A stretch of 64,000 bases of DNA from a virus, in the IMG/VR virus record IMGVR_UViG_3300028840_002150, positions 1-64,000 of that record; one strand, given 5' to 3'. How positions within the stretch are numbered: position 1 is the first letter of the stretch; every line of letters starts with the position of its first letter. Shown here piece by piece: positions 1 through 64,000 of this stretch. The position numbers and the translations under genes are program-made. The notes beneath the pieces were generated by a model. It worked only from the letters and a program-made list of their open reading frames with translations, was not told the origin of the DNA and searched no databases.

Positions 1-2
1 GC

Positions 3-485
3 TACGCGAACACCACCGGCACGCTGGGCGATTACGGTTCCATCACCGGCTTGACGCAGGCCGATCCCGGCGTGGTTACGTCCGCCGCACACGGGCTATC
101 GTCCGGGGACAAAGTGGTGCTGTCCGCCGTGGTCGGAATGACCGAGGTAAACCACAACGAGTACACCGTAGGCGTAACGACTACCGACACGTTCCAGCTT
201 TTGGCCACGGACACGTCAGGATACACCGCCTACAGCAGTGGCGGTTACTGGGCCAAAAAAGAGAGCGTCGTTATCGCCAATGACGCCACGCTGGATTTCG
301 GCGGGTGCCTGGAATCGCGATACGTGGCCGCTCCCATCGAGCGGTACGGCGAAGAATCCAGCATCAAAAACTGGCTGAATGTCACCACGCTGACAAGCCG
401 GTCCAATGAATTGGAAGTCCGCAACAACTACATCGAGGACGAAAACGCAATCGCCAGACAGTACACCGTAGTTCGCAAGGTATGA
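3..485 (+). CDS. Virion structural protein, 5'-truncated, with E1 FCCH-like beta domain
   Basis: Frame is open from the window edge. ITGLTQADPGVVTSAAHGLSSGDKV..VVGMTEVN resembles the FCCH-like module of phage tail proteins. Confidence 0.6.
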   Translation, partial: YANTTGTLGDYGSITGLTQADPGVVTSAAHGLSSGDKVVLSAVVGMTEVNHNEYTVGVTTTDTFQLLATDTSGYTAYSSGGYWAKKESVVIANDATLDFGGCLESRYVAAPIERYGEESSIKNWLNVTTLTSRSNELEVRNNYIEDENAIARQYTVVRKV

Positions 486-489
486 CGCC

Positions 490-2148
490 GTGGCAGTCAC
501 CTATGAGGGCATGATCTACTATGCCGACGCGGACCCGTTGCAGTTTCGCTACGGGAACCTGGTCATCGGTCCGGGAATTCAACCGGGCGGAGCAACGTTG
601 ACCTACGGTCCCGATGTCAATTACCCAAGCGGCATGGGCGACCTTACGGTCACCTACGGCGGAACGCAAATCACGCTGCCGGATTGCAGGCTCAAAACGT
701 TCTTCGGCAAGCTCGGTGAAGATGGCACGGTAAGCTACATGCTCCGCATCGAGGACCGCCGCTGGCGCTGGCAGTACGGCTACATCGAGGGCACGTACAA
801 CATCCGCGAGGGCAAGGGCAACGTCCGTTTGGTCCGCAAAAAAAACGCCCGTGAATTAGCGGAAATCCTGCTGGACGCCATGAGCGAAACGGGATACGAC
901 ATCGACGCGTTGCCCGATGACGAGTACCCGCTTGCCCAATGGTCCAATAGCCCGGCGTCGTGTTTGCAGCGGTTGGTCGAGGCGTACAGTTGCCGAGTGG
1001 TGTTGGATCCGCTATCGGACAAGGTGATTCTCGTAAAAACCGGCGAAGGCAGCTTGCTGCCATCGGTTGCGGAACTCATCAGCGATTCGATCGACGCGGA
1101 TCCTATGGTGGCCAGCGACCGCATTCAATGGATTGCAGGCCGTTCGCTTTGGAATTTAGACCTTGAGCTGGAAGCGGTCGGGCTGGAAGACGACGGCACG
1201 ATCAAGCCGATCGACGACTTGTCGTATAAGCCGGCGGGCGGGTGGCTGGACACCAACACCCCGCCCGCTTTCGATGAGGTGGACGAAGAGTTTCGCGAAC
1301 TCGCGCAGCAGTCGGTCTACAAAATGTATCGCGTCGCAGTACCCGTGTATTTTGACAGCCTCGGGTTGGACCCAATAGAAGACTTGCGGGACGTGCTGCC
1401 GCTGGAAAGCTTGCAAGTCGTCACAGAAGAATCAGAGGACGACATAGAGCGAAGAGTGCCCGCCTGGGTTTATGGCGATTGGTGGGACCGGGCTCCGTCA
1501 CTGGATGAACCTTTGGAAACCATCGAAACCGCGCACGGAAAAAAGCCTAAGTATGAACGTGGGTTTTCGCTGGATGTTCGCCGCGGCATGGTCACATTTT
1601 CCGAACACGTTTTCCGCATCATCCAGGGCATTGACCCCAGCTCTTCCACAATTCATCCCGGCATCATGTTCCTCCGCACAGCGGTCGGCTATCGGCACGA
1701 AGAGGACGGGGCATGGTCCCGGTTTGTCAAAGAACGCCCCACCGGGTTGCAAGGCGATGCGGAGCCGATCATCCTGCGCCGCGACGACGAAGCGTTGCAC
1801 GTTTGGAAAGAATACAACGGAGGCAACGCCAACGAGCGGTCCAACGCGATCGAAATGGACGCCATTGGGGATTTTTACATCGACCAAGAGTTGCGCAAGC
1901 TGACGCAAAACTCGCCCGCAAGCCGCTTGTACGCGGGATTTATTCCGATGTCGCCGGACGGCGCAATCCAGCAGGTCACCTGGGAAATCACGCCCGAAGG
2001 AAAGTGCTACACCCGCGCCAGTCGCAACACGGAGCACCACCCGCCGGAATTGACCTACCGCGAAAAGCAGGAAAAGCAGCGGTTGAAGGAAATGCTCGAA
2101 CGGGAACAAATGGAGCAGCCCAACGCGGACACGGAGGCGCAGGTATAG
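490..2148 (+). CDS. Putative tail/baseplate hub-like protein
   Basis: 552 aa acidic ORF tightly coupled to neighbouring structural genes; IEDRRWRWQYG..G.YN segment. Confidence 0.5.
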   Translation: MAVTYEGMIYYADADPLQFRYGNLVIGPGIQPGGATLTYGPDVNYPSGMGDLTVTYGGTQITLPDCRLKTFFGKLGEDGTVSYMLRIEDRRWRWQYGYIEGTYNIREGKGNVRLVRKKNARELAEILLDAMSETGYDIDALPDDEYPLAQWSNSPASCLQRLVEAYSCRVVLDPLSDKVILVKTGEGSLLPSVAELISDSIDADPMVASDRIQWIAGRSLWNLDLELEAVGLEDDGTIKPIDDLSYKPAGGWLDTNTPPAFDEVDEEFRELAQQSVYKMYRVAVPVYFDSLGLDPIEDLRDVLPLESLQVVTEESEDDIERRVPAWVYGDWWDRAPSLDEPLETIETAHGKKPKYERGFSLDVRRGMVTFSEHVFRIIQGIDPSSSTIHPGIMFLRTAVGYRHEEDGAWSRFVKERPTGLQGDAEPIILRRDDEALHVWKEYNGGNANERSNAIEMDAIGDFYIDQELRKLTQNSPASRLYAGFIPMSPDGAIQQVTWEITPEGKCYTRASRNTEHHPPELTYREKQEKQRLKEMLEREQMEQPNADTEAQV

Positions 2149-2149
2149 T

Positions 2150-3112
2150 ATGGCCTACCAGGAACGCTATCAGGCCGACCGCTGGCCATCCTGGATCAAC
2201 GACAGCAGCGAGACCGCACCGGCGTTCGGGTGCTTCAGTATCGAGCCGCTGTCCGGGGATACGGCCTATGAGTGGACGGGCCGTTCTTTGCTGCTAAAAG
2301 GCAACAAGCCGTCCACCAGCCACGAAGCGCTACAGTTTCTTCCGTGGTTGGCCATCAACGGACCGCTGCCGGTCAAAGCCGGTTACAAGCGAACATGCAC
2401 CCAGGAATACCCGGCACGCGTGCTGGCGCTGATCGACGACGGTATTACCGCCGGGGACCTGTGCGGGCCAAAAGCCGGGCAATGGTACGCCAGCCCAACC
2501 GGCTGCGCGTGGATCTGCCAGGGAGTGGACCCGTCTACTCCGATTGACAGCGCGACCGGCTACCAGGTGCTTTTCGTGAGCCCGGCGGTCGGCCTGACGA
2601 TCTTCGCGCGGACAGCCGAGCTAGACCAATCGGAAAGCTACCCGGCGACATCGGAAACGCTGCTCCCTATCGCGTACATGGACCGCGACGACAACGCCGC
2701 TACCTGGACGCAGCGCAACGCCTACAGCCAGGGAATCTATGCCGGCAGCCCCATGGGATGGTTGCCGCCGGACTGTGACATCGAAGTGGTACCGGATAAG
2801 GGCGGGTTGCGAATAGTTCGCGGACCGACGCAGATGCACGGCGTGGCCCCAAGCCAAATCGGGGCCGCCTCTTGGGACGCGTGCGATTCGCTCACGATGG
2901 GCAGTGGGACGGTGAACGTCTGGCGCAAAGACGGAACGGGCAAGTACGTACCGCAAACTTACCGCGACGGGTCCAACGTCCAAATGATGTTTTACAATTC
3001 GTCGCCGGAAGGTGCGGTCGAAGCGGATACTCTACTCAAAGCCGCGCTTAATCCGGACTTGGATTGGGTTATTGACTTCGAACCGTGCGACGGGGCGTGC
3101 GAGGCATACTAG
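2150..3112 (+). CDS. Putative tail protein
   Basis: 320 aa beta-rich ORF starting 1 nt after the previous stop. Confidence 0.5.
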   Translation: MAYQERYQADRWPSWINDSSETAPAFGCFSIEPLSGDTAYEWTGRSLLLKGNKPSTSHEALQFLPWLAINGPLPVKAGYKRTCTQEYPARVLALIDDGITAGDLCGPKAGQWYASPTGCAWICQGVDPSTPIDSATGYQVLFVSPAVGLTIFARTAELDQSESYPATSETLLPIAYMDRDDNAATWTQRNAYSQGIYAGSPMGWLPPDCDIEVVPDKGGLRIVRGPTQMHGVAPSQIGAASWDACDSLTMGSGTVNVWRKDGTGKYVPQTYRDGSNVQMMFYNSSPEGAVEADTLLKAALNPDLDWVIDFEPCDGACEAY

Positions 3113-3124
3113 GGGGCGGAATTC

Positions 3125-5824
3125 GTGGCGTGCAAAAAAGGACAACCCGGCAACCCCTGTTGCGGTACCTGTATTTTGCTGAGCAAAACGTTTGCCGCGG
3201 CCGGGGACGTGGACTCGTTCACTATCTCCGACGCGTCGCACGTTTATTACAACAACGGCAAGCTCGAAATGGACGCGGCCGATCAATCGGCGGTGACCAA
3301 GCTGAACCACGACCAGACTCCGTATCCACCCAGCGCCAAGGTGACCGTCAGCGGAGACGACGGAAGTGTGGCGAGGCTGTGGATCAGCTACGATCCAACC
3401 GAACAATACGGCCTAGCCGCGGAATTGACATTTGAAGCAAACTGCGCCGAACTGCGGATGTACCAACTGGACCCCGGCGGTGAAACGTTGATTGCGGGCC
3501 CGTTCGGTGTGCCCGGAGCGGGCGCGGGTGAATCCGTTCTGCTGCACGCGTGCTACCATCCGGAAGAAGCGGATTTCGTCGTCTACATCAATCGCGCAGC
3601 GGCTGGAGTCGGCTACACGCGATATGTAGAAGTGTCCGGCCATGTGGACCAAACCAAAGCCGCCATGGCCACCGGCAGCGGGCACACGGGCACAGCGACG
3701 TTCGATGACTTCATTTGGGAACGTTTGTATTACGACACGGAATCCGGCGCCTACGGGTACGAAGAAACGGAGCGAACGTGGTGCGAGTCGTGCGCCAGCT
3801 CGCTGTGCAAGTTCTTTCGCTTGTCCTCAGCGGTTTCGTGCGATTGGGAAGGCAACGAGGAAGACTGGTCATGGGATGACGAAAACGGTTGGATGGAAAC
3901 CGAGGCGGCGGATTCGGTAATTTGGGCGCGCACGACGGTCCCCGAAACGGCCGCTTGGTTCGAGGATATGCCGGGCTGGGACAACGACCGCTACTTCCAA
4001 ATTTACGGCGTGTTCCGCGCCAATAGCGGGCAGCGCACGTTTTCCGTGTACTTCAACGCAGACGAGACGCATACCAACTACAACACGCTGCAAATCACCA
4101 TTGGCTACGGCGAAAACGAAGAGTGCGGCAAGCTGCAACTGCTGGACCAAGATGGGTCGGCGGTGTCGCAAGAGCACATCGTCTACGGGTTGAAGTCGGG
4201 TACGTGGGTGGAGTTCGCCATCGCCTACGATGAAGGCTATATCTGGGCGTTGGTCGGAAACGCGGGAACGGGCTCAACGCCTGCGCCAGCGTTTGTCGCC
4301 GGAGGACCGAGACATCGCGTTAGCAACGATCCGGACAACCCGGTCACGTACAACGGTGGCCATGTCGGCATTGGCGTGGACGATGCATCGGGCTACTACT
4401 ATCAGTACGGAATCGAAGAAGCGGGGCTAGTCGAAGTCTCGTCGTTCGATATGTATCAATCGGAGGCGTGTGCGGAGTTTTCAGCCCAATGCGATCAGGT
4501 TAGAGATCCATCCGACGATGACGAAGATGCGCTAGACGGATGGGGTTCGGTGGACACGGACTTGCCGTGCAACTGGACGACAGACGACGGCACCGAGCCG
4601 GAAATCGTCGCGGATGACGGAGCCAGCGGTGTTCTCGATACAGATCAAGTATGGTGCGAAGCTACGGACCCCTGTGTGATTCGCAATCTTGCCCCAGTGC
4701 CAACAGACACCGAGGACGATTACGTTTTAACGGGGTCTATCGAGTGGTATGACACGGACACTTACGAATTTACGGATCTAGTCGATGCGGTAGGGTTTGT
4801 GTTTGGTAGCGACGGGACAGACTATTACGAGCTGCGTGTCACAAACAACCGCTTGACTAATTTGGATCCGGGCGGGCCGCGTACATACGACTTGGAGTTA
4901 ATTCAGGTCGAAGGCGGAGTAGAAACCGTCTTAGAAACGGCAGCACAGTTTCAAGATTTTGGTGTGCCGTCTGCAAGCGTTACGGCGTGGGTGGATTCGT
5001 CAATGCGACTTTGCTGGAACAATGGAACCGTTACGGCAAACATCGGAGCGATGCAAAAACAGACCGCAGGCGACACACTCAGTCGCGGCATTGTGTCTTA
5101 TGGTGGTTTAACAGCCTACGGCAATTATGTAGGATGGGCCGTGCGCACGGTAACGGAGCGGGTTCGACTTGGCCCGTTGGGCGTTTACGGAGGAACCTAC
5201 GACGGATACGACGAAGACAATCCGTGTGCGTTTTGCATGAGTGAATGCGACGATTGCGAGAACAGCCAGTCCCCATCTATTTTGCTGTTGAATTGCGGAA
5301 CCGGCTGGAAGTCGAAACAAACGTACCCGCCGACTGAAGATTGCCCGCTGTGTGCTTCGTTTTTGGACGAAACGGAAATATACCTGCCGTGGTATGATGG
5401 GCCGAACATCTACAACATGCCCGCTGGTTATCGGTTCGGTCCCGCTAGTTGCCGGTGGCAAAAAATTGAAACAAACCCGTTTAGTCGAACCGATTGCACT
5501 GTATGCAACGCGGTTTTAGGTCTGAGCGTGTGTGGCCCCGATGCGCAAGTGTTCTTCCGTAAAAAAGGCGACTTTCCGGCAACATGGCCGCTGGATTCGG
5601 TGATCGGGACAAAGTGGGCGGTTATTCTCATGCTGACGACAGCTAGGAATTCTTTGACTTCGCCTGATCCAGCAAACTATTTTGCTGCGGTGCTCGATGC
5701 AGAATCGACGGATGCCATTGACTGCTTTGCAGAACTGGCCAACATTGAATTAACTTTTCAGCAAAACGGGTCAAGTACGTGTTTAGGTGAAGACGTAACC
5801 GGAATAGCGCTGTCAATTCCATGA
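3125..5824 (+). CDS. Large acidic, Cys-rich tail fibre / receptor-binding-like protein
   Basis: 899 aa; N-terminal GNPCC, repeated beta-sandwich-like blocks separated by CxxC linkers; end of the structural cluster. Confidence 0.5.
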   Translation: MACKKGQPGNPCCGTCILLSKTFAAAGDVDSFTISDASHVYYNNGKLEMDAADQSAVTKLNHDQTPYPPSAKVTVSGDDGSVARLWISYDPTEQYGLAAELTFEANCAELRMYQLDPGGETLIAGPFGVPGAGAGESVLLHACYHPEEADFVVYINRAAAGVGYTRYVEVSGHVDQTKAAMATGSGHTGTATFDDFIWERLYYDTESGAYGYEETERTWCESCASSLCKFFRLSSAVSCDWEGNEEDWSWDDENGWMETEAADSVIWARTTVPETAAWFEDMPGWDNDRYFQIYGVFRANSGQRTFSVYFNADETHTNYNTLQITIGYGENEECGKLQLLDQDGSAVSQEHIVYGLKSGTWVEFAIAYDEGYIWALVGNAGTGSTPAPAFVAGGPRHRVSNDPDNPVTYNGGHVGIGVDDASGYYYQYGIEEAGLVEVSSFDMYQSEACAEFSAQCDQVRDPSDDDEDALDGWGSVDTDLPCNWTTDDGTEPEIVADDGASGVLDTDQVWCEATDPCVIRNLAPVPTDTEDDYVLTGSIEWYDTDTYEFTDLVDAVGFVFGSDGTDYYELRVTNNRLTNLDPGGPRTYDLELIQVEGGVETVLETAAQFQDFGVPSASVTAWVDSSMRLCWNNGTVTANIGAMQKQTAGDTLSRGIVSYGGLTAYGNYVGWAVRTVTERVRLGPLGVYGGTYDGYDEDNPCAFCMSECDDCENSQSPSILLLNCGTGWKSKQTYPPTEDCPLCASFLDETEIYLPWYDGPNIYNMPAGYRFGPASCRWQKIETNPFSRTDCTVCNAVLGLSVCGPDAQVFFRKKGDFPATWPLDSVIGTKWAVILMLTTARNSLTSPDPANYFAAVLDAESTDAIDCFAELANIELTFQQNGSSTCLGEDVTGIALSIP

Positions 5825-8800
5825 AATGCGAATTCGCTCGTTTGGATACACCTGACGAAAATAACAAAAGCATTTGGAAATGCTCGCGATGCCGCTTCGT
5901 GACGCCGGTGCGCCATGCCAAGGCCCCGATCAAGACATGCAAAAGAAAGTCGCGACGCGCGCCCGACCGCCCAACGCCGCATCCGCTAAATGCGGTTCCG
6001 TGCGCGTATCGCGGCTCGATTATAGGCAGAGCGGACTGCGGTTGCTCCGGACGGTATACGGTTTTTCAATGCGGAAACGAAAACGTCGATAAAGCGTGGT
6101 GTATGCCGCACGCGGCGGACAGGCCGATCACGAAAATCGTGACGCCGACGGAAACCGTCAATGTTCGGGCGTCGAATCGTCCCGCAATTTGTGCCATGTG
6201 CTTGCACCGGCCAGAAAGGATACCCATGGATTTATCCAAAGTCACCCTGGCATGTATCGACTGCGTGGATCCGCGACTGGGGGCGGCGGCGCTTATCAAG
6301 TCGGTTGAGCGTCTGCCGTTCGCGCACGTCATGCTGTTCAGCCACGCCTGCCCGCAGAACCTGCCCGAGGCTTTCCGCTTCGTCCCCATCGACCGCATGC
6401 GAGACGTGGACAGCTACAACCGCTTCGTGCTCCGCCAATTGCACAAGCACGTCCAGACGGATTACGTCTTGACGATCCAGACCGACGGGTACGTAATTCA
6501 CCCGGAGCTGTGGGACCAGGATTGGCTGGGGTTCGACTACATCGGTTCGCCTTGGAAACCCGGCGCTCGCTACGCGCAGAAATCCCGCAACGGCAACAGC
6601 GGTATCTGCCTGCGGTCCAAGCGAATACTGGAACGAACCGCGCAGCTTGCGACCGACGAAGCACTTCAAAAGCATCGGGACCAGTGGCGGCGAATTCTGG
6701 ACGACGTATTCACCTGCTACGACTTGCACGACCAGCTAGTAGCGGAAGGGTTCCGCTTCGCCCCGGCATCAGTGGCCGGACGGTTCGGGTTCGAGCGGTC
6801 TACTCCCGAGGCTCATGATGCGGACATGGCGTTCGGGTTTCACGGCCGTCGCACGGTAAAAACCAAAGCGTACTGCAACGCAATCCATCCGACTCGCAAC
6901 CCGTCTGTGCAACCTAATTCCGCCTCGCCGTACCGCAACCCGAACGTCAAGTACAAGCTGCCGGAGCGCGGGCTGATTTCCCCGGCAAATCAGAAAATCA
7001 TCCAGTTGGACGTGACCAACGCCTGCCCCAAGCGGTGCTCCAACTGTACCCGCTTCGTGATGCACAACCGCAAGCCCTACGTGATGGACCGCCCGACGTT
7101 TGAAAAAGCGCTAGAGTCGATGGAGGGCTTCGGCGGAATGCTTGGCGTGATGGGCGGCGAGCCGACAATCCACCCGGACTTCGAGTGGATCACCCGGCAC
7201 TTCCGCGCCAACTGGGACGCGGGGCGGTTGTATCCGCACGGCCGCGACCCTATCGCGGATTTCGGCCAGCACCGCACGCAACACCTTGGCAGCCTGCATC
7301 ACCGCCGCGGACTCTGGACATCGCTCGGTAAGCGGTATTATGACCACTATGAACTGATCCAGGAAACCTACGGCTACCAGTGTATTAATGACCATTCCCA
7401 TCCGGGGCTACATCAGGCGTTGCTGGTTTCCTGGAAGGACCTCGGGTTGACCCGCGAGCAATTCGAGGAGAAGCGGGACCGCTGCTGGGTGCAGCGGCTT
7501 TGGTCCGCTTCGATCACCCCGCACGGCGCGTACTTCTGCGAAGTGGCCGGCGCGATTGACAACCTGTTCTACCAGGGCAAGCACGCGTGGCCGGTCGAGA
7601 AGAATTGGTGGAAACGGGAGCAAGCGGACTTTGGCGAACAGCTTAAACTCTGCGACCATTGTTCGGCCTGCCTCGACGTGCCCCGCCGCCCGGCAACCGA
7701 CGAAACGGAGGACGTGAGCCCGTCCAACCATCAGCGGTTGGTGCAACTACAAAGCCCCGCCATTCGCAAGCAGAAGGTAGCCGTATTCGCCCCGGAAGTC
7801 TACGATCCGGCCAAGCACAAGTGCGACGCCAACCCGGAATGGTACATGGAGCAGCCATCGGGCCGGATCGAAAACGAAAAACGCATCGAGCCGACGAACC
7901 GCTCCATCTATCCGCGCCAACTGGATGGCCTAACTGTCTGTGTCGGCTACGCCGAAGCGTTGGCGAAAACCCTGCCCCACAACCGGCCGCTATGCTCCGA
8001 GTACGTGGTGGTGACGACCAGCCGGGACGCGGAAACTCAACAGGTCGCCCGCGACAACGGAGCCACGCTGGTTGTATCGGACCGCTGCTACGATGGCGGG
8101 GCTGGATTCAATAAGGGCCGACTGTTGAACGACGGCTTGGCGAAGCTAGACGCCAAGGACTGGCTGATCCTGCACGACGCGGACGTACTGCTACCGCCGA
8201 GCTTGTGGGGCTGGATGAGCGGCCATGTGCTCAACCCCGGCTGCCTGTACTGGACGCACCGATCGCACGCGGAAACGGAGGAACACGTCCGGGCGATTCG
8301 CGCCGACTGGTCCTACGTGCAAAAACTCCGCCATCACTACGAGGGCGGCGACAAGGCCCCCTGGGGATTCTTCCATTTGGTCAACGTCCGCGCCCAAGCC
8401 TTGCGGAAGCAACCCTACATGCACGAGGGCTTCCCTGCGGCATGTTCCGTCGATGTCAACTTCCTAATGCGGTGGCCGGAAGCCAAACAAATCTGCATTC
8501 ACCGGGCCGACAAGTCGATGGACGCGGTGCATGTCTACCACGGCGAACCCGCCAAAAACTGGTGCGGAGTGGACCCCGAGCTACGCAAGCGGGTCTGGAA
8601 AGTGCTGTCCGTCACATTCGGCAACGACCCCTGGTTGCGGCGGCCCATCGAGCTGCCCTGCCATGTCAAAATGATGAACGTCCGCACAGGCGAAGAAATT
8701 ACCCGCGCCGTTCGCACCGAGGCCGATAAGCCGGTCATACGGCGGCGAAGCGGCATCACGGAGTTCGGTTGGCCCGGTTACGGGTTCTGGGCTCAAGACG

Positions 8801-8886
8801 GCCGCCAGGTAGCCCTATGGAACCACCGCCCCTGCGAGCGCACCCAATTCGATTTGTATTCCATTCCCGAACTGCCAAAGGATTAG
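5821..8886 (+). CDS. Fusion: Cys-rich N-terminus + DUF5672-like glycosyltransferase + radical SAM + GT2-like glycosyltransferase
   Basis: DYVLTIQTDG..W...FDYIGSPW..GNSGICLRS (DUF5672-like); DVTNACPKRCSNC (CxxxCxxC) and GGEPTIHP; FNKG..LNDG..WLILHDADV (GT-A DxD). Confidence 0.8.
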   Translation: MKCEFARLDTPDENNKSIWKCSRCRFVTPVRHAKAPIKTCKRKSRRAPDRPTPHPLNAVPCAYRGSIIGRADCGCSGRYTVFQCGNENVDKAWCMPHAADRPITKIVTPTETVNVRASNRPAICAMCLHRPERIPMDLSKVTLACIDCVDPRLGAAALIKSVERLPFAHVMLFSHACPQNLPEAFRFVPIDRMRDVDSYNRFVLRQLHKHVQTDYVLTIQTDGYVIHPELWDQDWLGFDYIGSPWKPGARYAQKSRNGNSGICLRSKRILERTAQLATDEALQKHRDQWRRILDDVFTCYDLHDQLVAEGFRFAPASVAGRFGFERSTPEAHDADMAFGFHGRRTVKTKAYCNAIHPTRNPSVQPNSASPYRNPNVKYKLPERGLISPANQKIIQLDVTNACPKRCSNCTRFVMHNRKPYVMDRPTFEKALESMEGFGGMLGVMGGEPTIHPDFEWITRHFRANWDAGRLYPHGRDPIADFGQHRTQHLGSLHHRRGLWTSLGKRYYDHYELIQETYGYQCINDHSHPGLHQALLVSWKDLGLTREQFEEKRDRCWVQRLWSASITPHGAYFCEVAGAIDNLFYQGKHAWPVEKNWWKREQADFGEQLKLCDHCSACLDVPRRPATDETEDVSPSNHQRLVQLQSPAIRKQKVAVFAPEVYDPAKHKCDANPEWYMEQPSGRIENEKRIEPTNRSIYPRQLDGLTVCVGYAEALAKTLPHNRPLCSEYVVVTTSRDAETQQVARDNGATLVVSDRCYDGGAGFNKGRLLNDGLAKLDAKDWLILHDADVLLPPSLWGWMSGHVLNPGCLYWTHRSHAETEEHVRAIRADWSYVQKLRHHYEGGDKAPWGFFHLVNVRAQALRKQPYMHEGFPAACSVDVNFLMRWPEAKQICIHRADKSMDAVHVYHGEPAKNWCGVDPELRKRVWKVLSVTFGNDPWLRRPIELPCHVKMMNVRTGEEITRAVRTEADKPVIRRRSGITEFGWPGYGFWAQDGRQVALWNHRPCERTQFDLYSIPELPKD

Positions 8887-8892
8887 ACGACC

Positions 8893-9456
8893 ATGGTCAA
8901 CCCGATTCCTCCGCCGCCCGTCAGCGTTCAGCAAGCCATCGGTTTCGCCTATCCGCGATTCAGCGGACCGGGATTGATGTTCGACGACGAATTCGAGCAG
9001 CTTCGACGTCTCATTCCGCGCCACGGTACCTACCTGGAATTCGGTTGCTGGACCGGGACAACCGTCATGCGTCTGATGGAAGCGCGAGACGACATTGAGG
9101 CTACCTCGGTGGACATCTTTTATGACTGGCGGCAGGCCGTTTCGTATCTGGTGAACCGCTCACACCACCTTAAGCACCGGCTATGGTGGGGCGAGACCCG
9201 AACGTATCACGCGCAATGTGCGCACCACATCTACGACGTGGTGATGGTGGATGCAGACCACCGTGAAGAAGCCGCCTACCGAGACCTAGGCTACGCGTTC
9301 GATCTGGTTAAGCCGGGCGGAATTGTGCTGATCCACGATTACGGCAGCGACTACCACCGCGGCGTAACCAACGCGGCAAACAAGTACGCGGAAGACAACG
9401 GGCTGCAAGTCAAGCGGTTGGTTCGCACCCTCGCGCAGGTCGGAGTTTCGTTATGA
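8893..9456 (+). CDS. Class I SAM-dependent methyltransferase (Methyltransf_24-like)
   Basis: YLEFGCWTGTT, YDVVMVDADH, LVKPGGIVLIHDY and GV..A motifs. Confidence 0.85.
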   Translation: MVNPIPPPPVSVQQAIGFAYPRFSGPGLMFDDEFEQLRRLIPRHGTYLEFGCWTGTTVMRLMEARDDIEATSVDIFYDWRQAVSYLVNRSHHLKHRLWWGETRTYHAQCAHHIYDVVMVDADHREEAAYRDLGYAFDLVKPGGIVLIHDYGSDYHRGVTNAANKYAEDNGLQVKRLVRTLAQVGVSL

Positions 9457-10118
9457 AGTTGATTACCGTTCTCGGATTCCCGCGAACCGGAACCACCTGG
9501 GTATTGCGAACGCTGGCCACGTCGCCGGACGTGGCCGGGCCGGTAGCCGAGTTGGGCTGGTCCAAACTCTGGGACCTGTACCGCGATGTCCGCTTCGTTC
9601 AGGTTGGGCAGCAGTTCAGCCGCTACAGCCTGAAATCGGCGGACTTGGAGCGAGATGCGTTCTTGTGGGGCGGATTTTACCTTGGCGAATGGATTGCCAT
9701 GAACGGCGTGGCCGGGGCTTTCGACGCTATGGCCCGTCCGTACATCCGCAGGAATCACAGGGCGTTTGCCGAAAAAACGCCGATCTTAGGGCGATACCCG
9801 GCGGACTGGCCCACGGGCTATCTGGCCAAAAGCCGGGTGTTCACCGACGCGGCGGTCATTGTCTGTCAGCGGGACTTTGCCGAAACCCGAGCATCCGCGC
9901 TGAACCACTACGGCCCGCGAATCGAGCAGCAATTTCCCCAAGACCGGTTCGAAGAATACTACGACCGGTTCTACGAAGACGCGGCCCGGCGTGACAACGT
10001 GCTGTGGTTGCAGCACGCTGAAACCGCCGACAAGCCGGAGGAAACCGCCCGAGCAATTTGGAAATTTTGCGGCGTGCAAGCGGGCACGCCCGTGCCCTGG
10101 ACGCAAAAAACTGGCTGA
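9453..10118 (+). CDS. Sulfotransferase family protein
   Basis: PAPS-binding loop VLGFPRTGTTWV; EKTP; IVCQRD....AS 3'-phosphate-binding motif. Confidence 0.75.
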   Translation: MKLITVLGFPRTGTTWVLRTLATSPDVAGPVAELGWSKLWDLYRDVRFVQVGQQFSRYSLKSADLERDAFLWGGFYLGEWIAMNGVAGAFDAMARPYIRRNHRAFAEKTPILGRYPADWPTGYLAKSRVFTDAAVIVCQRDFAETRASALNHYGPRIEQQFPQDRFEEYYDRFYEDAARRDNVLWLQHAETADKPEETARAIWKFCGVQAGTPVPWTQKTG

Positions 10119-10131
10119 TGCGGCCACTGTA

Positions 10132-10416
10132 TCAGGGCTGCTGGCATTGCGGGGAGCTGGGGCAATGGCACGGCCCGAGGTCCCGAATCCAACCTGCCAT
10201 CGGGCCGGCGGTATAGCGGACGTACCGCGCACAATCCGCCGGATCCCGATGCCCCTGCCCCGCGTATTGACCGTAAGGCGGCGGTGGAATTGTGCCCGGT
10301 GGGTAGTCAATGGGGTAGCTAACAGCAGGCGGCTGCATCGCTTGATGAACAAACAACCCGCCCGCCAGCCCCCCGACAAGCAACCCCACCACCAAAACGG
10401 CTGATTTTGCAAGCAT
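10132..10416 (-). CDS. Small secreted/membrane-anchored Pro/Cys-rich protein
   Basis: MLAKSAVLVVGLLVGGLAGG signal-like N-terminus; fills the gap between plus-strand units. Confidence 0.5.
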   Translation of the reverse strand: MLAKSAVLVVGLLVGGLAGGLFVHQAMQPPAVSYPIDYPPGTIPPPPYGQYAGQGHRDPADCARYVRYTAGPMAGWIRDLGPCHCPSSPQCQQP

Positions 10417-10503
10417 ATCGGTTCCAGTACAAAAAACGCCCCTGTGTCCGGTTTCATTATTGACGTGCCGCACCGAATCAGTCAAGATATTCTGCAATTC
10501 GGC

Positions 10504-10529
10504 CAATATCAGCGCCCATTCCGCGAATA
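10504..10529 (+). promoter_or_regulatory. Repeated promoter-like motif CAATATC-N13-CGAATA (copy 1 of 22)
   Basis: caatatc agcgcccattccg cgaata, followed by GGAGG and GTG at 10559. Confidence 0.75.
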
Positions 10530-10558
10530 ACCCGCAAAGGACATCCCAGGAGGGCGAC

Positions 10559-11050
10559 GTGAAAGCGATTAGGGTCAAACCGGGGCCGCGGTATGCGGCC
10601 CGCATCGAGGCGGCAATTGAGCGGGCGCAGGACGGCACCACGGTAATTGTACCGGGGCCGCGGGCGGCGTTTGCGGCCCAGCAGGCGGCCGACCGCGCGG
10701 GCAAGGCGGTTCAGGTGGAATACACCGCCGCCAATAAACCGGTCAATTGGGTATGGAAGAACGGACGCAATATCCGCAACCACTGGCCGCAGGTCGGTGA
10801 ATTGTTGAAATTCAACCGCATCCGCTACGAGCAGGACAAGGCGGGCTACTGGATTCCGTCAATCGGGGTTCAGATTATCGGTTGCCGCGAAGGTCTGTTG
10901 GAGCAGGATGTTCGGGATAACCGCCGCGATGACGCGGAGGCCGTCCTGGCTATCACAAGCGGGCGGATTACGGCGGACCACGAGGGAATGCCGATTATTG
11001 CCGGGGTACCGACGATGTTTCTGGAGTTGGCGCCGGGTACCGAGGACTGA
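10559..11050 (+). CDS. Hypothetical protein
   Basis: GTG start after GGAGG, directly downstream of the motif. Confidence 0.6.
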   Translation: MKAIRVKPGPRYAARIEAAIERAQDGTTVIVPGPRAAFAAQQAADRAGKAVQVEYTAANKPVNWVWKNGRNIRNHWPQVGELLKFNRIRYEQDKAGYWIPSIGVQIIGCREGLLEQDVRDNRRDDAEAVLAITSGRITADHEGMPIIAGVPTMFLELAPGTED

Positions 11051-11053
11051 ACT

Positions 11054-11233
11054 ATGCGGTGGCCGCGAGGCAAGTACAACGGTCAACGAATCGTAGGCTT
11101 TCGTATCACGTTCGCTTTGGACGTGACGCAATGGCGGTGGAAACCGTGCATCGGCCATTATTGCGGGGCGTTCCATTGGTTCTGCTTTCGTAGTTGGTGG
11201 ACCGCGGAATACAAGCAATGGGAGCGGCGATGA
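11054..11233 (+). CDS. Small Trp-rich hypothetical protein (59 aa, absent from ORF track)
   Basis: MRWPRGKYNGQRIVGFR...; ATGA overlap with the next ORF. Confidence 0.55.
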   Translation: MRWPRGKYNGQRIVGFRITFALDVTQWRWKPCIGHYCGAFHWFCFRSWWTAEYKQWERR

Positions 11234-11406
11234 CATACGGCAAATACGTGGCAACCGGAATCGAAGCGATTATCACGGCGGCTTTGGTGGCGTTTACCTT
11301 TCCGCTGGCGGTGCTTGGATGGTGCGTAAAACGGGTCGGAAACAGAAGCGATGAATACGCGAAGCTTAGCCGCTCGGCGTGTTGGGCGCGGTACCGGGAG
11401 AACTGA
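11230..11406 (+). CDS. Small membrane protein
   Basis: One hydrophobic helix; ATGA coupling. Confidence 0.45.
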   Translation: MTYGKYVATGIEAIITAALVAFTFPLAVLGWCVKRVGNRSDEYAKLSRSACWARYREN

Positions 11407-11412
11407 AGCCGA

Positions 11413-11766
11413 ATGACCGTCTACATGAAAGACCGCTCGGGCCGCATCCGATTGAACAAGCTGGTTGTCCCATCGGATACGGTGTTTCGGGTGCCGGAAT
11501 CGGTGGCGGTCTGCCCGATATGCGGCTCTACGCTATGGGCACAATGCGACGGGTGGAACGGCGGCTGGTCCGCAACGGACGATGGCTTGTGGGTAGCCGA
11601 CTCCATTGACATCGACTGCGAAATGGAACCGGATATTACAGACCCGGACTGGCATGAATGGTTTGACGGCCACTACTCCATGCCTTACGTGGATTGGTTG
11701 CCGGTGGATCAGGTGGTTCGGCGGTGGATCAATCGGAACTTTCGGTTTTGGATGGAGGCGGCATGA
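11413..11766 (+). CDS. Hypothetical protein with CxxC
   Basis: CPICG motif; ATGA overlap with the next gene. Confidence 0.6.
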   Translation: MTVYMKDRSGRIRLNKLVVPSDTVFRVPESVAVCPICGSTLWAQCDGWNGGWSATDDGLWVADSIDIDCEMEPDITDPDWHEWFDGHYSMPYVDWLPVDQVVRRWINRNFRFWMEAA

Positions 11767-12110
11767 CCATCGCATACCAAGAGACCAGCCGCGAGGCATG
11801 GCAGCAATGCGTCAAGGGCGAACTAGACAGGGCCATTTGCGCGGCCCTGGAAGGTGCCGGAACCGCCGGGCTAATCGACGAAGAGATAGAGGGCCGAATC
11901 AAGCGGGACCATCAATCTGTGAGCGGCAATCGGCGGCATTTGGTAGAGCGGGGTCTGGTCCGCAAGACATGCCTTTGCGGAGTCACCACCCGCGGGAAAA
12001 AGGCTATCCGCTGGGTGCTTTCCAAATACTATGACCCGGCCATTCATTCGTCCGAGGATGAGCCGTGGATTCCGAAGCCGGAAACCCGGACGCAATCCAC
12101 CTTGTTTTGA
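11763..12110 (+). CDS. Winged-HTH DNA-binding protein
   Basis: ETSREAW..GLIDEEI..HQSVSGNRRHLVERGLV...TTRGKKAIRW pattern. Confidence 0.6.
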   Translation: MTIAYQETSREAWQQCVKGELDRAICAALEGAGTAGLIDEEIEGRIKRDHQSVSGNRRHLVERGLVRKTCLCGVTTRGKKAIRWVLSKYYDPAIHSSEDEPWIPKPETRTQSTLF

Positions 12111-12124
12111 AAGGGACTGGCGAC

Positions 12125-12331
12125 ATGGCGAAAAATCAAAAGCGGTTTCCGCTAACGGCCCGTATCGTCGGCGCCGGATTGGTGTCCATCCCGTTCGTTT
12201 CGCTGGCCATCATGATGATCGTCGCAGATGGGTGGGCGACAATGTTGCTTGTATTCGGGGGCGTGTTTGCGTATCTCGCGTGCATTGTCGGTGGAGCGTA
12301 TTTGTTGTCTGGCTCTTTACCAAAATCCTGA
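12125..12331 (+). CDS. Two-TM membrane protein
   Basis: Two hydrophobic segments; upstream AAGGGA. Confidence 0.55.
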   Translation: MAKNQKRFPLTARIVGAGLVSIPFVSLAIMMIVADGWATMLLVFGGVFAYLACIVGGAYLLSGSLPKS

Positions 12332-12344
12332 AAGGAAGTGAATT

Positions 12345-12737
12345 GTGCGCGTCTATTTGTGCGGGCCTATCAACGCATGTAATGATGACCAAGCGACAAC
12401 ATGGCGGGAATGGTTCAAGCGTTGCTCCGGCTTGCCTGCCGTTTTTGTTGATCCAATGAAGCGAGACTATCGCGGGAAGGAGCAGATCGACTACCGCGAG
12501 ATTGTGGATTTGGACAAGCGGGACATCCGGAGTTGCGATTTCGTCGTCGTGATGTATTCCAAGCCGAGCGTCGGCACGTCAATGGAGGTGTTCTACGCTT
12601 GGACGCTTGGCATTGCTGTAATCGTTATCGACAAATCGTCTGATTTGCTGTCTCCGTGGTTGCGCTATCATGCAACCGCCATAGTCACAACCAAAGGGGC
12701 GGCGGTCGAAAAGCTTGCACAATGGACTGAAGTATGA
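12345..12737 (+). CDS. Nucleoside 2-deoxyribosyltransferase-like protein
   Basis: VYLCGPI, DKRDIRSCD and SVGTSME (catalytic Glu) motifs. Confidence 0.75.
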   Translation: MRVYLCGPINACNDDQATTWREWFKRCSGLPAVFVDPMKRDYRGKEQIDYREIVDLDKRDIRSCDFVVVMYSKPSVGTSMEVFYAWTLGIAVIVIDKSSDLLSPWLRYHATAIVTTKGAAVEKLAQWTEV

Positions 12738-13390
12738 TTGTTTTGCTGGGCGAATTCAACGGCAAGTCGAAAGTGATGCCGTATCTTGCGAAAAATTCGT
12801 GGGGTCGCATGTGGGCCAGCTACGGACCCACATGGAGCTATGACGACGAACCATGGGGATTCGACAACGGTGCATGGAGCTGCTATGTAAAAGGCAGGCC
12901 GTTCGATGTTGCCAAGTTTAAGAGGCGACTCGCGACGGCACTCGAGCGATCCGTGTATCCTCCGGTGGTTGCGGTCGTGCCAGACGTTGTTGGCAATGGC
13001 CTTGCAACGCTCGCAGAGGCGGTGAAATGGCGTGACGAGTTGCCTAGTGAATGGCCGTGGTTTCTGGCGGTGCAGGACGGGTGTTGCGTGGAGCGCGTTC
13101 GACGGGAGCTGTTTCATTGGGAGGGGATTTTTCTGGGAGGGACAGACGCGTTCAAGCGGACCGCTGGACTTTGGTGTGAGCTAGCACACCGGCACGACAA
13201 GCCGTTTCATTTCGCACGTTGTAATCGCGAAGCGTGGATAAGAAACGCCATTGACATCGGCGCGGATTCGATCGACACAACGCGTCCGGTGAAGGAGTAC
13301 AGCTACGGCACACAAAAGGGACGGTCTTGGTTTCGGCGGTTTGAGCAACTTGTGACCGGCAACGACCGTCAACAAAGGCTCGCTATATGA
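12734..13390 (+). CDS. TGT/DpdA-like (guanine transglycosylase-fold) protein
   Basis: FDNGAW, VPDVVG, AVQDG, FLGGT, HFARCN and DSID motif series. Confidence 0.55.
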   Translation: MIVLLGEFNGKSKVMPYLAKNSWGRMWASYGPTWSYDDEPWGFDNGAWSCYVKGRPFDVAKFKRRLATALERSVYPPVVAVVPDVVGNGLATLAEAVKWRDELPSEWPWFLAVQDGCCVERVRRELFHWEGIFLGGTDAFKRTAGLWCELAHRHDKPFHFARCNREAWIRNAIDIGADSIDTTRPVKEYSYGTQKGRSWFRRFEQLVTGNDRQQRLAI

Positions 13391-13602
13391 CGTTCGAAAC
13401 AAAAGCGCCGGACATGGACGGCATAGTTTCCGGTGCGATTCGTTTGGTGTTATTACAGGAGGAGTACCATCGCTTGGCAAAACAAACGAACTTTACCAGG
13501 GAATACGCTAACACGCATTTGGAACCAGTGTGGACAAAAATAGTTCGCGCTAGGCGTGAATTACGAGTGTCTGTTTTGAACCTACGCACAAGCAAAACAT
13601 GA
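13387..13602 (+). CDS. Hypothetical protein
   Basis: ATGA-coupled ORF. Confidence 0.4.
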   Translation: MTFETKAPDMDGIVSGAIRLVLLQEEYHRLAKQTNFTREYANTHLEPVWTKIVRARRELRVSVLNLRTSKT

Positions 13603-13615
13603 AAGGACCGCTATC

Positions 13616-14179
13616 GTGCCCGTAACCTACCGCGGTGCCGCCAATGACATGCGCGGCAAGGAAGCCTTGGAATTAGTCGATCACGTTATGAAACTCTACC
13701 ACGGCCCGAAGCGGGACGCGGGAACTTCGGTTGACATCATCTTCGCCTATCCGCCAACGGACCAAAACGGCGATCCAAGCGGGCCGGCGCTGAAGTCCCG
13801 CGGCCATCGCTGCGCGGCATGTATTCGCTCGACAAACCTAAAGGAGCGAGCGGCGGGCCGCGCGGACCTGGAAATCACGATTGATTCCGAATGGTGGGAC
13901 GAGCATTCGGCGGAAGAACGCGTGGCCCTCGTCGATCACGAACTATGCCACAAGGAATTGGCGGAGGACAGCAACGGCGGTGTGAAGCGGGACGATCTGG
14001 ACCGACCGAAATTTCGGACCCGCTATCACGATTATGAGTTCGGGTGGTTCGAGGAGATCGGCCGGCGGCACGGACAGAACGCCGGCGAGGTCCAGCAATT
14101 CGAGGATTTTCAATGCAAAGTGTATCAACAACTTTGGCTGCCGTACATGGAAGAGGAGCCGGAGCGGAAGGCGGGATAA
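13616..14179 (+). CDS. Putative phage metallopeptidase
   Basis: ALVDHELCH (HExxH) with downstream HDYE..F.E...RHG. Confidence 0.75.
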   Translation: MPVTYRGAANDMRGKEALELVDHVMKLYHGPKRDAGTSVDIIFAYPPTDQNGDPSGPALKSRGHRCAACIRSTNLKERAAGRADLEITIDSEWWDEHSAEERVALVDHELCHKELAEDSNGGVKRDDLDRPKFRTRYHDYEFGWFEEIGRRHGQNAGEVQQFEDFQCKVYQQLWLPYMEEEPERKAG

Positions 14180-14409
14180 TGCAGGAGCAGGAACCCGCAA
14201 AAACCGCATCGCGGCAAATGGCCGAGCGAGCCTACGCCAACATGCGGGCCAGCCAGCAGCCGGCCACACCACCGCGGCTGGTACACCGCACCGGCGGCAA
14301 GCACCCCAACCGCAATGATCTGTGCCCCTGTGGAAGCGGGAAGAAGTACAAGCGGTGCTGCCTCCGCTCCGCACGGCACCCCCTAGCAGAAGCCCCGCCT
14401 AGCGTGTAG
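14179..14409 (+). CDS. SEC-C motif protein
   Basis: RNDLCPCGSGKKYKRCC. Confidence 0.8.
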   Translation: MQEQEPAKTASRQMAERAYANMRASQQPATPPRLVHRTGGKHPNRNDLCPCGSGKKYKRCCLRSARHPLAEAPPSV

Positions 14410-14439
14410 AGATCCCGGCATCGAAAAGGCCAAGCCTCT

Positions 14440-14763
14440 ATGGATGCAAGTTCCACACCGCCCGATACACTGGCAGAAATCGAGGTCGGCGATATTGTGC
14501 TGGTCGCTTGGCTGGACGCTTGCCACGGCCCGCAAGGCTGGCATTCCATGTCGGAAATTCCGGAGCTTGGCACTTGCGCAACGGCGGCGTGGGTTGTGGC
14601 CGTCAGTGAAGAATCTATCAAGCTGGCCGGTACGGTCGGATGGAACCGCAAGGCGGACTGCGTGGACGCGGACGACATGGTGGGGCATACAACGACCATT
14701 CCGCGCCCGTGGATTCAGGCGGTGGAGCGGTTGCGACCGACAACCATTTTACGCGGGGCCTGA
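14440..14763 (+). CDS. Conserved phage hypothetical protein
   Basis: V.V.W.DA....GW ... IP..WI pattern. Confidence 0.55.
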   Translation: MDASSTPPDTLAEIEVGDIVLVAWLDACHGPQGWHSMSEIPELGTCATAAWVVAVSEESIKLAGTVGWNRKADCVDADDMVGHTTTIPRPWIQAVERLRPTTILRGA

Positions 14764-14764
14764 T

Positions 14765-16060
14765 ATGGCGAAAGCATCAGCGGGCACAGCGGAGCGGGTG
14801 GCGTGGTCCGAGGACCGGCGGGAAAACGAGTGGACGATTATCTGCGGGACGGACGTGGCGGAAAGCCCGGAAGAAGCCTTTCGGCGGTGCGGCGCCGATC
14901 CGGCGGTTTGGTTTATCGCCGGGGTCAAGGTCAACGAATGGAACATGACCGGGCGGGTGCGCACGACGGCGCGGCGATATTCGGGCGGCGCGGACCATCA
15001 GCACAGGCAAGCCGGGGCCCGCTGCGACAGCGGCAACAAGGCGGCGCCCGAGGCGGATTGGACATCGGAGTTCGGCCGCTTCACCAACCGGCAAATGACC
15101 ATCACGCTCCGGCGCCGGATGCCCCAGCCTACAGCGGAGGCCATCCGGATCATCACGGAGCGGATGGCAAAGCATCGGGTTCAATGGCCGAAGATCAAGC
15201 GGCCAAAGTTACCCAAGGGGGAGCGGTTATTGCTGGAGTCGAGCATTGTAGATGCCCACTTCGGCAAGCTGGCTTGGCCACCGGAGACCGGCGACAGATA
15301 CGACATCAAGGAAGCCAAGGACCGCTACATTCACCCGGTCCACGAAACGGCCGCATGGGCGCAGGGCAAGCCCATCGCACGCGTGGCCTATATTGTTGGG
15401 CATGACCTGCTACATTCCGAGGGCGCCAGCCAGAAGACCGCGCATGACACGCCCCAGGATTGCGACGGACGCTGGCAGAAAGCGTACATGGCCGCCTTCG
15501 ATTCGGTCTGCTACGGGATCGAGTACATGGCCGCGCACGTCGCCCCGGTGGACGTGGTGGTGGTACCGGGCAACCACGACAAGACAACCACGTTCTATCT
15601 CGGTCACGCGTTACAGCAGCGGTACCGGGACTGCGAAGACATCGCGGTGGACAACTCACCGCGGGCCCGCAAGCGGCTTCGGTGGGGAACGGTGCTGCTT
15701 GGATTTTGCCACGGCGGCTACAAAGACGACCCGTCCGAACGAGACCTGCCTCTGAACATGGCTCAGGAATGGAAACGCGACTGGGCGGAAACATTTTGGC
15801 GGGAATGGCATCTCGGCGACAAGCACATTCACACACGGGCGCACACGCCGAACAAGCCGCGTGGATACGAGCAGACGGACAACACCTACACGGGCGTGGT
15901 GGTCCGGCGGTTGCCAAGTCTTTGCGGCACCGACGCGTGGCACTACGGCAAGGGCTATCTCGGTTTGCAATCCTCTGAGGCTTATTTGTGGTCGGACATT
16001 CGTGGCCCGGCTGGTTCTCTGACTATCCCGTGGTTCTACAAGGAGCAAGGGGCGGCATGA
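14765..16060 (+). CDS. Calcineurin-like metallophosphoesterase
   Basis: DAHFG, GHDLLH, PGNHD, CHG and GDKH motifs. Confidence 0.85.
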   Translation: MAKASAGTAERVAWSEDRRENEWTIICGTDVAESPEEAFRRCGADPAVWFIAGVKVNEWNMTGRVRTTARRYSGGADHQHRQAGARCDSGNKAAPEADWTSEFGRFTNRQMTITLRRRMPQPTAEAIRIITERMAKHRVQWPKIKRPKLPKGERLLLESSIVDAHFGKLAWPPETGDRYDIKEAKDRYIHPVHETAAWAQGKPIARVAYIVGHDLLHSEGASQKTAHDTPQDCDGRWQKAYMAAFDSVCYGIEYMAAHVAPVDVVVVPGNHDKTTTFYLGHALQQRYRDCEDIAVDNSPRARKRLRWGTVLLGFCHGGYKDDPSERDLPLNMAQEWKRDWAETFWREWHLGDKHIHTRAHTPNKPRGYEQTDNTYTGVVVRRLPSLCGTDAWHYGKGYLGLQSSEAYLWSDIRGPAGSLTIPWFYKEQGAA

Positions 16061-16473
16061 ACGAAATGACCGTGGAAATTGAGGGGCGGCTGGTTCCGGC
16101 GAAACCGTTTACCCGCGCGGAGTTCGCAACAATTAACGGCATTGGAAAAACCGCTGCCAGGGCATGGCTCGTGAAGCATGCCGAAGCGGGGCATCTCGAT
16201 GTCGACCAGAACGGGTCGACAAACGTCTACCGACTATGTGACGGGCAATCATGGATAAACTATTATCACGAGCCGGATAAAGCGGGCACCCACCCAAGCG
16301 ACCGCGAAACGATTGGGATTTCCGCCAACGAACACCTGGACTTGGTTCGGCGATTGCCGTATTTGGAGGGCCGCATCATCGAGGCCGTGACTCGGCAACC
16401 GATGCGCCGTTCCGAGCTGGAATACGCGCGGGACTGCCTGGACCAACTTATTCAGCGGGAGTACGGGGAATGA
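16057..16473 (+). CDS. HTH + degenerate DUF3310-like protein
   Basis: N-terminal HTH-like segment; C-terminal HP...LPYLEG.II..VTR....ELEYAR..L..LI. Confidence 0.4.
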   Translation: MNEMTVEIEGRLVPAKPFTRAEFATINGIGKTAARAWLVKHAEAGHLDVDQNGSTNVYRLCDGQSWINYYHEPDKAGTHPSDRETIGISANEHLDLVRRLPYLEGRIIEAVTRQPMRRSELEYARDCLDQLIQREYGE

Positions 16474-16575
16474 ACGGCATGGGGCTAGTCGATTGGCTAA
16501 AGGTGGCCGCCGATGTCGCACTTATCATTTTCTGTGTGGGGCTGATCTACAAAGCGGTGTGGAAGGGGTGCTGAC

Positions 16576-16851
16576 ATGGCGGAGAAAGAATCCAATGAAA
16601 CCGTCCTGCCCGAGGGCACGCAGGTGGACGGGCTGACGCTGATCTACTCCCAGCCGTGCGACGCGTGCGGCGGGGACGGGATATGCAACACGCTGACGCT
16701 GGAGTCATTGGACGGCGGCGGCGGGCGGTATTGGGCAATTGAAACGGACCGCTGGACGTTCGATAGCCGGGAAGAATTGCTGGCCATACTCGCGGACGCG
16801 GAACGGCGGGCCAAGGACATCAACGATTACAAAAAGGGCGATACGGCATGA
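16576..16851 (+). CDS. Hypothetical protein
   Basis: ORF with RBS; coupled to the next gene. Confidence 0.6.
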   Translation: MAEKESNETVLPEGTQVDGLTLIYSQPCDACGGDGICNTLTLESLDGGGGRYWAIETDRWTFDSREELLAILADAERRAKDINDYKKGDTA

Positions 16852-17243
16852 GCGGCGGGCAAGATGAAGCGGCGGAACAAATCCAAACCACGGGCGTCGC
16901 GGGCAGCATCAGCAAGGACATCGAGTTCGGCAGGGGAACCGCGTGCCCCACGGCCGATGTTCGGCCGCAACCGGACCTGACCCGCATGGACTTCGGGTGC
17001 CCCTCTCCGAGCGGTTTACAATCCGCTGCCCCCGCCGATCCGGAACATCGGGTACGAGCGGAGGAAAGCCGCGAATGCTGCCAGGGAGAATGCGGGGCAT
17101 ATCCGCCCGGATCTTGCCGGGACGAGGTGGCATGGGCTATTCGTAACAACGAGCGGGACAAAGCGTTGCGGATGCTGGCATCCAGATTGGACCAACTGGA
17201 GCGGGTAGCCCGAACGGCGGCAATCGGGACCGGCGGAAAATAA
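16848..17243 (+). CDS. Hypothetical protein
   Basis: ATGA coupling. Confidence 0.45.
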   Translation: MSGGQDEAAEQIQTTGVAGSISKDIEFGRGTACPTADVRPQPDLTRMDFGCPSPSGLQSAAPADPEHRVRAEESRECCQGECGAYPPGSCRDEVAWAIRNNERDKALRMLASRLDQLERVARTAAIGTGGK

Positions 17244-17257
17244 TTCTGATTCCGCGG

Positions 17258-17283
17258 CAATATCGGCCGCCGTCTGCCGAATA
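17258..17283 (+). promoter_or_regulatory. Repeated promoter-like motif
   Basis: caatatc ggccgccgtctgc cgaata. Confidence 0.75.
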
Positions 17284-17331
17284 CCCTATTATGTTTCCGA
17301 TATTGGGGTACAATCAGCGGAGGGGCAAGCC

Positions 17332-17574
17332 ATGATTTATCGGCCAGGACCTGGCTGGCAACGGGCCGGAACCGCACCCGTGTATGAGCATTCGTCCGGG
17401 CTACGGGTGCATACGGGCGGGCTGGTACGGTTGCCGAACGGGCATATCGTCAATGGGTATCTGTGGCCGGAGTCTAGCCGGTTTTGGCGGGCCGTGCGGA
17501 TATGCGGTGGCAACCAACGTCGAGGGGCGATGGTTTGGGCGTTGTGGTGTGCGGAAAAGGTGGAGGAACAATGA
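17332..17574 (+). CDS. Hypothetical protein
   Basis: GGAGG RBS, downstream of the motif. Confidence 0.55.
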   Translation: MIYRPGPGWQRAGTAPVYEHSSGLRVHTGGLVRLPNGHIVNGYLWPESSRFWRAVRICGGNQRRGAMVWALWCAEKVEEQ

Positions 17575-17828
17575 GCCAAGCACCCGTAGTAAACAAGACC
17601 GTTTCGATTGACCAAAACTACGCGGATCTGTTGGCGAAAATGCGCTTATTAGATCGCCAGGGAATCGCGGCGAAGTGCGCACATTGCGGACGGACAAAAG
17701 GCGATCATTTGCCGGACGGGCGGTGTTCAACAAGCTGTCTGTCGCGGTCGTTTCACAACGTACATCACGATTTGCGGCAACGGATCGAAAGGGCAGTGGA
17801 ACTGATTGAGCAATTGCTGGAGCTGTGA
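17571..17828 (+). CDS. Hypothetical protein with CxxC..H
   Basis: GGAGG RBS; ATGA overlap. Confidence 0.5.
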   Translation: MSQAPVVNKTVSIDQNYADLLAKMRLLDRQGIAAKCAHCGRTKGDHLPDGRCSTSCLSRSFHNVHHDLRQRIERAVELIEQLLEL

Positions 17829-18592
17829 CGGTGAGCATTCTACCAGCAGACACCATCGAGCAGCTACAGAGCCTCGGGCCGGTGTGGCAATCCACGGACG
17901 GTCGGATCGTGCTTTGTAACTGCGATTGCCTGGAAGGGCTGAAGGTGTTGCCGGAGGGGTGTGTGGATGCGGTGGTGACGGATCCCGTTTACGGAATAAG
18001 CAACCACGAATTTCGGTCTACGCTGCCAAGTACAAAAGGGCGAGTCGACGACAGACCGTTGCAAGGCGATGAATCACTTGCGGTAGTGGATGGAATAATG
18101 CGGTGGCTTCCGCCGCAAATGCCGGCGGTAATATGGGGTGCCAATAATTTTCCGCACCTATTGCCGCACAAGGGTCGCTGGCTTTGTTGGGATAAACGAA
18201 TAACGGAAGCGGCCGATAGGATGCTTGGAAGCGCGTTCGAGCTTGCATGGTCGAACAGGCACGGCGGATTTGGCCGCATGATTCGTTGCCTACATGGAGG
18301 AGTCGTGAATGCGGACAAGGGGCGGCGTTGTCATCCAACGCAAAAACCGGTTGCGGTTATGAGGCAATGCGTAGAGTATACGCGCGGGACTCGCGTGATT
18401 GATATGTGTATCGGCTCCGGCACTACCGCTATCGCCTGCATTCGCACAGACCGTTCCTGCATCGGAATGGAAATCGACAAGGATTACTGGGCCGTGGCAG
18501 TATCGCGGTGTGAGCGTGAGTACGCACGTACCGCGCTACTGGACGGGGTGGGATCGGTGGAGACGCGGAAGCAAGGGGATTTGTTCGAATGA
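17825..18592 (+). CDS. DNA methyltransferase (N4/N6, beta class)
   Basis: DCLEG..VDAVVTDPVYG (DPPY variant), HPTQKP, GSGTT..A..IGMEID. Confidence 0.85.
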   Translation: MTVSILPADTIEQLQSLGPVWQSTDGRIVLCNCDCLEGLKVLPEGCVDAVVTDPVYGISNHEFRSTLPSTKGRVDDRPLQGDESLAVVDGIMRWLPPQMPAVIWGANNFPHLLPHKGRWLCWDKRITEAADRMLGSAFELAWSNRHGGFGRMIRCLHGGVVNADKGRRCHPTQKPVAVMRQCVEYTRGTRVIDMCIGSGTTAIACIRTDRSCIGMEIDKDYWAVAVSRCEREYARTALLDGVGSVETRKQGDLFE

Positions 18593-18822
18593 CAGACAAG
18601 CCAGAACAAAAGCGGATCGTAGCATACAAACTCAGCAGGCCGGACGCGGGCGGCGGGTGGATGCATGCGGGAATAAATCCGCTTGAAATAGGAGTCACAA
18701 TCAGCAACGAAATTGCAGCCAATGAAGGTCTGCCGGCAGACGAGTGCGACAAGATCGTACTCGAGGCGCATGAAACAACGCAAGCAGAGATTGACTCGCT
18801 GCCGGAATTCGGAGGATGGTAG
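18589..18822 (+). CDS. Hypothetical protein
   Basis: ATGA coupling. Confidence 0.5.
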   Translation: MTDKPEQKRIVAYKLSRPDAGGGWMHAGINPLEIGVTISNEIAANEGLPADECDKIVLEAHETTQAEIDSLPEFGGW

Positions 18823-18830
18823 CAACCCGT

Positions 18831-18891
18831 CGCGAGTAGGGCGGACAGGCTGGTGTCTGACCGGGGCCGGGTTCGATTCCCGGACGTGCGA
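18831..18891 (+). other. tRNA-like fragment (T-arm plus imperfect acceptor stem)
   Basis: CCGGG-TTCGATT-CCCGG at 18867-18883; CGCGAGT/ACGTGCG pair 6 of 7; no complete D or anticodon arms. Confidence 0.35.
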
Positions 18892-18913
18892 AAGCGGCGG
18901 GCCGTTTCTACCG

Positions 18914-20080
18914 TTACCCCCAGGTGAGCATTGCCTTGGCCGCAGCTTCCATGTCTCGCTCCGCGTAGATTTCCGTGGTCCGCAAATCCGAATGGCCGAG
19001 AATGATCCGGGACATTTCGGCGCCGTACTGGCGGCGGATTTCGGTAGCCGCGGTGTGGCGTAACTGATTTGGCGTCCAGGGTGGTATGCCAGCCCGCTGG
19101 CAGGCGAACCGCACCGCATCTGAGTAGCCCGAGTTTTTGTAGGGCCGGTTGGCCAGCTTGGAATGCCGGTCCCGTATCCGCTTCGGCTTGCCGCCGGATT
19201 TTTGTCGTTGGCGCCAGCCCTTTCCCTCGCAGGGACGAAACAGATACCGCTCGGGTTCAGCCGGTTGCATCCAGGCGGTGAGTAGGTCCTGGGCGCGGGG
19301 CCCGCACAGGATAAGCCGGTGCTTGCCGTGGTGCTCGGTCTTGTGCGAAGCGGGACGATACACCCAGACTTGGCCGCGGAGTTGAGCCGGAACGGCAGCA
19401 TCTTCGGCCCGAACATCGCAGGTCCGCACGATCCGGGCTTCACCCGGCCGGCAGCCGGTGTATAGCTGAAACTGGATCATAGCCCAGACCGGCGGGGTGA
19501 CGTATTCGCGGATAGCCTCGACGTGCTCCAGCGGCGCGGGCGGAACATCTCGCGGTTCCGGGGCGTCGGTTTCTTCCCGCCGCAATCCCCGGACCGCCTG
19601 AAGGCCGATCAGCACATCGGGCGGCAGGTACTCCCGCTCCACCCCCCAGCGCCAGACATTTCGGATCCGGCTGACGTGGCCGTTGACCCGGCGCCGGGTG
19701 TAGCCGTGCTCAACCAATTTCTGGCGGCAGGCAATCAGCGCTTGCGGCCCAAATGAGGCGGCCGGAATTCCAGAGTACATCTCAACCACTGGGCGCAGGG
19801 CGTACCGATAGGAGCGAATTTCGCTGGTTGGTGTTCCGGCCTTTTGGTACCGTTTTTCGGCCCAAGAGTAAAATAGGGAGACCAGCTCTGCAACCGTCAG
19901 GACCGCATCGGGTTCCAGGTCCGGCTCGTTGCCGGCCAGGTGTTCCGCGATGACCCGGTGGTATTTGGCGTGGCTTTCCGGGGTACCCCATTTCCCGAGG
20001 TAGATGGCCCGGCCGCGGAGCCGGATTCTGGCCTGTCCGCTGGAGTGGGGCTTCTGCGGGTATTTCGGAGTTCCGGCCAT
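18914..20080 (-). CDS. int: Tyrosine recombinase / phage integrase
   Basis: TGCRPGE (R), HKT (K), PNQLRH, ILGH, TTEIYA (Y); N-terminus GQARIRLRGRAIYLGKWGTPES resembles planctomycete integrases. Confidence 0.93.
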   Translation of the reverse strand: MAGTPKYPQKPHSSGQARIRLRGRAIYLGKWGTPESHAKYHRVIAEHLAGNEPDLEPDAVLTVAELVSLFYSWAEKRYQKAGTPTSEIRSYRYALRPVVEMYSGIPAASFGPQALIACRQKLVEHGYTRRRVNGHVSRIRNVWRWGVEREYLPPDVLIGLQAVRGLRREETDAPEPRDVPPAPLEHVEAIREYVTPPVWAMIQFQLYTGCRPGEARIVRTCDVRAEDAAVPAQLRGQVWVYRPASHKTEHHGKHRLILCGPRAQDLLTAWMQPAEPERYLFRPCEGKGWRQRQKSGGKPKRIRDRHSKLANRPYKNSGYSDAVRFACQRAGIPPWTPNQLRHTAATEIRRQYGAEMSRIILGHSDLRTTEIYAERDMEAAAKAMLTWG

Positions 20081-20131
20081 GGCTCCCGCCTCCTGGGGTA
20101 ATGGTTGCGGCATATCGGATGCTGATGGTAA

Positions 20132-20160
20132 GATATACCCAATCGGGCGGGAAAGGTCAA
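20132..20160 (-). promoter_or_regulatory. Sigma70-like promoter for integrase
   Basis: Minus strand TTGACC-N17-TATATC. Confidence 0.4.
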
Positions 20161-20214
20161 CATGGAGAAAGGCGGGCGGACGGGAAACCGCTGGAAAGAA
20201 TTCCGAAATTGTGC

Positions 20215-20259
20215 CAATATCTGCCGATGGGCAGCGAATAACCTATTGAAAGGACACGG
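20215..20259 (+). repeat. Promoter-like motif; 45-bp exact direct repeat of 44438-44482
   Basis: caatatctgccgatgggcagcgaataacctattgaaaggacacgg at both loci. Confidence 0.9.
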
Positions 20260-20261
20260 AC

Positions 20262-20465
20262 ATGACAACCGCAACACGAAAGGGAGGAACGATGGACGGC
20301 GTAAGGGAATTGCGAGACGGACGGAAGGTCGTGATCGAGGAGCACAAGCTGGTTCGAGGTGAAGACCAGTACAAGGTCCGGGAATACGGCCGGGTGCGGA
20401 TGGACTACTGGTGGGTTAGCCGCAGCGAGCTTAAACCACGGCGGCTGTCGAGGCGAGAACGATGA
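20262..20465 (+). CDS. Hypothetical protein
   Basis: Downstream of the motif; RBS present. Confidence 0.5.
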   Translation: MTTATRKGGTMDGVRELRDGRKVVIEEHKLVRGEDQYKVREYGRVRMDYWWVSRSELKPRRLSRRER

Positions 20466-20755
20466 GTGGGTATTTTGAACACTTCCCGCAAGGTAAACCG
20501 TTGCGGGAAGTGTTTTCGGAACTGGAGGACACGGACATGACAACCGCAAGCACAAGGGGAAACGAAATGACAACGCGATTTGAGTATGTTTGGGTAGCCG
20601 ACGCTGAACTCGAACGGGGCAAAGTCGAGCGAATCGCTGATTGCCAGCCGACGCGAGAATCGGCAATCGTTGCGGCTCGCAACTGGTTTGCCATCAACGG
20701 CATGGGTGCGGTGCCGTTTTCTGTCACAAGTCGGCCCGTGGAAATCACTGAGTAA
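20462..20755 (+). CDS. Hypothetical protein (start may be 20538 or later)
   Basis: Contains a second copy of ggacacggacatgacaaccgcaa. Confidence 0.5.
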   Translation: MSGYFEHFPQGKPLREVFSELEDTDMTTASTRGNEMTTRFEYVWVADAELERGKVERIADCQPTRESAIVAARNWFAINGMGAVPFSVTSRPVEITE

Positions 20756-20809
20756 CCCTCTGACGATGCCCGGAGGGGTCCGGGCGAAACGGGCTACTGC
20801 CCGTCAGGG
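20756..20809 (+). ncRNA. Hammerhead ribozyme (type I)
   Basis: Stem I CCCT/AGGG; core CTGACGA(T); stem II GCCCGGA/TCCGGGC; GAAA; stem III CGGGC/GCCCG; GTC cleavage triplet ending at 20805. Confidence 0.88.
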
Positions 20810-20845
20810 ACCCGCAACCGCAACATTAGCCTGGAGGAATCAACA

Positions 20846-21070
20846 ATGGCACAAGCACACTACGACGCCTGGAATCAGCTTCGACTGCTGGTCATGCCCA
20901 CGGAAGGCGAGGACTGGCCCACGATCCACCCCACCGACGACCCGCACATGGTAGACGTGCAGTGGCCCGACGGGTCGGGCTCGATGCTGCACTTTCGGGA
21001 CGGGGAATGGCACTTCTGCGGCGGGCGCGAAATCGCGGGTTACTCGCACGCATGCGGATACCACGACTGA
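20846..21070 (+). CDS. Hypothetical protein
   Basis: GGAGG RBS just downstream of the ribozyme. Confidence 0.6.
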   Translation: MAQAHYDAWNQLRLLVMPTEGEDWPTIHPTDDPHMVDVQWPDGSGSMLHFRDGEWHFCGGREIAGYSHACGYHD

Positions 21071-21116
21071 CACCCTTTCCCCGGCAACGCCGGGGGCCAA
21101 CCTGGAGGACGAGACG

Positions 21117-21545
21117 ATGACTAATGAACTAAAACCGCACGAAGCACAGCGAGAAATTGAAGACCGATTGAGCCAGACCGCGGCGAAATGGTGGAACGGG
21201 TTGGAAGCGTCGGCCGCGAATGACTTCCTTGTTCTTGCGCAGCGCGAGGGCGTGGCCGCGGCTGTTGCCGCCGTCGAAGAATGTGCGGCGCCCGACGAAG
21301 AAATCGGTCGCGTATACTGGATGGCCTTTGGAACCCTGTACGGGTGCCCGTGGGACCTTCGGGGGTGGGGCGAAGAGTGCGAGACGGCCGATGAAGCTGC
21401 GGACAACGCCCGCGGATGGCTCGGGGATTTATCACGCCGTGAGCGCGAAACGGCTCAAGCGTGGATTAGGTGCTACCAGGTCATCGCGCTGGGGCAGGCC
21501 GTGACGATTAACTGCACGCGAGACGGCGAACACGTCGAAGCGTGA
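21117..21545 (+). CDS. Hypothetical protein
   Basis: GGAGG RBS. Confidence 0.6.
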   Translation: MTNELKPHEAQREIEDRLSQTAAKWWNGLEASAANDFLVLAQREGVAAAVAAVEECAAPDEEIGRVYWMAFGTLYGCPWDLRGWGEECETADEAADNARGWLGDLSRRERETAQAWIRCYQVIALGQAVTINCTRDGEHVEA

Positions 21546-21569
21546 CACCCTTTGCGGCAGCGCCGGGGC

Positions 21570-21830
21570 CTAGTCCACCGTCACATACTCCTGCCAGATG
21601 GTGGGCCCGCTCATCGAAACCACCTGCCAATCCCCGGACCCCAGGTCAAACCGTCTCAGATTGTGCTTTGTGCGGGTGGTTAGCTCATAGGCCGCCCGCC
21701 AGGGTGGCCGGTCCAATTCCATCACGATCCGAGGGTGATGGTCCACCGCGATGACTTGCCCGTGTAGTGGCCCGCCGTGGAAATAGATTGGCCCCGATTG
21801 CACCTGCTGTGCTGTAGACGTGGAAAACAT
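21570..21830 (-). CDS. Small GGP-x-x-G motif protein
   Basis: FHGGPLHG motif; upstream GGAG. Confidence 0.55.
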   Translation of the reverse strand: MFSTSTAQQVQSGPIYFHGGPLHGQVIAVDHHPRIVMELDRPPWRAAYELTTRTKHNLRRFDLGSGDWQVVSMSGPTIWQEYVTVD

Positions 21831-21865
21831 GCCCCATACTCCGTGTTTGCCCCCGTTTCGCAGAT

Positions 21866-22123
21866 AAAGCGGACAGGCTGTCCACTTTTGGCCGCTGCCA
21901 AAACGGCCCCCGAAAACAGCGTAAGCGGCAGGCGGGGCAAAGAGTTGCGCGGAGACGTGAAGCGGCCACCCGAAGCGGTCTCATAGCGCATCCCCAACCG
22001 TCGCCAAACCGCATTTAACCCCTTGCGGCATAACCACTTAGCCCCCATTGCCGAGCCAACGTAAAGCCCTGTAAATCGCCGTAAAAAGTGGACAGCAAAC
22101 ATAAAAAGCGGACAGCCTGTCCA
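21866..22123. mobile_element. Candidate attP / recombinase arm-site region
   Basis: Non-coding; AAAG(C/T)GGACAG at 21866, ~22085 and 22105 and inverted at 21878-21888; lies between int and the xis-like gene. Confidence 0.45.
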
Positions 22124-22131
22124 TATTGGCG

Positions 22132-22401
22132 TCAACGCCTGTTACGGGGCTTCGGCGGGCGTGGAGCATCGGCAAGCGGGTCAAGTAGTTCCGCCTCGAT
22201 CAGCTTGCCCTTGGCCTGCTCGATTTGCTTCCAAGCCCCGGTGATGCCCGTGCTCACCGCCGCATCGTGCGACAGCGAAAGAACCGTCCTGGTTTTGCGG
22301 AGGAGGTCGGCCAGCAAGCCGTACTCCTCCGCGATGCGGCCGAACATCCGTGCCCGCTCCCGCAATGACCCCTCGTCGTGATCCGTGTTTTGCCTCGGCA
22401 T
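22132..22401 (-). CDS. Hypothetical protein divergent from the xis-like gene
   Basis: MPRQNTDHDEGSL...; helical, 89 aa. Confidence 0.45.
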   Translation of the reverse strand: MPRQNTDHDEGSLRERARMFGRIAEEYGLLADLLRKTRTVLSLSHDAAVSTGITGAWKQIEQAKGKLIEAELLDPLADAPRPPKPRNRR

Positions 22402-22590
22402 GTCGTTGCACCCCAAAAATGAAAACCGAGCCCCCATATACCCGTAGTGTACGCCCACGACAACCCAAGTTGCAATAATTTTGCCCATGCGGCGAAATAC
22501 CGGCTTAGGTACGCAGGTGCCTATTGACGTGGAATCCAAATGTGGTATAGATACCGGAAAGGCCGAACGCACCGGGGAGAACGCCAGGAA

Positions 22591-22926
22591 ATGCACACGT
22601 TTGACATATCCGCCGAGACCGCCATCACCGTGGAACAGGCCGCCCGTATGCTGCCCTCCGGTCGGGGCGCGGACTCCCGCAGCCCCGAAACGGTAAAGCG
22701 CTGGATCCTGCAAGGACACAAGCCGCGTGGCAAGGCGAAGTCCACGAGGATCCACCTGGAGGGCGCCTACATCGGAGACACTTTGGTGACAAGCCAGGAG
22801 TCGATCCAGCGGTTTGTGATGGCGTGTTCCTCGGCGGCAAGTAACGGCGCGGCCAAGCCGCCGGCCACGGTGACCAGCCGCAGACACGAGGCGGCAATGC
22901 ACGCGCTCAAAAGCAAGGGATTCTGA
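22591..22926 (+). CDS. DUF1580-like HTH protein (excisionase-like)
   Basis: FDISAETAITVEQAARMLP...ETVKRW..G....LE...IG....TS.E.I.RF. Confidence 0.75.
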   Translation: MHTFDISAETAITVEQAARMLPSGRGADSRSPETVKRWILQGHKPRGKAKSTRIHLEGAYIGDTLVTSQESIQRFVMACSSAASNGAAKPPATVTSRRHEAAMHALKSKGF

Positions 22927-22928
22927 AA

Positions 22929-23198
22929 ATGTCCAAGGTCAAAGTAGATGCCGTCGTGATCCAGTACCCGGACGGTTCCCGAAAGTCGCTGAGCATCGAG
23001 GACGCGAGGGCGTTGTACCGGGAGCTGGCGGAATTGTTTGGGCACCCGACGGCCATCCCGCCCGTGCCGATCGTGATTGAGCGGGAGCGCTGGCCGCGGT
23101 GGGCGCCGACGTGGACCGATGACGGAACCCCGCACCAAGTTCCGGCGGTTCCGGATCTGACTCCACGGATTTGGTGCTGCGCAGAAACAGGGGGCTAG
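22929..23198 (+). CDS. Hypothetical protein
   Basis: Coupled to the DUF1580-like gene. Confidence 0.55.
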   Translation: MSKVKVDAVVIQYPDGSRKSLSIEDARALYRELAELFGHPTAIPPVPIVIERERWPRWAPTWTDDGTPHQVPAVPDLTPRIWCCAETGG

Positions 23199-23206
23199 TT
23201 TTTCGC

Positions 23207-23232
23207 CAATATCGGAAGGTGCCGACCGAATA
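23207..23232 (+). promoter_or_regulatory. Repeated promoter-like motif
   Basis: caatatc ggaaggtgccgac cgaata. Confidence 0.75.
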
Positions 23233-23288
23233 ACCCGGAAGCAAGTAAGGACCGATTCAACCACCGTGGCAAATTAGGAGATCCTGCC

Positions 23289-24289
23289 ATGAACGCGTGG
23301 GAATGTGCCGAACCGCGACCGGAAGCCGGACCCTGCCGGCTCGAGTTGGAATTGACCGAAGAACAGATGCGGGTTTTCATGCTGGCCCGATTCACTTGGT
23401 CTCAATTGCGGGACCAGGCGGCGAGCATGGAGGAATCTTTGGCCGCCGTGCTACGGCTTGGCGTGGATGTGTTGGCGCCTCGGCATTACCGGGAGCTTGT
23501 CCGATGACGTTTTCGCCCGATTGGTTGACGTTCGGCGTTTGCATCGCCGCGGGGTGCTTGATTGCCGCGGTGTGGGCAGGCGTCGAGGCTTGGTTCGGAG
23601 ACGAGCCGCCGGGCCCGACACGACTACCGTAGAAAGTATTCCGAGTGACCTCGGACCAGATACAGATTGGCCAAACCTACCGGCACGACGACGCCGGCCC
23701 TGTGCGGGTGCTGGGAAGAACCTGGTACCACTGGGTAAAGGTATCCGGACCATTCGGCGTTTGGCATTGCAGCCCGGAGCGACTGCAACCGATGCCGCGA
23801 TGGGCAGCGAGAAAGGTCAAGACCGATGTTGATGGAACAGTGGATGGCCCGTGAGCGGGCCCGCGAGATCGTCTCACGTTCTCCTGCGGCGCGTGTGCCG
23901 GCCATGGTGGTCGTGGAGGGGGAAAGCTACGAGGTCCCGATGATTGGCGGGAGGGTGGTCAATAATACCGGCCGCCAAATTCCGCCCGGTACTCCGGTAT
24001 GGAAGTATGCCGGGACCGTGGACGAAACGGGGAGGGTATGACGACGTTTTGCGCAGTAACAACAAACAGTTGCCGAATCGGGGATAAGGTATATTCGCGC
24101 GGCACGGTTTTGACACTGGAACCGCGCGACTATACGCAAGGGCTCATAGACAACGGGCTACTGGTTCGGTTGCGACAAGCAGAAGATGGTTGGCTCGTTC
24201 CGACCGCAGAACGTGAATACTTTGGGCCGGAAAGAACCGGGTTGGTCGTGGAGCCTTGCCTGCCGGTGAAGGAGGATGGCGAAACATGA
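23289..24289 (+). other. Run of about five small overlapping hypothetical genes (23289-23507, 23504-23632, 23645-23854, 23826-24041, 24038-24289)
   Basis: Start/stop overlaps and RBSs. Confidence 0.5.
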
Positions 24290-24807
24290 CAAAGCAGCAA
24301 TGGCGCGACTTCGCAACCGCGCCGACGGACGGGACCGAGATATTGGCATGGCGGGAAGACGCCGGGGCGTTTTCCGCGTTCTACAAGTGCGACGACGACA
24401 CCGACGAAGATGGCTGCTGGTTTGCCGTAAGCGGCGAGGATCTGACCGGCGATCTGCCGACGTGTTGGATGCCGTACCCGGAACCGCCACCGACTCCAAT
24501 CCCATACGAAGCGTTGATGAGTCTGACCTGGAATCCGTTATTGACAATGCAACCAGATAGGATTGCGCATGTTTCCAGCGTTGACCCCGTGGACGAAATG
24601 CTCCACGACATAGACAAGACTCAGCGGTTTTTGGAGAGCCTGGCCGAGCAGCATGAACGTCTACGGGTACGGGCTCGGGAATCACGCCGGGCTGAATTCG
24701 TGGACATAGTGCATTCGCTGAGCCGGCTTTTGCGCGCGTCGCTGAAGCAAGTAGGCGGGTTTGCAAGCTTGGTGGTAGACGTGGACAAGGAGCAAGGTAT
24801 TTCATGA
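24286..24807 (+). CDS. DUF551-like N-terminal domain + coiled coil
   Basis: WRDFATAPTDGTEIL...PTCWMPYPEPP. Confidence 0.65.
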   Translation: MTKQQWRDFATAPTDGTEILAWREDAGAFSAFYKCDDDTDEDGCWFAVSGEDLTGDLPTCWMPYPEPPPTPIPYEALMSLTWNPLLTMQPDRIAHVSSVDPVDEMLHDIDKTQRFLESLAEQHERLRVRARESRRAEFVDIVHSLSRLLRASLKQVGGFASLVVDVDKEQGIS

Positions 24808-25166
24808 CCGAGCTTATTCAGTCGATGGATTCGCCGTGGCAAGCGGCGGAGTTTGCTTTGTTTTGCGCGGGGTGGTTTGCGTTGGGCGCCGCGTGCGCGA
24901 TGCACTTCGACGATAAAGTGTATGACATCGACCGACAGCATCAGGAAGAAGACGAATGACCCGTTGGTGTTCACTCGGCGATACGATCAGCACGACCCGG
25001 CAGACGTATCTGGAGGGCGACTACCTGCACGCTATTCCGGAAACTCCGGCAGCCTGCGCCTACGCAAACGAACTGATTGCGGCGGGAAGGTGGCGGGTAT
25101 CTCGGTGTGGCAAGTGCGATAAGCCGGTCGAAGAATGCCGATGCGAAAACGAGAACGGGGGCCATC

Positions 25167-25871
25167 ATGACCGCTATTTTATGCGACCCGCCGCGGGAAG
25201 CCTACCACGCCGACATGACCGCGCTGTCGCAGTCGATGCTAAAGGTATTCATGCGAAGCCCGCTGGCCTACCGGAATAAGTGCTTATCCCCTCGGGAGGA
25301 CAAGCAATCCGCGGCCATGCGGCTCGGGGATTTGGTCCACAGCATCGTACTGGCACCGGAAAGGGTGGACACGGAATTTGCGGATGTACCGGAAGGCGTG
25401 AAGGCCCACGCGATGCAACTAGCGCGGACCCTACGGGATCGGTTCGGCAGACTATTGGAGCTGCCGGGCATCCGGGAAAAAGCGGTCTACTGGACGGACC
25501 CGGCAACCGGGCTCAGGTGCCGGATGATGGTGGACCTGCTTGTTGTGCCGGACAGCGGCGGCCCGCCGGTCATCGTGGATCTGAAGGTCACGGCGGACAT
25601 CAAGCGGTTCGGGTGGACGGTCCGCAAATTCGACTACCCGCTCCAGGATGCCCATTACGTGGCCGGCATCCGGGAATTGTTGGACCTGCCCCCGTTTGCC
25701 GAAGACCCGGATTTTGTGCTGCTGGTCATCGACAAGGCCGGCAAGATGGCCCCGCAACGGATCGGGGACGCGGTGATGGAGCGGGCGCGGAACCGAAGAC
25801 GGGCGGCAATGGAGCACCTGCGGCGGTGCTTAGAGGACGACTCCTGGCCGGAAAAATGCCAGGCGGCCTAA
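25167..25871 (+). CDS. RecE/DUF3799-like PD-(D/E)xK exonuclease
   Basis: YHA..ALSQS.LK, G..VH, E..VYW.D..TGLRCR..VD, IVDLK, Y.LQ.A.Y. Confidence 0.85.
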   Translation: MTAILCDPPREAYHADMTALSQSMLKVFMRSPLAYRNKCLSPREDKQSAAMRLGDLVHSIVLAPERVDTEFADVPEGVKAHAMQLARTLRDRFGRLLELPGIREKAVYWTDPATGLRCRMMVDLLVVPDSGGPPVIVDLKVTADIKRFGWTVRKFDYPLQDAHYVAGIRELLDLPPFAEDPDFVLLVIDKAGKMAPQRIGDAVMERARNRRRAAMEHLRRCLEDDSWPEKCQAA

Positions 25872-25878
25872 TTTTATT

Positions 25879-25927
25879 CCAATATCGGCGGACCCCTTGC
25901 GAATAACGGGCATAACGCCGATATTGG
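25879..25927 (+). promoter_or_regulatory. Promoter-like motif inside a perfect 12-bp inverted repeat
   Basis: ccaatatcggcg (25879) ... cgccgatattgg (25916-25927). Confidence 0.7.
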
Positions 25928-25938
25928 AGGGCAATCAG

Positions 25939-27060
25939 ATGGACATTAAGAAAACGTGCGCGGATCTACTGCCGGCCAACCCCGAGGCGGCGCTGGCAAT
26001 GGCACTGATGCAGGTGGAGCGATTGGAAGCTAAAGCGGACCGGCCCGAGGGGGTGCAGTACGATTCGGGCCGGTTCCGGATTCACGACCTGGACGGGCTA
26101 CGGAAGGTGGCTGATTTCGTGGCCGCCAGCGGCGCGGTCCCGGCCCAATTCGACAAGCAGCCGGACAAGTGCATGGTAGCCGTCCACTTGTCCCAACTGC
26201 TGGACGTGGACGTATTTGCGATGTGCCGGTCGCTGTACTTCTACAGCGGCCGAATCGGGCTGGAGGGGCAGATGTTTATTGCGTTGCTCAACCGCTCGGA
26301 GCACGTCAAGGGGCGGGTGACGTTCGAGACCACCGGCGAGGGTGACGAGTTGCGCGTTGTCGCCAAGGCAACGGACTCGGAAGGTAACGAGTGCCGGGGC
26401 GAATGCTCCAAGCGGCTCGCCGTCAAAAACGGCTGGGCGGAATCGGCGGACGGGATGCCGAGCCAATGGGAAACAATGACCGAACAGCGGTGCAAGTACC
26501 GGGCAGCGGCTTTCCTTGCACGGGCACATTTTCCGGACGTGGTGATGGGGTTATGCACGGCGGATGAGCTGGACGACATTCGCCGAACGGAGCAATCGCG
26601 GGGCGGGCAACGGCGGCCCAAAGTCAACGGATCGGCGACCGTCAAGCCCCGCGACAATTCCCCACCGAACGATACGGAGCCGGTCTCGGCAGATTGGTTG
26701 GACCGGCTCGGCGAATCCACGGTAGTTGTGCCGGACATCCCGGTACAGGACGGATTGCCGGAACCGCCCGCGGAAGGATCGGCAAAGCCAAAGGAAAACC
26801 CCAACGGGCAGAAACCGGAAGCCGAACCGCAACCAGAACCGCAAGGGGTAAGCACCGCGCCGAAGCCGCGGCAAACGGAACACTCCGAGGCCGACAAGGC
26901 TATCCGCCAAATCGGCCGCATGACAAGCGAGCGAATGGTGTCGGGGATGCTACAGCGGGCGGAGGTGAACGACGCGATTTCGGACGACGAATTGCCTCGC
27001 ATTCGCGAAGCCGCCGAAAGCAAGTTGGCGGAACTGCGGGCCAAGCAGGAGGCCGCGTAA
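25939..27060 (+). CDS. RecT/Red-beta-like ssDNA annealing protein
   Basis: Follows the RecE-like gene; VPAQF..PD.C.VA...G.W....QW......YRAAAFLAR.HFPDV.MG..T.DE. Confidence 0.75.
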   Translation: MDIKKTCADLLPANPEAALAMALMQVERLEAKADRPEGVQYDSGRFRIHDLDGLRKVADFVAASGAVPAQFDKQPDKCMVAVHLSQLLDVDVFAMCRSLYFYSGRIGLEGQMFIALLNRSEHVKGRVTFETTGEGDELRVVAKATDSEGNECRGECSKRLAVKNGWAESADGMPSQWETMTEQRCKYRAAAFLARAHFPDVVMGLCTADELDDIRRTEQSRGGQRRPKVNGSATVKPRDNSPPNDTEPVSADWLDRLGESTVVVPDIPVQDGLPEPPAEGSAKPKENPNGQKPEAEPQPEPQGVSTAPKPRQTEHSEADKAIRQIGRMTSERMVSGMLQRAEVNDAISDDELPRIREAAESKLAELRAKQEAA

Positions 27061-27422
27061 TGCCGCGCAACATGTCCTTTAGCATCACTACCGAGCAGAT
27101 CCGCAACCGCACCAAGACGGTGACAAGGCGGAAAGGGTGGAAGTTTCTGAAGCCGGGCGACGTATTGAATGCTTGCGTGAAGTGCATGGGATTGAAGCCG
27201 GGCGAAAAGATCGAGCGGCTTTGTCAGATACGGGTCATGGACGTGCGCCGCGAGCGGCTGTCATTGATGGGCCACCGCATCTACGGCAAAAACGAGGCGG
27301 CAAGGGAGGGCTTTCCCGGAATGGCTGGCGTGGCATTTGTTGCCATGTTTTGTGAGCACATGGGCGGAAGCCGAGACCAGTTTGTGACGCGGATTGAGTT
27401 CGAATACCTGGAGGATACCTGA
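27060..27422 (+). CDS. ASCH domain protein
   Basis: MSF..T..QI..RTKTVTRR.GW..LKPGD...A.REGF...F. Confidence 0.8.
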   Translation: MPRNMSFSITTEQIRNRTKTVTRRKGWKFLKPGDVLNACVKCMGLKPGEKIERLCQIRVMDVRRERLSLMGHRIYGKNEAAREGFPGMAGVAFVAMFCEHMGGSRDQFVTRIEFEYLEDT

Positions 27423-27718
27423 TGTTTTCATACATTGTGGCGGCGCTTTTGGTGCTGCTGGCTTGCGCGATCACGGCGGCGTTTTGCCTGCATCGTGACA
27501 CGGTGGACCTGCGCGGTTTGTTGGCGGAAACACACAAGCAGTTTGTGCGCGCGACCGAAGAACGAGACGCGCACTTCAGCGAAGTAGAGCTTCTGAGCGA
27601 GCGAAACCAGCGGCAAGCCGAAACAATCGCGGATATGAAGATCCGCCTCAACAAAGCCAGGGCTATCCTGTATCCGCTGGGCCATTGGGACGCACATGCG
27701 ACCGTCACCGACGAGTGA
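27422..27718 (+). CDS. TM + coiled-coil protein
   Basis: N-terminal hydrophobic helix. Confidence 0.5.
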   Translation: MFSYIVAALLVLLACAITAAFCLHRDTVDLRGLLAETHKQFVRATEERDAHFSEVELLSERNQRQAETIADMKIRLNKARAILYPLGHWDAHATVTDE

Positions 27719-27820
27719 CCGTGGATTACCTTTGTAGTCGGGATGTCACGAAGCGAAATACCGCGGAGGCTGGCAGCGTAGCCGGCCCGGTCGCACCTTT
27801 TGTTTTTTGGGGGACGGAAA

Positions 27821-29407
27821 ATGAGCGAGCACGAATACAGTAGCGTCATCACAATAAAGGACGGCGGACCGATCACGTTGTTCCGTGTTCCGGTTTTGGA
27901 TGACGGCGGCGTGGTTATCCTCGAGGGCGGCAACGGGACCGGCAAATCGACCACTTTGAACGCCGCGGCCATGCGGCTCGGCAAATCCGGCACTCTGCCG
28001 GTACGAGATGGCGCCATGCGGGCCGAAGTGGACTGGGCTGGCGGGGGCATCCGGTACGCCAAGCGGATCAGCCGCTACGGCGCGGCCCCGGAAGAAACCG
28101 GCATTGTTCATCTCGAGGACCGCTACGACCTGGGGTCGCTGGTCGATCCGGGGTTTGACGATGAGGAGGCGGCGGACCGGGCGAGAATCAAGGCTTTGAT
28201 TCAATTGTCCGGGGTACAGATTCCGTTCGAGCAATTCGCCGGATTGTTGCCGCCATCGGACAACGGCCACGAGCCGGTGAGCATCGAATCGGCTCGCGAA
28301 TTGGCCGACCCGGTACAGCAAGCCGGCAAGGTCAAGCGGGAGTTGCAAGCAGAAATCCGGCGGCTGACCAAGTTGGCCGACAAGTCAAGCGATAGCGCGG
28401 CGGGTTGCGAATCCGCCGCCGAAGGTGTTGACGTGTCGGCTTTGCACGAACGGGCGGAAATCCAGCGGATTCACGCGGAAGCCGTGAGCAACCTATCCCG
28501 GCTCGAGGAACAGGACCGCAACGCCAAGGCGGCACGCGAAGCCCGCGAGAAGGCCAAGGCCGAACTCCGCGAGAAAGGCGGGCAATACGACGGGCCTTCT
28601 GCCGAAGAGGCCGCGGCCAAGCTGCAGGCGGAACAGGACAACCTGGCCGCCAAAGAGGCCGCGGTAGCCGAATGCCACGAACGCGTGGAACGGTTGCGGG
28701 CGGAACTGAAAGCCGCCGAAGCCGAAGAGCAGCAAGCCGTCAGTAGGCGGACCAACCAAGCCAACGCCGTGGAAAACGCGGAGCAATCACTGAAGCTGGC
28801 GCAGGACCACGAGCGGCTTATCACCGAGCTGAGCGGCCAAGCGGAAACCGAACTGCCGGCCCCGGTACCACCGGAAGAAATGGAAGCGGCACGGCGGGCC
28901 AAGGCAGAAGCGGACGACGCCGTGGAAACGGGCGTCAAGGTCCGCGAGGCGTTACGAAAACTGGAAGAAGCCGACAAGCACAAGCAGGAAGCCGAGAAGC
29001 ACCGCCGCTGGGCCAAGCGGCTACAAGAGGCGTGCGACGGGGTGGACGACATCCTCAGCAAGGCGGTCCGGTTTGACAACCTGCGGGTGGAAGCGGGGCG
29101 TCTGATCTACCAGCACGAGGACGGGCGGACCGAGCCGTTTGCGCGGTTGTCGCCGGGGCAACGGGCCCGCGTCGGCGCGGAGATCGGCGCCAAGCGGGTC
29201 TCCGAACAAACCGGCGACGGTACGCGCCTGATGATTATTCGGCAGGAAGACTGGGCCGCGCTCGACGGCGCCGCACGCAACATGGTCAACGACATCGCCG
29301 TCATGTACGGCATTACGGTGGTGACCGCGCAGGTGTCGGAACGGGGCAGCAGCCCGTTGCGGGTTCTGCTGTACGAAACCGGGGAAGAGCTGGTGGTATC
29401 GGCGTGA
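27821..29407 (+). CDS. SMC/SbcC-like ABC ATPase with long coiled coil
   Basis: Walker A GGNGTGKST; long coiled coil; signature LSPGQ; degenerate Walker B/D-loop IIRQEDWAALD. Confidence 0.75.
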   Translation: MSEHEYSSVITIKDGGPITLFRVPVLDDGGVVILEGGNGTGKSTTLNAAAMRLGKSGTLPVRDGAMRAEVDWAGGGIRYAKRISRYGAAPEETGIVHLEDRYDLGSLVDPGFDDEEAADRARIKALIQLSGVQIPFEQFAGLLPPSDNGHEPVSIESARELADPVQQAGKVKRELQAEIRRLTKLADKSSDSAAGCESAAEGVDVSALHERAEIQRIHAEAVSNLSRLEEQDRNAKAAREAREKAKAELREKGGQYDGPSAEEAAAKLQAEQDNLAAKEAAVAECHERVERLRAELKAAEAEEQQAVSRRTNQANAVENAEQSLKLAQDHERLITELSGQAETELPAPVPPEEMEAARRAKAEADDAVETGVKVREALRKLEEADKHKQEAEKHRRWAKRLQEACDGVDDILSKAVRFDNLRVEAGRLIYQHEDGRTEPFARLSPGQRARVGAEIGAKRVSEQTGDGTRLMIIRQEDWAALDGAARNMVNDIAVMYGITVVTAQVSERGSSPLRVLLYETGEELVVSA

Positions 29408-29613
29408 CGCTTCGCTGGGCCTACACAATTCGCAACGACCACGTTTACGCGGCCCGTTGCGACTCCGAGTATCTACACGAACTACCCGCGGCATTACAGA
29501 CGTGGGTAGAGGACCCGCTGCTGGAATTCGACAACGACGACAAGCTCAAAATGCTCGGCGTATTCTACGAGGTGATCTGTTATGGCGGAAACATCATGTA
29601 CCGGCCATGGTGA
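29404..29613 (+). CDS. Hypothetical protein
   Basis: GTGA overlap. Confidence 0.45.
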   Translation: MTLRWAYTIRNDHVYAARCDSEYLHELPAALQTWVEDPLLEFDNDDKLKMLGVFYEVICYGGNIMYRPW

Positions 29614-29766
29614 GCGGTTGCAAGTCCGGTACCCGCCGGCAACCAGCGCGGAACGGGTCCCGCTGTACTGCGCGGACTGCAAGCGGTTTTATGGCCGCGC
29701 GGATCGGCGGGACATCGAAGCGCTCAACGCCAAAGGCCGAATCGTTGCCAACGTGAAAGGAAACGT

Positions 29767-30501
29767 ATGATTGACTGGGAGCTGGAAAAAATCGTCGCAG
29801 ACAATAAGCCGCTGCCACCGGATGAACAGCGTGAGCTAATCGGTAAGGCGCAAGCCGGGGACCAGGCGGCCCGCGACCGGCTTATCCTGACAAGCCTGCG
29901 GTTGGTTTTATCCCAGGTCACGAAACAAATGCACGATCCGTCGCACTGGGAGGACGCATTCCAGGAGGGCGTCACAGGGTTGGGCGAAGCCATCGACCGC
30001 TTCGATCTTTCGCGGCCTGTGTACTTCTCCACCTATGCCACGTATTGGATCCGCGCGAGGGTCCAGGAATACACGCGGTCCAATGTGTGGCGGGTGTTTC
30101 GGATTCCGGACGCCAGCCCGAAACAGGATTCTCCGCAGCGGGAGCGGTTGCTTGCCGAGCGAAAAGACGCGGCCAAGCAGTCTGTTAGCCTGTGCTCCAA
30201 TCATCGCGACGAGTTGTCATGCGACGACGAAAAAACGCCGGACGCTATCGCCGCGAGGCGGGAAGAAATCGGCAAAATGCGCCTTGCCATGCGGTGTTTG
30301 GACCGCCGCCGCCGGCATGTACTGTTGAGCCGAGTGGAAGGCGGAACGCTGCAGGAAATCGGGAATGAGCTGGGCGTATCAAAAGAGCGCGTCCGCCAGT
30401 TGGAAGAAACTGCGCTGAAACAATTGGCATCGCGGCTCGGCAGCAACCGGAATATCCGCAGCCTCGGTTTGCGAAATGTACCGGTAGCCGTCGGGGCGTG
30501 A
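29767..30501 (+). CDS. Phage-encoded sigma-70 family sigma factor
   Basis: GDQAARDRLI..LRLV, FQEG..GL..AIDRFD, FSTYATYWIR, TLQEIG.ELGVSKERVRQLE. Confidence 0.9.
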   Translation: MIDWELEKIVADNKPLPPDEQRELIGKAQAGDQAARDRLILTSLRLVLSQVTKQMHDPSHWEDAFQEGVTGLGEAIDRFDLSRPVYFSTYATYWIRARVQEYTRSNVWRVFRIPDASPKQDSPQRERLLAERKDAAKQSVSLCSNHRDELSCDDEKTPDAIAARREEIGKMRLAMRCLDRRRRHVLLSRVEGGTLQEIGNELGVSKERVRQLEETALKQLASRLGSNRNIRSLGLRNVPVAVGA

Positions 30502-30711
30502 CCTAACGTGTCAACGGTTTTTTCAAATTAGAAAGGGGGAACGGATGCCGGAGATTGTATTTTTGGCCGCGGGGGTAGCTTACTATGCCGCGGTAGGGTT
30601 CATGGTTGCTGGTGTTGCGAGATCGGCAGGCGGGAGGGTGGCAACATCCGCGGCGGCCGGCGCAGCGTGGCCATTGTTTTCGCTGGTTTTGCTTGCGCAT
30701 CGGGGGGCGGC

Positions 30712-31143
30712 GTGACATACCGAATCATCACGGGAAAAACCTGGCCGAAGTTGGCCAAGGCCCGCCGCAACCATCCCGGCCATGTTCGCGGCCGGATGAA
30801 CTCGACCGAGCGAGCCTACGCGGAATATCTCGGCAAGCTAAAGCTCTGCGGGGAGATCATCGAGTACGGGTTTGAAAACCTTACTCTGGTCCTATCCAGA
30901 CCACCCGACGGCGAAAAAGGGCGGTCGGTGACGTGGACGCCGGACTTTCAGGTTTTGCGATCCGACCATACAATCGAGCTGATCGACGTGAAGGGCGGGC
31001 GACCGGACCTGCACGCCCAGCAGGCGAAAATCCGCATCGCGGCCAGCGTGTTCTGGTGGTACCGGTTCACGGTCGCGCGGCGGCTGAAGAAAGCGGAGGG
31101 AGGCGGTTGGCAGCACGAGCCGGTCAACCACGATTTCACATAA
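30712..31143 (+). CDS. DUF1064-like PD-(D/E)xK endonuclease
   Basis: MNSTERAY, WTPDF and IDVKG motifs. Confidence 0.75.
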   Translation: MTYRIITGKTWPKLAKARRNHPGHVRGRMNSTERAYAEYLGKLKLCGEIIEYGFENLTLVLSRPPDGEKGRSVTWTPDFQVLRSDHTIELIDVKGGRPDLHAQQAKIRIAASVFWWYRFTVARRLKKAEGGGWQHEPVNHDFT

Positions 31144-31168
31144 GGCATTTTAAGGCGGGAGAAACGGA

Positions 31169-31729
31169 ATGCAAACCGATGCAACTAGCTGGCGGCATGT
31201 ATGGCCCATTCCTGGGCTGGATGAACGGATCACGCAACGGTGCATAGAAGACGGCATTGACTCGGCCGGCGCGGCCTACGACGCCATCGTCAAACGTGGG
31301 TACGTTTACCACGAGCGGCTAAGCGCGGCGTTGCTTCGGTTAGTTGCCGCCGACGCAAAAAGCGAAAAAACGCCGAGCAGCGTTTCCTGCCGCTTGCAAC
31401 GGCTGGCGGACGCTCGGCATAAAGCCATCAAGCTACGCGGTGAGCATGCCGTTTTGGCTCGCCGGACGCAATTGGCGGCAATGGCGCTACACGAGGCCGA
31501 AGGACAGGAAGGTCTCGCTTTGTCAGAATTCGATCCAGGGCAGGTAGAGATTCCGGGTGCCCGCAACACGGTCATGCTGAAGCAAACCATCTGGCATTTG
31601 GCCGACGCGATTCACTGTTGCGTAGAAGGGTCGGAGTTCCAGGTGTTGGCCATCGTCAACGGTTGCCCGCTGATCCGGACCGAGGGCGGCGAGGCGTTGC
31701 TGCTCGAGTGCGGCTATCGCTACGCATGA
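31169..31729 (+). CDS. Hypothetical protein
   Basis: GGAG RBS, 186 aa. Confidence 0.55.
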   Translation: MQTDATSWRHVWPIPGLDERITQRCIEDGIDSAGAAYDAIVKRGYVYHERLSAALLRLVAADAKSEKTPSSVSCRLQRLADARHKAIKLRGEHAVLARRTQLAAMALHEAEGQEGLALSEFDPGQVEIPGARNTVMLKQTIWHLADAIHCCVEGSEFQVLAIVNGCPLIRTEGGEALLLECGYRYA

Positions 31730-32015
31730 GCCTGCGGGGTTGCCGAAACGGGACCTACGGGGTAGAGATCCCGGCGAGTATTTTCGGAGCACAGCACGCC
31801 CGTGTCTCCTTCCCGCTCACCCGCGCGGCCCGGCATGTTTTCCGCTGATCCGGGGCGCCGTGTTTGGATCGCCGCCCCGCTACCCGCCCACTCGCGTTTT
31901 GCCGCCGGTGGCCGAGCCCGTCCCCTCGGCCGCCCTCCCCAGGACCTCCCGGAGCCACGGCCGGGAGGTCCTTCTACTTGCGGCCAATCTTTTTCCGGAA
32001 TTTCTGGTATTGTGC

Positions 32016-32041
32016 TAATATCGGCAAGCCCCCGGCGAATA
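32016..32041 (+). promoter_or_regulatory. Repeated promoter-like motif (TAATATC variant)
   Basis: Followed by an A/C-rich leader, GGAG and ATG at 32083. Confidence 0.75.
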
Positions 32042-32082
32042 ACTAGTAGACAACGACACCAACCACCACGGGAGACGAAACG

Positions 32083-32292
32083 ATGACTACGGAATCCGCC
32101 AAAAGGATTGAAACGCGGATCGCGGGGGAATTCGGCAACCGGGCGGCGCTGGCCGCCGCGGTCAACGAAGTCCGGACCTGCCTGCAGTATTCCGAATACC
32201 TGCGGGGGGTCCTGGACGCGGAACCCGCCGGACTGGCCGAAGAGGACGCGGTGGCTGACTGGGCCATCCGCCGGGGACACCTTTGGGACTAA
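32083..32292 (+). CDS. Hypothetical protein
   Basis: Motif, leader and RBS upstream. Confidence 0.6.
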   Translation: MTTESAKRIETRIAGEFGNRAALAAAVNEVRTCLQYSEYLRGVLDAEPAGLAEEDAVADWAIRRGHLWD

Positions 32293-32313
32293 GAAACGGG
32301 ATTAGCAGGCCAA

Positions 32314-32342
32314 TTGACGCGCCGTCCTGATTGTGGCACAAT
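32314..32342 (+). promoter_or_regulatory. Sigma70-like promoter
   Basis: TTGACG-N17-CACAAT with an extended TG. Confidence 0.45.
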
Positions 32343-32650
32343 ATCAGGACGTGGAGGGCGGCATAATGTGGGCGTACATTGCGGCGGACGTACAAAACGC
32401 GGCGGATTCATTCCGGGTGCTTGCCCGGTCGATCCGCTACATCAACGGGACGCAGCACCGGTTCGTAGGCCGGTGGATCTGCAAATCGTTGGCTCGGGAC
32501 TGGTGCCGAGTGCTCCTCTGGGCGGAGTCGGTGGCACGCACTACAGACCGCGCCTTGCGGTCCTGGGCCGTTAACTTGGAGCACGAGATCGGGCGCGGCC
32601 GGTCGTCATCCGTGAAAGGCGGTGTGGAACGGCCTGAGACGCATTGTTAG
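32333..32650 (+). CDS. Hypothetical protein (true start probably the internal MWAY)
   Basis: GGAGG before MWAY; hairpin/T-tract follows. Confidence 0.45.
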   Translation: MAQYQDVEGGIMWAYIAADVQNAADSFRVLARSIRYINGTQHRFVGRWICKSLARDWCRVLLWAESVARTTDRALRSWAVNLEHEIGRGRSSSVKGGVERPETHC

Positions 32651-32722
32651 GGATAGGGCACTTGGCCGGGTCGCGGAATTCCAGCCGCGGCCCGGCTTCC
32701 TTTTTCTGCGGGAACCGCGGAC

Positions 32723-33010
32723 ATGAAAAACCGGACATTGACTGTCCGCCGCATGAGTAGCGGCGACTGGAAAATCGTTGGCATCGGCACCGCTCGCCAT
32801 AACGATTTGGTATTGCGCGTCGGAGACGTGTTGACAACCGGGGCGCTGGATCGGATGGACCGTTCCGGGGCGTGGGAAATTATCCGGCAACCGTTGCGTC
32901 AGGACTGGGTGCCGGAATCCAGCCCGACAAAACCGGACACCATCCCGGACCCATCGGTGACCGTGGCGGGGACACCGCTCACGGAGCCGACGGCTTGGAT
33001 GACATGGTGA
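32723..33010 (+). CDS. Hypothetical protein ending in the first attC-like site
   Basis: Stop codon lies in the R'' box position. Confidence 0.5.
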   Translation: MKNRTLTVRRMSSGDWKIVGIGTARHNDLVLRVGDVLTTGALDRMDRSGAWEIIRQPLRQDWVPESSPTKPDTIPDPSVTVAGTPLTEPTAWMTW

Positions 33011-33091
33011 CGCCCGAGAATCACGCGGCCGGCAGTGAGCGAGCCACTGCCGCAACCGCTTCCACTGGCTCGCGTGCATTCGTGGTTATCC
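33005..33091 (+). mobile_element. attC-like site 1
   Basis: GAC..GAATCACGCGGCC ... GGC(T)CGCGTG(C)ATTC..GTTATCC: imperfect palindrome with two unpaired bases. Confidence 0.7.
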
Positions 33092-33094
33092 GGC

Positions 33095-33337
33095 ATGGTC
33101 ACAATCCAAGACATCCCACGATGGTACGTTGACAGAGGAATCGGCCACGCCGTAGCAGGTTGCGGCGATGGGCTCGTGTATACGCTTTGCGAATCGTTGA
33201 TTTGGGCGTCCACTGACGAAACGCAGAAGGACGTGCCGCCGAGGATCTGCCGCAAGTGCCGGCGGAGAATGAAGACAGCCATGCTGACAGAACAGCGTGC
33301 GGATTCCGTGGCCGTGTCCGTTCCGTCTGCCGGATAA
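33095..33337 (+). CDS. Cassette gene A, small Zn-finger-like (in-frame GTG at 33035 inside the attC)
   Basis: H..C...CRKC; stop lies in R'' (GGATAAC). Confidence 0.55.
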   Translation: MVTIQDIPRWYVDRGIGHAVAGCGDGLVYTLCESLIWASTDETQKDVPPRICRKCRRRMKTAMLTEQRADSVAVSVPSAG

Positions 33338-33430
33338 CGTCCGCGATAACCGCGGCGAAGGAGAAGAGTCGAAATGAGCGAAGCGAACGAAGAGGACAAA
33401 TTCGACTGCGGTTCATCGCCGTTGTTATCT
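33332..33430 (+). mobile_element. attC-like site 2
   Basis: GGATAAC..GATAACCGCGGCGAA ... TTCG(A)CTGCGGTT(C)ATC..GTTATCT. Confidence 0.75.
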
Positions 33431-33670
33431 GGCGATCAGCCATGCGGGCGCAATCCCGACTACGATGGATCGCCAGAAGCAGAGATCGCGAGACTGCAAT
33501 CGAGCCGCGATCGTGCGAGACGGGAGCGAGACACATTGCGCAAGGCATTGGAGACGATCGCAGGAAGCCGCATTCCTCCAGCGGACTCGCAAGCCGAATA
33601 CGTGCATCAGCGGGCGACGTACCGTTTGCGATCCGTGGCCCGTGAAGCGTTGGGGATTGATGACGATTGA
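33374..33670 (+). CDS. Cassette gene B, coiled coil; starts in the attC2 loop
   Basis: GGAG and ATG inside attC2; EIARLQ...LR.AL..IA pattern. Confidence 0.55.
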   Translation: MSEANEEDKFDCGSSPLLSGDQPCGRNPDYDGSPEAEIARLQSSRDRARRERDTLRKALETIAGSRIPPADSQAEYVHQRATYRLRSVAREALGIDDD

Positions 33671-33760
33671 GCCGGATGCCCGAGAATCACCCGGCGGCGA
33701 CAAGTAATGAACCAATTGAAACCGCGCCCAATCGCCGCTCGGGTGCAGCCGTGGTTACAT
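33671..33760 (+). mobile_element. attC-like site 3 (R'' lacks AAC)
   Basis: gccggat[aac missing]gcccgaGAATCACCCGGCGGCGA ... TCGCCGC(T)CGGGTG(C)..GTTACAT. Confidence 0.65.
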
Positions 33761-33979
33761 CTTATGACAGCAATCACACGTAATACGCGAGACTGTTTTG
33801 AACTTACCGAACACGCCGGTTCGCAACTACCATCGCGGGTAGAGTTTTCCATCGAGGACGACGACGGAACGACGCGGCTGTTCTGCGACGGGGTGGAAGT
33901 GACGGCGATACAGTGCCGCCGACTGACAGAATGGCTCGGCAACGCGCATAAACGATTGACGGGATTCCGAGGCATTTAA
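33707..33979 (+). CDS. Cassette gene C; starts in the attC3 loop
   Basis: Stop TAA lies in R'' (ATTTAAC). Confidence 0.5.
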   Translation: MNQLKPRPIAARVQPWLHLMTAITRNTRDCFELTEHAGSQLPSRVEFSIEDDDGTTRLFCDGVEVTAIQCRRLTEWLGNAHKRLTGFRGI

Positions 33980-34060
33980 CGGCCGAGAATCAATCGGCCG
34001 GCAGTGAGCGAGCCACTGCCGCAACCGCTTCCATCGGCTCGGGTGCATTCGAGGTTATCC
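33974..34060 (+). mobile_element. attC-like site 4 (near-identical to site 1)
   Basis: ATTTAAC..GAATCAATCGGCCG ... CGGC(T)CGGGTG(C)ATTC..GTTATCC. Confidence 0.75.
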
Positions 34061-34064
34061 GATT

Positions 34065-34370
34065 ATGAGCTACAGCGCGATCAAACTGCGGCGCAAGGCC
34101 ATTGTGGCGGTGGATGCGATGTTGGAGTTGCGGCAAATGATGTGCGACGTGCTGCCGCCGGGGACCGTGGTACAACTGGAGCGTGCCGTGGACGGCAAAT
34201 GGCATCGATTCCAGGGGACGGTCGCTAATTCGCAATACGTCATCGAACAGATACCAGAATCGGGCGTTATTGTCGAAGTGGAGCTGGCCGAATTGCCAAA
34301 GATTCCGCCGGAGTTTCGCATTCGTGACGGATTGGTTGCTGCGCCGTGGACTTGGCTTCGTGACGGATAA
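34065..34370 (+). CDS. Cassette gene D
   Basis: Begins 4 nt after GTTATCC; ends in CGGATAAC, complementary to GTTATCCG. Confidence 0.6.
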   Translation: MSYSAIKLRRKAIVAVDAMLELRQMMCDVLPPGTVVQLERAVDGKWHRFQGTVANSQYVIEQIPESGVIVEVELAELPKIPPEFRIRDGLVAAPWTWLRDG

Positions 34371-34480
34371 CCGGAGGTAAAATATGACCGATCGGACCGT
34401 AATGACAGATACGGATTGAGAAATCGTCATCAGCATCGAAAAAGGCGCAGGAGTGGCTGTGTTGTACGATCCATCGGGAG

Positions 34481-34864
34481 ATGCTGTCTGTGGCGGCGAG
34501 TACGATGGAGAAAGTCTCGCCGAGACCATCGAAAACGCGGTGGCCCATGCCCGTGCCGCGGATGCTGGTATCTATGGATAACGAACGAGCGAGGCGGCAA
34601 AACATGGCCAACCTAGAGGAATGGTCTAAACAATACATCGAGGAAACCGGCGACAATCCGCCGCGGAAGCCGAAGCGGCTGTATGTGCGAAAGCCTAACG
34701 AATACACCTCGGCGGGGCAAAGGTGGGTAGAAGCCAGCGAGCTGTGGGATATTCGGTTTTTGTCGTGGATGCTGGGATGGCTGCAGGGGGGGCATGGCTT
34801 GCGGCGAGCCGCCGAAACAGGTAGAGATCCCACCGAAACCCCACCGCCCGCGCACCGGAGCTAA
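34481..34864 (+). CDS. Hypothetical protein
   Basis: ORF abutting the next gene. Confidence 0.35.
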   Translation: MLSVAASTMEKVSPRPSKTRWPMPVPRMLVSMDNERARRQNMANLEEWSKQYIEETGDNPPRKPKRLYVRKPNEYTSAGQRWVEASELWDIRFLSWMLGWLQGGHGLRRAAETGRDPTETPPPAHRS

Positions 34865-34867
34865 AGC

Positions 34868-35635
34868 ATGACGGTTACCCCCTATCGGCTCATTTTTAAC
34901 GGCGAAGTTCCCCGAAAGCTCACCCACCGGAACGTAGTGGGCCGGAACCGGGACATCGACGACCAGACCCCGAGCGGCTATTACTACATCGGCGGGGATG
35001 AAGACGTATGGGCCGGCGGCGGATCGTACACGGGTTGGTTGACCGCTGCGGCATCGGTCGAGGCAATCAGCAGCAGCACCAACGACAACGTAGCCGGCAC
35101 CGGGGCGCGGACGCTGACGGTGACCGGGTTGGATGCGAACTGGGCCATCCAATCGGAGACGGTGAACCTGAACGGCGTCAACGCGGTGGCTCTGGCAAAC
35201 ACCTATATCCGGGTGCTCGAGGCCAAAGTTGCAACCGTGGGCGGGCGGGGGATCACAGACGGAAATATCACGGTCCGGGTGGCAAGCGGCGGGGCAACGT
35301 TGGCCTACATCGTGGCGGGCGAAAACAACAGTTTGCAGGCGGTCTACAGCGTACCGGCGGATTATGAGGGGTCGGTGGTCAACTTTCACGCGCGGCTTCT
35401 CCACGCGACGGATGTGAAGGCCAACGTGATACTGTACGAGCGGCCCTACGGCGCGGCCAAGCTGGTCAAGCATGTACTAGCCCTGGAGTCCGGCGGCGAG
35501 CGGGCCGCAGAACAGACGTTCGGAGTGCCGATCAGCGTAGCGGCCAAGACGGATTTGTGGGTCTCGGCGGAAGTGGCGGGGGACAACGCGGATATTGAGG
35601 CCGGGTTTGACCTGCTGATGTATCCGCTGACGTAG
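34868..35635 (+). CDS. Beta-rich virion structural-like protein
   Basis: SSSTND..GTGARTLTVTGLDANW...ETVNLNG pattern seen in phage structural proteins. Confidence 0.55.
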   Translation: MTVTPYRLIFNGEVPRKLTHRNVVGRNRDIDDQTPSGYYYIGGDEDVWAGGGSYTGWLTAAASVEAISSSTNDNVAGTGARTLTVTGLDANWAIQSETVNLNGVNAVALANTYIRVLEAKVATVGGRGITDGNITVRVASGGATLAYIVAGENNSLQAVYSVPADYEGSVVNFHARLLHATDVKANVILYERPYGAAKLVKHVLALESGGERAAEQTFGVPISVAAKTDLWVSAEVAGDNADIEAGFDLLMYPLT

Positions 35636-35647
35636 CCGAAATTGCGA

Positions 35648-35673
35648 CAATATCGGCGGCGACCGGGCGAATA
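35648..35673 (+). promoter_or_regulatory. Repeated promoter-like motif
   Basis: caatatc ggcggcgaccggg cgaata. Confidence 0.75.
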
Positions 35674-35784
35674 ACCCGGTATGAAGTGGACAACCTTTTC
35701 GATGCGCTGAGGCTATCGACCGGGCAAGCACACGGGGACCATCCCCGCTTGCCCGGCTGATGGCCGCTTATCTGGGGGCGACGC

Positions 35785-36171
35785 ATGAGCATCGAGGCTA
35801 ATATCGCGGTCCGCAAATCCGCCGAGGAGCTAATTGAGTTGGGGGAATCCCTCGTCAGGGAAGGCCGATTAAACCTCCGCCGATTTTGGACCGTGGTGGA
35901 AGTGATGGCCGCGGAACGGGCGGGCCACTCAGAAGAAACAACAGCCCCAACGGTGCCGGTCAAGCCGCCGCCGATGGCCCGCGAAGAGGCGCGGCGGTTC
36001 GACCAGCAAACCCTGGACTTCGGTCAGTACCGAGGACGCAAAATAAAGGACGTTCCGCTGGAGTACCTGTATTGGCTGCATGCGGCAAATAGCCGGCTCT
36101 ACACCGATCTGGGCCGGTACCTGAACTCCGAGCACGTTCAAGCGGAAATGGTAAAGGACCCGGACGAATGA
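35785..36171 (+). CDS. DUF3820-like domain protein
   Basis: LDFGQYRGRKIKDVPLEYLYWL. Confidence 0.7.
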   Translation: MSIEANIAVRKSAEELIELGESLVREGRLNLRRFWTVVEVMAAERAGHSEETTAPTVPVKPPPMAREEARRFDQQTLDFGQYRGRKIKDVPLEYLYWLHAANSRLYTDLGRYLNSEHVQAEMVKDPDE

Positions 36172-36205
36172 CCGGAAGTTATTTCTGAAAATTGTGATAT
36201 GCCGC

Positions 36206-36231
36206 CAATATCGGCCCGCTCTCGCCGAATA
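36206..36231 (+). promoter_or_regulatory. Repeated promoter-like motif
   Basis: caatatc ggcccgctctcgc cgaata. Confidence 0.75.
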
Positions 36232-36273
36232 ACCCCGTAGACAACACGACACGATCTACGGGGAGAAACGGCT

Positions 36274-36642
36274 ATGCGACTGGTAGGAACAACGACGATG
36301 AGTCCGAGCCGAGCGGCAAAATACACCCGAAAACGGTCTCAAGCGATAGGCCGCGCATGGGCACATTATCACCCGGAACAATGCCGGCCTCCGATCGATC
36401 AATCCAAGCCGCGGCCAAGCGGTCCGACGTGGAAAGAGCAAGACCTCGGCAGGCGCCACCCGGAAGCCGTGGACGCCATCATGGAGACCGAGGCGGGGCT
36501 GTTACGAACCTATGACGGCGACTTTGCCGAGCCGGGGGAAACCCTGGTGGAGTTCGCCAAGCGGATGTTTCCCAAGGGAGGACGGTTGCGGGACTGCGGC
36601 CGAGTGGGTCACTTTCGCCGCTATTGGCTGATATTGCGGTAA
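36274..36642 (+). CDS. Hypothetical protein
   Basis: Motif and GGAG RBS upstream. Confidence 0.55.
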   Translation: MRLVGTTTMSPSRAAKYTRKRSQAIGRAWAHYHPEQCRPPIDQSKPRPSGPTWKEQDLGRRHPEAVDAIMETEAGLLRTYDGDFAEPGETLVEFAKRMFPKGGRLRDCGRVGHFRRYWLILR

Positions 36643-36932
36643 CAAAAGAAATCACCGGTGGCCGGTCCGTGCCGGCCTGCGAACATGACGGACGGCCGGC
36701 GGGATCCGTAGCCAATCGGTGACCGACCGGGCCGGTTCGCGGGAGTCATCGAGCATAGCTCGGGCGAGGCAGACAGCGAACGGACCGATGGCAACGCGGG
36801 CGCGCAAGCCCCGAGTTGCCCCTTGCCCAGCCTCCTGATATTGCAACACCCCCAAGTGATTCGGTATCTTGGAATAAGCGGGAAGCGTGGCATCCCGACG
36901 CCAAGACCGAATAGATACCGATTGGGGGAGAT

Positions 36933-37304
36933 GTGAGCAGAAAGCCTAGCCCGACGCGGCGGACCATCGTCCGCATCGTGTACTTGGACCCAGACGACCG
37001 GATTTTGCTGGAGAAATTACCGGAAGCGGTTTGGGTCGAAACCATGACCGATGCCTTCGCCCACTGTATTCGGCTGGTCCAGCGGTGGCTGGAAAAGTCG
37101 CCGAATGCCTACCGCCGATTCACGCGGGCGGCACAGCCGGGAGTCTGGACGGAGGGGGTTGCCCAGAATATCCGCCTCAATTCACGGGAATTGCAGGCAC
37201 TCGAGGAAATCCAGGAGCTAACCGAATTGGACCGTATGACGGATGTGGTGCGGTTGATAATCCGCATGGGCGCGGAACATTATGGGGTGGCGGTTGAGGA
37301 ATGA
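36933..37304 (+). CDS. Putative tandem ribbon-helix-helix regulator
   Basis: Two strand-helix-helix units, each containing MTD.....IR. Confidence 0.45.
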   Translation: MSRKPSPTRRTIVRIVYLDPDDRILLEKLPEAVWVETMTDAFAHCIRLVQRWLEKSPNAYRRFTRAAQPGVWTEGVAQNIRLNSRELQALEEIQELTELDRMTDVVRLIIRMGAEHYGVAVEE

Positions 37305-37582
37305 GCATAATGTTTGAGCTGGAAATGACGCCGGACGGGTGGAAGGCGCTGCGCGAATACATGGAAGCCGCCGGCATAATTTCGCCGGTTTCAGATGGTG
37401 AGGAATTGCGGCCCGGAGTTGTCTACAGGTGCGGTCCAGGCGCGGAGCTGTACTCCAAACAGTACAACGCGCTGGAATCGGAAACGATTTTTCTGCGCCA
37501 CGGCGAAGAGACCGTCTGGACGGCGGATGACCTGGAAGCCATCGCGGCGGACATGCGGGCAAGGCAGCGGGGCAACCGGTAG
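37301..37582 (+). CDS. Hypothetical protein
   Basis: GAGG RBS; ATGA overlap. Confidence 0.55.
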   Translation: MSIMFELEMTPDGWKALREYMEAAGIISPVSDGEELRPGVVYRCGPGAELYSKQYNALESETIFLRHGEETVWTADDLEAIAADMRARQRGNR

Positions 37583-37598
37583 GGGAGGATAATCGGCC

Positions 37599-37871
37599 AT
37601 GTTACGCGGACCACTTACGCCGGATCAGCGGCTAATCGTCCGGGCCATGCAGGACCCGGATAACCACGTCGTCACGTTCGATTACGCGGATAGGAACGGG
37701 GTGGCCACGCGGAGGGTTGTCTCGCCGATCCGTTGGTTGGATGGGGAGCGGTTCCTCGGGCTTTGTTTGAGCCGGGAACATCCCCGGCAGTTTCACCTGG
37801 ACCGGTGCCGGGATGTCGTGCTGGCCCCGGCGGCTCAATTCCTGATGCCGGTGCCGATGGAACCGGTGTGA
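37599..37871 (+). CDS. Stand-alone WYL domain protein
   Basis: VTFDY.D.NG..TRR.VSP.R....FLGLCLSR..PRQF.LDR. Confidence 0.75.
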   Translation: MLRGPLTPDQRLIVRAMQDPDNHVVTFDYADRNGVATRRVVSPIRWLDGERFLGLCLSREHPRQFHLDRCRDVVLAPAAQFLMPVPMEPV

Positions 37872-38034
37872 TTTTTCGCCGATATCAGGCTGGACGGCCC
37901 GAATAACCGAGGGTAGGATACGTGTTTCCTCCAGCGGGTTTCGCCCGGAAAACGGGCTGGCTGTTTTTTGCTGAGCAGGCGGGGAGGTGGGTCATGACTG
38001 AGCCGCAGCAATGCGGCAACTAGGTAAATTCGGG

Positions 38035-38073
38035 GCCCGGTTGCGGAACGTTGGCAACCGGGCTTTCTTTTTT
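38035..38073 (+). terminator. Intrinsic terminator
   Basis: GCCCGGTTGC/GCAACCGGGC plus T-tract. Confidence 0.8.
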
Positions 38074-38164
38074 GGAAAATTTCCGATACGGCGGCAATAT
38101 CGGAAGGTGGGCGGCGAATAACCTATTGATGACACAACCGACCACTAACCACGGGAGCCGAATC

Positions 38165-38374
38165 ATGACCACCTATCGCGTTTACGGCGGCGGAACCTAT
38201 ATCCGCCAGTTCACCAACCGCCACACGGCTGAGCAGTATTGCGAGGCGGTCGTCCGGGAATCACACCCGAACGTCGGCGAGGTGGAACTTTACCGGCAGA
38301 AGGAGGACGAGTGGACCGGGGCCGCGGAATGCCGCCTGCTTCGCTCGTTCGGCATTCCCGCCGGTTCTTTCTGA
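38165..38374 (+). CDS. Small hypothetical protein
   Basis: Motif, leader and GGAG upstream. Confidence 0.6.
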   Translation: MTTYRVYGGGTYIRQFTNRHTAEQYCEAVVRESHPNVGEVELYRQKEDEWTGAAECRLLRSFGIPAGSF

Positions 38375-38450
38375 TTTTCCGCCAATATCGGCCACGGAGG
38401 GCCGAATAACCTATCAGATGACGCACGCACCCCAAACCAAGGAGCCGACC

Positions 38451-38711
38451 ATGACACGCCTCGAGTTAGCCCAGCGAATCAACCGCCTCGGAGTATCCGT
38501 CCGCGACTTCCAGGTCCATTTGGGCGACGATTACCGCCTGCAGGTGGTCGTCCATTGTTTGGATTCTGCCGGGCGGTTTGACGAGGAAGCCACCCGAGAA
38601 ACCATGCTGCGAATCCGGGCGGATTTGGGCCGCAGTTGGACCAGGGAACGCCTGGAGCACGGGGCCTACCTGATTTGCGCCCCAGCGCGGAAGTCAGAGG
38701 AGGCCGCTTGA
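38451..38711 (+). CDS. Small hypothetical protein
   Basis: Motif, leader and AGGAG upstream. Confidence 0.6.
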   Translation: MTRLELAQRINRLGVSVRDFQVHLGDDYRLQVVVHCLDSAGRFDEEATRETMLRIRADLGRSWTRERLEHGAYLICAPARKSEEAA

Positions 38712-38803
38712 ATTCGGCAGAAAATTCCGATATCGGGCCAATATCACCGGCCCGCTGGCGAATAACCTAGTAGATGACAACTACCCAACCATCGGAGAAA
38801 GCC

Positions 38804-38998
38804 ATGTCCATTCGCCTGATTATCACCGACACCAATTCCGACCAAATTCACGACGCGGTTTACCCCACGGTCGACGCGGCCATTGAAGCCGCTCGGCGAG
38901 CGGTCGGGACCGCCCGCCGCCCCAACTACAACTCACTGCGCCGCAACTTCGTCGCCCGCAGCAAGGGCGTCGAATTCTGGATGGGTTACGAGGGGTAG
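38804..38998 (+). CDS. Small hypothetical protein
   Basis: Motif, leader and GGAG upstream. Confidence 0.6.
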   Translation: MSIRLIITDTNSDQIHDAVYPTVDAAIEAARRAVGTARRPNYNSLRRNFVARSKGVEFWMGYEG

Positions 38999-39083
38999 CC
39001 CGCTCGCCGGTGGTATTTTGGCAATATCACCGGCCTGCTGGCGAATAACTGGTAGACGACACACAACCACGGGAGCACGTATC

Positions 39084-39722
39084 ATGGAACGTAGGATTGA
39101 CATTTCCGACGGGAAAAGCATTCGCGCGGCATTGAAAGCCGATTTGGGCTACAACGCTCGCCAAGTCCGCATTCGCATGGAACGCTACTCCATGGGGCGA
39201 ACGGTCAATGTGACTATCGCCGATCCCGCCGTCGATTACTCGGCGATCCGGGAATGGGTGTCTAGCAACGTGGAGCGGATTCACCGCTGCCGGGTAACCG
39301 GCGAAATCCTGAACGGCGGCAATACCTACACGGACATCGGGTTGACCGAGGGCGTTGCCAAGGCGTGGGCCATGCCGCTGGTCAATGCCATCCGCGAAGC
39401 GGCGGCCCGCCAGGAAGGCAACAGCGCCGAACCGGTGGAAGGGCTGAACCTGCTCGTTTGGCCCGGACAATGGGACGACCAGGAGACATTTCACCTTACC
39501 CGCCGCGACGCTCCGAACAACTGGCGGTGCCCGTACTTATCCCGAAACGAACGCGGCTTTGAGCGGGCCGCCCTGTGCGCGTTCATGGATCTTGGGAATG
39601 AGGTGTACGCGGTTGACGAGCAGCCGGACGAGGCGACCCCGGAACCGGAAATTATCCGGTTCCCGCCCCCCGCCGAACCGCAAGTTGACATGATTGAAAT
39701 CGAAACCCTGGCATGGCTGTAA
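39084..39722 (+). CDS. LPD29-like domain protein
   Basis: KSIRAALK..LG...VRIRM.RYSMG.TVNV.I.D pattern. Confidence 0.5.
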   Translation: MERRIDISDGKSIRAALKADLGYNARQVRIRMERYSMGRTVNVTIADPAVDYSAIREWVSSNVERIHRCRVTGEILNGGNTYTDIGLTEGVAKAWAMPLVNAIREAAARQEGNSAEPVEGLNLLVWPGQWDDQETFHLTRRDAPNNWRCPYLSRNERGFERAALCAFMDLGNEVYAVDEQPDEATPEPEIIRFPPPAEPQVDMIEIETLAWL

Positions 39723-39755
39723 TGGCCGCGCTGATCTACGGGAGGGAATAACCAA

Positions 39756-40112
39756 ATGGCAGTGAATCACACACCGGGACCGTGGACAACGCTCCCGCCA
39801 CGGAATCCGCTCTACTTGGCGCATGCTACCGATTACGACCGCGTAGGACAGCGATGGCTTTACATTGGCGGGAACCGTGGACCGTCATGTTTTGTAGCGG
39901 ACTTAGTTATCTCAAGATGCGACGAAGGAACCGCCAACGCCCGGCTGATCGCCGCGGCGCCGGATCTACTGGAAGCGTGCAAGGCCGCCTTAAAAGAGGT
40001 GATCGCCATGAACGCCAAGTTATGCGACCTTCACGGGGTGGCCCATAGCACCGCGCTGATCGGGTTGATGCTGGAAGACGCCATTGACAAGGCGGAGGGA
40101 AATGACCAATGA
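39756..40112 (+). CDS. Conserved phage protein (HTPGPW...ANARLIAAAPDLL family)
   Basis: Both signature motifs present. Confidence 0.7.
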   Translation: MAVNHTPGPWTTLPPRNPLYLAHATDYDRVGQRWLYIGGNRGPSCFVADLVISRCDEGTANARLIAAAPDLLEACKAALKEVIAMNAKLCDLHGVAHSTALIGLMLEDAIDKAEGNDQ

Positions 40113-40919
40113 CCATCCGTTACATCACCTGCGGCCAGCTCACAGCGGACCCGGACCGCATAGCACCGGTCTCGGAAGTACGTTGCCGGGACTGCGGGGC
40201 CAACGCCCGCAACCGGGACGCCAAGGAAGTCTGGGCGGTTCACAATCGGGCCGCCTATTGTTTGGAGTGCATGCACGAAGCCACAAGAGACGGAGGGCGA
40301 TTGCCCGACGCGGAGGGATGAAGATGGAAACGCAACCGAAGTACATGGTGGGCGGCGGAGCGGGCCAAGTTCCTTGCGATCCGATTGCCGCCAGCCTGGA
40401 ATCCGCCAAAGAGGCGGTGGGCAAGCTGAACGCGCTGATGGAGATGGGCGAAGAACCCGGCTCGGTCTGGTCTATCGGGGACCTGATGACCGAGGCCGAT
40501 GCCCGCGCATTGGACGCGGCGTGCTGGGACCTGCTGGAGCGGATCGAACAGGACAAGTTTGGCGGGAGTCTGCCGATATGAGATTACTGCGCGAGCGGAT
40601 CATCTACCACGGGGAACGAATTCCCCGGTTTTATCGGGTCGCATACGAGGACTGGTTTACCTGGTCCGTCTACGCGTACCCGGTCGGCGTTCATTGGCTG
40701 GCCAGGTGGGCGCGGCGGCTACACGAGCTGTCCTATCGGTATCGGGCGAGCAAAATGGAGGAAGTCATCGCGGAAGCCAAACGGCAAGCCTACAGCCGAG
40801 GACGCCAGGCGGGAGAAGCGGCGGTCCGTCGGGAATGGGAAGCCGAGCGCCGGGAACGCGAACGCCAGGATGCGGAACTGGGACGCATTGCAAGGACGGC
40901 GCTCTACGGCGGCAACTGA
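40109..40919 (+). other. Three coupled small genes (40109-40321, 40318-40581, 40578-40919)
   Basis: ATGA overlaps. Confidence 0.55.
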
Positions 40920-41141
40920 CGGCGGGCTGTCCGTGGCGGGGCCGGTCCCCAGCCGCTCCGAAGAAACTCCCCCTGACCCGATGCAGTCCGGGGGAGCATC
41001 GGCTCGGGGGCCGGCTATTTTGCGATTGGCCGGATCGGTCCGGATTTTGGCCGGATTTTTCTGGTACGCTTCCAATATCGGCGCACCGGTGGCGAATAAC
41101 CTAATGTAAGACACAACCAACCGCCAACCGGAGCACGAAAC

Positions 41142-42346
41142 ATGACGACCCGCAAACTGACCTACATGCGACACGGCGAACCGCGCACGACCACCCTTAC
41201 CGCCCGCAATGAGATGCGGTTATCGGACGCGCTGGATCGGCTCGCCGTCCACGGGCTAACCCAGACCCTCATTTACCAAGACATTGGCAACCCGTTTGTC
41301 CTGGTCCTGCAGGATTGGTGGCCGAACGGGCGGGAGACCGCGGTTTGCATCCGCACTCGCGGCAAGTATCGCGGCCAGTCGGTGGGGTTCGCCCTGCGGC
41401 CGGAGGAGGGCCGCGAGGCCGCATGACGGAAGTTCAGGTCCGCGACGCATTACCATTTGGAGCGAGCCATGAAAGTGACTGCAATTCCGCAAGTCGGTGG
41501 AATGATGGCGTTTCGCATTGTCGGCGATGTGCCGTTTGTGCCACCGCTTATTGAATTTTCCGGGAGTAAGTATTGCTTGGATTACGAGACGCGGACCCCC
41601 GGAGTATGGCTGGCCGTCAACGTAGATGACGAGTACATGCCGCATTTGCCAATCGTGAAGGCCGAGTGATGGGGGCAATGCTGCGGATCGTCCGGCGGGC
41701 CGGGGCCTGGTGGATTACCGGGTCCGGCCTGCCGGTAGAACCACGGGACCTGACAGACGACAGCCGGAACATCCCGGTTGACGCAATGGGACCGTATGAA
41801 CGCAAGGTGGAAGCGGAGGAAGACCGCAAATCCATTGAGCGGTTCCGAAAAACAAACTGGAGGCTGTACCGATGAAAAAAAGCGGATGGGTTGAGGTGGA
41901 CCGGCTGACGTGGGGCAGTAAGCTGGCCGCCATGCTTAGCGATGGCGGGGATCAAGTTTCCGGCGGTGATCTGTTCAGCGGGGGCTCGTTTTCCGAGTGG
42001 GGAATTGGTGGGGTGGCTCAACTACGGTCGGAAAACCGCAACGGGGCCGTTCTGTATTTTGAATTCGTTCCATCGGAGTAAGGCCATGAATTACGGGGAT
42101 GTGATTTGCGATCTTCACGACGGGCTTTCGCTTCCGGATGGTGCAACGCTGGTCAAGTCGTTTAAGGTGCGATCATCGGGCGGTCCGGAGTTTATCCGGG
42201 CAACGTTGCGCGACCAATGCGTTACGGACCACTACACCAACAAGACGGTGGTCGTCATCGGGGAAGCCGATAACGGAAACCTGATTTGCGCGGCATCTTA
42301 CGACGCGTGTTCGTTGCATTTTTTTGAAATCGCGGGGCTGACGTAA
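41142..42346 (+). other. Five small genes (41142-41426, 41469-41669, 41666-41875, 41872-42081, 42086-42346)
   Basis: Motif at 41073; RBSs and overlaps. Confidence 0.55.
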
Positions 42347-43179
42347 TGCCGGAGCTTATCGAATACACCTCGGCCACCAAAATGGCCGCGGTCTACAGGC
42401 GATCCATCGCGAGAATCCGCCGCGTGCTGGTAGAATTGGCCGACGAATGCGAAGCGATGAACGCGGCTTTCGACGAAGCCTACGCGTTCAACATCGATTT
42501 GCAGGTAGGCGGTGAGCGAATGAAGCCGGGGGTGGAAGCCGCCGACCGGATTTCCGACTACATGAAGCGGCGGGCGTGGTCCGCCCTGGTAGAAAAGCTG
42601 GGTATCCGCAAAATCATGTCCAGCACACGGCAGGCCGAATTGGACGAAGCGCTGCACCCGGACCGCCGTCGGCTCGGCTACGGCGAGCAACCGCCGGATC
42701 TGCCGGAGATCGACGAGGACACCATCTACGACGTGCTTTCGGGAATGGTCCAGTCTGCGGACGAATTTTTGCAGGAGGCCATCACCGAAGAATACGACTG
42801 GTGGAAGCCGAGAAAGTCATACGCGAACTACAAGCGAAACTCGGAATTTCGTCTCAATCGCAGGGTGATTCGGCCGTGGATGGTCGAGCGGGAATGGAAC
42901 CGCTGGAGGCCGCGCTATCACAACGAGTCCCATGTCACCGCGCTGGACCGGATCTTTCACGCGCTGGACGGTTGCGGAATTCCCCCAGGCCATTACGGGC
43001 CGCTCGGGGAGGCCATCCGGTCATGTGGGCCCGAGGGCCGCGGGGAAACCGTTTATTTCGTCTTCCGCTGTTGCAAAAACGGCAACCTACATCTGGAGTT
43101 CAAGCGGCAAGACCTGTTAGACCGGTTCAACGAAATCGCCGGAAGGAATAGACTGCCCAACCCGGAGGAGGCCGCATGA
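42346..43179 (+). CDS. DUF4942-like protein
   Basis: AW..L....IRKIMS, LDRIFH.LDG, ET.YF.FRC.KNGNLHL.FKR.DL...FN..A. Confidence 0.75.
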   Translation: MPELIEYTSATKMAAVYRRSIARIRRVLVELADECEAMNAAFDEAYAFNIDLQVGGERMKPGVEAADRISDYMKRRAWSALVEKLGIRKIMSSTRQAELDEALHPDRRRLGYGEQPPDLPEIDEDTIYDVLSGMVQSADEFLQEAITEEYDWWKPRKSYANYKRNSEFRLNRRVIRPWMVEREWNRWRPRYHNESHVTALDRIFHALDGCGIPPGHYGPLGEAIRSCGPEGRGETVYFVFRCCKNGNLHLEFKRQDLLDRFNEIAGRNRLPNPEEAA

Positions 43180-43990
43180 ACCCGCACGCATACCAACCGT
43201 TCACGACCCGCCACGGATGGGAAGAATGCCGCCAATGTCACATGCCCGAAAACCACCCAGTCCACCACGTCGGGGACGCATCGGTTCTGGATCGCGAATC
43301 GGCGTGTACCGGAGTAGTTTGGTACCGGGTACAATGCGGAATGGTTAAATCGGTCAAGTGGTCAACGACGGCCGTCGAAACGGCAGACTCGCTGCGGTCG
43401 CGGTTTTCCGAATGGTTTCCAACCGCTGAGTACCTGGGGTGCGCAATCAAAACGGCGACGGGGGAGGTGACGCGTGGAATTTGACGGGATGAAAGAGTTT
43501 CGGGCCGAGTGTATTTGCGGCGCAATCCTGCGTCCACGGGCCGCGCTGAACTGCATGGGGCAAGTCGATCTGGCGGCGCCGACGTGGTGTCCACAATGCG
43601 GAGGCGTGCTAAATTGGCGAGTGTATCGCATGGTCAACGGCAGCTTTTGCGTGGTATTGACCGAAGTATCCCAACCAAGGAACACGAATCATGAATCTTG
43701 ACCGGGCCAAGGAACTGACCGCCGCTTGTGTAAACGCCTACATGCCGATCATCCTGGGCGGGGAACGGAAGCCCCTGCCGGATGTTCCGCTGGCGGATCT
43801 ACTCGAGGCGAACCGGGTAGTATCGGATGCCCCGCGCGAGCAGCGGGAGGACGAAGAAGGCCGGACTGTCACCGTGCTACTGACGACGGTGGATGACCGG
43901 CTAGTCGCGGCCATGTACGCTCTGCAGCACTGCGGCGGGCCGGGCCGATTACTGGACGCGCTGGGTTATTCGGTAGAGGAGCAACGTTGA
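43176..43990 (+). other. Three coupled small genes (43176-43484, 43474-43701, 43691-43990)
   Basis: Overlapping start/stop; CxxC motifs. Confidence 0.5.
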
Positions 43991-44307
43991 TGCCCGACTC
44001 CGACGGCATACCGTGCCCGGATTGCCATGGAACCGGCCAGCAGGACATATACTTCCTGCGCAAGTCGGACGGAACCTGTGACCCCCACCGCCGCATCACC
44101 TGCCAACGGTGCCGGGGAACCGGGCAGATTACCCAGCGGGATCGGGAGTGGATCGAGGCGGGCCAGGCCATGCGCAAGGAGCGGCTGTCCCGCGGCATGA
44201 CCCTCCGCCGGGAAGCCGCCAGGAGGGGGCTCAAGCCGTCCACCCTATCGGCCATGGAGCAAGGGCGGATTTTCCCGGTCCCATCGGGTAGGTGGGGTAA
44301 CAGGTGA
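43987..44307 (+). CDS. DnaJ-type Zn finger + XRE HTH protein
   Basis: CPDCHGTG, CQRCRGTG; R..RGMTLRREA.R.GL.PS.LS.MEQG. Confidence 0.7.
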   Translation: MMPDSDGIPCPDCHGTGQQDIYFLRKSDGTCDPHRRITCQRCRGTGQITQRDREWIEAGQAMRKERLSRGMTLRREAARRGLKPSTLSAMEQGRIFPVPSGRWGNR

Positions 44308-44518
44308 CGGAGCGGCGTTTTCTTTTCATCGCGGCTTGCACCGCACTTTGGGCCGTGGGTATCCTGGTATATAGCCTCGGCGTGTGGCTCGGGATTTGGT
44401 AGCCCGAAAAAAGGAAAAAGATTTTCCGGTATTGTTTCAATATCTGCCGATGGGCAGCGAATAACCTATTGAAAGGACACGGGAAATGACAAACGCAACG
44501 CAAGCAGGGAACACGAAA

Positions 44519-45162
44519 ATGAAAACGCAAAGCCAAATTGACCGGATGATCACCAGCCTGCAACCTGGGCAAGCGGTCGAAATCAGCCGGACAACCGCAG
44601 GACATTGCACGGTGGAACTGAGCGGCGACGGCCAGACTGTCAGGTTCGTACGGCACATCGGGGACAGCAGCACGGTTTACAAGACCTGCCGCAAGTGAAC
44701 CTGAAGGACACGGACATGACCGACGAAGAAATTACCCGCCGCGAAGACCTGGAGGCCGAGATGACCCGGCAATATCGCCGGGAGGTGGCCAGGATAGCCG
44801 ACGAGCGGCACGAAGTCGCTGGGGTGTGGTGGGAGGATTGGGCCACGGAGAAGGCGATTACCGCGGCCTGGGGATCGCCGGAAGCGCGGGAACAAGTGTT
44901 AACCTAATCATGGGGAGTTGAGGCGATGACGAGCACAACCTACACCGTCACAATCAAAACCGAGAAACGCAACCCGCAGACATTCAGATCCGGCAAGTAC
45001 CACGTCGCCCGTGATGCGTCAGGCTCGTGGCGAGCCTTCGGGGAATGCGACGGCAATAAAACCGATCGGCAAATTGCCGAGTACCTATTTCATGTGGACG
45101 AAGTTAAGGCTGTCGGTCGCGACGGTAACGGGGATATGGTAGTTGAAGTTATTGGATCGTAA
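44519..45162 (+). other. Three small genes (44519-44698, 44716-44907, 44926-45162)
   Basis: Motif at 44438; RBSs; terminator follows. Confidence 0.55.
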
Positions 45163-45199
45163 CCGCTCATCCTGTGGTTGGGATGTGTGTTGTGTCGGA

Positions 45200-45234
45200 G
45201 CGGGGCCCGGTGGAAATCGGGCCCCGCTTTTTTT
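45200..45234 (+). terminator. Intrinsic terminator
   Basis: GCGGGGCCCG/CGGGCCCCGC plus T7. Confidence 0.85.
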
Positions 45235-45329
45235 GCGGATCGGCAGATATTCCGCCAATATCGGCGGCCAAGCGGCGAATACCTAATAGATGACGCAACC
45301 AATCACCCACTAACCCAGGAGACGCGACA

Positions 45330-45626
45330 ATGCCAGCAGTTCCCACGAAATCCGTTGAAATCGACGGCATCACCATCAACATCCCGGTCGGCTCGCTCGA
45401 CCCGCCTACGGCCGAATCCGAGGCCATCATGCGGGACCACCACGACCCACGAGGCTGGAAGTACCCCATGCGTCCGTTCGCCACGATGGACGCCGAAGTG
45501 GCCGCCGATCTGGCCTACTGCTACGGTTGGTATCTCGGGGGCCACGAGCATACCATCGAGCACACCCGCCACGGGCAGATTCACATTGTCAATAGCAAAG
45601 GCTATTACCACTATGTCGGGGCGTAG
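45330..45626 (+). CDS. Small hypothetical protein
   Basis: Motif and AGGAG upstream; GWKYP..., SKGYYHYVGA. Confidence 0.65.
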   Translation: MPAVPTKSVEIDGITINIPVGSLDPPTAESEAIMRDHHDPRGWKYPMRPFATMDAEVAADLAYCYGWYLGGHEHTIEHTRHGQIHIVNSKGYYHYVGA

Positions 45627-45773
45627 GCCCGCCGGTGACATCGGGCCCGGTCAAGGAGGACCGGGCCTGTTTTTGGGTATTCCGGAAAATTCCGATATTC
45701 GGCCAATATCCGACACCCCCTGCCGAATAACCTATTGATGACACACGACAACAACCAACGCGGAGAACGGAAA

Positions 45774-45989
45774 ATGGCAACTCGGGAAGTTTACGAGGCG
45801 GTCAAGCGATTCGGGCGCATCGGCGAATTGGACCTGCGGGCGGAAATGGAAACCTGCGGATGGGACTGGCCCGAAGTGGACAGAGCGATTGACGCCCTTT
45901 GCGACATGGCCGAAGAGGGCGAAATTGAGTTCCGCGTGGGGCTCGGAAAAGACGCCGTTGGCCGTTGGGAGCCGGAATACGCGGCCTAG
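45774..45989 (+). CDS. Small winged-helix-like protein
   Basis: Motif, leader and GGAG upstream. Confidence 0.55.
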   Translation: MATREVYEAVKRFGRIGELDLRAEMETCGWDWPEVDRAIDALCDMAEEGEIEFRVGLGKDAVGRWEPEYAA

Positions 45990-46089
45990 CAAAAAGCGAC
46001 GGCGGGGCCGATTTCTTTCCAATATCGGCCCCGCCACGCCGAATAACCTATTGATGACCGACACAACACCAACCACCGGAGACCGACGA

Positions 46090-46880
46090 ATGACCGTCAA
46101 CACCAGCCAGTACGAATTTGCCCACGGGCACAAGCCGCGGGGGCAGGGGTTTTGGGCGTTCGAAATGACCTTCACCGACGGCCACGGCCGGTTTTCAACC
46201 GAGACCGTTTTCGCCAACGGTACACCGGCCCAAGCCCGCAAGCAGGCATGGCAGCAACTCAAGGCCGAGTGCGGAGCCGTTAAGGAACTGGTCGAAGTTA
46301 CCGTTCTTCCGTAACCCTTTCCCAACTGCAAAGGAATGAATCGTGAACGTAAGCCAAGATACCCGCGAGATGGTGGCCGAAATTCGCCGCCTGGTTGACA
46401 CCGTGGACATGCCCGCCGCCGACTTCTGCGAATTCGTGCGGGGCGTCACGTTCTACCGCAATGGCGGCATGGAAACAGCCCAGGCGGTTGAACTCGCCTT
46501 GGAGGAAGTTTTCACGACTGAAGAGGCGGCCAAGTACCGCATCGCCGAAACCGCCGCCTGAGCCAACGGAGAACGCCAAAATGCCACATCTGCTATCCGA
46601 AACCGCCTGTGAGGAAATCCGCCAACAAACCCCGCTCGTCCACCTGAACGGGTCCGGGCGGGAATCGCTGTGCGACATGCGGGAGGCCGTTTACTCCAAG
46701 CTGCAAGAGGCGGAAGACGCATTGCGGCAAATGGCCCCGAATGGGCGGGACTACTACATCGCCGAGGACGGCCCGCAACGGCTGGAGCGGGCCACGGCAT
46801 CGCACTTCCGCCGACTGGAAACATTGGCCCGCCTGATGGAAGAAATGGAACTTGAATGCGAGGCCATCCAAGGCCGCTAA
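46090..46880 (+). other. Three small genes (46090-46314, 46343-46561, 46581-46880)
   Basis: Motif at 46020; first gene has YEFAHGHKPRGQGFWAF. Confidence 0.6.
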
Positions 46881-46914
46881 CCGTCTACTCCGTGGTTGGG
46901 GTGGGTTGTGTCGG

Positions 46915-46959
46915 AGGCGGGGGAAGCCGGGCTTCGGTTTCTCCCGCCTTTTTTCTTTT
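46915..46959 (+). terminator. Intrinsic terminator
   Basis: AGGCGGGGGAAGCCG/CGGTTTCTCCCGCCT plus T-tract. Confidence 0.8.
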
Positions 46960-47048
46960 CGGATTTCCGGTATTCGGCCAATATCGGCGCGGACCGGGCG
47001 AATAACTGATTGATGAACGACACAACACCAACCACGAAAGGGGCCGAC

Positions 47049-48272
47049 ATGCACGAGCTGAAACGAAAGTTCGAGGGCAAGGCGTTGGCGGATTACCCGG
47101 AGACCACCCGGATCCGCCTCAACCTGATTGGAGGCGGGGCCGAATACGTGGAAGTCCCTACCGCCGAAGTTTTTCAGCCGGGCGACTGGTTGGCCCGCCG
47201 CTTCGCCGGCATCAAGTTTTCCCTCTGCGAGCGGGCCATGCGTAAGCGGAACGTCCCGCTTTACAACGTCAAGACCTTCGCCGTCGAAAGCCCCGAATGA
47301 TGGACGACCTAGCCGCCAAAATCAACGCCCACCTGGAAGCCGGCGGAGTCGTCCAGGTGACCACCTATCTCCGTAGTACGGTCTACAACGCCAAGCATAC
47401 GGGGTGGTTCTACGAGCGGGGCGGGGAGTTGTTCGTCCGGCGCGGGCGCTCGGCGGATTGCCTGTCCTGCGCCGGGCGTCCCGCTGTCGGGATTCGGTTT
47501 GGCCGGTATTCCTGAATTTCGGCCAATATCGGCCTATCCCCGGCGAATACCATAATGGAGGCGACACGATATGACCACCAACCACGGAGAACGCGAAATG
47601 GCCCGAAAACCCCGCGAGGAGCACACCCGCAACATCCTGAACTCCGACCCCCACGAATTGGACGAATACCTGGAGTACCTGGAAACGGAGGGCTACACGG
47701 TCCGACGGATCAGGGAAAGCCGAGACGGACGATACTGGGAAGTCACCTTCAGCTAACCCTACAGCAAAATAGAAAGCACACCCATGAAGTACGGGCCCGC
47801 AAACTCGAACTGGAAAGGCGGCACTCGTTCCAATTGGATGGGGGCCGGTGAACGCGCTTTTTGGCAGGCCGCCCAGGCAAAGAACCTGCTGAAGCGGATA
47901 TTGACCACGCATTGCGACGCGAGGGGCGAGCTGCCCGGATTCACGCGGGACGAGCAGCAATGGGCGATGCGGGTATGCCGCGAGCGTCCGGATTGGGCCG
48001 AGGACACACTGAAAAGCCTCGGGTTTCCGCCAAAATCTGCGGAGTAAATCGGAGACAAAGCCATGCCAAACCAAACCGAACCCCTCACGAAAGCATCCCA
48101 CTCCATCGGCTTCGCCATGGACGATCTACGGGCCGCGCTAAATCGGTCCGGCCCGGTGGAAGCCCTGGTCATTGCGGAGCTGATCCGCAAAGCGGCCCGG
48201 CTACGGAATGACATCTCCGCCCTACTCGGGGCGATGGAGATGGAGTCGGAGCGGACATCCACGGTGCCCTGA
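47049..48272 (+). other. Five small genes (47049-47300, 47297-47515, 47598-47756, 47784-48047, 48063-48272)
   Basis: Motifs at 46979 and 47524; RBSs. Confidence 0.55.
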
Positions 48273-48376
48273 TTTAGAACCGCCTGCCATTTGCCGATAT
48301 TTCGCCAATATTCCGCGCTTCCCGGCGAATACCTAAGTAGACAACACAACACTACTTACCACCGGAGGCGCGAATC

Positions 48377-48790
48377 ATGCAGGCTATCACCCACCACGAC
48401 CCGCTCAACATCACCACCCACAACGGAACGGTGACCGTCCACAACCCGAAGACCGGCAACCACCGCACGTTCCGTATCCGCACCCAGCCGGACAATGCGG
48501 AGTTTGCGCCGGGCGAGCGGGTGGTTTCCTTGCTCACCGGCCCGGACAATGAGGGCGACTACCGCGGCTTCGGCTTCGTGATGGCCGACGGCCGCATCCG
48601 GCTCTGGCGCCGCTGCCAAACCGCCACCTTCGAAGCCTACGCCCGCATCTTAATGAACCCCGACCACTACGCGATTCACCACGGGCTGGAGTTCATGTCC
48701 GAGGGCCGATGCCGCCGCTGCAACCGGACGCTCACCACCCCGGAGTCGGTGGCATCCGGAATCGGACCCGTATGTGCCGGCCGCGAGTAG
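48377..48790 (+). CDS. DUF6011-like Zn-finger protein
   Basis: CRRCNRTLTTPESVASGIGPVC. Confidence 0.8.
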   Translation: MQAITHHDPLNITTHNGTVTVHNPKTGNHRTFRIRTQPDNAEFAPGERVVSLLTGPDNEGDYRGFGFVMADGRIRLWRRCQTATFEAYARILMNPDHYAIHHGLEFMSEGRCRRCNRTLTTPESVASGIGPVCAGRE

Positions 48791-48923
48791 TGCCCGATAA
48801 TTTCGGCAAATCCGCCATTTCGGCTATCCCTACCCGCTTGACAGCCGGTAGGGTTTTTGCTTACCCTGATATTGCGTAAACATTAGGCAGCCGGTCCTAG
48901 TATTCGGGCAATATCGGGAATCC

Positions 48924-50279
48924 ATGGCAAGAGCAAAGAACCAAGAGGCCGCCAAGCAGGCGGAATCCGAACCCGTCAAGTCCGCCCCCTCCGGGCCGCG
49001 CATCCGCAACAAGGAAATCCGCACCGTTAGGGTAGCGGATATTCTGGACCACCCGAAAAACTGGAGGCGGCACCCAGCCGAACAACAAGCTGCCCTGGAC
49101 GGCGTGGTTTCCGAAATCGGCTGGATTGGCTACCCCGATGCTTTCGAGCACCCGTCTTATCCGGGCAAAATCATGCTCGTTGACGGCCACCTTCGCAAAG
49201 CCCACCTGATCGGCAAGTACGGGGAAGACGCCGAAATCCAAGTCAACGTCACCGATCTGGATATCGAGGAGGCGGATAAGGCGCTAGTCACACGGGACCC
49301 GTTGGCGGCCATGGCGGAAACGGACGCGGCCATTCTGCGGGATGTATTGGCCGGGATCGAAGCGGAAAACGCCGATCTTGCGGCCATGCTCGAAGCCTTA
49401 GACGAGGACGCACAGGCAATCCTGGAAGACGCGGCAGAATCGGAACCGCCCGAAATCACCGAAGATGAAGTCCCGGAACCGCCAGCGGACCCCATTACAA
49501 GACCGGGAGACCTGTGGATACTCGGGGAGCATCGGTTGCTATGCGGGGACTCGACTAAGGCGGAGGATGTGAAAAAATTGATGGAAGAAATGCGTGCGTA
49601 TCTTTTGGCGACAGATCCGCCGTATGGGGTCAATTTTGCGGGAGCCAAATACAACCCCCGCGCAAAGCATTGGGATGGAATCCAAAACGACACGAAGCAA
49701 GGCGAAGACCTTAAGTCGTTCGTTGTCGCAACATTGAATGCCTGGGTGCCGTATATCGATGAAGCAGCCGGGTTCTATTTTTGGACAGCAGCGATGGAAG
49801 AAGGCGCCGCCGCCGCCGCCGCCATTCGAGAAATCGGCTTACACATCCAGTCACAAATTATCTGGAACAAAAATACACTCGTCTTGGGACAGGCCGACTA
49901 TCAATGGAAGCACGAAAATTGCTGGTACGCATTCTGGAAGGGGAAACACCATAGATGGTTCGGGGGACGAGATAAAACGACTGTCTGGGATGTTGCGAAG
50001 GTGGCAAATTCTGCGTATGAACACCCGATGCAAAAACCAGTTGAATTGTACGCTATTCCGATCCGTCACCACACCCAAAACGGCGAGGTGATCGCCGAGC
50101 CATTCGCGGGAAGTGGTTCTCAGTTTATCGCCGCCGAACAGTTGGGCCGCAAATGCTACGGCATGGAAATCGGCCCGCAATACTGCGACGTAATTCTCAA
50201 CCGCTTCCGCAAGTTACGACCGAACAAGCCGATCACCCGTCAAGACGGCAAGACATGGGACGAGTTATCCGCCGCATAG
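48924..50279 (+). CDS. ParB-like N-terminal domain + DNA methyltransferase
   Basis: HPKNWRRHP..VDGHLR; GEHRLLCGDST, TDPPYG, HPMQKPV, EPFAGSGS. Confidence 0.9.
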   Translation: MARAKNQEAAKQAESEPVKSAPSGPRIRNKEIRTVRVADILDHPKNWRRHPAEQQAALDGVVSEIGWIGYPDAFEHPSYPGKIMLVDGHLRKAHLIGKYGEDAEIQVNVTDLDIEEADKALVTRDPLAAMAETDAAILRDVLAGIEAENADLAAMLEALDEDAQAILEDAAESEPPEITEDEVPEPPADPITRPGDLWILGEHRLLCGDSTKAEDVKKLMEEMRAYLLATDPPYGVNFAGAKYNPRAKHWDGIQNDTKQGEDLKSFVVATLNAWVPYIDEAAGFYFWTAAMEEGAAAAAAIREIGLHIQSQIIWNKNTLVLGQADYQWKHENCWYAFWKGKHHRWFGGRDKTTVWDVAKVANSAYEHPMQKPVELYAIPIRHHTQNGEVIAEPFAGSGSQFIAAEQLGRKCYGMEIGPQYCDVILNRFRKLRPNKPITRQDGKTWDELSAA

Positions 50280-50290
50280 GCTAAGCCCCG

Positions 50291-50716
50291 ATGCCATCCA
50301 ACAAAACCCCTAACCACCTACCCGCCGAACCTTCACGGGGGCAGGGGGGTGCTATGTTCGAGGACGACGCCTTCTACAAGGCGGACTTGCGACTCCTCGA
50401 ACGGGCCGCCCGCCACAACTGGCCGGTAGACGAAAACATGCGGAAAGCATTGGTCAACAAGGTAGCCCGCATCGCCCTAACCACGGAAGACCCCGACTAC
50501 ACGATTAAGGGGGTCCGCACAGTTGGCTACCTTGACAGCCTCAACATACAGCGGGAGCGGTTAGCCTTGCCGACGGCGTTACATCAGCACCTACACCTAG
50601 AGGGAATGGGCGAGGAACGAACGGTGGAGCTGGAGCGGATGTGCGAAATCATGCCCGAGGAAGACCGCCGCGCATTATCCCGCATGACCGGCAAGTGGAA
50701 GCCCGCCGTAGAGTAA
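50291..50716 (+). CDS. Putative terminase small subunit
   Basis: Helical ORF immediately upstream of TerL. Confidence 0.5.
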   Translation: MPSNKTPNHLPAEPSRGQGGAMFEDDAFYKADLRLLERAARHNWPVDENMRKALVNKVARIALTTEDPDYTIKGVRTVGYLDSLNIQRERLALPTALHQHLHLEGMGEERTVELERMCEIMPEEDRRALSRMTGKWKPAVE

Positions 50717-50732
50717 GAACGGAAGGCCGCAT

Positions 50733-52832
50733 GTGGCGAAGCTGGGAACCGAAGTGGCAATGGCGGCAAGCGGGGCCACGCTGGAAGAGGCCGGGCTGGC
50801 GTGTATCGGATGGGACTGCCCGCGGGACCTGAAGTTCTTTGCCGAAGTGTTTTGGGGCGTAGTGGAGCCGGGGAGGGACCTGATATGGGGGAAACATCTA
50901 TCGGCCATAGCCGAACACCTGGAAGCCGTCCGGCGCCGGCAAATCAAGCGGCTACTGATTACCGTCCCGCCGCGTACCACCAAATCCTCCCTGGTATCGG
51001 TGCTCTGGCCGGCGCAAGTCTGGACAACCGATCCGAGCCACCAGTTCCTTTGCGTATCCCACTCGGACGGGCTGGCTACGCGGGACACTCGGAAGATGCG
51101 GTCTATCGTGGAGTCGGACCTGTACCAATCCTATTGGGGCCGGGCTACCCGGCTAAGCCACGACCAAAACCAGAAGACCCGCTTCGAGAACGTGAGCCGC
51201 GGCCAGCGGGTGTCCTTCGGCATCTCGGCATCTTTCACCGGCGAGGGCGGAGACACGATCATCCTGGACGATTTGCTTGACCGGGACCGGGCCATGAGCG
51301 AGGCCCACCGCATCGCGGCTATCGAGGCGCTGGACGAGAAGATCAGCACCCGGCTCAACGACCCGGCAACCGGGGCTATCGTGATGATCGCTCAACGCTT
51401 ACACGAATCCGACCCCCCCGGACATGCCATCAAGCAAGGCGGATGGGAACACCTAAACCTGCCGATGCGGTTTGAGCCGGACCACCCGTTCCTATCCACC
51501 ACATCGCTTCATTTCGTGGACTGGCGGACCCAAGACGGGGAGTTACTGTGGCCGAAGCGGTTTCCCGAAAACGTGGTCAAGCAAATGGAGCGAACCCTTG
51601 GGCCCTACGGATCGGCCGGGCAGTTGCAACAGCGGCCGGCGCCCAGGGGTGGCGGGATGTTCAAGCGGGACTGGTTCCAGCCGGTGGCCCGCCAAAATGC
51701 CCCGCCTATCTCGGATTACGACGAGCTGTGCCGATTCTGGGATTTGGGCGGCACGGAGGACGGGGGCGACCCGACAGCCGGGGTGCTGATCGGCCGCCGC
51801 GGGGCCAAGTATTTCATCCACGGCTGCCAGCAGGGGCAATGGTCCGCCAATGACCGGGACACGCGGATCGTACAGACCGCCTCCCACGACAACGCCCTAT
51901 TCGGGCCGAAGGTAATGACCGGCGTGGAACAGGAACCCGGCGCCGCCGGCAAGCAGGTGGCGGAAAACCTGGTCCACCGGCTAACTGGATCCGGCTACCG
52001 GGCGTTTAAGGAGCCGGCGCAAGGCGACAAGCCCACCCGCGCGGAGTCATTCCAGGCCGCTTGTGAGCGCGGTGATGTCTACGTGATCGAGGGGGACTGG
52101 CTGGAGCCGTTCCTGGCCGAGCTGGAGCTATTCCCCTACGGGCAGCATGACGACCGCGTGGATGCGGTTTCCGGGGCGTTCCGCTATGTGAGCCGAGACC
52201 ACGGGCACCCACTGGACCCGCACGCCGTAGTGGCCGCGGCCGGCATGACCTACGAAGAGGCCCGCAAGTTCGATACGTTCCGGGCATCCGTTGGCGCGGT
52301 CTATCGAGATTACCGAACCCAGGAAATCGGCTTTGCTTTGGTCGGGGTCAATCCGGATGTACGGGAGTACACCTTGCTGGATTCGGCCCAATACGACCGG
52401 GCCGACGAAGCCGCGGCCAAGGACATCAGCGCCAGGGCCAAGGCACGCCGGGTACTCGGGATCGGCTATCCGGAAGCTGACGGGCATTCATTCGCCTCGT
52501 TGCTGAAGAAGGCGTGGGCAGAATCGGAAGCCCGACCGGATCCGAAATTCGCCGGACCGCTGACGGTCTACCCCAAGGAGCTATCCCCAAAGGTCCGAAC
52601 CATTATTGGCGGTCACGTCGTCACCGCCTTCCGGGATGGCAAGCTGCAACTGTTCGAGGACGACGAGCTACTTCGCCAAATCATCCGACTACCGATCGCC
52701 CGCAAGCCAGCGGGGTTCTCGTTGGAGGACCCCGAGGAGCACCAGACCAACCTGGCCCGCGCCTACGCGCTCGCCTTGGCCATGTTCTGGGCGCCGTACA
52801 ACATGGCCCAATACTTGCGGGAGAAGAATTAG
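50733..52832 (+). CDS. terL: Terminase large subunit with C-terminal extension
   Basis: VPPRTTKS (Walker A), IILDD (Walker B), QRLHESD, FWDLG, EQEPGAAGK, FPYGQHDDRVDA. Confidence 0.93.
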   Translation: MAKLGTEVAMAASGATLEEAGLACIGWDCPRDLKFFAEVFWGVVEPGRDLIWGKHLSAIAEHLEAVRRRQIKRLLITVPPRTTKSSLVSVLWPAQVWTTDPSHQFLCVSHSDGLATRDTRKMRSIVESDLYQSYWGRATRLSHDQNQKTRFENVSRGQRVSFGISASFTGEGGDTIILDDLLDRDRAMSEAHRIAAIEALDEKISTRLNDPATGAIVMIAQRLHESDPPGHAIKQGGWEHLNLPMRFEPDHPFLSTTSLHFVDWRTQDGELLWPKRFPENVVKQMERTLGPYGSAGQLQQRPAPRGGGMFKRDWFQPVARQNAPPISDYDELCRFWDLGGTEDGGDPTAGVLIGRRGAKYFIHGCQQGQWSANDRDTRIVQTASHDNALFGPKVMTGVEQEPGAAGKQVAENLVHRLTGSGYRAFKEPAQGDKPTRAESFQAACERGDVYVIEGDWLEPFLAELELFPYGQHDDRVDAVSGAFRYVSRDHGHPLDPHAVVAAAGMTYEEARKFDTFRASVGAVYRDYRTQEIGFALVGVNPDVREYTLLDSAQYDRADEAAAKDISARAKARRVLGIGYPEADGHSFASLLKKAWAESEARPDPKFAGPLTVYPKELSPKVRTIIGGHVVTAFRDGKLQLFEDDELLRQIIRLPIARKPAGFSLEDPEEHQTNLARAYALALAMFWAPYNMAQYLREKN

Positions 52833-53122
52833 TGGACGAGGACCAGGACTGCCGCGGTGATGCGTTCGAGTGGGAATTATTCGGCCAGTACATCAAGGCG
52901 CTCAACAACACCAAGTTCGTGGAGCCGGCCGAGATGCGGCGAATGGAAGCGGGCCGCGGTTGCGAGTGCTGCGGGCTACCATCCAAGGGTAAGCGGCACG
53001 GGTACCGCTGCTGCGGGGACGGACATTGCAAGCGGCATTTGGACGCGGTTTTCGAATCGCACCAATTGGCCGACAGAATCCGGGGGTCAAGGCGGAATCA
53101 CGCGAGGCCGGATCCGCTTTGA
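52832..53122 (+). CDS. Small Cys-rich protein
   Basis: CECC...CC...C.H; overlaps the TerL stop. Confidence 0.45.
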   Translation: MDEDQDCRGDAFEWELFGQYIKALNNTKFVEPAEMRRMEAGRGCECCGLPSKGKRHGYRCCGDGHCKRHLDAVFESHQLADRIRGSRRNHARPDPL

Positions 53123-53147
53123 CTTGTTTCTGATTTTGTGGTACTAT
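53119..53147 (+). promoter_or_regulatory. Sigma70-type promoter
   Basis: TTGACT-N17-TACTAT with an extended TG. Confidence 0.65.
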
Positions 53148-53173
53148 CGGAGCGAGCGGAGGGGGTGAATGGG

Positions 53174-54352
53174 ATGGAAAAGGTAAAGCAAATAACGTGC
53201 ATGGTTTGTTTTCGAGAATTTCGCGTCAAGCAGCATGAAGGGCGGAGCAAGTACGTCGGGACATGCCCGTATTGCGTGACTTACGACAATGGGACCGCGT
53301 TTGGACGGCTGTCGACCAACGCGGAGTTAGCGCTTTGCGAGGAATTCGGGCATGAGTGGGTTCTCACTCGCGATGGCGTTTACAAGTGCCAGCGTTGCGG
53401 GTACTGGGAGAAGCGAAAGAAAGGTGACCTCTGGTTGTCGATCACTGACTACCGGTAGCTCGGCTCCGAGGCAAGGAGCAATTGACATGAAACTACCCTG
53501 GTACGACTACATCCCGATTGTTGGAATGGTGACCGAACTTGTGAAAGCAAAGGTGAATGACTGCAGCGATGTTTACATACCGAATCCGAACAGATACCGC
53601 TTTGTTCGGCCGCGGCACAAAGATGGGATGCTAAAGCGTGACGCTGAGGGAAACTTGCTTCCGTTTATCGACCAGCACAAAACGGGGCACTACGACTATC
53701 GCTTAGATGAATGACTGTCGGTAGCTCGGCTTCACCGCATGACCTGATTTCGGGCAATATCAGACAACCAAACGAAAGGGACGGCATGGATAGGATTCTC
53801 ATGGGGTTGGCTTGCGGGTGTATTGGGGGCTGCGTAGCGTTTTGCCTTTGCTCCGTTGGAATGGCGGTGGTGTGCGTTACGACCGGCGAGCCAATAGCTA
53901 CCGCGTTGGCCACGGGGGCGGGATGTGGGTTGGGCGTCGGAACGGTCAACGGGATACTCGGCGCGGCGAGCTAGTGCGGTGTTATTGCGGTGGTGATGCC
54001 TACGGAGCCCACCACCCAAACATTCGAGAACAAAGGGCACACAGGCATGAAGTGTTGCGGAGAAGACAGGACAACCCCGTTTTGCCCGATGTGCGGAAAG
54101 CAATTGAGGCAACCCCACCCGCTTGACTCGCTAGTGAAACACTGTCAGGTGACGAGCAAGGGGCAGCGCAGCCAAGCGGAAAACTACCGCAGACAAGCGG
54201 AAAACTACCGCAGACAGGCGAAGACACCTGACGAAGAAAAGGCGGCTTGGTTTGACTCGCTTGCCGATGCCGCGGACAAGAAAGCCTCAAAGTGGGAACG
54301 ATGGGCGACCGCGATTGAGAAACTGATTCTGAAAACACCGGACTACCAGTAG
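53174..54352 (+). other. Four small accessory genes (53174-53458 Zn ribbon, 53487-53714, 53786-53974 membrane, 54047-54352 Zn ribbon/coiled coil)
   Basis: RBSs, CxxC pairs; 21-bp tandem duplication (QAENYRR x2) near 54172. Confidence 0.55.
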
Positions 54353-54412
54353 CGTTCGGAATCACGCAAGGCCGGATCCGCTGTAACCATTTTCCGATAT
54401 GGGGGCAATATC

Positions 54413-54922
54413 ATGGAGCGAAAGCGTGGGTACGGGCAAGCGGAACCGACGGTCGGCAAGCCGGTGGAGCTGCCGCAGCCAGCCGGGCAACGATGCGAGC
54501 CGCAGTTGGATCCGGGCGAGTGGGGCATTCTATTACAGCGGCGCAGAACGGACTCGGAGCAATGGCGGGAATGCCGGTGGTTTAGCCTGGAGGAAATCGC
54601 GGATGCCCTGTGGGAACAAGCGGCGCGGGCGTTTCAGGTGTTGGAAAGCGACTACGTACAGCCGATTAAGCCGATCCCCTGGACCGACTGCCTGTGCTCC
54701 GAAGTCGTCTGCCTGGATCCGGACGCAGAGTATCCGCCGGTAGCTGACACGCTGGAACGCGCGGAGGGCGAAAGCCAGTTCGATTACGAGGACCGGCTAG
54801 TGCGGCATTTTCACGGTGAGGATGCCTGTCTTAACCGAACAGATAACGGGGCACCGTGGGCCATGCCATGCACGAAGAAGCGGGGCCATGAGGGACCGTG
54901 TAAGTTCGAGGGTTACGCATGA
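54413..54922 (+). CDS. Hypothetical protein
   Basis: ATGA overlap with the methylase. Confidence 0.5.
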   Translation: MERKRGYGQAEPTVGKPVELPQPAGQRCEPQLDPGEWGILLQRRRTDSEQWRECRWFSLEEIADALWEQAARAFQVLESDYVQPIKPIPWTDCLCSEVVCLDPDAEYPPVADTLERAEGESQFDYEDRLVRHFHGEDACLNRTDNGAPWAMPCTKKRGHEGPCKFEGYA

Positions 54923-56781
54923 ACGACTGGACCAGCAAAGACGAAGAAGTCCGAATCCTGTTCGGCGACTGCCGGGAACGGATGAGGGAACTGCCGGACA
55001 ATTCGGTGGATTCGGTGGTCTGCGACCCGCCCTACCTCCTTAGCTTCATGGGGCGCGAATGGGATAGCGTGGGCGGAAAGAAGGGGATGCGGGATGAAAC
55101 ACGGGCACGACAGAGGTCGGAGTACGCAGACAGCGCCCCTGGAGCACCGCGATATGCGGCTTCGGCGGTTCCTGCTGCGTTGAAGCCGGGTGAAGCCACC
55201 GCCATGCAGGCTTGGCACCACTCCTGGGCCGTGGAAGCCTACCGCGTCCTGAAACCCGGTGGCCACCTCCTCGCGTTCGGCGGCACCAGAACTGTTCATC
55301 GCCTCGCCTGCGCCCTGGAAGATGCCGGGTTCGAGATCCGGGACAGTATCCTGGAAATGCTCGCATCGGATCAAGCGTTTCGGGATCTGTGGGACACGTT
55401 AGCGCCGGAACAGCAAGAGGCGATGGGCAAGGCATTGGAATCGGTGGGGCTGACGGGGTTGCTGTCTTGGAACCACTCACAAGGATTTCCGAAAGGCTTG
55501 AACGTGTCCAAGAAGATCGACCGGATTCTTGGGGCGGAACGGGAAGTGGTCGCCACACGCGAAGAGCACAACATCTGCCGACCGGAAGGTGGCGGTGACG
55601 AGCGGTTCAATACGTCGTCCGGCGCCCGTGAAACAAGGACCGTCGAGACGACCGCCCCCGCCACTCCCGAGGCCAAGAAATGGGACGGCTTTAACGTGGC
55701 CATGAAGCCGAGCTTTGAGCCAGTGGTATGCTGCCGTAAACCCTTATCCGAGTCCAACGTCGCCAGCAATGTGCTGAAGTGGGGGACGGGAGCACTGAAT
55801 ATCGGGGCATGTAGAGTGGGAACGGAGATCGTTCCGCAACAAATCGGCGGCATGGAGCGATTCAACCAGAAGGCGCATGAACACGGCTATCGCCCCAACG
55901 CATACCAAAAAGACAATGGGCGAAACGGCGAAGCATCCGCAGAAAGCCGATACGACGAAAAAGGCAGCACCAACTTTGCCGCCATGCCGGGACCGCGGAA
56001 CGGCTCGCCGCAAGGTCGCTGGCCCGCCAACACCGTCTTACTTCACCATCCCGAGTGTGTGTGCAGGGGGGTGAAGAAGGTCAAGGGCGGAACTGGAGGA
56101 AAGGCGTCGGGTGACAATGCGTTCGGCCACGATTCTGGGTGGAATAAACACAACAATCGGTCAACGAAAATCGTTCGGCAAAATGACGAAAACGGACAAG
56201 AGCAGGTCGAAGACTGGGACTGCCACCCGGAATGCCCTGCCTTTTTACTAAACAAGCAATCTGGAAAAAGCAAAAGTAGCGGAGGACAAGCGTCGCTAGG
56301 AGCATTTCGAGGCGGCAAAATCTACGGCGAAGGCAAGGACGTTCGAGAACAGAGGGATCCAGGTTACGGGGACTCTGGTGGCGCTTCCCGCTTCCTATAC
56401 CAAGCCAAAGCGTCGCGCCGCGACCGCTGGTTTTACTGCCGCGACTGCCAAGCCGCCTTCTGCGAGACCGAACGCCAGGACCACCAGCACGGCCACGACA
56501 AGGGTAAGCCGGACTGGAAGCATATCGTTGCGCACCCAACGGTCAAACCGCTGTCCCTGATGCGGTATTTGGCAAGGCTGGTAACGCCGCCGGGAGGTGT
56601 CGTCCTGGACCCGTTCCTTGGCACGGGCACCACGGCGGTCGCCTGCATCGAGGAAGGTTTTCGGTGCATCGGCTGCGAGCAAGATCCCGAGTATGCCGTG
56701 ATTGCGCGGACCAGGGTGGAAGCGAAGGCCGCGGAAGAACAAGACCGGTTTCCTTTGTTCAGGGAGCAACCCCATGCCTGA
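54919..56781 (+). CDS. DNA methyltransferase (N4/N6, beta class) with large insertions
   Basis: VDSVVCDPPY, RVLKPGG, GRWPAN, HPTVKP, LDPFLGTGTT. Confidence 0.9.
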   Translation: MNDWTSKDEEVRILFGDCRERMRELPDNSVDSVVCDPPYLLSFMGREWDSVGGKKGMRDETRARQRSEYADSAPGAPRYAASAVPAALKPGEATAMQAWHHSWAVEAYRVLKPGGHLLAFGGTRTVHRLACALEDAGFEIRDSILEMLASDQAFRDLWDTLAPEQQEAMGKALESVGLTGLLSWNHSQGFPKGLNVSKKIDRILGAEREVVATREEHNICRPEGGGDERFNTSSGARETRTVETTAPATPEAKKWDGFNVAMKPSFEPVVCCRKPLSESNVASNVLKWGTGALNIGACRVGTEIVPQQIGGMERFNQKAHEHGYRPNAYQKDNGRNGEASAESRYDEKGSTNFAAMPGPRNGSPQGRWPANTVLLHHPECVCRGVKKVKGGTGGKASGDNAFGHDSGWNKHNNRSTKIVRQNDENGQEQVEDWDCHPECPAFLLNKQSGKSKSSGGQASLGAFRGGKIYGEGKDVREQRDPGYGDSGGASRFLYQAKASRRDRWFYCRDCQAAFCETERQDHQHGHDKGKPDWKHIVAHPTVKPLSLMRYLARLVTPPGGVVLDPFLGTGTTAVACIEEGFRCIGCEQDPEYAVIARTRVEAKAAEEQDRFPLFREQPHA

Positions 56782-57491
56782 CGCCACTTGCAAGCGGTTC
56801 GGATCACGGCAGACCATTCAGCATATCGGCAAGGTGCGTTGCCTCGCTGGCTGGGCCTTCGTCTTGGTTGTGGCCTTTCCGTACCTGTTCTCTGCGGTCG
56901 TGAACGAATTGACTTTCCGGTTCATGTGTGCCTGCGAGGCGACGGCGCAATGGATCTGGGATCGGGAACCGTGGCGAGAGGCGTACAGGCGGGAGATGGA
57001 GAACGGGTGATCCGTACAAGCGAAAGGGGGCGACATGAGCCGCAGGGGGTGCGACCATTTTATCGACGAGGTAACCCAAACCATTAACCGCATGCGGCAA
57101 GAGTACGAAATGACCTACGCCGAAATCATCGGGTGCCTGTGTTTGCTGCGGGCCGATATGGAGATGGAGGCCGCTGATGACGGCGAATGAACCCGCGGCA
57201 GAATCGCCGCTCTGGAGCTTCCGCAAATACGACCGACCGGACGATGTAGGGTGGGCCGGTTGGATCGAAGTATGCGGAGAGATAATCGCGTTTATCGGGC
57301 TGGATAGGCGGATAACATGGGCAAATCCGCCGCAGCCTTTGAGGAACAGTTTCGAGTGCCCGCACTGTGGCCGAACACACGACCCGGCGGCGGAAGACGC
57401 CGAGCACCATTGTATTCCGCAACTAACCCCAGGCCGTCCACCGCATATTGTGTGTCCAGGATGCGGCAAGTGCATGGGGTGTGATGAATAA
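56774..57491 (+). other. Small hypothetical genes (56774-57010, ~57035-57180, 57177-57491)
   Basis: Overlaps; CxxC pairs. Confidence 0.45.
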
Positions 57492-57508
57492 GAGCCAAGG
57501 GGAACGGC

Positions 57509-58033
57509 ATGGCAATTGACCTACAGGCGTTTTGCGACGAAGAATGTCAACCCAGATATGCAAGGAAGGATTCCTTGAACCTAACACGACCGTTCGAGAT
57601 TGAGCTGCAATTCCCGTGGGCGAGCGGCACTTACGCGGCGGCCACGGACGCGGCAATCATCGTCGTGTCGAAACAGCCGTTGCCGTGGTTTCCGCCAGGG
57701 CCGTTTCCGAAGGTGCATGTAGCGCTCGCCGATTTTCCGCAAGATCGGCCGCGCAAATGGCGCAAGCTACCGGAACCCCGCCGGTGTGCCGAATGCAACG
57801 GGCTGGGGGTGCTGAAGCATACTTGCGAAAGCTGGTATTGCAGGCGTACCCACTACGGCCGAACGTGCGACAAGTGCCAACTTTCCATCGGCAAAAAACG
57901 CCTGTCCCAGTGGTACGCAAATAAGATCCGCAGCTTGCCGGATGCTGCAATTTGGTCCGACGATGCGGACCCGTGCTCGCCAATTTGGTTTCGGTTTATC
58001 GGCGGGTTCGGGGCCGTGATGCCTACGGCGTGA
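57509..58033 (+). CDS. Zn-finger-containing hypothetical protein
   Basis: IDLQAFC, AATD..I, CAECNG.G, G.G.VMP. Confidence 0.6.
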   Translation: MAIDLQAFCDEECQPRYARKDSLNLTRPFEIELQFPWASGTYAAATDAAIIVVSKQPLPWFPPGPFPKVHVALADFPQDRPRKWRKLPEPRRCAECNGLGVLKHTCESWYCRRTHYGRTCDKCQLSIGKKRLSQWYANKIRSLPDAAIWSDDADPCSPIWFRFIGGFGAVMPTA

Positions 58034-58104
58034 TGACCGGGGTGGCGTCTACCTTGCCCCGTGTCCCCCTATCCAGTAGAGATCCCCACTGAGTATCGGT
58101 CGAA

Positions 58105-58545
58105 ATGCCGCACGCGCACTTTCGGAACGGTTCGGACAGGTGGGCCACCCCGGTGTGGCTGTTTGAGGCACTGGACCGGGAATTCGGCTTCACCCTGGAC
58201 GTGTGCGCGGAACCGGAGACGGCCAAATGCAAGCGGTTCTTCGGCCCGGAGGAAAACGGGCTACTGAAGAACTGGGGGTCCGAAATATGCTGGATGAATC
58301 CGCCCTACTCCGCTACCGCCAAGTGGATGGCCAAGGCCCACAATGCGGCCAACGAGGGGGCCACCGTTGTTTGCCTGGTGCCGAGCAAGACCGATGCCAT
58401 CTGGTTCCACCGGTATGCCTTGAAGCACGAGTGCCGGTTTGTCAAGGGTCGGCTGCGGTTCGGCGGGCCGGATGCCGACAAGGCCCCATTCGCCTCGCTG
58501 GTGGTGGTCATGCGGCCGGATTCTTTCCGGTTGTGCTCTTTGTAG
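58105..58545 (+). CDS. Phage N6-adenine methyltransferase (Dam family)
   Basis: W.TP.WLF..LD.EFGFTLDVCA, WMNPPYS, VCLVP..TD..WF, F.KGRL.F. Confidence 0.9.
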   Translation: MPHAHFRNGSDRWATPVWLFEALDREFGFTLDVCAEPETAKCKRFFGPEENGLLKNWGSEICWMNPPYSATAKWMAKAHNAANEGATVVCLVPSKTDAIWFHRYALKHECRFVKGRLRFGGPDADKAPFASLVVVMRPDSFRLCSL

Positions 58546-58558
58546 CCGGGAGGACCGT

Positions 58559-58735
58559 ATGAGCACCGGCACCCGCGCCGATCCGATCAAACGCCAGCGG
58601 GCCGCCCGCCTATTACGCGAGGGCCGCCCCCACCGCGAAATCGCGCGAGTCACCGGCCTGGCCCGAGAAACCGTCCGCAAACTCGCCTGTGAACAGGCCG
58701 CCCCTTCCCGCCAGAATCAGGCCCGCAAATCATGA
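58559..58735 (+). CDS. Small HTH protein
   Basis: LLREG.P.REIARVTGLARETVRK. Confidence 0.65.
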   Translation: MSTGTRADPIKRQRAARLLREGRPHREIARVTGLARETVRKLACEQAAPSRQNQARKS

Positions 58736-61700
58736 CCCTCACCCAGGAACAGACCGAACGGCTGGACTCCTTGTCGCAACTCCGCCAGACGTTCGAGGCC
58801 GAGAAGGAAGCCCGCGCGGCGCGGGCCATGGAATCCTATCTCCGCACCCAGGAACACCTAGCCAAGGCCAAGCAGTACACCGCGGAATCGTTGGTGTTTA
58901 CCGGGGCGCAGACCTACGTGAACCCGAACGACTACCTTCCCAACATGTTCCGGCGAGACCGGCAGTTGATTTACGGCGGGCACATCGCGGGAATCGGGGA
59001 CCGCTACCGGGGCCGAGACCTGCCGTTCATCTACACGTTGCAGGACGCATCCCAGGCCCGCGGAATGGCCCGGCTTGTCACCAAGACCACCTGCCCCGGC
59101 GTGGGCGTAGAGCAAAACCTGAAGGGCTACATCTGCAAGGACGGGTTCACCTTCCAGGCCGGCGACAAAAAGAACTCCGAAGCTCCCGCCGCTTTGGTCG
59201 CCGCGGTCCAGGACGTGATTGACGACATGCTGGACGCCAACGACTTCACGGGCGATTTGGACAAGGAAATTCTCTGGCGGACCATCCGGGACGGCGAGTG
59301 CTACAACGTGCTCTACCCGCAGAAAGACGGCATCACGATCATTCGCCAACTGGAGCCGGAGCAAAATCCCGAGCCGCCGAATAACCCGTTTACCCCCGAG
59401 GAGCTGTTCACCAGATTCGGCATCGAGACGGCTGAGGACTGCGACTGGTCCCTCGGAGTACACACGCCGGCATGGGACGTGCAGCGGCCCTACGGCTACT
59501 ATGTTCAGTGGGACCCGACCGATGCGGGCGACTACATCCCCGCCGAGCATTGCGTGCATATCAAGTGGGGCGTGGAGCGGAATGTCAAGCGCGGATTGAC
59601 CGCATTTTACCCGAGTTGGCAATGGCTTCTCCAGCAGCAAGATTTGCTGGTAAACACCGGCGAAGGTGCCAAGCGGTTGGCCGCCATCGCCTACATTGTC
59701 CAGTACGCCAACGCTACGGCATCCGAATATCAGGCGATGCGGGACGCCAGCCTCGGAACGTACGATGTGACCGTGGACCTGCCGGGCGGCGGATCGAAGA
59801 CCTACACCCGGACCTTGGACAATCCGGGAGACGTGCTGAACGTCCCGGAGGGGCAGGAGTTCGTTTCCGGCCCGACCGGGCACGAGCGGGGCAATGCGTT
59901 CCTGCAAATCGCACAGGGCATCCTCCGGCAAGTGGCGGTCCAGTTTTGCATGTCGGAGGGGATGATTTCCGGCGACGACAGCAACAATAACTTCGCCTCG
60001 TCCGTGGTGGCTGGCAGCCGGTTCCACACGTTCTGCACTATGATGCAGGGGTGGCTCGGAGGCAAGTTCACGAAGATGGCATGGCGGGCGGTCCAGTTCG
60101 CCTATGATGCCGGGCGGTTCCGCCAATGGGGATTCGAGCCGGGCCGCCGCACGTTCCGCCAATTGCGGCGGATAATCGAAATCAACGTCACCGGGCCGGA
60201 CGTGGCCATCGAGACGGCTGCCGACAAGCAGGCCATCGCCACCTACCGCCAAATCCTCAACCAGTCCGGGGTGCTGTCCAAAAAGACCTGGATGCAGCAC
60301 GAAGACCTGGACGCGGAGCGGGAGCAGAAGCAAATCGAGGAAGAGGGCGGACCGGCGGGAGAACAGCAAGGCGGAGCACCCGGCGCCCCCGGTGCTCCCC
60401 CGGCGCCGGGCGGCGGAGATGGCGGCGAGCCCGAGCCGCCCAGCCCGCCCGCAGGCCCCCCGCCGGCCAAAGCCGCCCAATTGGACGCCGAGCGACCCGC
60501 TACGGAATCCTCCGCCGACAGGCCCGAGGATTGCGGCTGCGCTGCGGAAGACACCGCCGCCGTGCCCACGCAAACGCCCCGCCGCCCCACGGTAGCCGTG
60601 GACCTGGACGGCACGCTCACCCTGCCGGATGGCACGCCGAAGCCGGATGCGCTGGCCGCAATGCAATCCTTGGCCAACTGCGGCTTCTGCCTGATTATCA
60701 ACACCGTTCGCGGAAACCGGCAGGAAGTGGCCACCTGGCTAAGCCGCTACGGCATCCCCTACGACTACATCAACGAGAACCCATTCCAACCGCCCGATAC
60801 GTCCGGCAAGATCATGGCCGACGTGTACCTGGATGACCGAGCCGTGAGCGGGGAGGGGCCGCTTTCGCTGGTTGTGCCCCAGGTAATCGCGCAGGCCACA
60901 CAATCGGCATCGGAGCCGCATCAAGGCGGACCGCCGCCGCTAAACACGCAGCCCGCTTTCGGACAACCCATTGCGGAATCTTCGCGCATTTCCCCCGATA
61001 TTGTGGATCTATCAGCGAATACCCTAATGGCGGAATCCGGTATGGTCCAAGTTTTGGAAGCAGACGGTTCGGCCGTTTGGGAAGGGCAGGCCGCCGATCT
61101 GGGGGAAACCCTGGATGTGGCCCTGGAACTGTACGGGCCGGCAGCGGTCGAGGGGTTGCAGGTTTCCCGGTGTTTCGACGGGAAGGGAGGCGTGGCAGAA
61201 GCCGCCGTCCCTTTTGCGATGGAGAAGGAGGGGGATAAGTGGATTACCCTCCGCTCTGGCGCGCGGGTGCAAATCGACGGCGAGGGAACGATTACCGCGG
61301 GATTTGGCAAGGGTGAAAACATCCGGGCCATGGGCAGGCGGGAAGCCAAGGACAATAAGCCGAAACGGGAACGCGTTGCAACCCCGGAGGAAAAAGTTGC
61401 CGGCCTGTTTTCGGAAAGCGAGAAGAAGCTCCCGAAACAAGCGCAGCAACCGCTAAAAACCCGCGATGAAGTCTACGGAAATGCCACCAAGGTCAAGGAC
61501 CGTTATGACAAGGTTTTGAACCAGGGGCAGGGCGTCGATTCCGCTATCGGGGCCAAAGTGGTGCAAGCACAAGACGCAATGTCGGCCATGGACGAGCCGG
61601 GTCCGGTTGTTATCCTGGCACCGCTGAAAGGCGAGGCAAGAGCCGCCGAAAAGGTGGAGACGAAGTACGGCGGAGATTGGTCGCAACTGCAGGACGTGGT

Positions 61701-62091
61701 GAGGGGAACCGTTGCGGTCGATACCGTGGACGATTTGCCAAAAGTGACGGAGGCGCTGCGGGAGAAAATGGAATCGCAGGGGTTCAAGCTGGCCGCCGCA
61801 CCGGACGACAAAATGAGCAACCCAACCCCGGCGGGCTACCGGGATGTAGCGCTCATGATGGTTTCCCCGGAAGGCATGGTCTGCGAGCTGCAGGTAAACG
61901 TGAAGTCGATGATAAAGGCGAAGCAGGGTCCGGGTCACAAGATGTACGAAGAGGCCCGAGGGATCGAGGCAAAGGCCAAGCTGGAAGGCCGCAACATGAC
62001 CCCCGCCGAGCAAAAGCAAATGCAGGACCTAAACGGAAAAATGACCAAGTTGTACGCGGACGCCTGGAAGCAGGCGGTGGGGGGTAAGTGA
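58732..62091 (+). CDS. Portal-like protein fused to HAD-like and RelA/SpoT-like nucleotidyltransferase domains
   Basis: Portal-like part (RTIRDGEC, H.K......KRG, GDDSNNNFAS) downstream of terminase; VDLDGTL..K..ADVYLDDRA (HAD); PLK..R..EK, LQDVVR, GYRD, ELQV, GHKMYE (RelA-like). Confidence 0.8.
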   Translation: MTLTQEQTERLDSLSQLRQTFEAEKEARAARAMESYLRTQEHLAKAKQYTAESLVFTGAQTYVNPNDYLPNMFRRDRQLIYGGHIAGIGDRYRGRDLPFIYTLQDASQARGMARLVTKTTCPGVGVEQNLKGYICKDGFTFQAGDKKNSEAPAALVAAVQDVIDDMLDANDFTGDLDKEILWRTIRDGECYNVLYPQKDGITIIRQLEPEQNPEPPNNPFTPEELFTRFGIETAEDCDWSLGVHTPAWDVQRPYGYYVQWDPTDAGDYIPAEHCVHIKWGVERNVKRGLTAFYPSWQWLLQQQDLLVNTGEGAKRLAAIAYIVQYANATASEYQAMRDASLGTYDVTVDLPGGGSKTYTRTLDNPGDVLNVPEGQEFVSGPTGHERGNAFLQIAQGILRQVAVQFCMSEGMISGDDSNNNFASSVVAGSRFHTFCTMMQGWLGGKFTKMAWRAVQFAYDAGRFRQWGFEPGRRTFRQLRRIIEINVTGPDVAIETAADKQAIATYRQILNQSGVLSKKTWMQHEDLDAEREQKQIEEEGGPAGEQQGGAPGAPGAPPAPGGGDGGEPEPPSPPAGPPPAKAAQLDAERPATESSADRPEDCGCAAEDTAAVPTQTPRRPTVAVDLDGTLTLPDGTPKPDALAAMQSLANCGFCLIINTVRGNRQEVATWLSRYGIPYDYINENPFQPPDTSGKIMADVYLDDRAVSGEGPLSLVVPQVIAQATQSASEPHQGGPPPLNTQPAFGQPIAESSRISPDIVDLSANTLMAESGMVQVLEADGSAVWEGQAADLGETLDVALELYGPAAVEGLQVSRCFDGKGGVAEAAVPFAMEKEGDKWITLRSGARVQIDGEGTITAGFGKGENIRAMGRREAKDNKPKRERVATPEEKVAGLFSESEKKLPKQAQQPLKTRDEVYGNATKVKDRYDKVLNQGQGVDSAIGAKVVQAQDAMSAMDEPGPVVILAPLKGEARAAEKVETKYGGDWSQLQDVVRGTVAVDTVDDLPKVTEALREKMESQGFKLAAAPDDKMSNPTPAGYRDVALMMVSPEGMVCELQVNVKSMIKAKQGPGHKMYEEARGIEAKAKLEGRNMTPAEQKQMQDLNGKMTKLYADAWKQAVGGK
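60996..61021 (+). promoter_or_regulatory. Intragenic copy of the repeated motif
   Basis: cgatatt gtggatctatcag cgaata; in-frame ATG at 61027. Confidence 0.5.
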
Positions 62092-62285
62092 TGGCAGACA
62101 CAAAGTATGTTGACTCCGAAGGGGCGCTGTTGCGCTGGTTAGACCACGCAATGCCGTTTCGTGAAGTGTACCGCAAGGGCGGCAAGTGGGTGCCCTACGG
62201 CGGCGAGTATAGCGATTGGCTTTACGGTAAGCCGCTGTCGGATTCGGAAGCCCGCGAACGAATGAAGCAGATCGACGAGGACTGA
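62088..62285 (+). CDS. Small protein, candidate immunity/antitoxin partner
   Basis: 65 aa; GTGA overlap with the RelA-like fusion. Confidence 0.5.
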   Translation: MMADTKYVDSEGALLRWLDHAMPFREVYRKGGKWVPYGGEYSDWLYGKPLSDSEARERMKQIDED

Positions 62286-62287
62286 CC

Positions 62288-64000
62288 ATGCCGGTTGACA
62301 TTCCGCTCTTGAAAGCCCTCCAGCGTCGCGCATCTCTGAGGCTGTTGGAAACGTGGTCCGGGAACCGCGGCGGGGATACCGTAGTCGCCGAAGAGGAACG
62401 CTGGATTACCACCGACAACGGGAAGCGGATGAAGATTGACGACTCCGGCAAGATTACCGCCGGTCCTGGGGCGGGGATGAACATCTCCGATTTTGGCAAG
62501 CACGGCCCGAGCGGCAAAAAGTCTCAAGCGGCAAGTGGTGGCGACAAGCCGCTGGACGTGGATAAGTCCGGCGATGAACTGGCCGCGGACCGCAAAGCCA
62601 AGCTGATGCAAGCGTTTCGCAAAAACGCCGGCGACGATGGGGGCGAGGCCGCGCCTGCCGAGCGGGCAAGCCAGGCGGCTACGCGGGGCAATGACGAAGG
62701 GTTGAAATCCGGAGAGCAACTAGCCGCAGACCGCAAGGCGAAACTTCAGCAGGCGTTCAAAGCGCAGCAGGACATCGCCCGAGCATCGGCCAACAAGCAA
62801 AGCAAGATTGACGGCGCCCGCCGTTCGTCGCCCGGCGATACGGAGCCGGTGGTTCGCGATACGTACAAGGCCGCGGAAACCCTGGAAAAGTTGGCTCCCG
62901 GCACTACCACCAAACAGGCCGCGCAAATGTCCGGGGCCCCGGATGAAGCGGTGGTGGATCTAAGCCAAGCCAAAGGCGGCGCGGTCCGGTACCATGCGAT
63001 GGATGACCGGTTCGAGGCAACCGGCACCATCCGCCGCGCGGAAGATGGCAAACTCGAGGTCCGCTACGATCGGCTAAGTATCCTGCCCGATGCCCGCGGG
63101 ACCGGGTTCGGCGCCGAGCTGTTGAACAATCAGGTACACGCTGCGGAAAAAAGCGGGGTGTCTCGGATCCGCGTCGAGGCCGTGGGCAACTATATGGAAA
63201 ACGATCTACGGAACGGCTACTACGCGTTTCCCCGCATGGGGTTCGACGGCGACTTGCCGGGCGATTGGAAAGGCCAGATGGAAGCCAACGGCGCGATGGG
63301 GGACGCTTTGCCGGCGGACCTGCAAAACGCCACCAAGGTTTCGGACCTGATGAAAACGCCGCAAGGGCGGGAGGCGTGGAAAAAGTACGGCTTCCCGATG
63401 GAGCTAACCTTGGACACCACTCCAGGTTCCCAGGGCCGCAAGGTGTTTGACGCCTACTACCAAAGCGGCGACCGCAAGGGGACGGATCTGAAGGTGGAAT
63501 CCGCGCCGCCACGAGAAATGCCGCTCATGGAAGAGGGGCAGGAAGTACCGGAACCGGGGGACGATGAGCGGGAGGTGGACATCGATCTCGGCATTGACGA
63601 CGACGAAGACATCTTCGCCGAAATCTGGGATACGCTCGAAGACGACGCGGAGCCTGACGCAGAACCCGGCGAGGGGACCGTCACCGAGGCCGCCGACAAG
63701 TACGCCGATGTGGACCTGACGCCGACTAAGGGGATGCAGGCAGCGGCCAGAAATGGCGTGGAGCGGCATGAAAACGGCGAGACGGGCGACGGGCTGAAAC
63801 CGGAGACCGTATCCCGAGCTAACCGGATTGCACGCGGCGAGCGGCTTACCCCCGAGCACGTCCGCGAAATGTCCGGCTGGTTCGCGCGGCACGGCAAGGA
63901 CAAGCAGGAACCCGGCACCCCTTGGTATGCCGCGTGGCAGCTTTGGGGCGGCAACGCGGGGGAATCCTGGAGCAAGGACAAGTCCGCGGAATTGGACCGC
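62288..64000 (+). CDS. 3'-truncated multidomain head-associated protein with GNAT-like domain (absent from ORF track)
   Basis: ATG at 62288, open to the window end; WITTDNGKRMKIDDSGKITAG; LPDARGTGFG...NGYY.FPRMGF (GNAT); MSGWFARH...AWQLWGG..G..W head-module domain. Confidence 0.75.
   Translation, partial: MPVDIPLLKALQRRASLRLLETWSGNRGGDTVVAEEERWITTDNGKRMKIDDSGKITAGPGAGMNISDFGKHGPSGKKSQAASGGDKPLDVDKSGDELAADRKAKLMQAFRKNAGDDGGEAAPAERASQAATRGNDEGLKSGEQLAADRKAKLQQAFKAQQDIARASANKQSKIDGARRSSPGDTEPVVRDTYKAAETLEKLAPGTTTKQAAQMSGAPDEAVVDLSQAKGGAVRYHAMDDRFEATGTIRRAEDGKLEVRYDRLSILPDARGTGFGAELLNNQVHAAEKSGVSRIRVEAVGNYMENDLRNGYYAFPRMGFDGDLPGDWKGQMEANGAMGDALPADLQNATKVSDLMKTPQGREAWKKYGFPMELTLDTTPGSQGRKVFDAYYQSGDRKGTDLKVESAPPREMPLMEEGQEVPEPGDDEREVDIDLGIDDDEDIFAEIWDTLEDDAEPDAEPGEGTVTEAADKYADVDLTPTKGMQAAARNGVERHENGETGDGLKPETVSRANRIARGERLTPEHVREMSGWFARHGKDKQEPGTPWYAAWQLWGGNAGESWSKDKSAELDR

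Follow-up and report, generated by a model that had tools for sequence, protein, structure and literature searches.

The DNA analysed here (the window, 64,000 nt) covers the first 64 kb of an IMG/VR phage genome of 102,420 bp, which has direct terminal repeats and is rated 100% complete. The phage encodes a terminase, a portal protein, methylases and a RecT-like protein, carries nearly all of its genes on the plus strand and displays a steady, positive GC skew. Its relatives in the sequence collections are distant, with no more than 41% identity for a flank protein and no more than 43% for the terminase. The only recombinase of the phage is an ordinary tyrosine integrase (18914..20113, minus strand; PF00589, 43.9 bits) encoded about 13 kb from the locus described below, and no relative of this integrase was found in genomes. 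Searches of the phage genome returned neither a Y1 transposase nor a resolvase; Y1 transposase-driven or REP-like elements were accordingly dropped as candidates, as was a serine recombinase, which the genome also lacks.

Downstream of an intrinsic terminator (32664..32707, plus strand) lies a run of small plus-strand genes. ORF Z (32723..33010) is followed by ORF A (33095..33337), an 80-aa Cys-rich, zinc-ribbon-like ORFan with a weak zf-AD match and a protein-atlas score of 0.92 to small phage and bacterial proteins; ORF B (33374..33670), 98 aa with a predicted coiled coil; ORF C (33764..33979), a 71-aa ORFan without a family match; and ORF D (34065..34370), a 101-aa ORFan. For all of these ORFs, Z and A to D, the annotated frame has the best codon score, and the starts of ORFs B and D are those called in the protein collection. 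ORFs A–C have weak codon scores and a GC3 below that of their neighbours. Profile searches gave no family assignment for ORFs Z and A–D, and those of the small ORFs that have a called sequence on record are each a singleton at 90% identity. Copies of a promoter-like motif, CAATATC-N13-CGAATA, flank the region at ~32016 and ~35648, with none inside it.

The genes are separated by four imperfect palindromes of 87–99 nt, which we call c1, p2, c2 and c3, lying within ~1.06 kb. A first-pass annotation made from the sequence had described four palindromes of this size that each run from a gene's stop codon to GTTA, and this is what we find, the stop codons being TGA at 33008, TAA at 33335, TGA at 33668 and TAA at 33977. 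Read on the minus strand, all four have the layout of integron attC recombination sites, in which a 7-nt R'' box and a short unpaired spacer precede an L box and a stem, and a variable loop leads on to a further spacer and an R' box. In c1 (33005..33091) the minus strand reads R'' GGATAAC (33085-33091), spacer CAC and L'' GAAT[G]CACGCG[A]GCC, followed by L' GGC CGCGTG ATTC, spacer TCGGGC and R' GTCACCA (33005-33011); the core of this R' box is GTC, not GTT, and is thus degenerate. The paired inner boxes with two unpaired bases that had been reported earlier are readily seen on the plus strand of c1, where GGC[T]CGCGTG[C]ATTC faces GAAT CACGCG GCC. The minus strand of p2 (33332..33430) has R'' AGATAAC (33424-33430), L'' GCGAT[G]AACCGC[A]GTCGAA and R' GTTATCC (33332-33338), with both cores intact. 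Site c2 (33674..33760) combines R'' ATGTAAC (33754-33760) and a very good L box and loop with a lost R' box, the plus strand reading GCCGGAT at 33675-33681 without the AAC. In c3 (33973..34060) both R'' GGATAAC (34054-34060) and R' GTTAAAT (33973-33979) are intact, and two L-box pairs are mismatched. An R'' box ending in AAC is therefore present in all four sites, and an R' box starting with GTT, which is the crossover site, in p2 and c3. Finally, an orphan R'-type box (34364..34371, minus strand, GTTATCCG) has no attC site upstream of it in the minus sense; following the attC polarity, this is where the array starts.

Sites c1, c2 and c3 form one homologous family: over 83 nt, c1 and c3 share 92% identity, and c2 has the same ends and the central AACCGC. 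The sequence of p2, a strong palindrome, is unrelated to these three. The 102-kb genome contains no further copy of the c1/c2/c3 family; pattern scans with a 14-base repeat pattern in IMG/VR returned chance matches only, and neither longer repeat patterns, scanned in IMG/VR, GTDB genomes and JGI metagenomes, nor a 21-mer from the c1/c3 loop yielded anything real. That the repeat is itself coding sequence was rejected, since its frame differs between c1 and c3.

The ATG codons of ORFs A, C and D stand 3, 3 and 4 nt past the R'' boxes of c1, c2 and c3, respectively, which places an ATG at a fixed 11–12 nt after GGTTA in all three. The TAA stop codon of ORF A falls inside the p2 R' box and that of ORF C in the c3 R' box. 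In p2 the overlap goes further: its variable loop contains both the Shine-Dalgarno sequence (AAGGAG, 33358) and the ATG (33374) of ORF B, and codons 1–19 of ORF B lie inside the site.

The first-pass annotation had also pointed to complementarity between the two ends of each unit. The paired strings are all in place, namely GTTATCCGGCA (33085-33095) with TGCCGGATAAC (33328-33338) at 11/11, GTTATCCG (34054-34061) with CGGATAAC (34364-34371) at 8/8, GTTACAT (33754-33760) with ATTTAAC (33973-33979) at 6/7, and GTTATCTGGC (33424) with GCCGGAT (33675). They do not prove circular cassettes, because boxes of different units match no worse than the two ends of one unit: for the box at 34361-34371 the agreement is 10/11 with the box at 33085 and 8/11 with its own partner at 34054. 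The complementarity thus reflects one R-box motif shared in two orientations and is not cassette-specific. Such a shared motif would be expected of attC sites and would not prove circular intermediates.

The annotation had proposed an assay with a planctomycete integrase and had called for a check with an attC covariance model. Planctomycete genomes were located via a 16S probe sequence, and an integron integrase (IntI) scoring above the TIGR02249 cut-off is present in three of the four genomes tested. In Stieleria magnilauensis the array beside IntI consists of a family of 83–94 nt repeats with boxes resembling those of c1, c2 and c3, and the integron of Planctomycetaceae SH139 has the same repeat type. 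We built a covariance model, R2, exclusively from 15 attC sites next to IntI in these two genomes; R2 is therefore a proxy attC model and not IntegronFinder's own. The 15 host sites share a common architecture, in which a 7-bp R box is set off by a 4-nt spacer from an L box made up of 4 bp, an extrahelical G, 6 bp, an extrahelical A and 7 bp, with a 5-nt spacer after it. In R2 the L-box helix is 96.9% paired, with compensatory changes at 11 of 17 pairs. An integron that had not been used in training, that of Adhaeretor mobilis, yielded seven attC sites at 15.8–57.7 bits on the expected strand, and in host genomes R2 detects co-oriented arrays amounting to at least 139 and at least 145 sites per genome.

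On the whole 102-kb phage R2 finds exactly four matches, c1, p2, c2 and c3, all on the minus strand and scoring 17.6–35.2 bits. Three are full-length (c1, 21.4 bits, E 5e-4; p2, 26.3 bits, E 1.4e-5; c3, 17.6 bits, E 0.008), and the match to c2 (35.2 bits, E 2e-8) is local, covering model positions 15-76 at 33687-33747. Nothing is matched beyond 34060, the next-best score in the window is 11.8 bits, and neither the remaining phage nor another viral locus has noise above 12.4 bits; in about 1 Mb of other viral DNA a single match came up, a genuine attC-like site in another viral contig. The L box of phage and host shares the 4 bp, extrahelical G, 6 bp and extrahelical A, and a joint alignment of nine host or viral sites with the four phage sites shows no variation in the extrahelical G and A or in the TGCAC and GTGAT boxes. 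Given that the model picks out these four sites and no others in the phage, chance falls far short of explaining the likeness. With this model match and alignment, the proposal of integron-type attC sites, of the planctomycete kind as had been guessed, is borne out. Note that the phage sites score low against typical host copies, which reach 55–95 bits.

The R2 type of site is restricted to its clade, since R2 finds none of ~45 classical (gamma-type) attC sites in three control phages; this is in line with the published taxon-specific attC models, which include one for Planctomycetes (PMC8352920). A gamma-type proxy, R1, was trained on eleven attC sites, ten from Shewanella phage M16-3 and one from phage TJE1. 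R1 recovered unseen Vibrio attC sites at 21–39 bits, and on 170 kb of control DNA all of its other matches fell inside known cassette arrays. In the window it matches p2 only (minus strand, 20.5 bits; next best 12.5 bits), compared with a maximum of 15.6 bits in other DNA, and it gives true planctomycete attC sites only 12–19 bits. Rfam holds no family matching the repeats. A hand-written attC scanner was abandoned as too unspecific.

Could the repeats be something other than integron sites? T4-type PeSLs are cassettes of a promoter and a stem-loop that act via homologous recombination, and regulatory intergenic repeats of this kind, or processing hairpins of the RNase III type, with a chance likeness to attC might be imagined for elements that are intergenic, confined to one operon, set at a fixed distance before a start codon and, for c1, c2 and c3, missed by the gamma-type R1. 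Against this stand four co-oriented R2 matches in ~1.06 kb with none elsewhere in the phage, and extrahelical bases and boxes identical to those of host attC sites. Furthermore, the CAATATC-N13-CGAATA motif and T runs of the terminator type are absent from the repeats, and no sigma-70-like site lies within c1, c2, c3 or p2, i.e. the promoter that characterises a PeSL-like cassette is lacking. Reverse-oriented phage promoters in the repeats were likewise rejected. We regard the regulatory-repeat reading as close to refuted and as highly improbable. That the locus is an attC array of four co-oriented planctomycete-type sites in a complete 102-kb phage is, conversely, well supported.

The annotation had noted that the window lacks an IntI, and the same is true of the rest of the phage: the best TIGR02249 score in the whole 102 kb is 26.2 bits, that of the tyrosine integrase, against a cut-off of 265, and no intI gene stands beside the array as it does in a complete integron. 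This makes the locus a CALIN (cluster of attC sites lacking integron integrase), a class defined by at least two close attC sites with no IntI nearby; here there are four sites and no IntI in 102 kb.

The extrahelical bases and the R2 model agree that the attC top strand is the minus strand of the phage. Since the extrahelical T and C of the plus strand lie in the 3' arm, the plus strand is the recombinogenic bottom strand. ORFs A–D, encoded on the plus strand, thus lie on the attC bottom strand and start next to R'', which departs from the canonical cassette order; in the host cassettes that we inspected the ORF is on the top strand and its stop codon is next to R''. Because the bottom strand is here the coding strand, each unit reads attC and then gene along the plus strand. 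This polarity also corrects the first-pass annotation, which had named G/TT: with the minus strand as top strand, the crossover would fall at AA|C at the gene stops and not at the plus-strand G|TT ahead of the start codons. From the sequence, crossovers would be predicted at 33337/8 (p2), 33978/9 (c3) and 34370/1 (orphan box). With GTC in c1 and no GTT at R' in c2, at most two sites, p2 and c3, look competent.

A second viral contig, IMGVR_UViG_3300044608_002311 (27.7 kb), carries one strong R2 site (61.2 bits) whose flanking genes run opposite to the attC top strand, the same reversed polarity as in the phage. Neither an IntI-like nor any other recombinase match was found in this contig. Judged by its terminase, the contig is a distant relative of the phage. 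The shared polarity hints at a rule, and one could accordingly picture a phage-specific form of integron cassette, in which the attC sites joined to phage genes have the coding strand as their recombinogenic strand and in which host IntI shuffles small accessory genes between planctomycete phages, or else cassettes in the making from phage genes. In such a form the coding strand would probably also be the lagging-strand template, given the steady positive GC skew. We consider this elaboration doubtful.

The first-pass annotation had further proposed comparing related phages for cassette gain or loss exactly at G/TT. The only ORF D homologue, P0055, on a 1494-bp ENA contig is 86% identical, with similarity from exactly the ATG onward, and the 66 nt upstream of it encode something unrelated to c3. 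An ORF B homologue, P0056, on a 1969-bp JGI contig that is absent from IMG/VR, is 79% identical over residues 1–62; because conservation begins at Met1, the similarity spans the plus-strand G|TT at 33424/5. The C-terminus of P0056 differs from that of ORF B, possibly through a frameshift. Neither relative shows a gain or loss at the sites: one is similar straight across the G|TT and the other diverges at the start codon.

A rival reading is that the array is a fossil, i.e. that the attC-derived sites are no longer recombined and have been kept as mRNA elements. ORFs A, C and D would then have the palindromes as their leaders, and the p2 hairpin would hide the start codon of ORF B together with its ribosome-binding site until ribosomes that finish translating ORF A reach the stop codon and open it (translational coupling). 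The layout of p2 speaks for such a role: the base of the hairpin begins at that stop codon, the Shine-Dalgarno sequence and ATG of ORF B sit in its loop, and the peptide encoded by a p2 arm, FDCGSSPLLSG, is identical in ORF B and its 79% relative. As RNA, the plus strand of p2 has a folding energy of −43.4 kcal/mol (z = −4.15; none of 200 shuffles is as stable), compared with z = −2.19 for the minus strand. The fixed GGTTA-to-ATG spacing in c1, c2 and c3, the damaged R' cores of c1 and c2, the low R2 scores and the lack of IntI in the phage all point the same way. However, the RNA folds of c1, c2 and c3 (z −0.9 to −1.6) are no more stable than shuffled sequence, the 92% identity of c1 and c3 points to gene conversion or to a source shared until recently, not to prolonged decay, and the cores of p2 and c3 are complete. 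As a full account of the array this reading is possible, though we give it clearly less weight than the explanation favoured below; as to present-day function, a role in mRNA structure is a serious alternative.

The abundance of attC sites in the presumptive hosts suggests yet another use, in which the circularised phage recombines with host attC arrays, through IntI or homology, and so enters the chromosome as one giant cassette. More than 100 such sites are present in planctomycete genomes, distributed over many arrays; in Vibrio anguillarum, a prophage with chromosomal attC sites on either side has been described (PMC9892861); and the second viral contig combines a single strong attC site with the lack of a recombinase match. 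The phage, however, has its own tyrosine integrase 13 kb away, and four gene-separated sites exceed what attachment needs. Moreover, BLAST of c1 against 401 planctomycete genomes gave short marginal matches only and no c1-like host copy. We therefore consider whole-phage attachment quite unlikely.

The explanation that we favour overall, and hold to be probable, is a planctomycete-type CALIN that is partly decayed and on which host IntI could act in trans. A single-stranded plus strand would let the attC sites fold, and IntI provided in trans by the host could then cut AA|C at 33337/8 and 33978/9. By this route intervening genes would leave or enter the array, or be swapped with other DNA that bears attC sites. 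Recombination by host IntI is a reasonable inference. Both cores survive in p2 and c3 alone, so that the array is partly decayed and its current activity probably low. Several observations run against this explanation: the scores are low compared with those of host sites, the R' boxes of c1 and c2 are damaged, the genes are on the bottom strand and ORF B starts inside p2. In addition, neither relative has gained or lost anything at the sites, the 86% relative of ORF D differs in sequence immediately before its ATG, and no copy like c1 turned up in the 401 planctomycete genomes or in the scans of GTDB, IMG/VR and JGI.

To our knowledge, phages of Planctomycetota have been little studied. The locus extends phage-borne attC arrays to this phylum, whose genomes hold hundreds of attC sites, and offers a sequence-based host assignment for an uncultured 102-kb phage. 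Its arrangement, with all genes on the bottom strand and one of them beginning inside an attC site, is unlike that of the host arrays and phage CALINs that we examined. If host IntI acts here, phages would exchange small accessory genes at the array, which would also let genes flow between phages and chromosomal integrons; if it does not, the array would be a record of attC decay and of the possible reuse of attC sites as mRNA structures.

Compared with T4-type PeSLs, the locus shares repeated intergenic stem-loops beside small ORFan genes in a plastic phage region, which could mediate shuffling, but its repeats have no promoter motif and match an attC model. The sedentary chromosomal integrons and CALINs of Stieleria magnilauensis, Planctomycetaceae SH139 and Adhaeretor mobilis have the same boxes as the phage sites (AAC-CA, TGCAC, extrahelical G/A, GTGAT), and the host arrays are likewise co-oriented with small cassettes of 300–700 bp. 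They differ in that they lie beside IntI or form long IntI-less arrays, in that their ORFs are on the top strand and end next to R'', and in that their R boxes are mostly GAAC/GTTC, whereas those of the phage are TAAC/GTTA. Single attC sites and cassettes outside att sites, as described in 10.1101/2022.09.11.507474, resemble the phage locus in that the cassettes lie away from the integron platform; they are single insertions, in contrast to the four-site array found here. Closest are the phage CALINs published in 2023 by Qi et al. (PMC9892861), in which five of the six phage attC sites tested were recombined by IntI1 in trans. They, too, have at least two attC sites within a few kb, no IntI and small cassettes in between. 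However, their sites are of classical look, with those of TJE1 and the Shewanella phage being found by R1, and the genes of these two CALINs are on the attC top strand, whereas here all are on the bottom strand; the sites described here are of the planctomycete type, one gene starts inside an attC site and two sites are without an R' core. The kind of element is already known in phages; what is new is its planctomycete type, its reversed polarity and the start of a gene inside an attC site.

ORFs A-D (33095-34370), the small plus-strand genes of the attC array, differ in composition from the neighbouring phage genes: their GC3 is lower (0.58-0.67 versus 0.73-0.79) and their codon scores are weaker. 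Upstream, the array is preceded by an intrinsic terminator (32664-32707). A bipartite phage promoter-like motif, CCAATATC-N13-CGAATAACC, precedes many small plus-strand genes between window positions 20239 and 59382 (e.g. copies at 32016, 35648, 36206, 37880 and 38095), and no copy of it falls within the attC array.

The plus-strand RNA of the attC site p2 (window 33326-33436) forms an unusually stable predicted hairpin (-43.4 kcal/mol, z = -4.15). This hairpin begins at the stop codon of ORF A and has both the Shine-Dalgarno sequence and the ATG of ORF B inside it, so that, besides being attC-like, it may couple the translation of the two genes. ORF B itself diverges beyond residue 62 (window 33555-33670) from P0056, its homologue on a JGI contig, and because the C-terminus of P0056 is similar to a different frame of the window, the comparison suggests that the two phages differ by a frameshift.

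On another viral contig, IMGVR_UViG_3300044608_002311, there is a lone planctomycete-type attC site with a high score (61.2 bits), on the minus strand at 3713-3804. The flanking genes lie on the strand opposite to the attC, and a search of this contig for an IntI-like match returned none. The contig is 27.7 kb long, is rated 46% complete and carries a distant relative of the terminase.

The genome of Planctomycetaceae bacterium SH139 encodes at least eight near-identical copies of a ~477-aa ORF, at 6.13-6.47 Mb and at 7.13 Mb. The IntI model matches these ORFs with its N-terminal and its C-terminal part; the scores, 120.9 and 82 bits, are below the cut-off. The regions with these copies also contain attC arrays of the type described by R2, our covariance model of planctomycete chromosomal integron attC sites.

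Follow-up and report, generated by a model that had tools for sequence, protein, structure and literature searches.

A phage portal-like protein carrying a HAD phosphatase and a Tas1/Apk-like synthetase domain, followed by the gene for a predicted small inhibitor

Temperate phages encode Apk2 toxins, MuF-fused (p)ppApp synthetases with IapK/Tis1-like and Aph1 immunity proteins; examples come from Bacteroides caccae, S. pneumoniae, and M. haemolytica (PMC10083569, PMC12226406). Tis1 and IapK block (p)ppApp synthetases by occluding the acceptor site (PMC11782079, PMC12226406). The text of Iyer et al. (2017) includes RelA/SpoT and InPase in its list of phage-only domains, predicts that polyvalent proteins are packaged into the head, and predicts injection for portal fusions to PBECR, 2H, and InPase domains (PMC5512222).

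Here we analyzed 64,000 nucleotides (the window; positions 1 to 64,000 of IMG/VR record IMGVR_UViG_3300028840_002150) of an uncultured marine phage with a 102-kb genome. The initial annotation had described an ORF of 1119 aa with a portal-like region, a Pro/Gly linker, a DxDGT HAD domain, and a C-terminal alarmone-synthetase-like domain, overlapped by a small ORF. Both ORFs, here designated P0001 and P0002, are present as claimed, and all three domain calls were upheld by profile and structure matches (Table 1). We consider it slightly more probable than the opposite that P0001 is a portal with HAD and Tas1/Apk-like enzyme cargo, that P0002 is the coupled inhibitor, and that the cargo acts as an injected toxin.

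Table 1. Positions of the features of the portal-synthetase locus in the window
Feature	Residues	Position	Strand	Basis or remark
P0001, whole ORF	1-1119	58732..62091	+	domain order: portal, linker, HAD, middle region, WIT module, RSH synthetase; no interruption in the contigs of two runs
Portal domain	1-535 (profile match 175-594)	58732..60336	+	phrog_21, E 2e-21
Linker rich in Pro/Gly/Ala and acidic residues	536-620	60337..60591	+	translation, composition scan
Capless HAD-type phosphatase domain	621-706	60592..60849	+	phrog_1238, E 5e-21
Second linker and middle region	707-835	60850..61236	+	without recognizable family
Copy of the recurrent promoter-like motif CAATATC-N12-GCGAATA		60996..61021	+	motif alignment, 2 mismatches
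WIT module KWITLRSGARVQIDGEGTITAGFGKGENI	836-864	61237..61323	+	second copy at the N-terminus of the large protein that follows
Tas1/Apk1-like RelA/SpoT-homologue (RSH) synthetase (pyrophosphokinase) domain	900-1119	61429..62088	+	sequence, profile, AF2 model
Syn1	K966/K974	61624-61656	+	RSH motif
Syn2	D988-x-x-R991	61690-61719	+	RSH motif
Syn3 (GYRD)	G1035-Y1036-R-D1038	61822-61848	+	RSH motif
Syn4	E1052-x-Q1054	61882-61911	+	RSH motif
Syn5	H1069-x-x-Y1072	61933-61959	+	RSH motif
P0002, small partner gene	64 aa from ATG (65 aa from GTG 62088)	62091..62285	+	coupled start/stop, codon bias, family alignment
Next gene, start of an 812-aa protein (62288-64726 in the genome)		62288..64000	+	WIT module, weak GNAT-like region, InPase domain

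Judged from its sequence, P0001 is the portal protein of this genome. In addition to the phrog_21 match, the nearest ESM Atlas clusters of the portal part were all portals (score 0.97). The Pfam lambda-family portal model matched under its cut-off (E 5e-5), as did the TIGRFAM lambda portal model. A profile search of the complete genome returned P0001 as the sole portal-like match and gave no match for phrog_12. The terminase gene terL (50733-52832) lies upstream. In known portals, twelve subunits form a ring at a single vertex of the capsid, and their C-termini lie within the head. The HAD and RSH domains follow the portal part in frame, behind the Pro/Gly/Ala-rich linker. For residues 707-835, we obtained neither a Pfam or PHROG match nor an ESM Atlas match, and no relatives among the retrieved proteins.

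The HAD domain contains all four motifs. Motif I is DLDGT (residues 624-628, with D624, D626, and T628; nucleotides 60601-60615), and motifs II to IV correspond to T658, K693, and D700-D701 in an alignment with PDB 2OBB (E 0.022). As a stand-alone protein, the domain has homologues in 80 records of cultured phages. The NCBIfam model for the HAD phosphatase BT0820 matched with E 1.8e-6, and the domain is not a BT0820 equivalog, since its 28 bits compare with an equivalog cut-off of 165. In none of the other retrieved RSH-family proteins was the HAD domain found; thus, HAD and RSH do not form an obligate pair.

The C-terminal domain carries the RSH catalytic motifs in order, with the basic residues, the Mg-binding Asp, the stacking Tyr, the catalytic Glu/Gln, and the His, and these align to those of Tas1 and RelA. 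Among 48 homologues, K966, K974, D988, R991, Y1036, E1052, and H1069 are invariant; Q1054 is conserved in at least 90% of the sequences and invariant in a nine-sequence alignment. Tas1 (PDB 6OX6) was by far the nearest solved RSH protein by sequence, with E 4.9e-6 for the single sequence and 1.1e-17 (67.7 bits) for the family profile, and CapRel and FaRel2 were not found when that profile was compared with the PDB. An alignment-based AF2 model of the domain reached a pLDDT of 95.5. Foldseek returned 74 matches at E <= 1e-3, of which the best was Tas1 (E 2.6e-10), and the top matches listed were all RSH synthetases. VIA-align gave Z 15.9-14.1 to SAS1, SAS2, RelP, SaEAS, and Tas1, ranging from SAS1 (Z 15.9, rmsd 2.4, 170 aligned residues) to Tas1 (Z 14.1, rmsd 2.7, 165 aligned residues, 32% identity). 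The nucleotidyltransferase fold, on which the initial annotation had made its reading depend, was therefore recovered: in the model, the domain has an RSH/SAS fold of the pol-beta-type nucleotidyltransferases, with Tas1 as the nearest toxin. Pfam PF04607 (RelA_SpoT) gave no match on P0001 at E <= 1, because the Pfam model is too distant from this subfamily; four relatives score above its cut-off of 27 bits (P0010, 35.0; PHB04 gp034, 30.6; P0022, 29.7; P0032, 27.3).

The Syn2 (D-x-x-R-x-T) and Syn4 (E-x-Q-V-N) sequences resemble those of Tas1, and R991, K1019, E1052, and Q1054 align with the Tas1 residues R330, K353, E382, and Q384, which bind ATP (PMC12691689). Syn3 signatures have been described as GxN in (p)ppApp synthetases (N370 of Tas1) and SxH in (p)ppGpp synthetases (PMC12226406). 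In P0001, Syn3 reads G-Y-R-D1038-V-A1040, with an alanine at the position of N370 and an invariant aspartate two residues before; GYRD is the family consensus. Since this sequence fits neither signature, the acceptor is uncertain. Some Apk1 homologues make (p)ppGpp only (PMC12691689).

The small ORF downstream had been proposed as a partner gene. As judged by its arrangement and codon usage, P0002 is a real, translationally coupled gene. Its ATG overlaps the TGA stop codon of P0001 (TGATG), a G-rich, Shine-Dalgarno-like run lies upstream, and its own stop codon is located 2 nt ahead of the next ATG (62288). The GC content at the three codon positions (0.61/0.41/0.70) is as in real genes of this genome. 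P0002 belongs to a previously undescribed family. The small ORFs downstream of the synthetases match each other (pairwise blastp, E 1e-12 to 8e-4), PHB04 gp033 matches the family (hhalign probability 96.8%), and gene calls in other metagenomes supplied further members. Of 23 loci, 12 have the module behind the RSH domain; nine of these encode it separately, and in three (L003, L007, L010) it is an in-frame fusion. With the family profile, no PDB chain was detected at E <= 10, Tis1 of 6OX6 included; kinship with Tis1, if any, would be distant and structural.

The predicted complex of P0002 and the RSH domain reached an ipSAE of 0.85 versus 0.15 for the best control; the ipSAE mark was attained by 58 of 80 solved complexes and 2 of 110 mismatched pairs, counts that are only rough because our own alignments were used. 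Three prediction runs agreed in at least 93% of the contacts, with a partner pLDDT of at least 88. The predicted interface involves D988, the P-T-P-A-G-Y1036 loop, and Y1072/R1076. P0002 is thus predicted to be an inhibitor that occludes the active site and acceptor site of the RSH domain. The idea of a downstream partner stands insofar as the family is conserved and predicted to bind the active-site cleft, but the protein is not Tis1/IapK-like by sequence. Moreover, an inhibitor fused behind the enzyme, as in three relatives, is ill suited to be a classical immunity protein left in the producer; for the fused modules, an autoinhibitory or regulatory role fits better.

Linkage to portals recurs among the relatives. 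Members of the RSH domain family are joined to Phage_portal_3 portals in P0005 and P0008 and to Portal_Mu portals in P0032, P0058, and P0066. Including the lambda-like portal of P0001, the domain is found on three portal families. Furthermore, in L001, L007, L010, L013, and the cultured Bordetella phage PHB04, the portal gene is immediately followed by the RSH gene. In PHB04, the toxin gene is followed by genes for a small protein and an HD_4 hydrolase of the alarmone-hydrolase type; Apk2, accompanied by Tis1 and Aph1, has the same three-part layout (PMC10083569).

We infer packaging, release, delivery, product, and toxicity of the P0001 enzyme as follows. The portal C-terminus inside the capsid would bear, like beads on a string, a small HAD phosphatase and a Tas1/Apk-like nucleotide 3'-pyrophosphokinase with intact motifs. 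In the producing cell, the latter enzyme would be made along with the coupled 64-aa P0002, which would cover the acceptor-nucleotide site and hold the enzyme inactive, sparing the packaging process, which depends on ATP. The portal ring would bring up to 12 cargo copies into each head. Presumably released from the portal and the inhibitor, the enzyme would become active in the next host and use ATP to pyrophosphorylate an acceptor, which is most likely ATP or ADP, yielding (p)ppApp. ATP would be drained and host metabolism shut down. This scenario parallels the proposal for MuF-fused Apk2-type toxins. The release route counts against it: the domain is tied to the portal crown, and a genome search for prohead proteases of the S78, S49, and S77 families gave no match.

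Alternatively, the enzyme may act inside the phage-carrying cell, a reading that we regard as unlikely. An internal element at 60996 would then give rise to a free WIT-RSH protein that, together with P0002, forms a toxin-antitoxin-like pair for host takeover, superinfection exclusion, or abortive infection in a lysogen, like the prophage toxSAS PhRel and CapRel. The enzyme would not be injected, and its in-frame join to the portal would be a recent fusion of little functional meaning. The promoter-like motif occurs in 22 copies in the genome, all on the + strand, versus 0.32 expected, and one copy coincides with the boundary ahead of the WIT-RSH part and has in-frame ATGs behind it, at 61027 (M766) and 61042 (M771). 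Lying inside the ORF, this copy would allow the enzyme to be made without the portal, and it may be an internal start for a free 354-aa protein. A stand-alone homologue of 364 aa (P0015) has the same WIT and RSH layout; the WIT module was found in only 4 of 157 RSH-family proteins (P0001, P0005, P0015, P0159). The genome also encodes a tyrosine integrase, so lysogeny is possible, and the fused enzyme-inhibitor forms recall the fused toxin-antitoxin CapRel (PMC11782079). However, the internal copy has mismatches and is without the C/A-rich leader and the GGAG ribosome site seen after the other copies. Independent fusions to three portal families and repeated adjacency to portal genes are hard to square with a meaningless link. 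The genes are, moreover, part of the late head module and stand beside a putative InPase-bearing polyvalent protein, the product of the next gene (PF18823 InPase, E 1e-43; GNAT matches under cut-off). The in-cell and injected routes are not exclusive.

A further reading, which appears distinctly improbable, takes the two enzymes as tools for counter-defense or for RNA ends and not as a growth toxin. In this case, pyrophosphate would be transferred by the RSH domain to another acceptor, such as the tRNA 3' end or a host-defense signaling nucleotide, and the HAD domain, with its distant resemblance to the 3'-phosphatases of polynucleotide kinases, would trim ends or nucleotides that carry phosphates. 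This is consistent with the invariant GYRD, which is unlike both nucleotide-specific signatures (PMC12226406), and with the match of the HAD domain to phrog_415 (annotated polynucleotide kinase; E 2.7e-5) and, weakly, to PDB Pnkp1. CapRel, a tRNA pyrophosphokinase, is a structural match of the RSH model (VIA-align, Z 12.6), and the text of Iyer et al. proposes interference with signaling for RelA/SpoT domains of polyvalent proteins (PMC5512222). By sequence, however, Tas1 is by far the nearest solved RSH protein, and the predicted inhibitor on the acceptor site is the pattern of alarmone-making, not tRNA-modifying, toxSAS (PMC11782079). The alarmone-hydrolase-type gene of PHB04 and the loose association of HAD with RSH likewise argue against it.

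Finally, the assembly error considered in the initial annotation, be it a missed stop codon, a frameshift error, or a chimeric metagenome join, is almost certainly not the source of the fusion. In favor of such an error, the genome is known from metagenomes only, the linker has a high GC content and low sequence complexity and is matched by short pieces of other contigs, and GC3 is 0.72-0.73 in the extension versus 0.82 in the portal part. Against it, contigs from two public runs of two studies, although either may have yielded this DNA, each span 58700-62400 without a single difference or gap. The identical protein is on record from 3 contigs, the genome record is complete with a 145-bp overlap between its termini, and portals of unrelated families provide at least five further fusions to RSH.

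Among the known systems, Tas1/Apk1-Tis1 of Pseudomonas aeruginosa comprises the nearest solved relative, a type VI effector that shares the Syn2 and Syn4 signatures with P0001 and whose cognate protein is likewise encoded directly downstream. In contrast to the phage portal of P0001, Tas1 is delivered by a bacterial PAAR/T6SS; the Tis1 immunity fold was not recognized from the sequence of P0002, and N370 is replaced as described above. CapRel SJ46 (PDB 7ZTB) carries its pZFD antitoxin behind the synthetase, as the P0002-like module is fused in L003, L007, and L010. CapRel, however, is a tRNA-modifying host defense protein blocked at the ATP donor site, the modules are without sequence similarity, and P0002 is a separate gene in the window. 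With the polyvalent proteins (PMC5512222), the locus shares several unrelated enzymes on one head-module polypeptide, here HAD and RSH behind the portal, next to a neighbor with WIT, GNAT-like, and InPase regions. Unlike the polyvalent proteins described in the text of that study, P0001 has no processing peptidase domain; that text mentions no fusion of a portal to RelA/SpoT, no HAD domain in such a position, and no P0002 family.

The initial annotation had likened the locus to MuF-type toxins. The toxin-type C-terminus, the small ORF behind it, and the packaging module with portal and terminase agree with this comparison, but the carrier is the portal: no MuF domain (PF04233, PF06152, or MuF3/4) was matched in P0001 by Pfam at E <= 1, and the phrog_7625 "head morphogenesis" match covers only residues 980-1102 of the RSH part. 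As in Apk2, a Tas1-like synthetase forms the C-terminus of a head-assembly protein in the packaging module, and the small gene directly 3' encodes a protein predicted to block the acceptor site. In the relative PHB04, a hydrolase gene forms the third member, and delivery with the DNA is proposed, yet unproven, in both. The differences are the carrier (a portal with 12 copies per head instead of MuF, with 1-2 copies in SPP1), the 64-aa P0002 without detectable similarity to Tis1, GYRD instead of GxN in Syn3, and a genome that is without an Aph1/HD_4 gene but has an extra HAD phosphatase. The locus would thus add a new carrier, the portal, and a new antidote family to an already known kind of phage-head toxin cargo.

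The initial annotation had described one ORF joining a portal, a HAD and a RelA/SpoT-homologue (RSH) synthetase domain, followed by a small downstream gene, and both held up. The window covers the initial 64 kb of a complete virus record of 102,420 bp with a 145-bp terminal overlap, and the identical sequence is present in one sediment and one seawater metagenome. The fusion ORF is uninterrupted and encodes 1119 residues (protein P0001). Two sequencing runs, each belonging to a different study, have contigs that span positions 58700-62400 in one piece with zero differences, though the record itself could derive from either run, and the exact P0001 sequence is on record from three contigs. There is no sign of an assembly artefact at this locus. 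A short portal version produced by a frameshift in the linker was dropped, as the alternative frames are open over long stretches. The small gene encodes a 64-aa protein (P0002); its ATG overlaps the TGA of the fusion ORF (TGATG), a G-rich, Shine-Dalgarno-like run lies upstream, and its stop codon is located 2 nt ahead of the ATG of an 812-aa gene. The codon-position GC of the small ORF follows the pattern of genuine genes in the same genome. Scans of 58400-64000 for sigma-70 promoters and terminators gave results at chance level.

The coordinates of all features are compiled in the table. The neighbours of the portal part in the ESM Atlas were all portals (score 0.97), and the large terminase is encoded 6 kb upstream of the fusion ORF, with DNA methyltransferase genes in between. 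Four such methyltransferase genes, including one whose N-terminal part is ParB-like, are scattered among genes for DNA packaging and the head, which makes for an unusually heavy anti-restriction load. Homologues of the HAD domain are common in cultured phages as stand-alone proteins of 120 aa, often mislabelled as 'phosphoheptose isomerase'. The middle region of P0001 (residues 715-900) had no match in the ESM Atlas. A short module preceding the synthetase domain, termed WIT, was rejected as a general tag of the RSH family, being carried by only 4 of 157 proteins. In searches against cultured phages, blastn with 54919-62285 matched a methyltransferase gene only and nothing in the portal-RSH ORF, and tblastn with the portal part found no match.

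Features of the portal-RSH locus, its surroundings and the related cassette of Bordetella phage PHB04
Feature	Location	Strand	Remarks
P0001 ORF	58732-62091	+	portal fusion
Portal	P0001 residues 1 to ~535		phrog_21, E 2e-21, sole such match in genome
Linker	P0001 residues 536-620		Pro/Gly/Ala-rich, acidic
Capless HAD phosphatase	P0001 residues 621-706		BT0820/2OBB type, motifs I-IV present
Stretch without any match	P0001 residues 707-835		no family recognised
WIT module	P0001 residues 836-864		second copy at start of next large protein
RSH synthetase domain	P0001 residues ~900-1119		
P0002 ORF	62091-62285	+	small partner
Gene of 812-aa protein	genome 62288-64726 (L023:288-2726)		
DNA methyltransferases	48924-50279; 54919-56781; 58105-58545; genome 67285-68031		
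Tyrosine recombinase/integrase	18914-20113	-	PF00589, 43.9 bits
Promoter-like motif	21 copies at 10504-48331; one at 60996; genome 64735, 96106	+ (window copies)	
Motif copy within P0001 ORF	60996-61021	+	
PHB04 cassette	L025, NC_047861.1, 33289-39176		five genes in a row
PHB04 gp035	cassette gene 1		portal
PHB04 gp034	cassette gene 2		493-aa RelA_SpoT protein
PHB04 gp033	cassette gene 3		69-aa P0002-family member, hhalign probability 96.8%
PHB04 gp032	cassette gene 4		HD_4 hydrolase
PHB04 NinI-like phosphatase	cassette gene 5		

Compared with the PDB, P0001 matched the (p)ppApp toxin Tas1 (also called Apk1; 6OX6) with an E-value of 4.9e-6. An exhaustive search revealed 2647 cluster representatives of the RSH family at E <= 1e-3; many comprise 200-400 aa, and many form part of very large multidomain proteins, the longest with 4399 aa. 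A 48-member profile of the family recovered Tas1 with an E-value of 1.1e-17, and SaEAS and RelA with only ~1e-4. A single-sequence AF2 model of residues 868-1119 was poor (pLDDT 52) and was replaced by an alignment-based AlphaFold model of the RSH domain, which reached a pLDDT of 95.5. Foldseek placed Tas1 on top (E 2.6e-10), followed by RelP, RelQ, Rel, SaEAS and CapRel, and VIA-align gave Z-scores of 14-16 to small alarmone synthetases and Tas1, the latter with 32% identity. The initial call of this domain from its alarmone-synthetase-like motifs is backed by the structural model.

Ten residues are invariant in the 48 aligned members of the RSH family (K966, K974, D988, R991, G1017, Y1036, D1038, G1048, E1052 and H1069), and Q1054 is nearly so. 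Among the catalytic motifs, Syn2 and Syn4 are Tas1-like, with DVVRGT and ELQVN in P0001 versus DLARNT and EIQVN in Tas1. The Syn3 site reads GxN in (p)ppApp synthetases and SxH in (p)ppGpp synthetases (PMC12226406), and some Apk1 homologues yield (p)ppGpp only (PMC12691689). Since Syn3 of P0001, GYRD-V-A, corresponds to neither signature, we use a generic name and call the domain a putative Tas1-like nucleotide 3'-pyrophosphokinase. We consider (p)ppApp its most likely product, though not a safe assignment. The unusual Syn3 may mark a different acceptor specificity inside the Tas1-like clade.

A word-index search with P0002 alone found no relatives, and the family emerged only from synteny. 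Across 22 viral loci encoding the same RSH family, the ORF just downstream was repeatedly P0002-like (blastp E 1e-12 to 8e-4), with the shared pattern Y..DG...R....E...G.W.PY.G....G..ls..EA. A profile search added further members that other pipelines had already called as genes. With the family HMM, 12 of 23 loci showed the module immediately after the synthetase domain. The module forms a separate gene in nine of them (L001, L004, L012, L013, L014, L015, L016, L017 and PHB04), where the L017 match is weak and L014 and L015, counted as two loci, have identical coordinates and apparently represent one phage. In the other three (L003:4963-6948, L007:5173-7869 and L010:4675-6885), the module is fused in frame to the synthetase.

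Prediction of the RSH-P0002 complex yielded an ipSAE of 0.85 versus 0.15 for the best control. Solved complexes attained this mark in 58 of 80 cases and mismatched pairs in 2 of 110, counts that are only rough, as own alignments were used. Three runs had at least 93% of the contacts in common, with a pLDDT of at least 88 for P0002. The predicted interface lies on the acceptor side of the cleft, where the conserved partner residues Y45-G46 make contact, and comprises D988, the PTPAGY1036 loop and Y1072/R1076. In the model, L44, Y45 and G46 of P0002 are positioned against the Y1036 loop. The prediction thereby supports binding of P0002 to the RSH domain. The immunity protein Tis1 and IapK block (p)ppApp synthetases by occluding the acceptor site (PMC11782079, PMC12226406). 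The P0002-family profile retrieved no PDB chain at E <= 10, Tis1 included, which makes it unlikely that the high ipSAE simply reproduces a complex already solved. PADLOC returned only a chance-level JetD match for P0002 and none for P0001. The fused enzyme-inhibitor forms speak for a role of the small module as an autoinhibitory switch no less than as a classical immunity protein. The P0002 family would represent a new protein inhibitor of RSH enzymes, which also occurs in the cultured phage PHB04.

The RSH family is also joined to Phage_portal_3 portals (P0005, P0008) and to Portal_Mu portals (P0032, P0058, P0066); together with the present lambda-like portal fusion, these look like independent events. 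In L001, L007, L010 and L013, where the synthetase is a separate gene, it immediately follows a portal gene. Searches for viral-contig loci with the single RSH domain, the single portal or the Portal_Mu fusion alignment found nothing. Among 50,697 cultured phage records, one encodes the RSH family, namely Bordetella phage vB_BbrM_PHB04, in which the cassette genes are annotated as 'hypothetical' except for the portal and two phosphatase-type genes. A search of the present genome for an HD_4 hydrolase found none. In other relatives, the synthetase is joined to a topoisomerase-I-like core (P0007) or, in P0008, also to a ribosome-modulation-factor-like segment just below the Pfam cut-off.

The 812-aa polyvalent protein encoded next to P0002 shares the WIT module with P0001 and contains a weak GNAT-like region and an InPase domain (PF18823, E 1e-43). 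Relatives of the synthetase are combined with InPase in a single protein (P0114) or with a zeta-toxin kinase (P0156). In view of these relatives and the InPase neighbour, the locus therefore belongs among the phage-type polyvalent proteins, which were predicted to be head-packaged and injected (Iyer et al., PMC5512222). Portal proteins joined to PBECR, 2H or InPase, as well as MuF proteins joined to RelA/SpoT, are among the fusions listed by the same authors. The integrase gene heads a block of minus-strand ORFs, and the phage may accordingly be temperate; MuF-toxin phages are mostly temperate (PMC5576092). No S78, S49 or S77 protease was found in the genome. At genome positions 64962-69571 (L023:2962-7571), the expected place of scaffold, protease and major capsid genes, the ORFs had no PHROG match. 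Their sole Pfam match was DUF5320, below the cut-off, and the structural module is very divergent.

The window has 22 copies of the motif CAATATC-N12-GCGAATA(A/C)C, all of them on the plus strand, versus 0.32 copies expected by chance. Most copies sit among small genes at 10-48 kb. As a rule, a C/A-rich leader and a GGAG ribosome site come after the motif, which is probably the phage's own promoter class. The P0001 ORF contains a copy with two mismatches exactly ahead of the WIT-synthetase part; by our estimate, chance would give ~0.01 plus-strand copies in this ORF. In-frame ATGs follow at 61027 and 61042, and the product of such an internal start would comprise 354 aa and share the layout of the stand-alone homologue P0015. 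Unlike the others, this copy has neither the leader nor the ribosome site. It is a candidate for a second expression route of the synthetase and likely a scar of the fusion event.

The domain identities, intact motifs, conserved partner with its predicted binding site and repeated portal linkage were all computed. In portals, the C-terminus points into the capsid, which would place up to 12 copies of the cargo within the head. A fusion to the portal fixes both copy number (12) and location, so that mass spectrometry and cryo-EM can test packaging and release directly. A more comprehensive reading, which we regard as possible but rather improbable when all of its parts are taken together, has portals acting in general as loading docks for enzyme cargo that inhibits itself, a role so far undescribed. 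The GYRD pyrophosphokinase, whose new acceptor-site signature might imply a new product, would be tethered twelve-fold inside the head and held off by a new inhibitor family of 60-70 aa, supplied as a separate gene or fused. Activation would come only with DNA ejection, through stripping or cleavage of the enzyme. A free copy from the internal promoter would complete a two-stage attack on host nucleotide pools, with one dose injected and one expressed. For MuF toxins, real injection of phage-head toxin domains and the benefit to the phage are open questions (PMC10083569, PMC5576092).

Predictions of MuF-RelA/SpoT toxins date back to 2012 (PMC3482391) and those of portal-effector fusions to 2017 (PMC5512222); (p)ppApp synthesis by the MuF toxins was demonstrated in 2023-2025. 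In a non-exhaustive survey of paper texts, neither a fusion of portal and RSH domain nor the small partner family was found described, and no HAD domain in such a setting either. According to a 2026 preprint, portals of the T7 type act on host RelA and SpoT by binding and inhibiting them (10.64898/2026.01.27.700999); a portal that carries its own synthetase would be an intriguing counterpart. The fused layout of L003, L007 and L010, with enzyme and inhibitor on one polypeptide, is reminiscent of CapRel. Finally, PHB04 is a ready experimental model for the portal-RSH-partner cassette; its gene order parallels that of the Apk2-Tis1/IapK-Aph1 cassette of MuF toxins, which has been studied by experiment (PMC10083569), Apk2 being a MuF-fused (p)ppApp synthetase.
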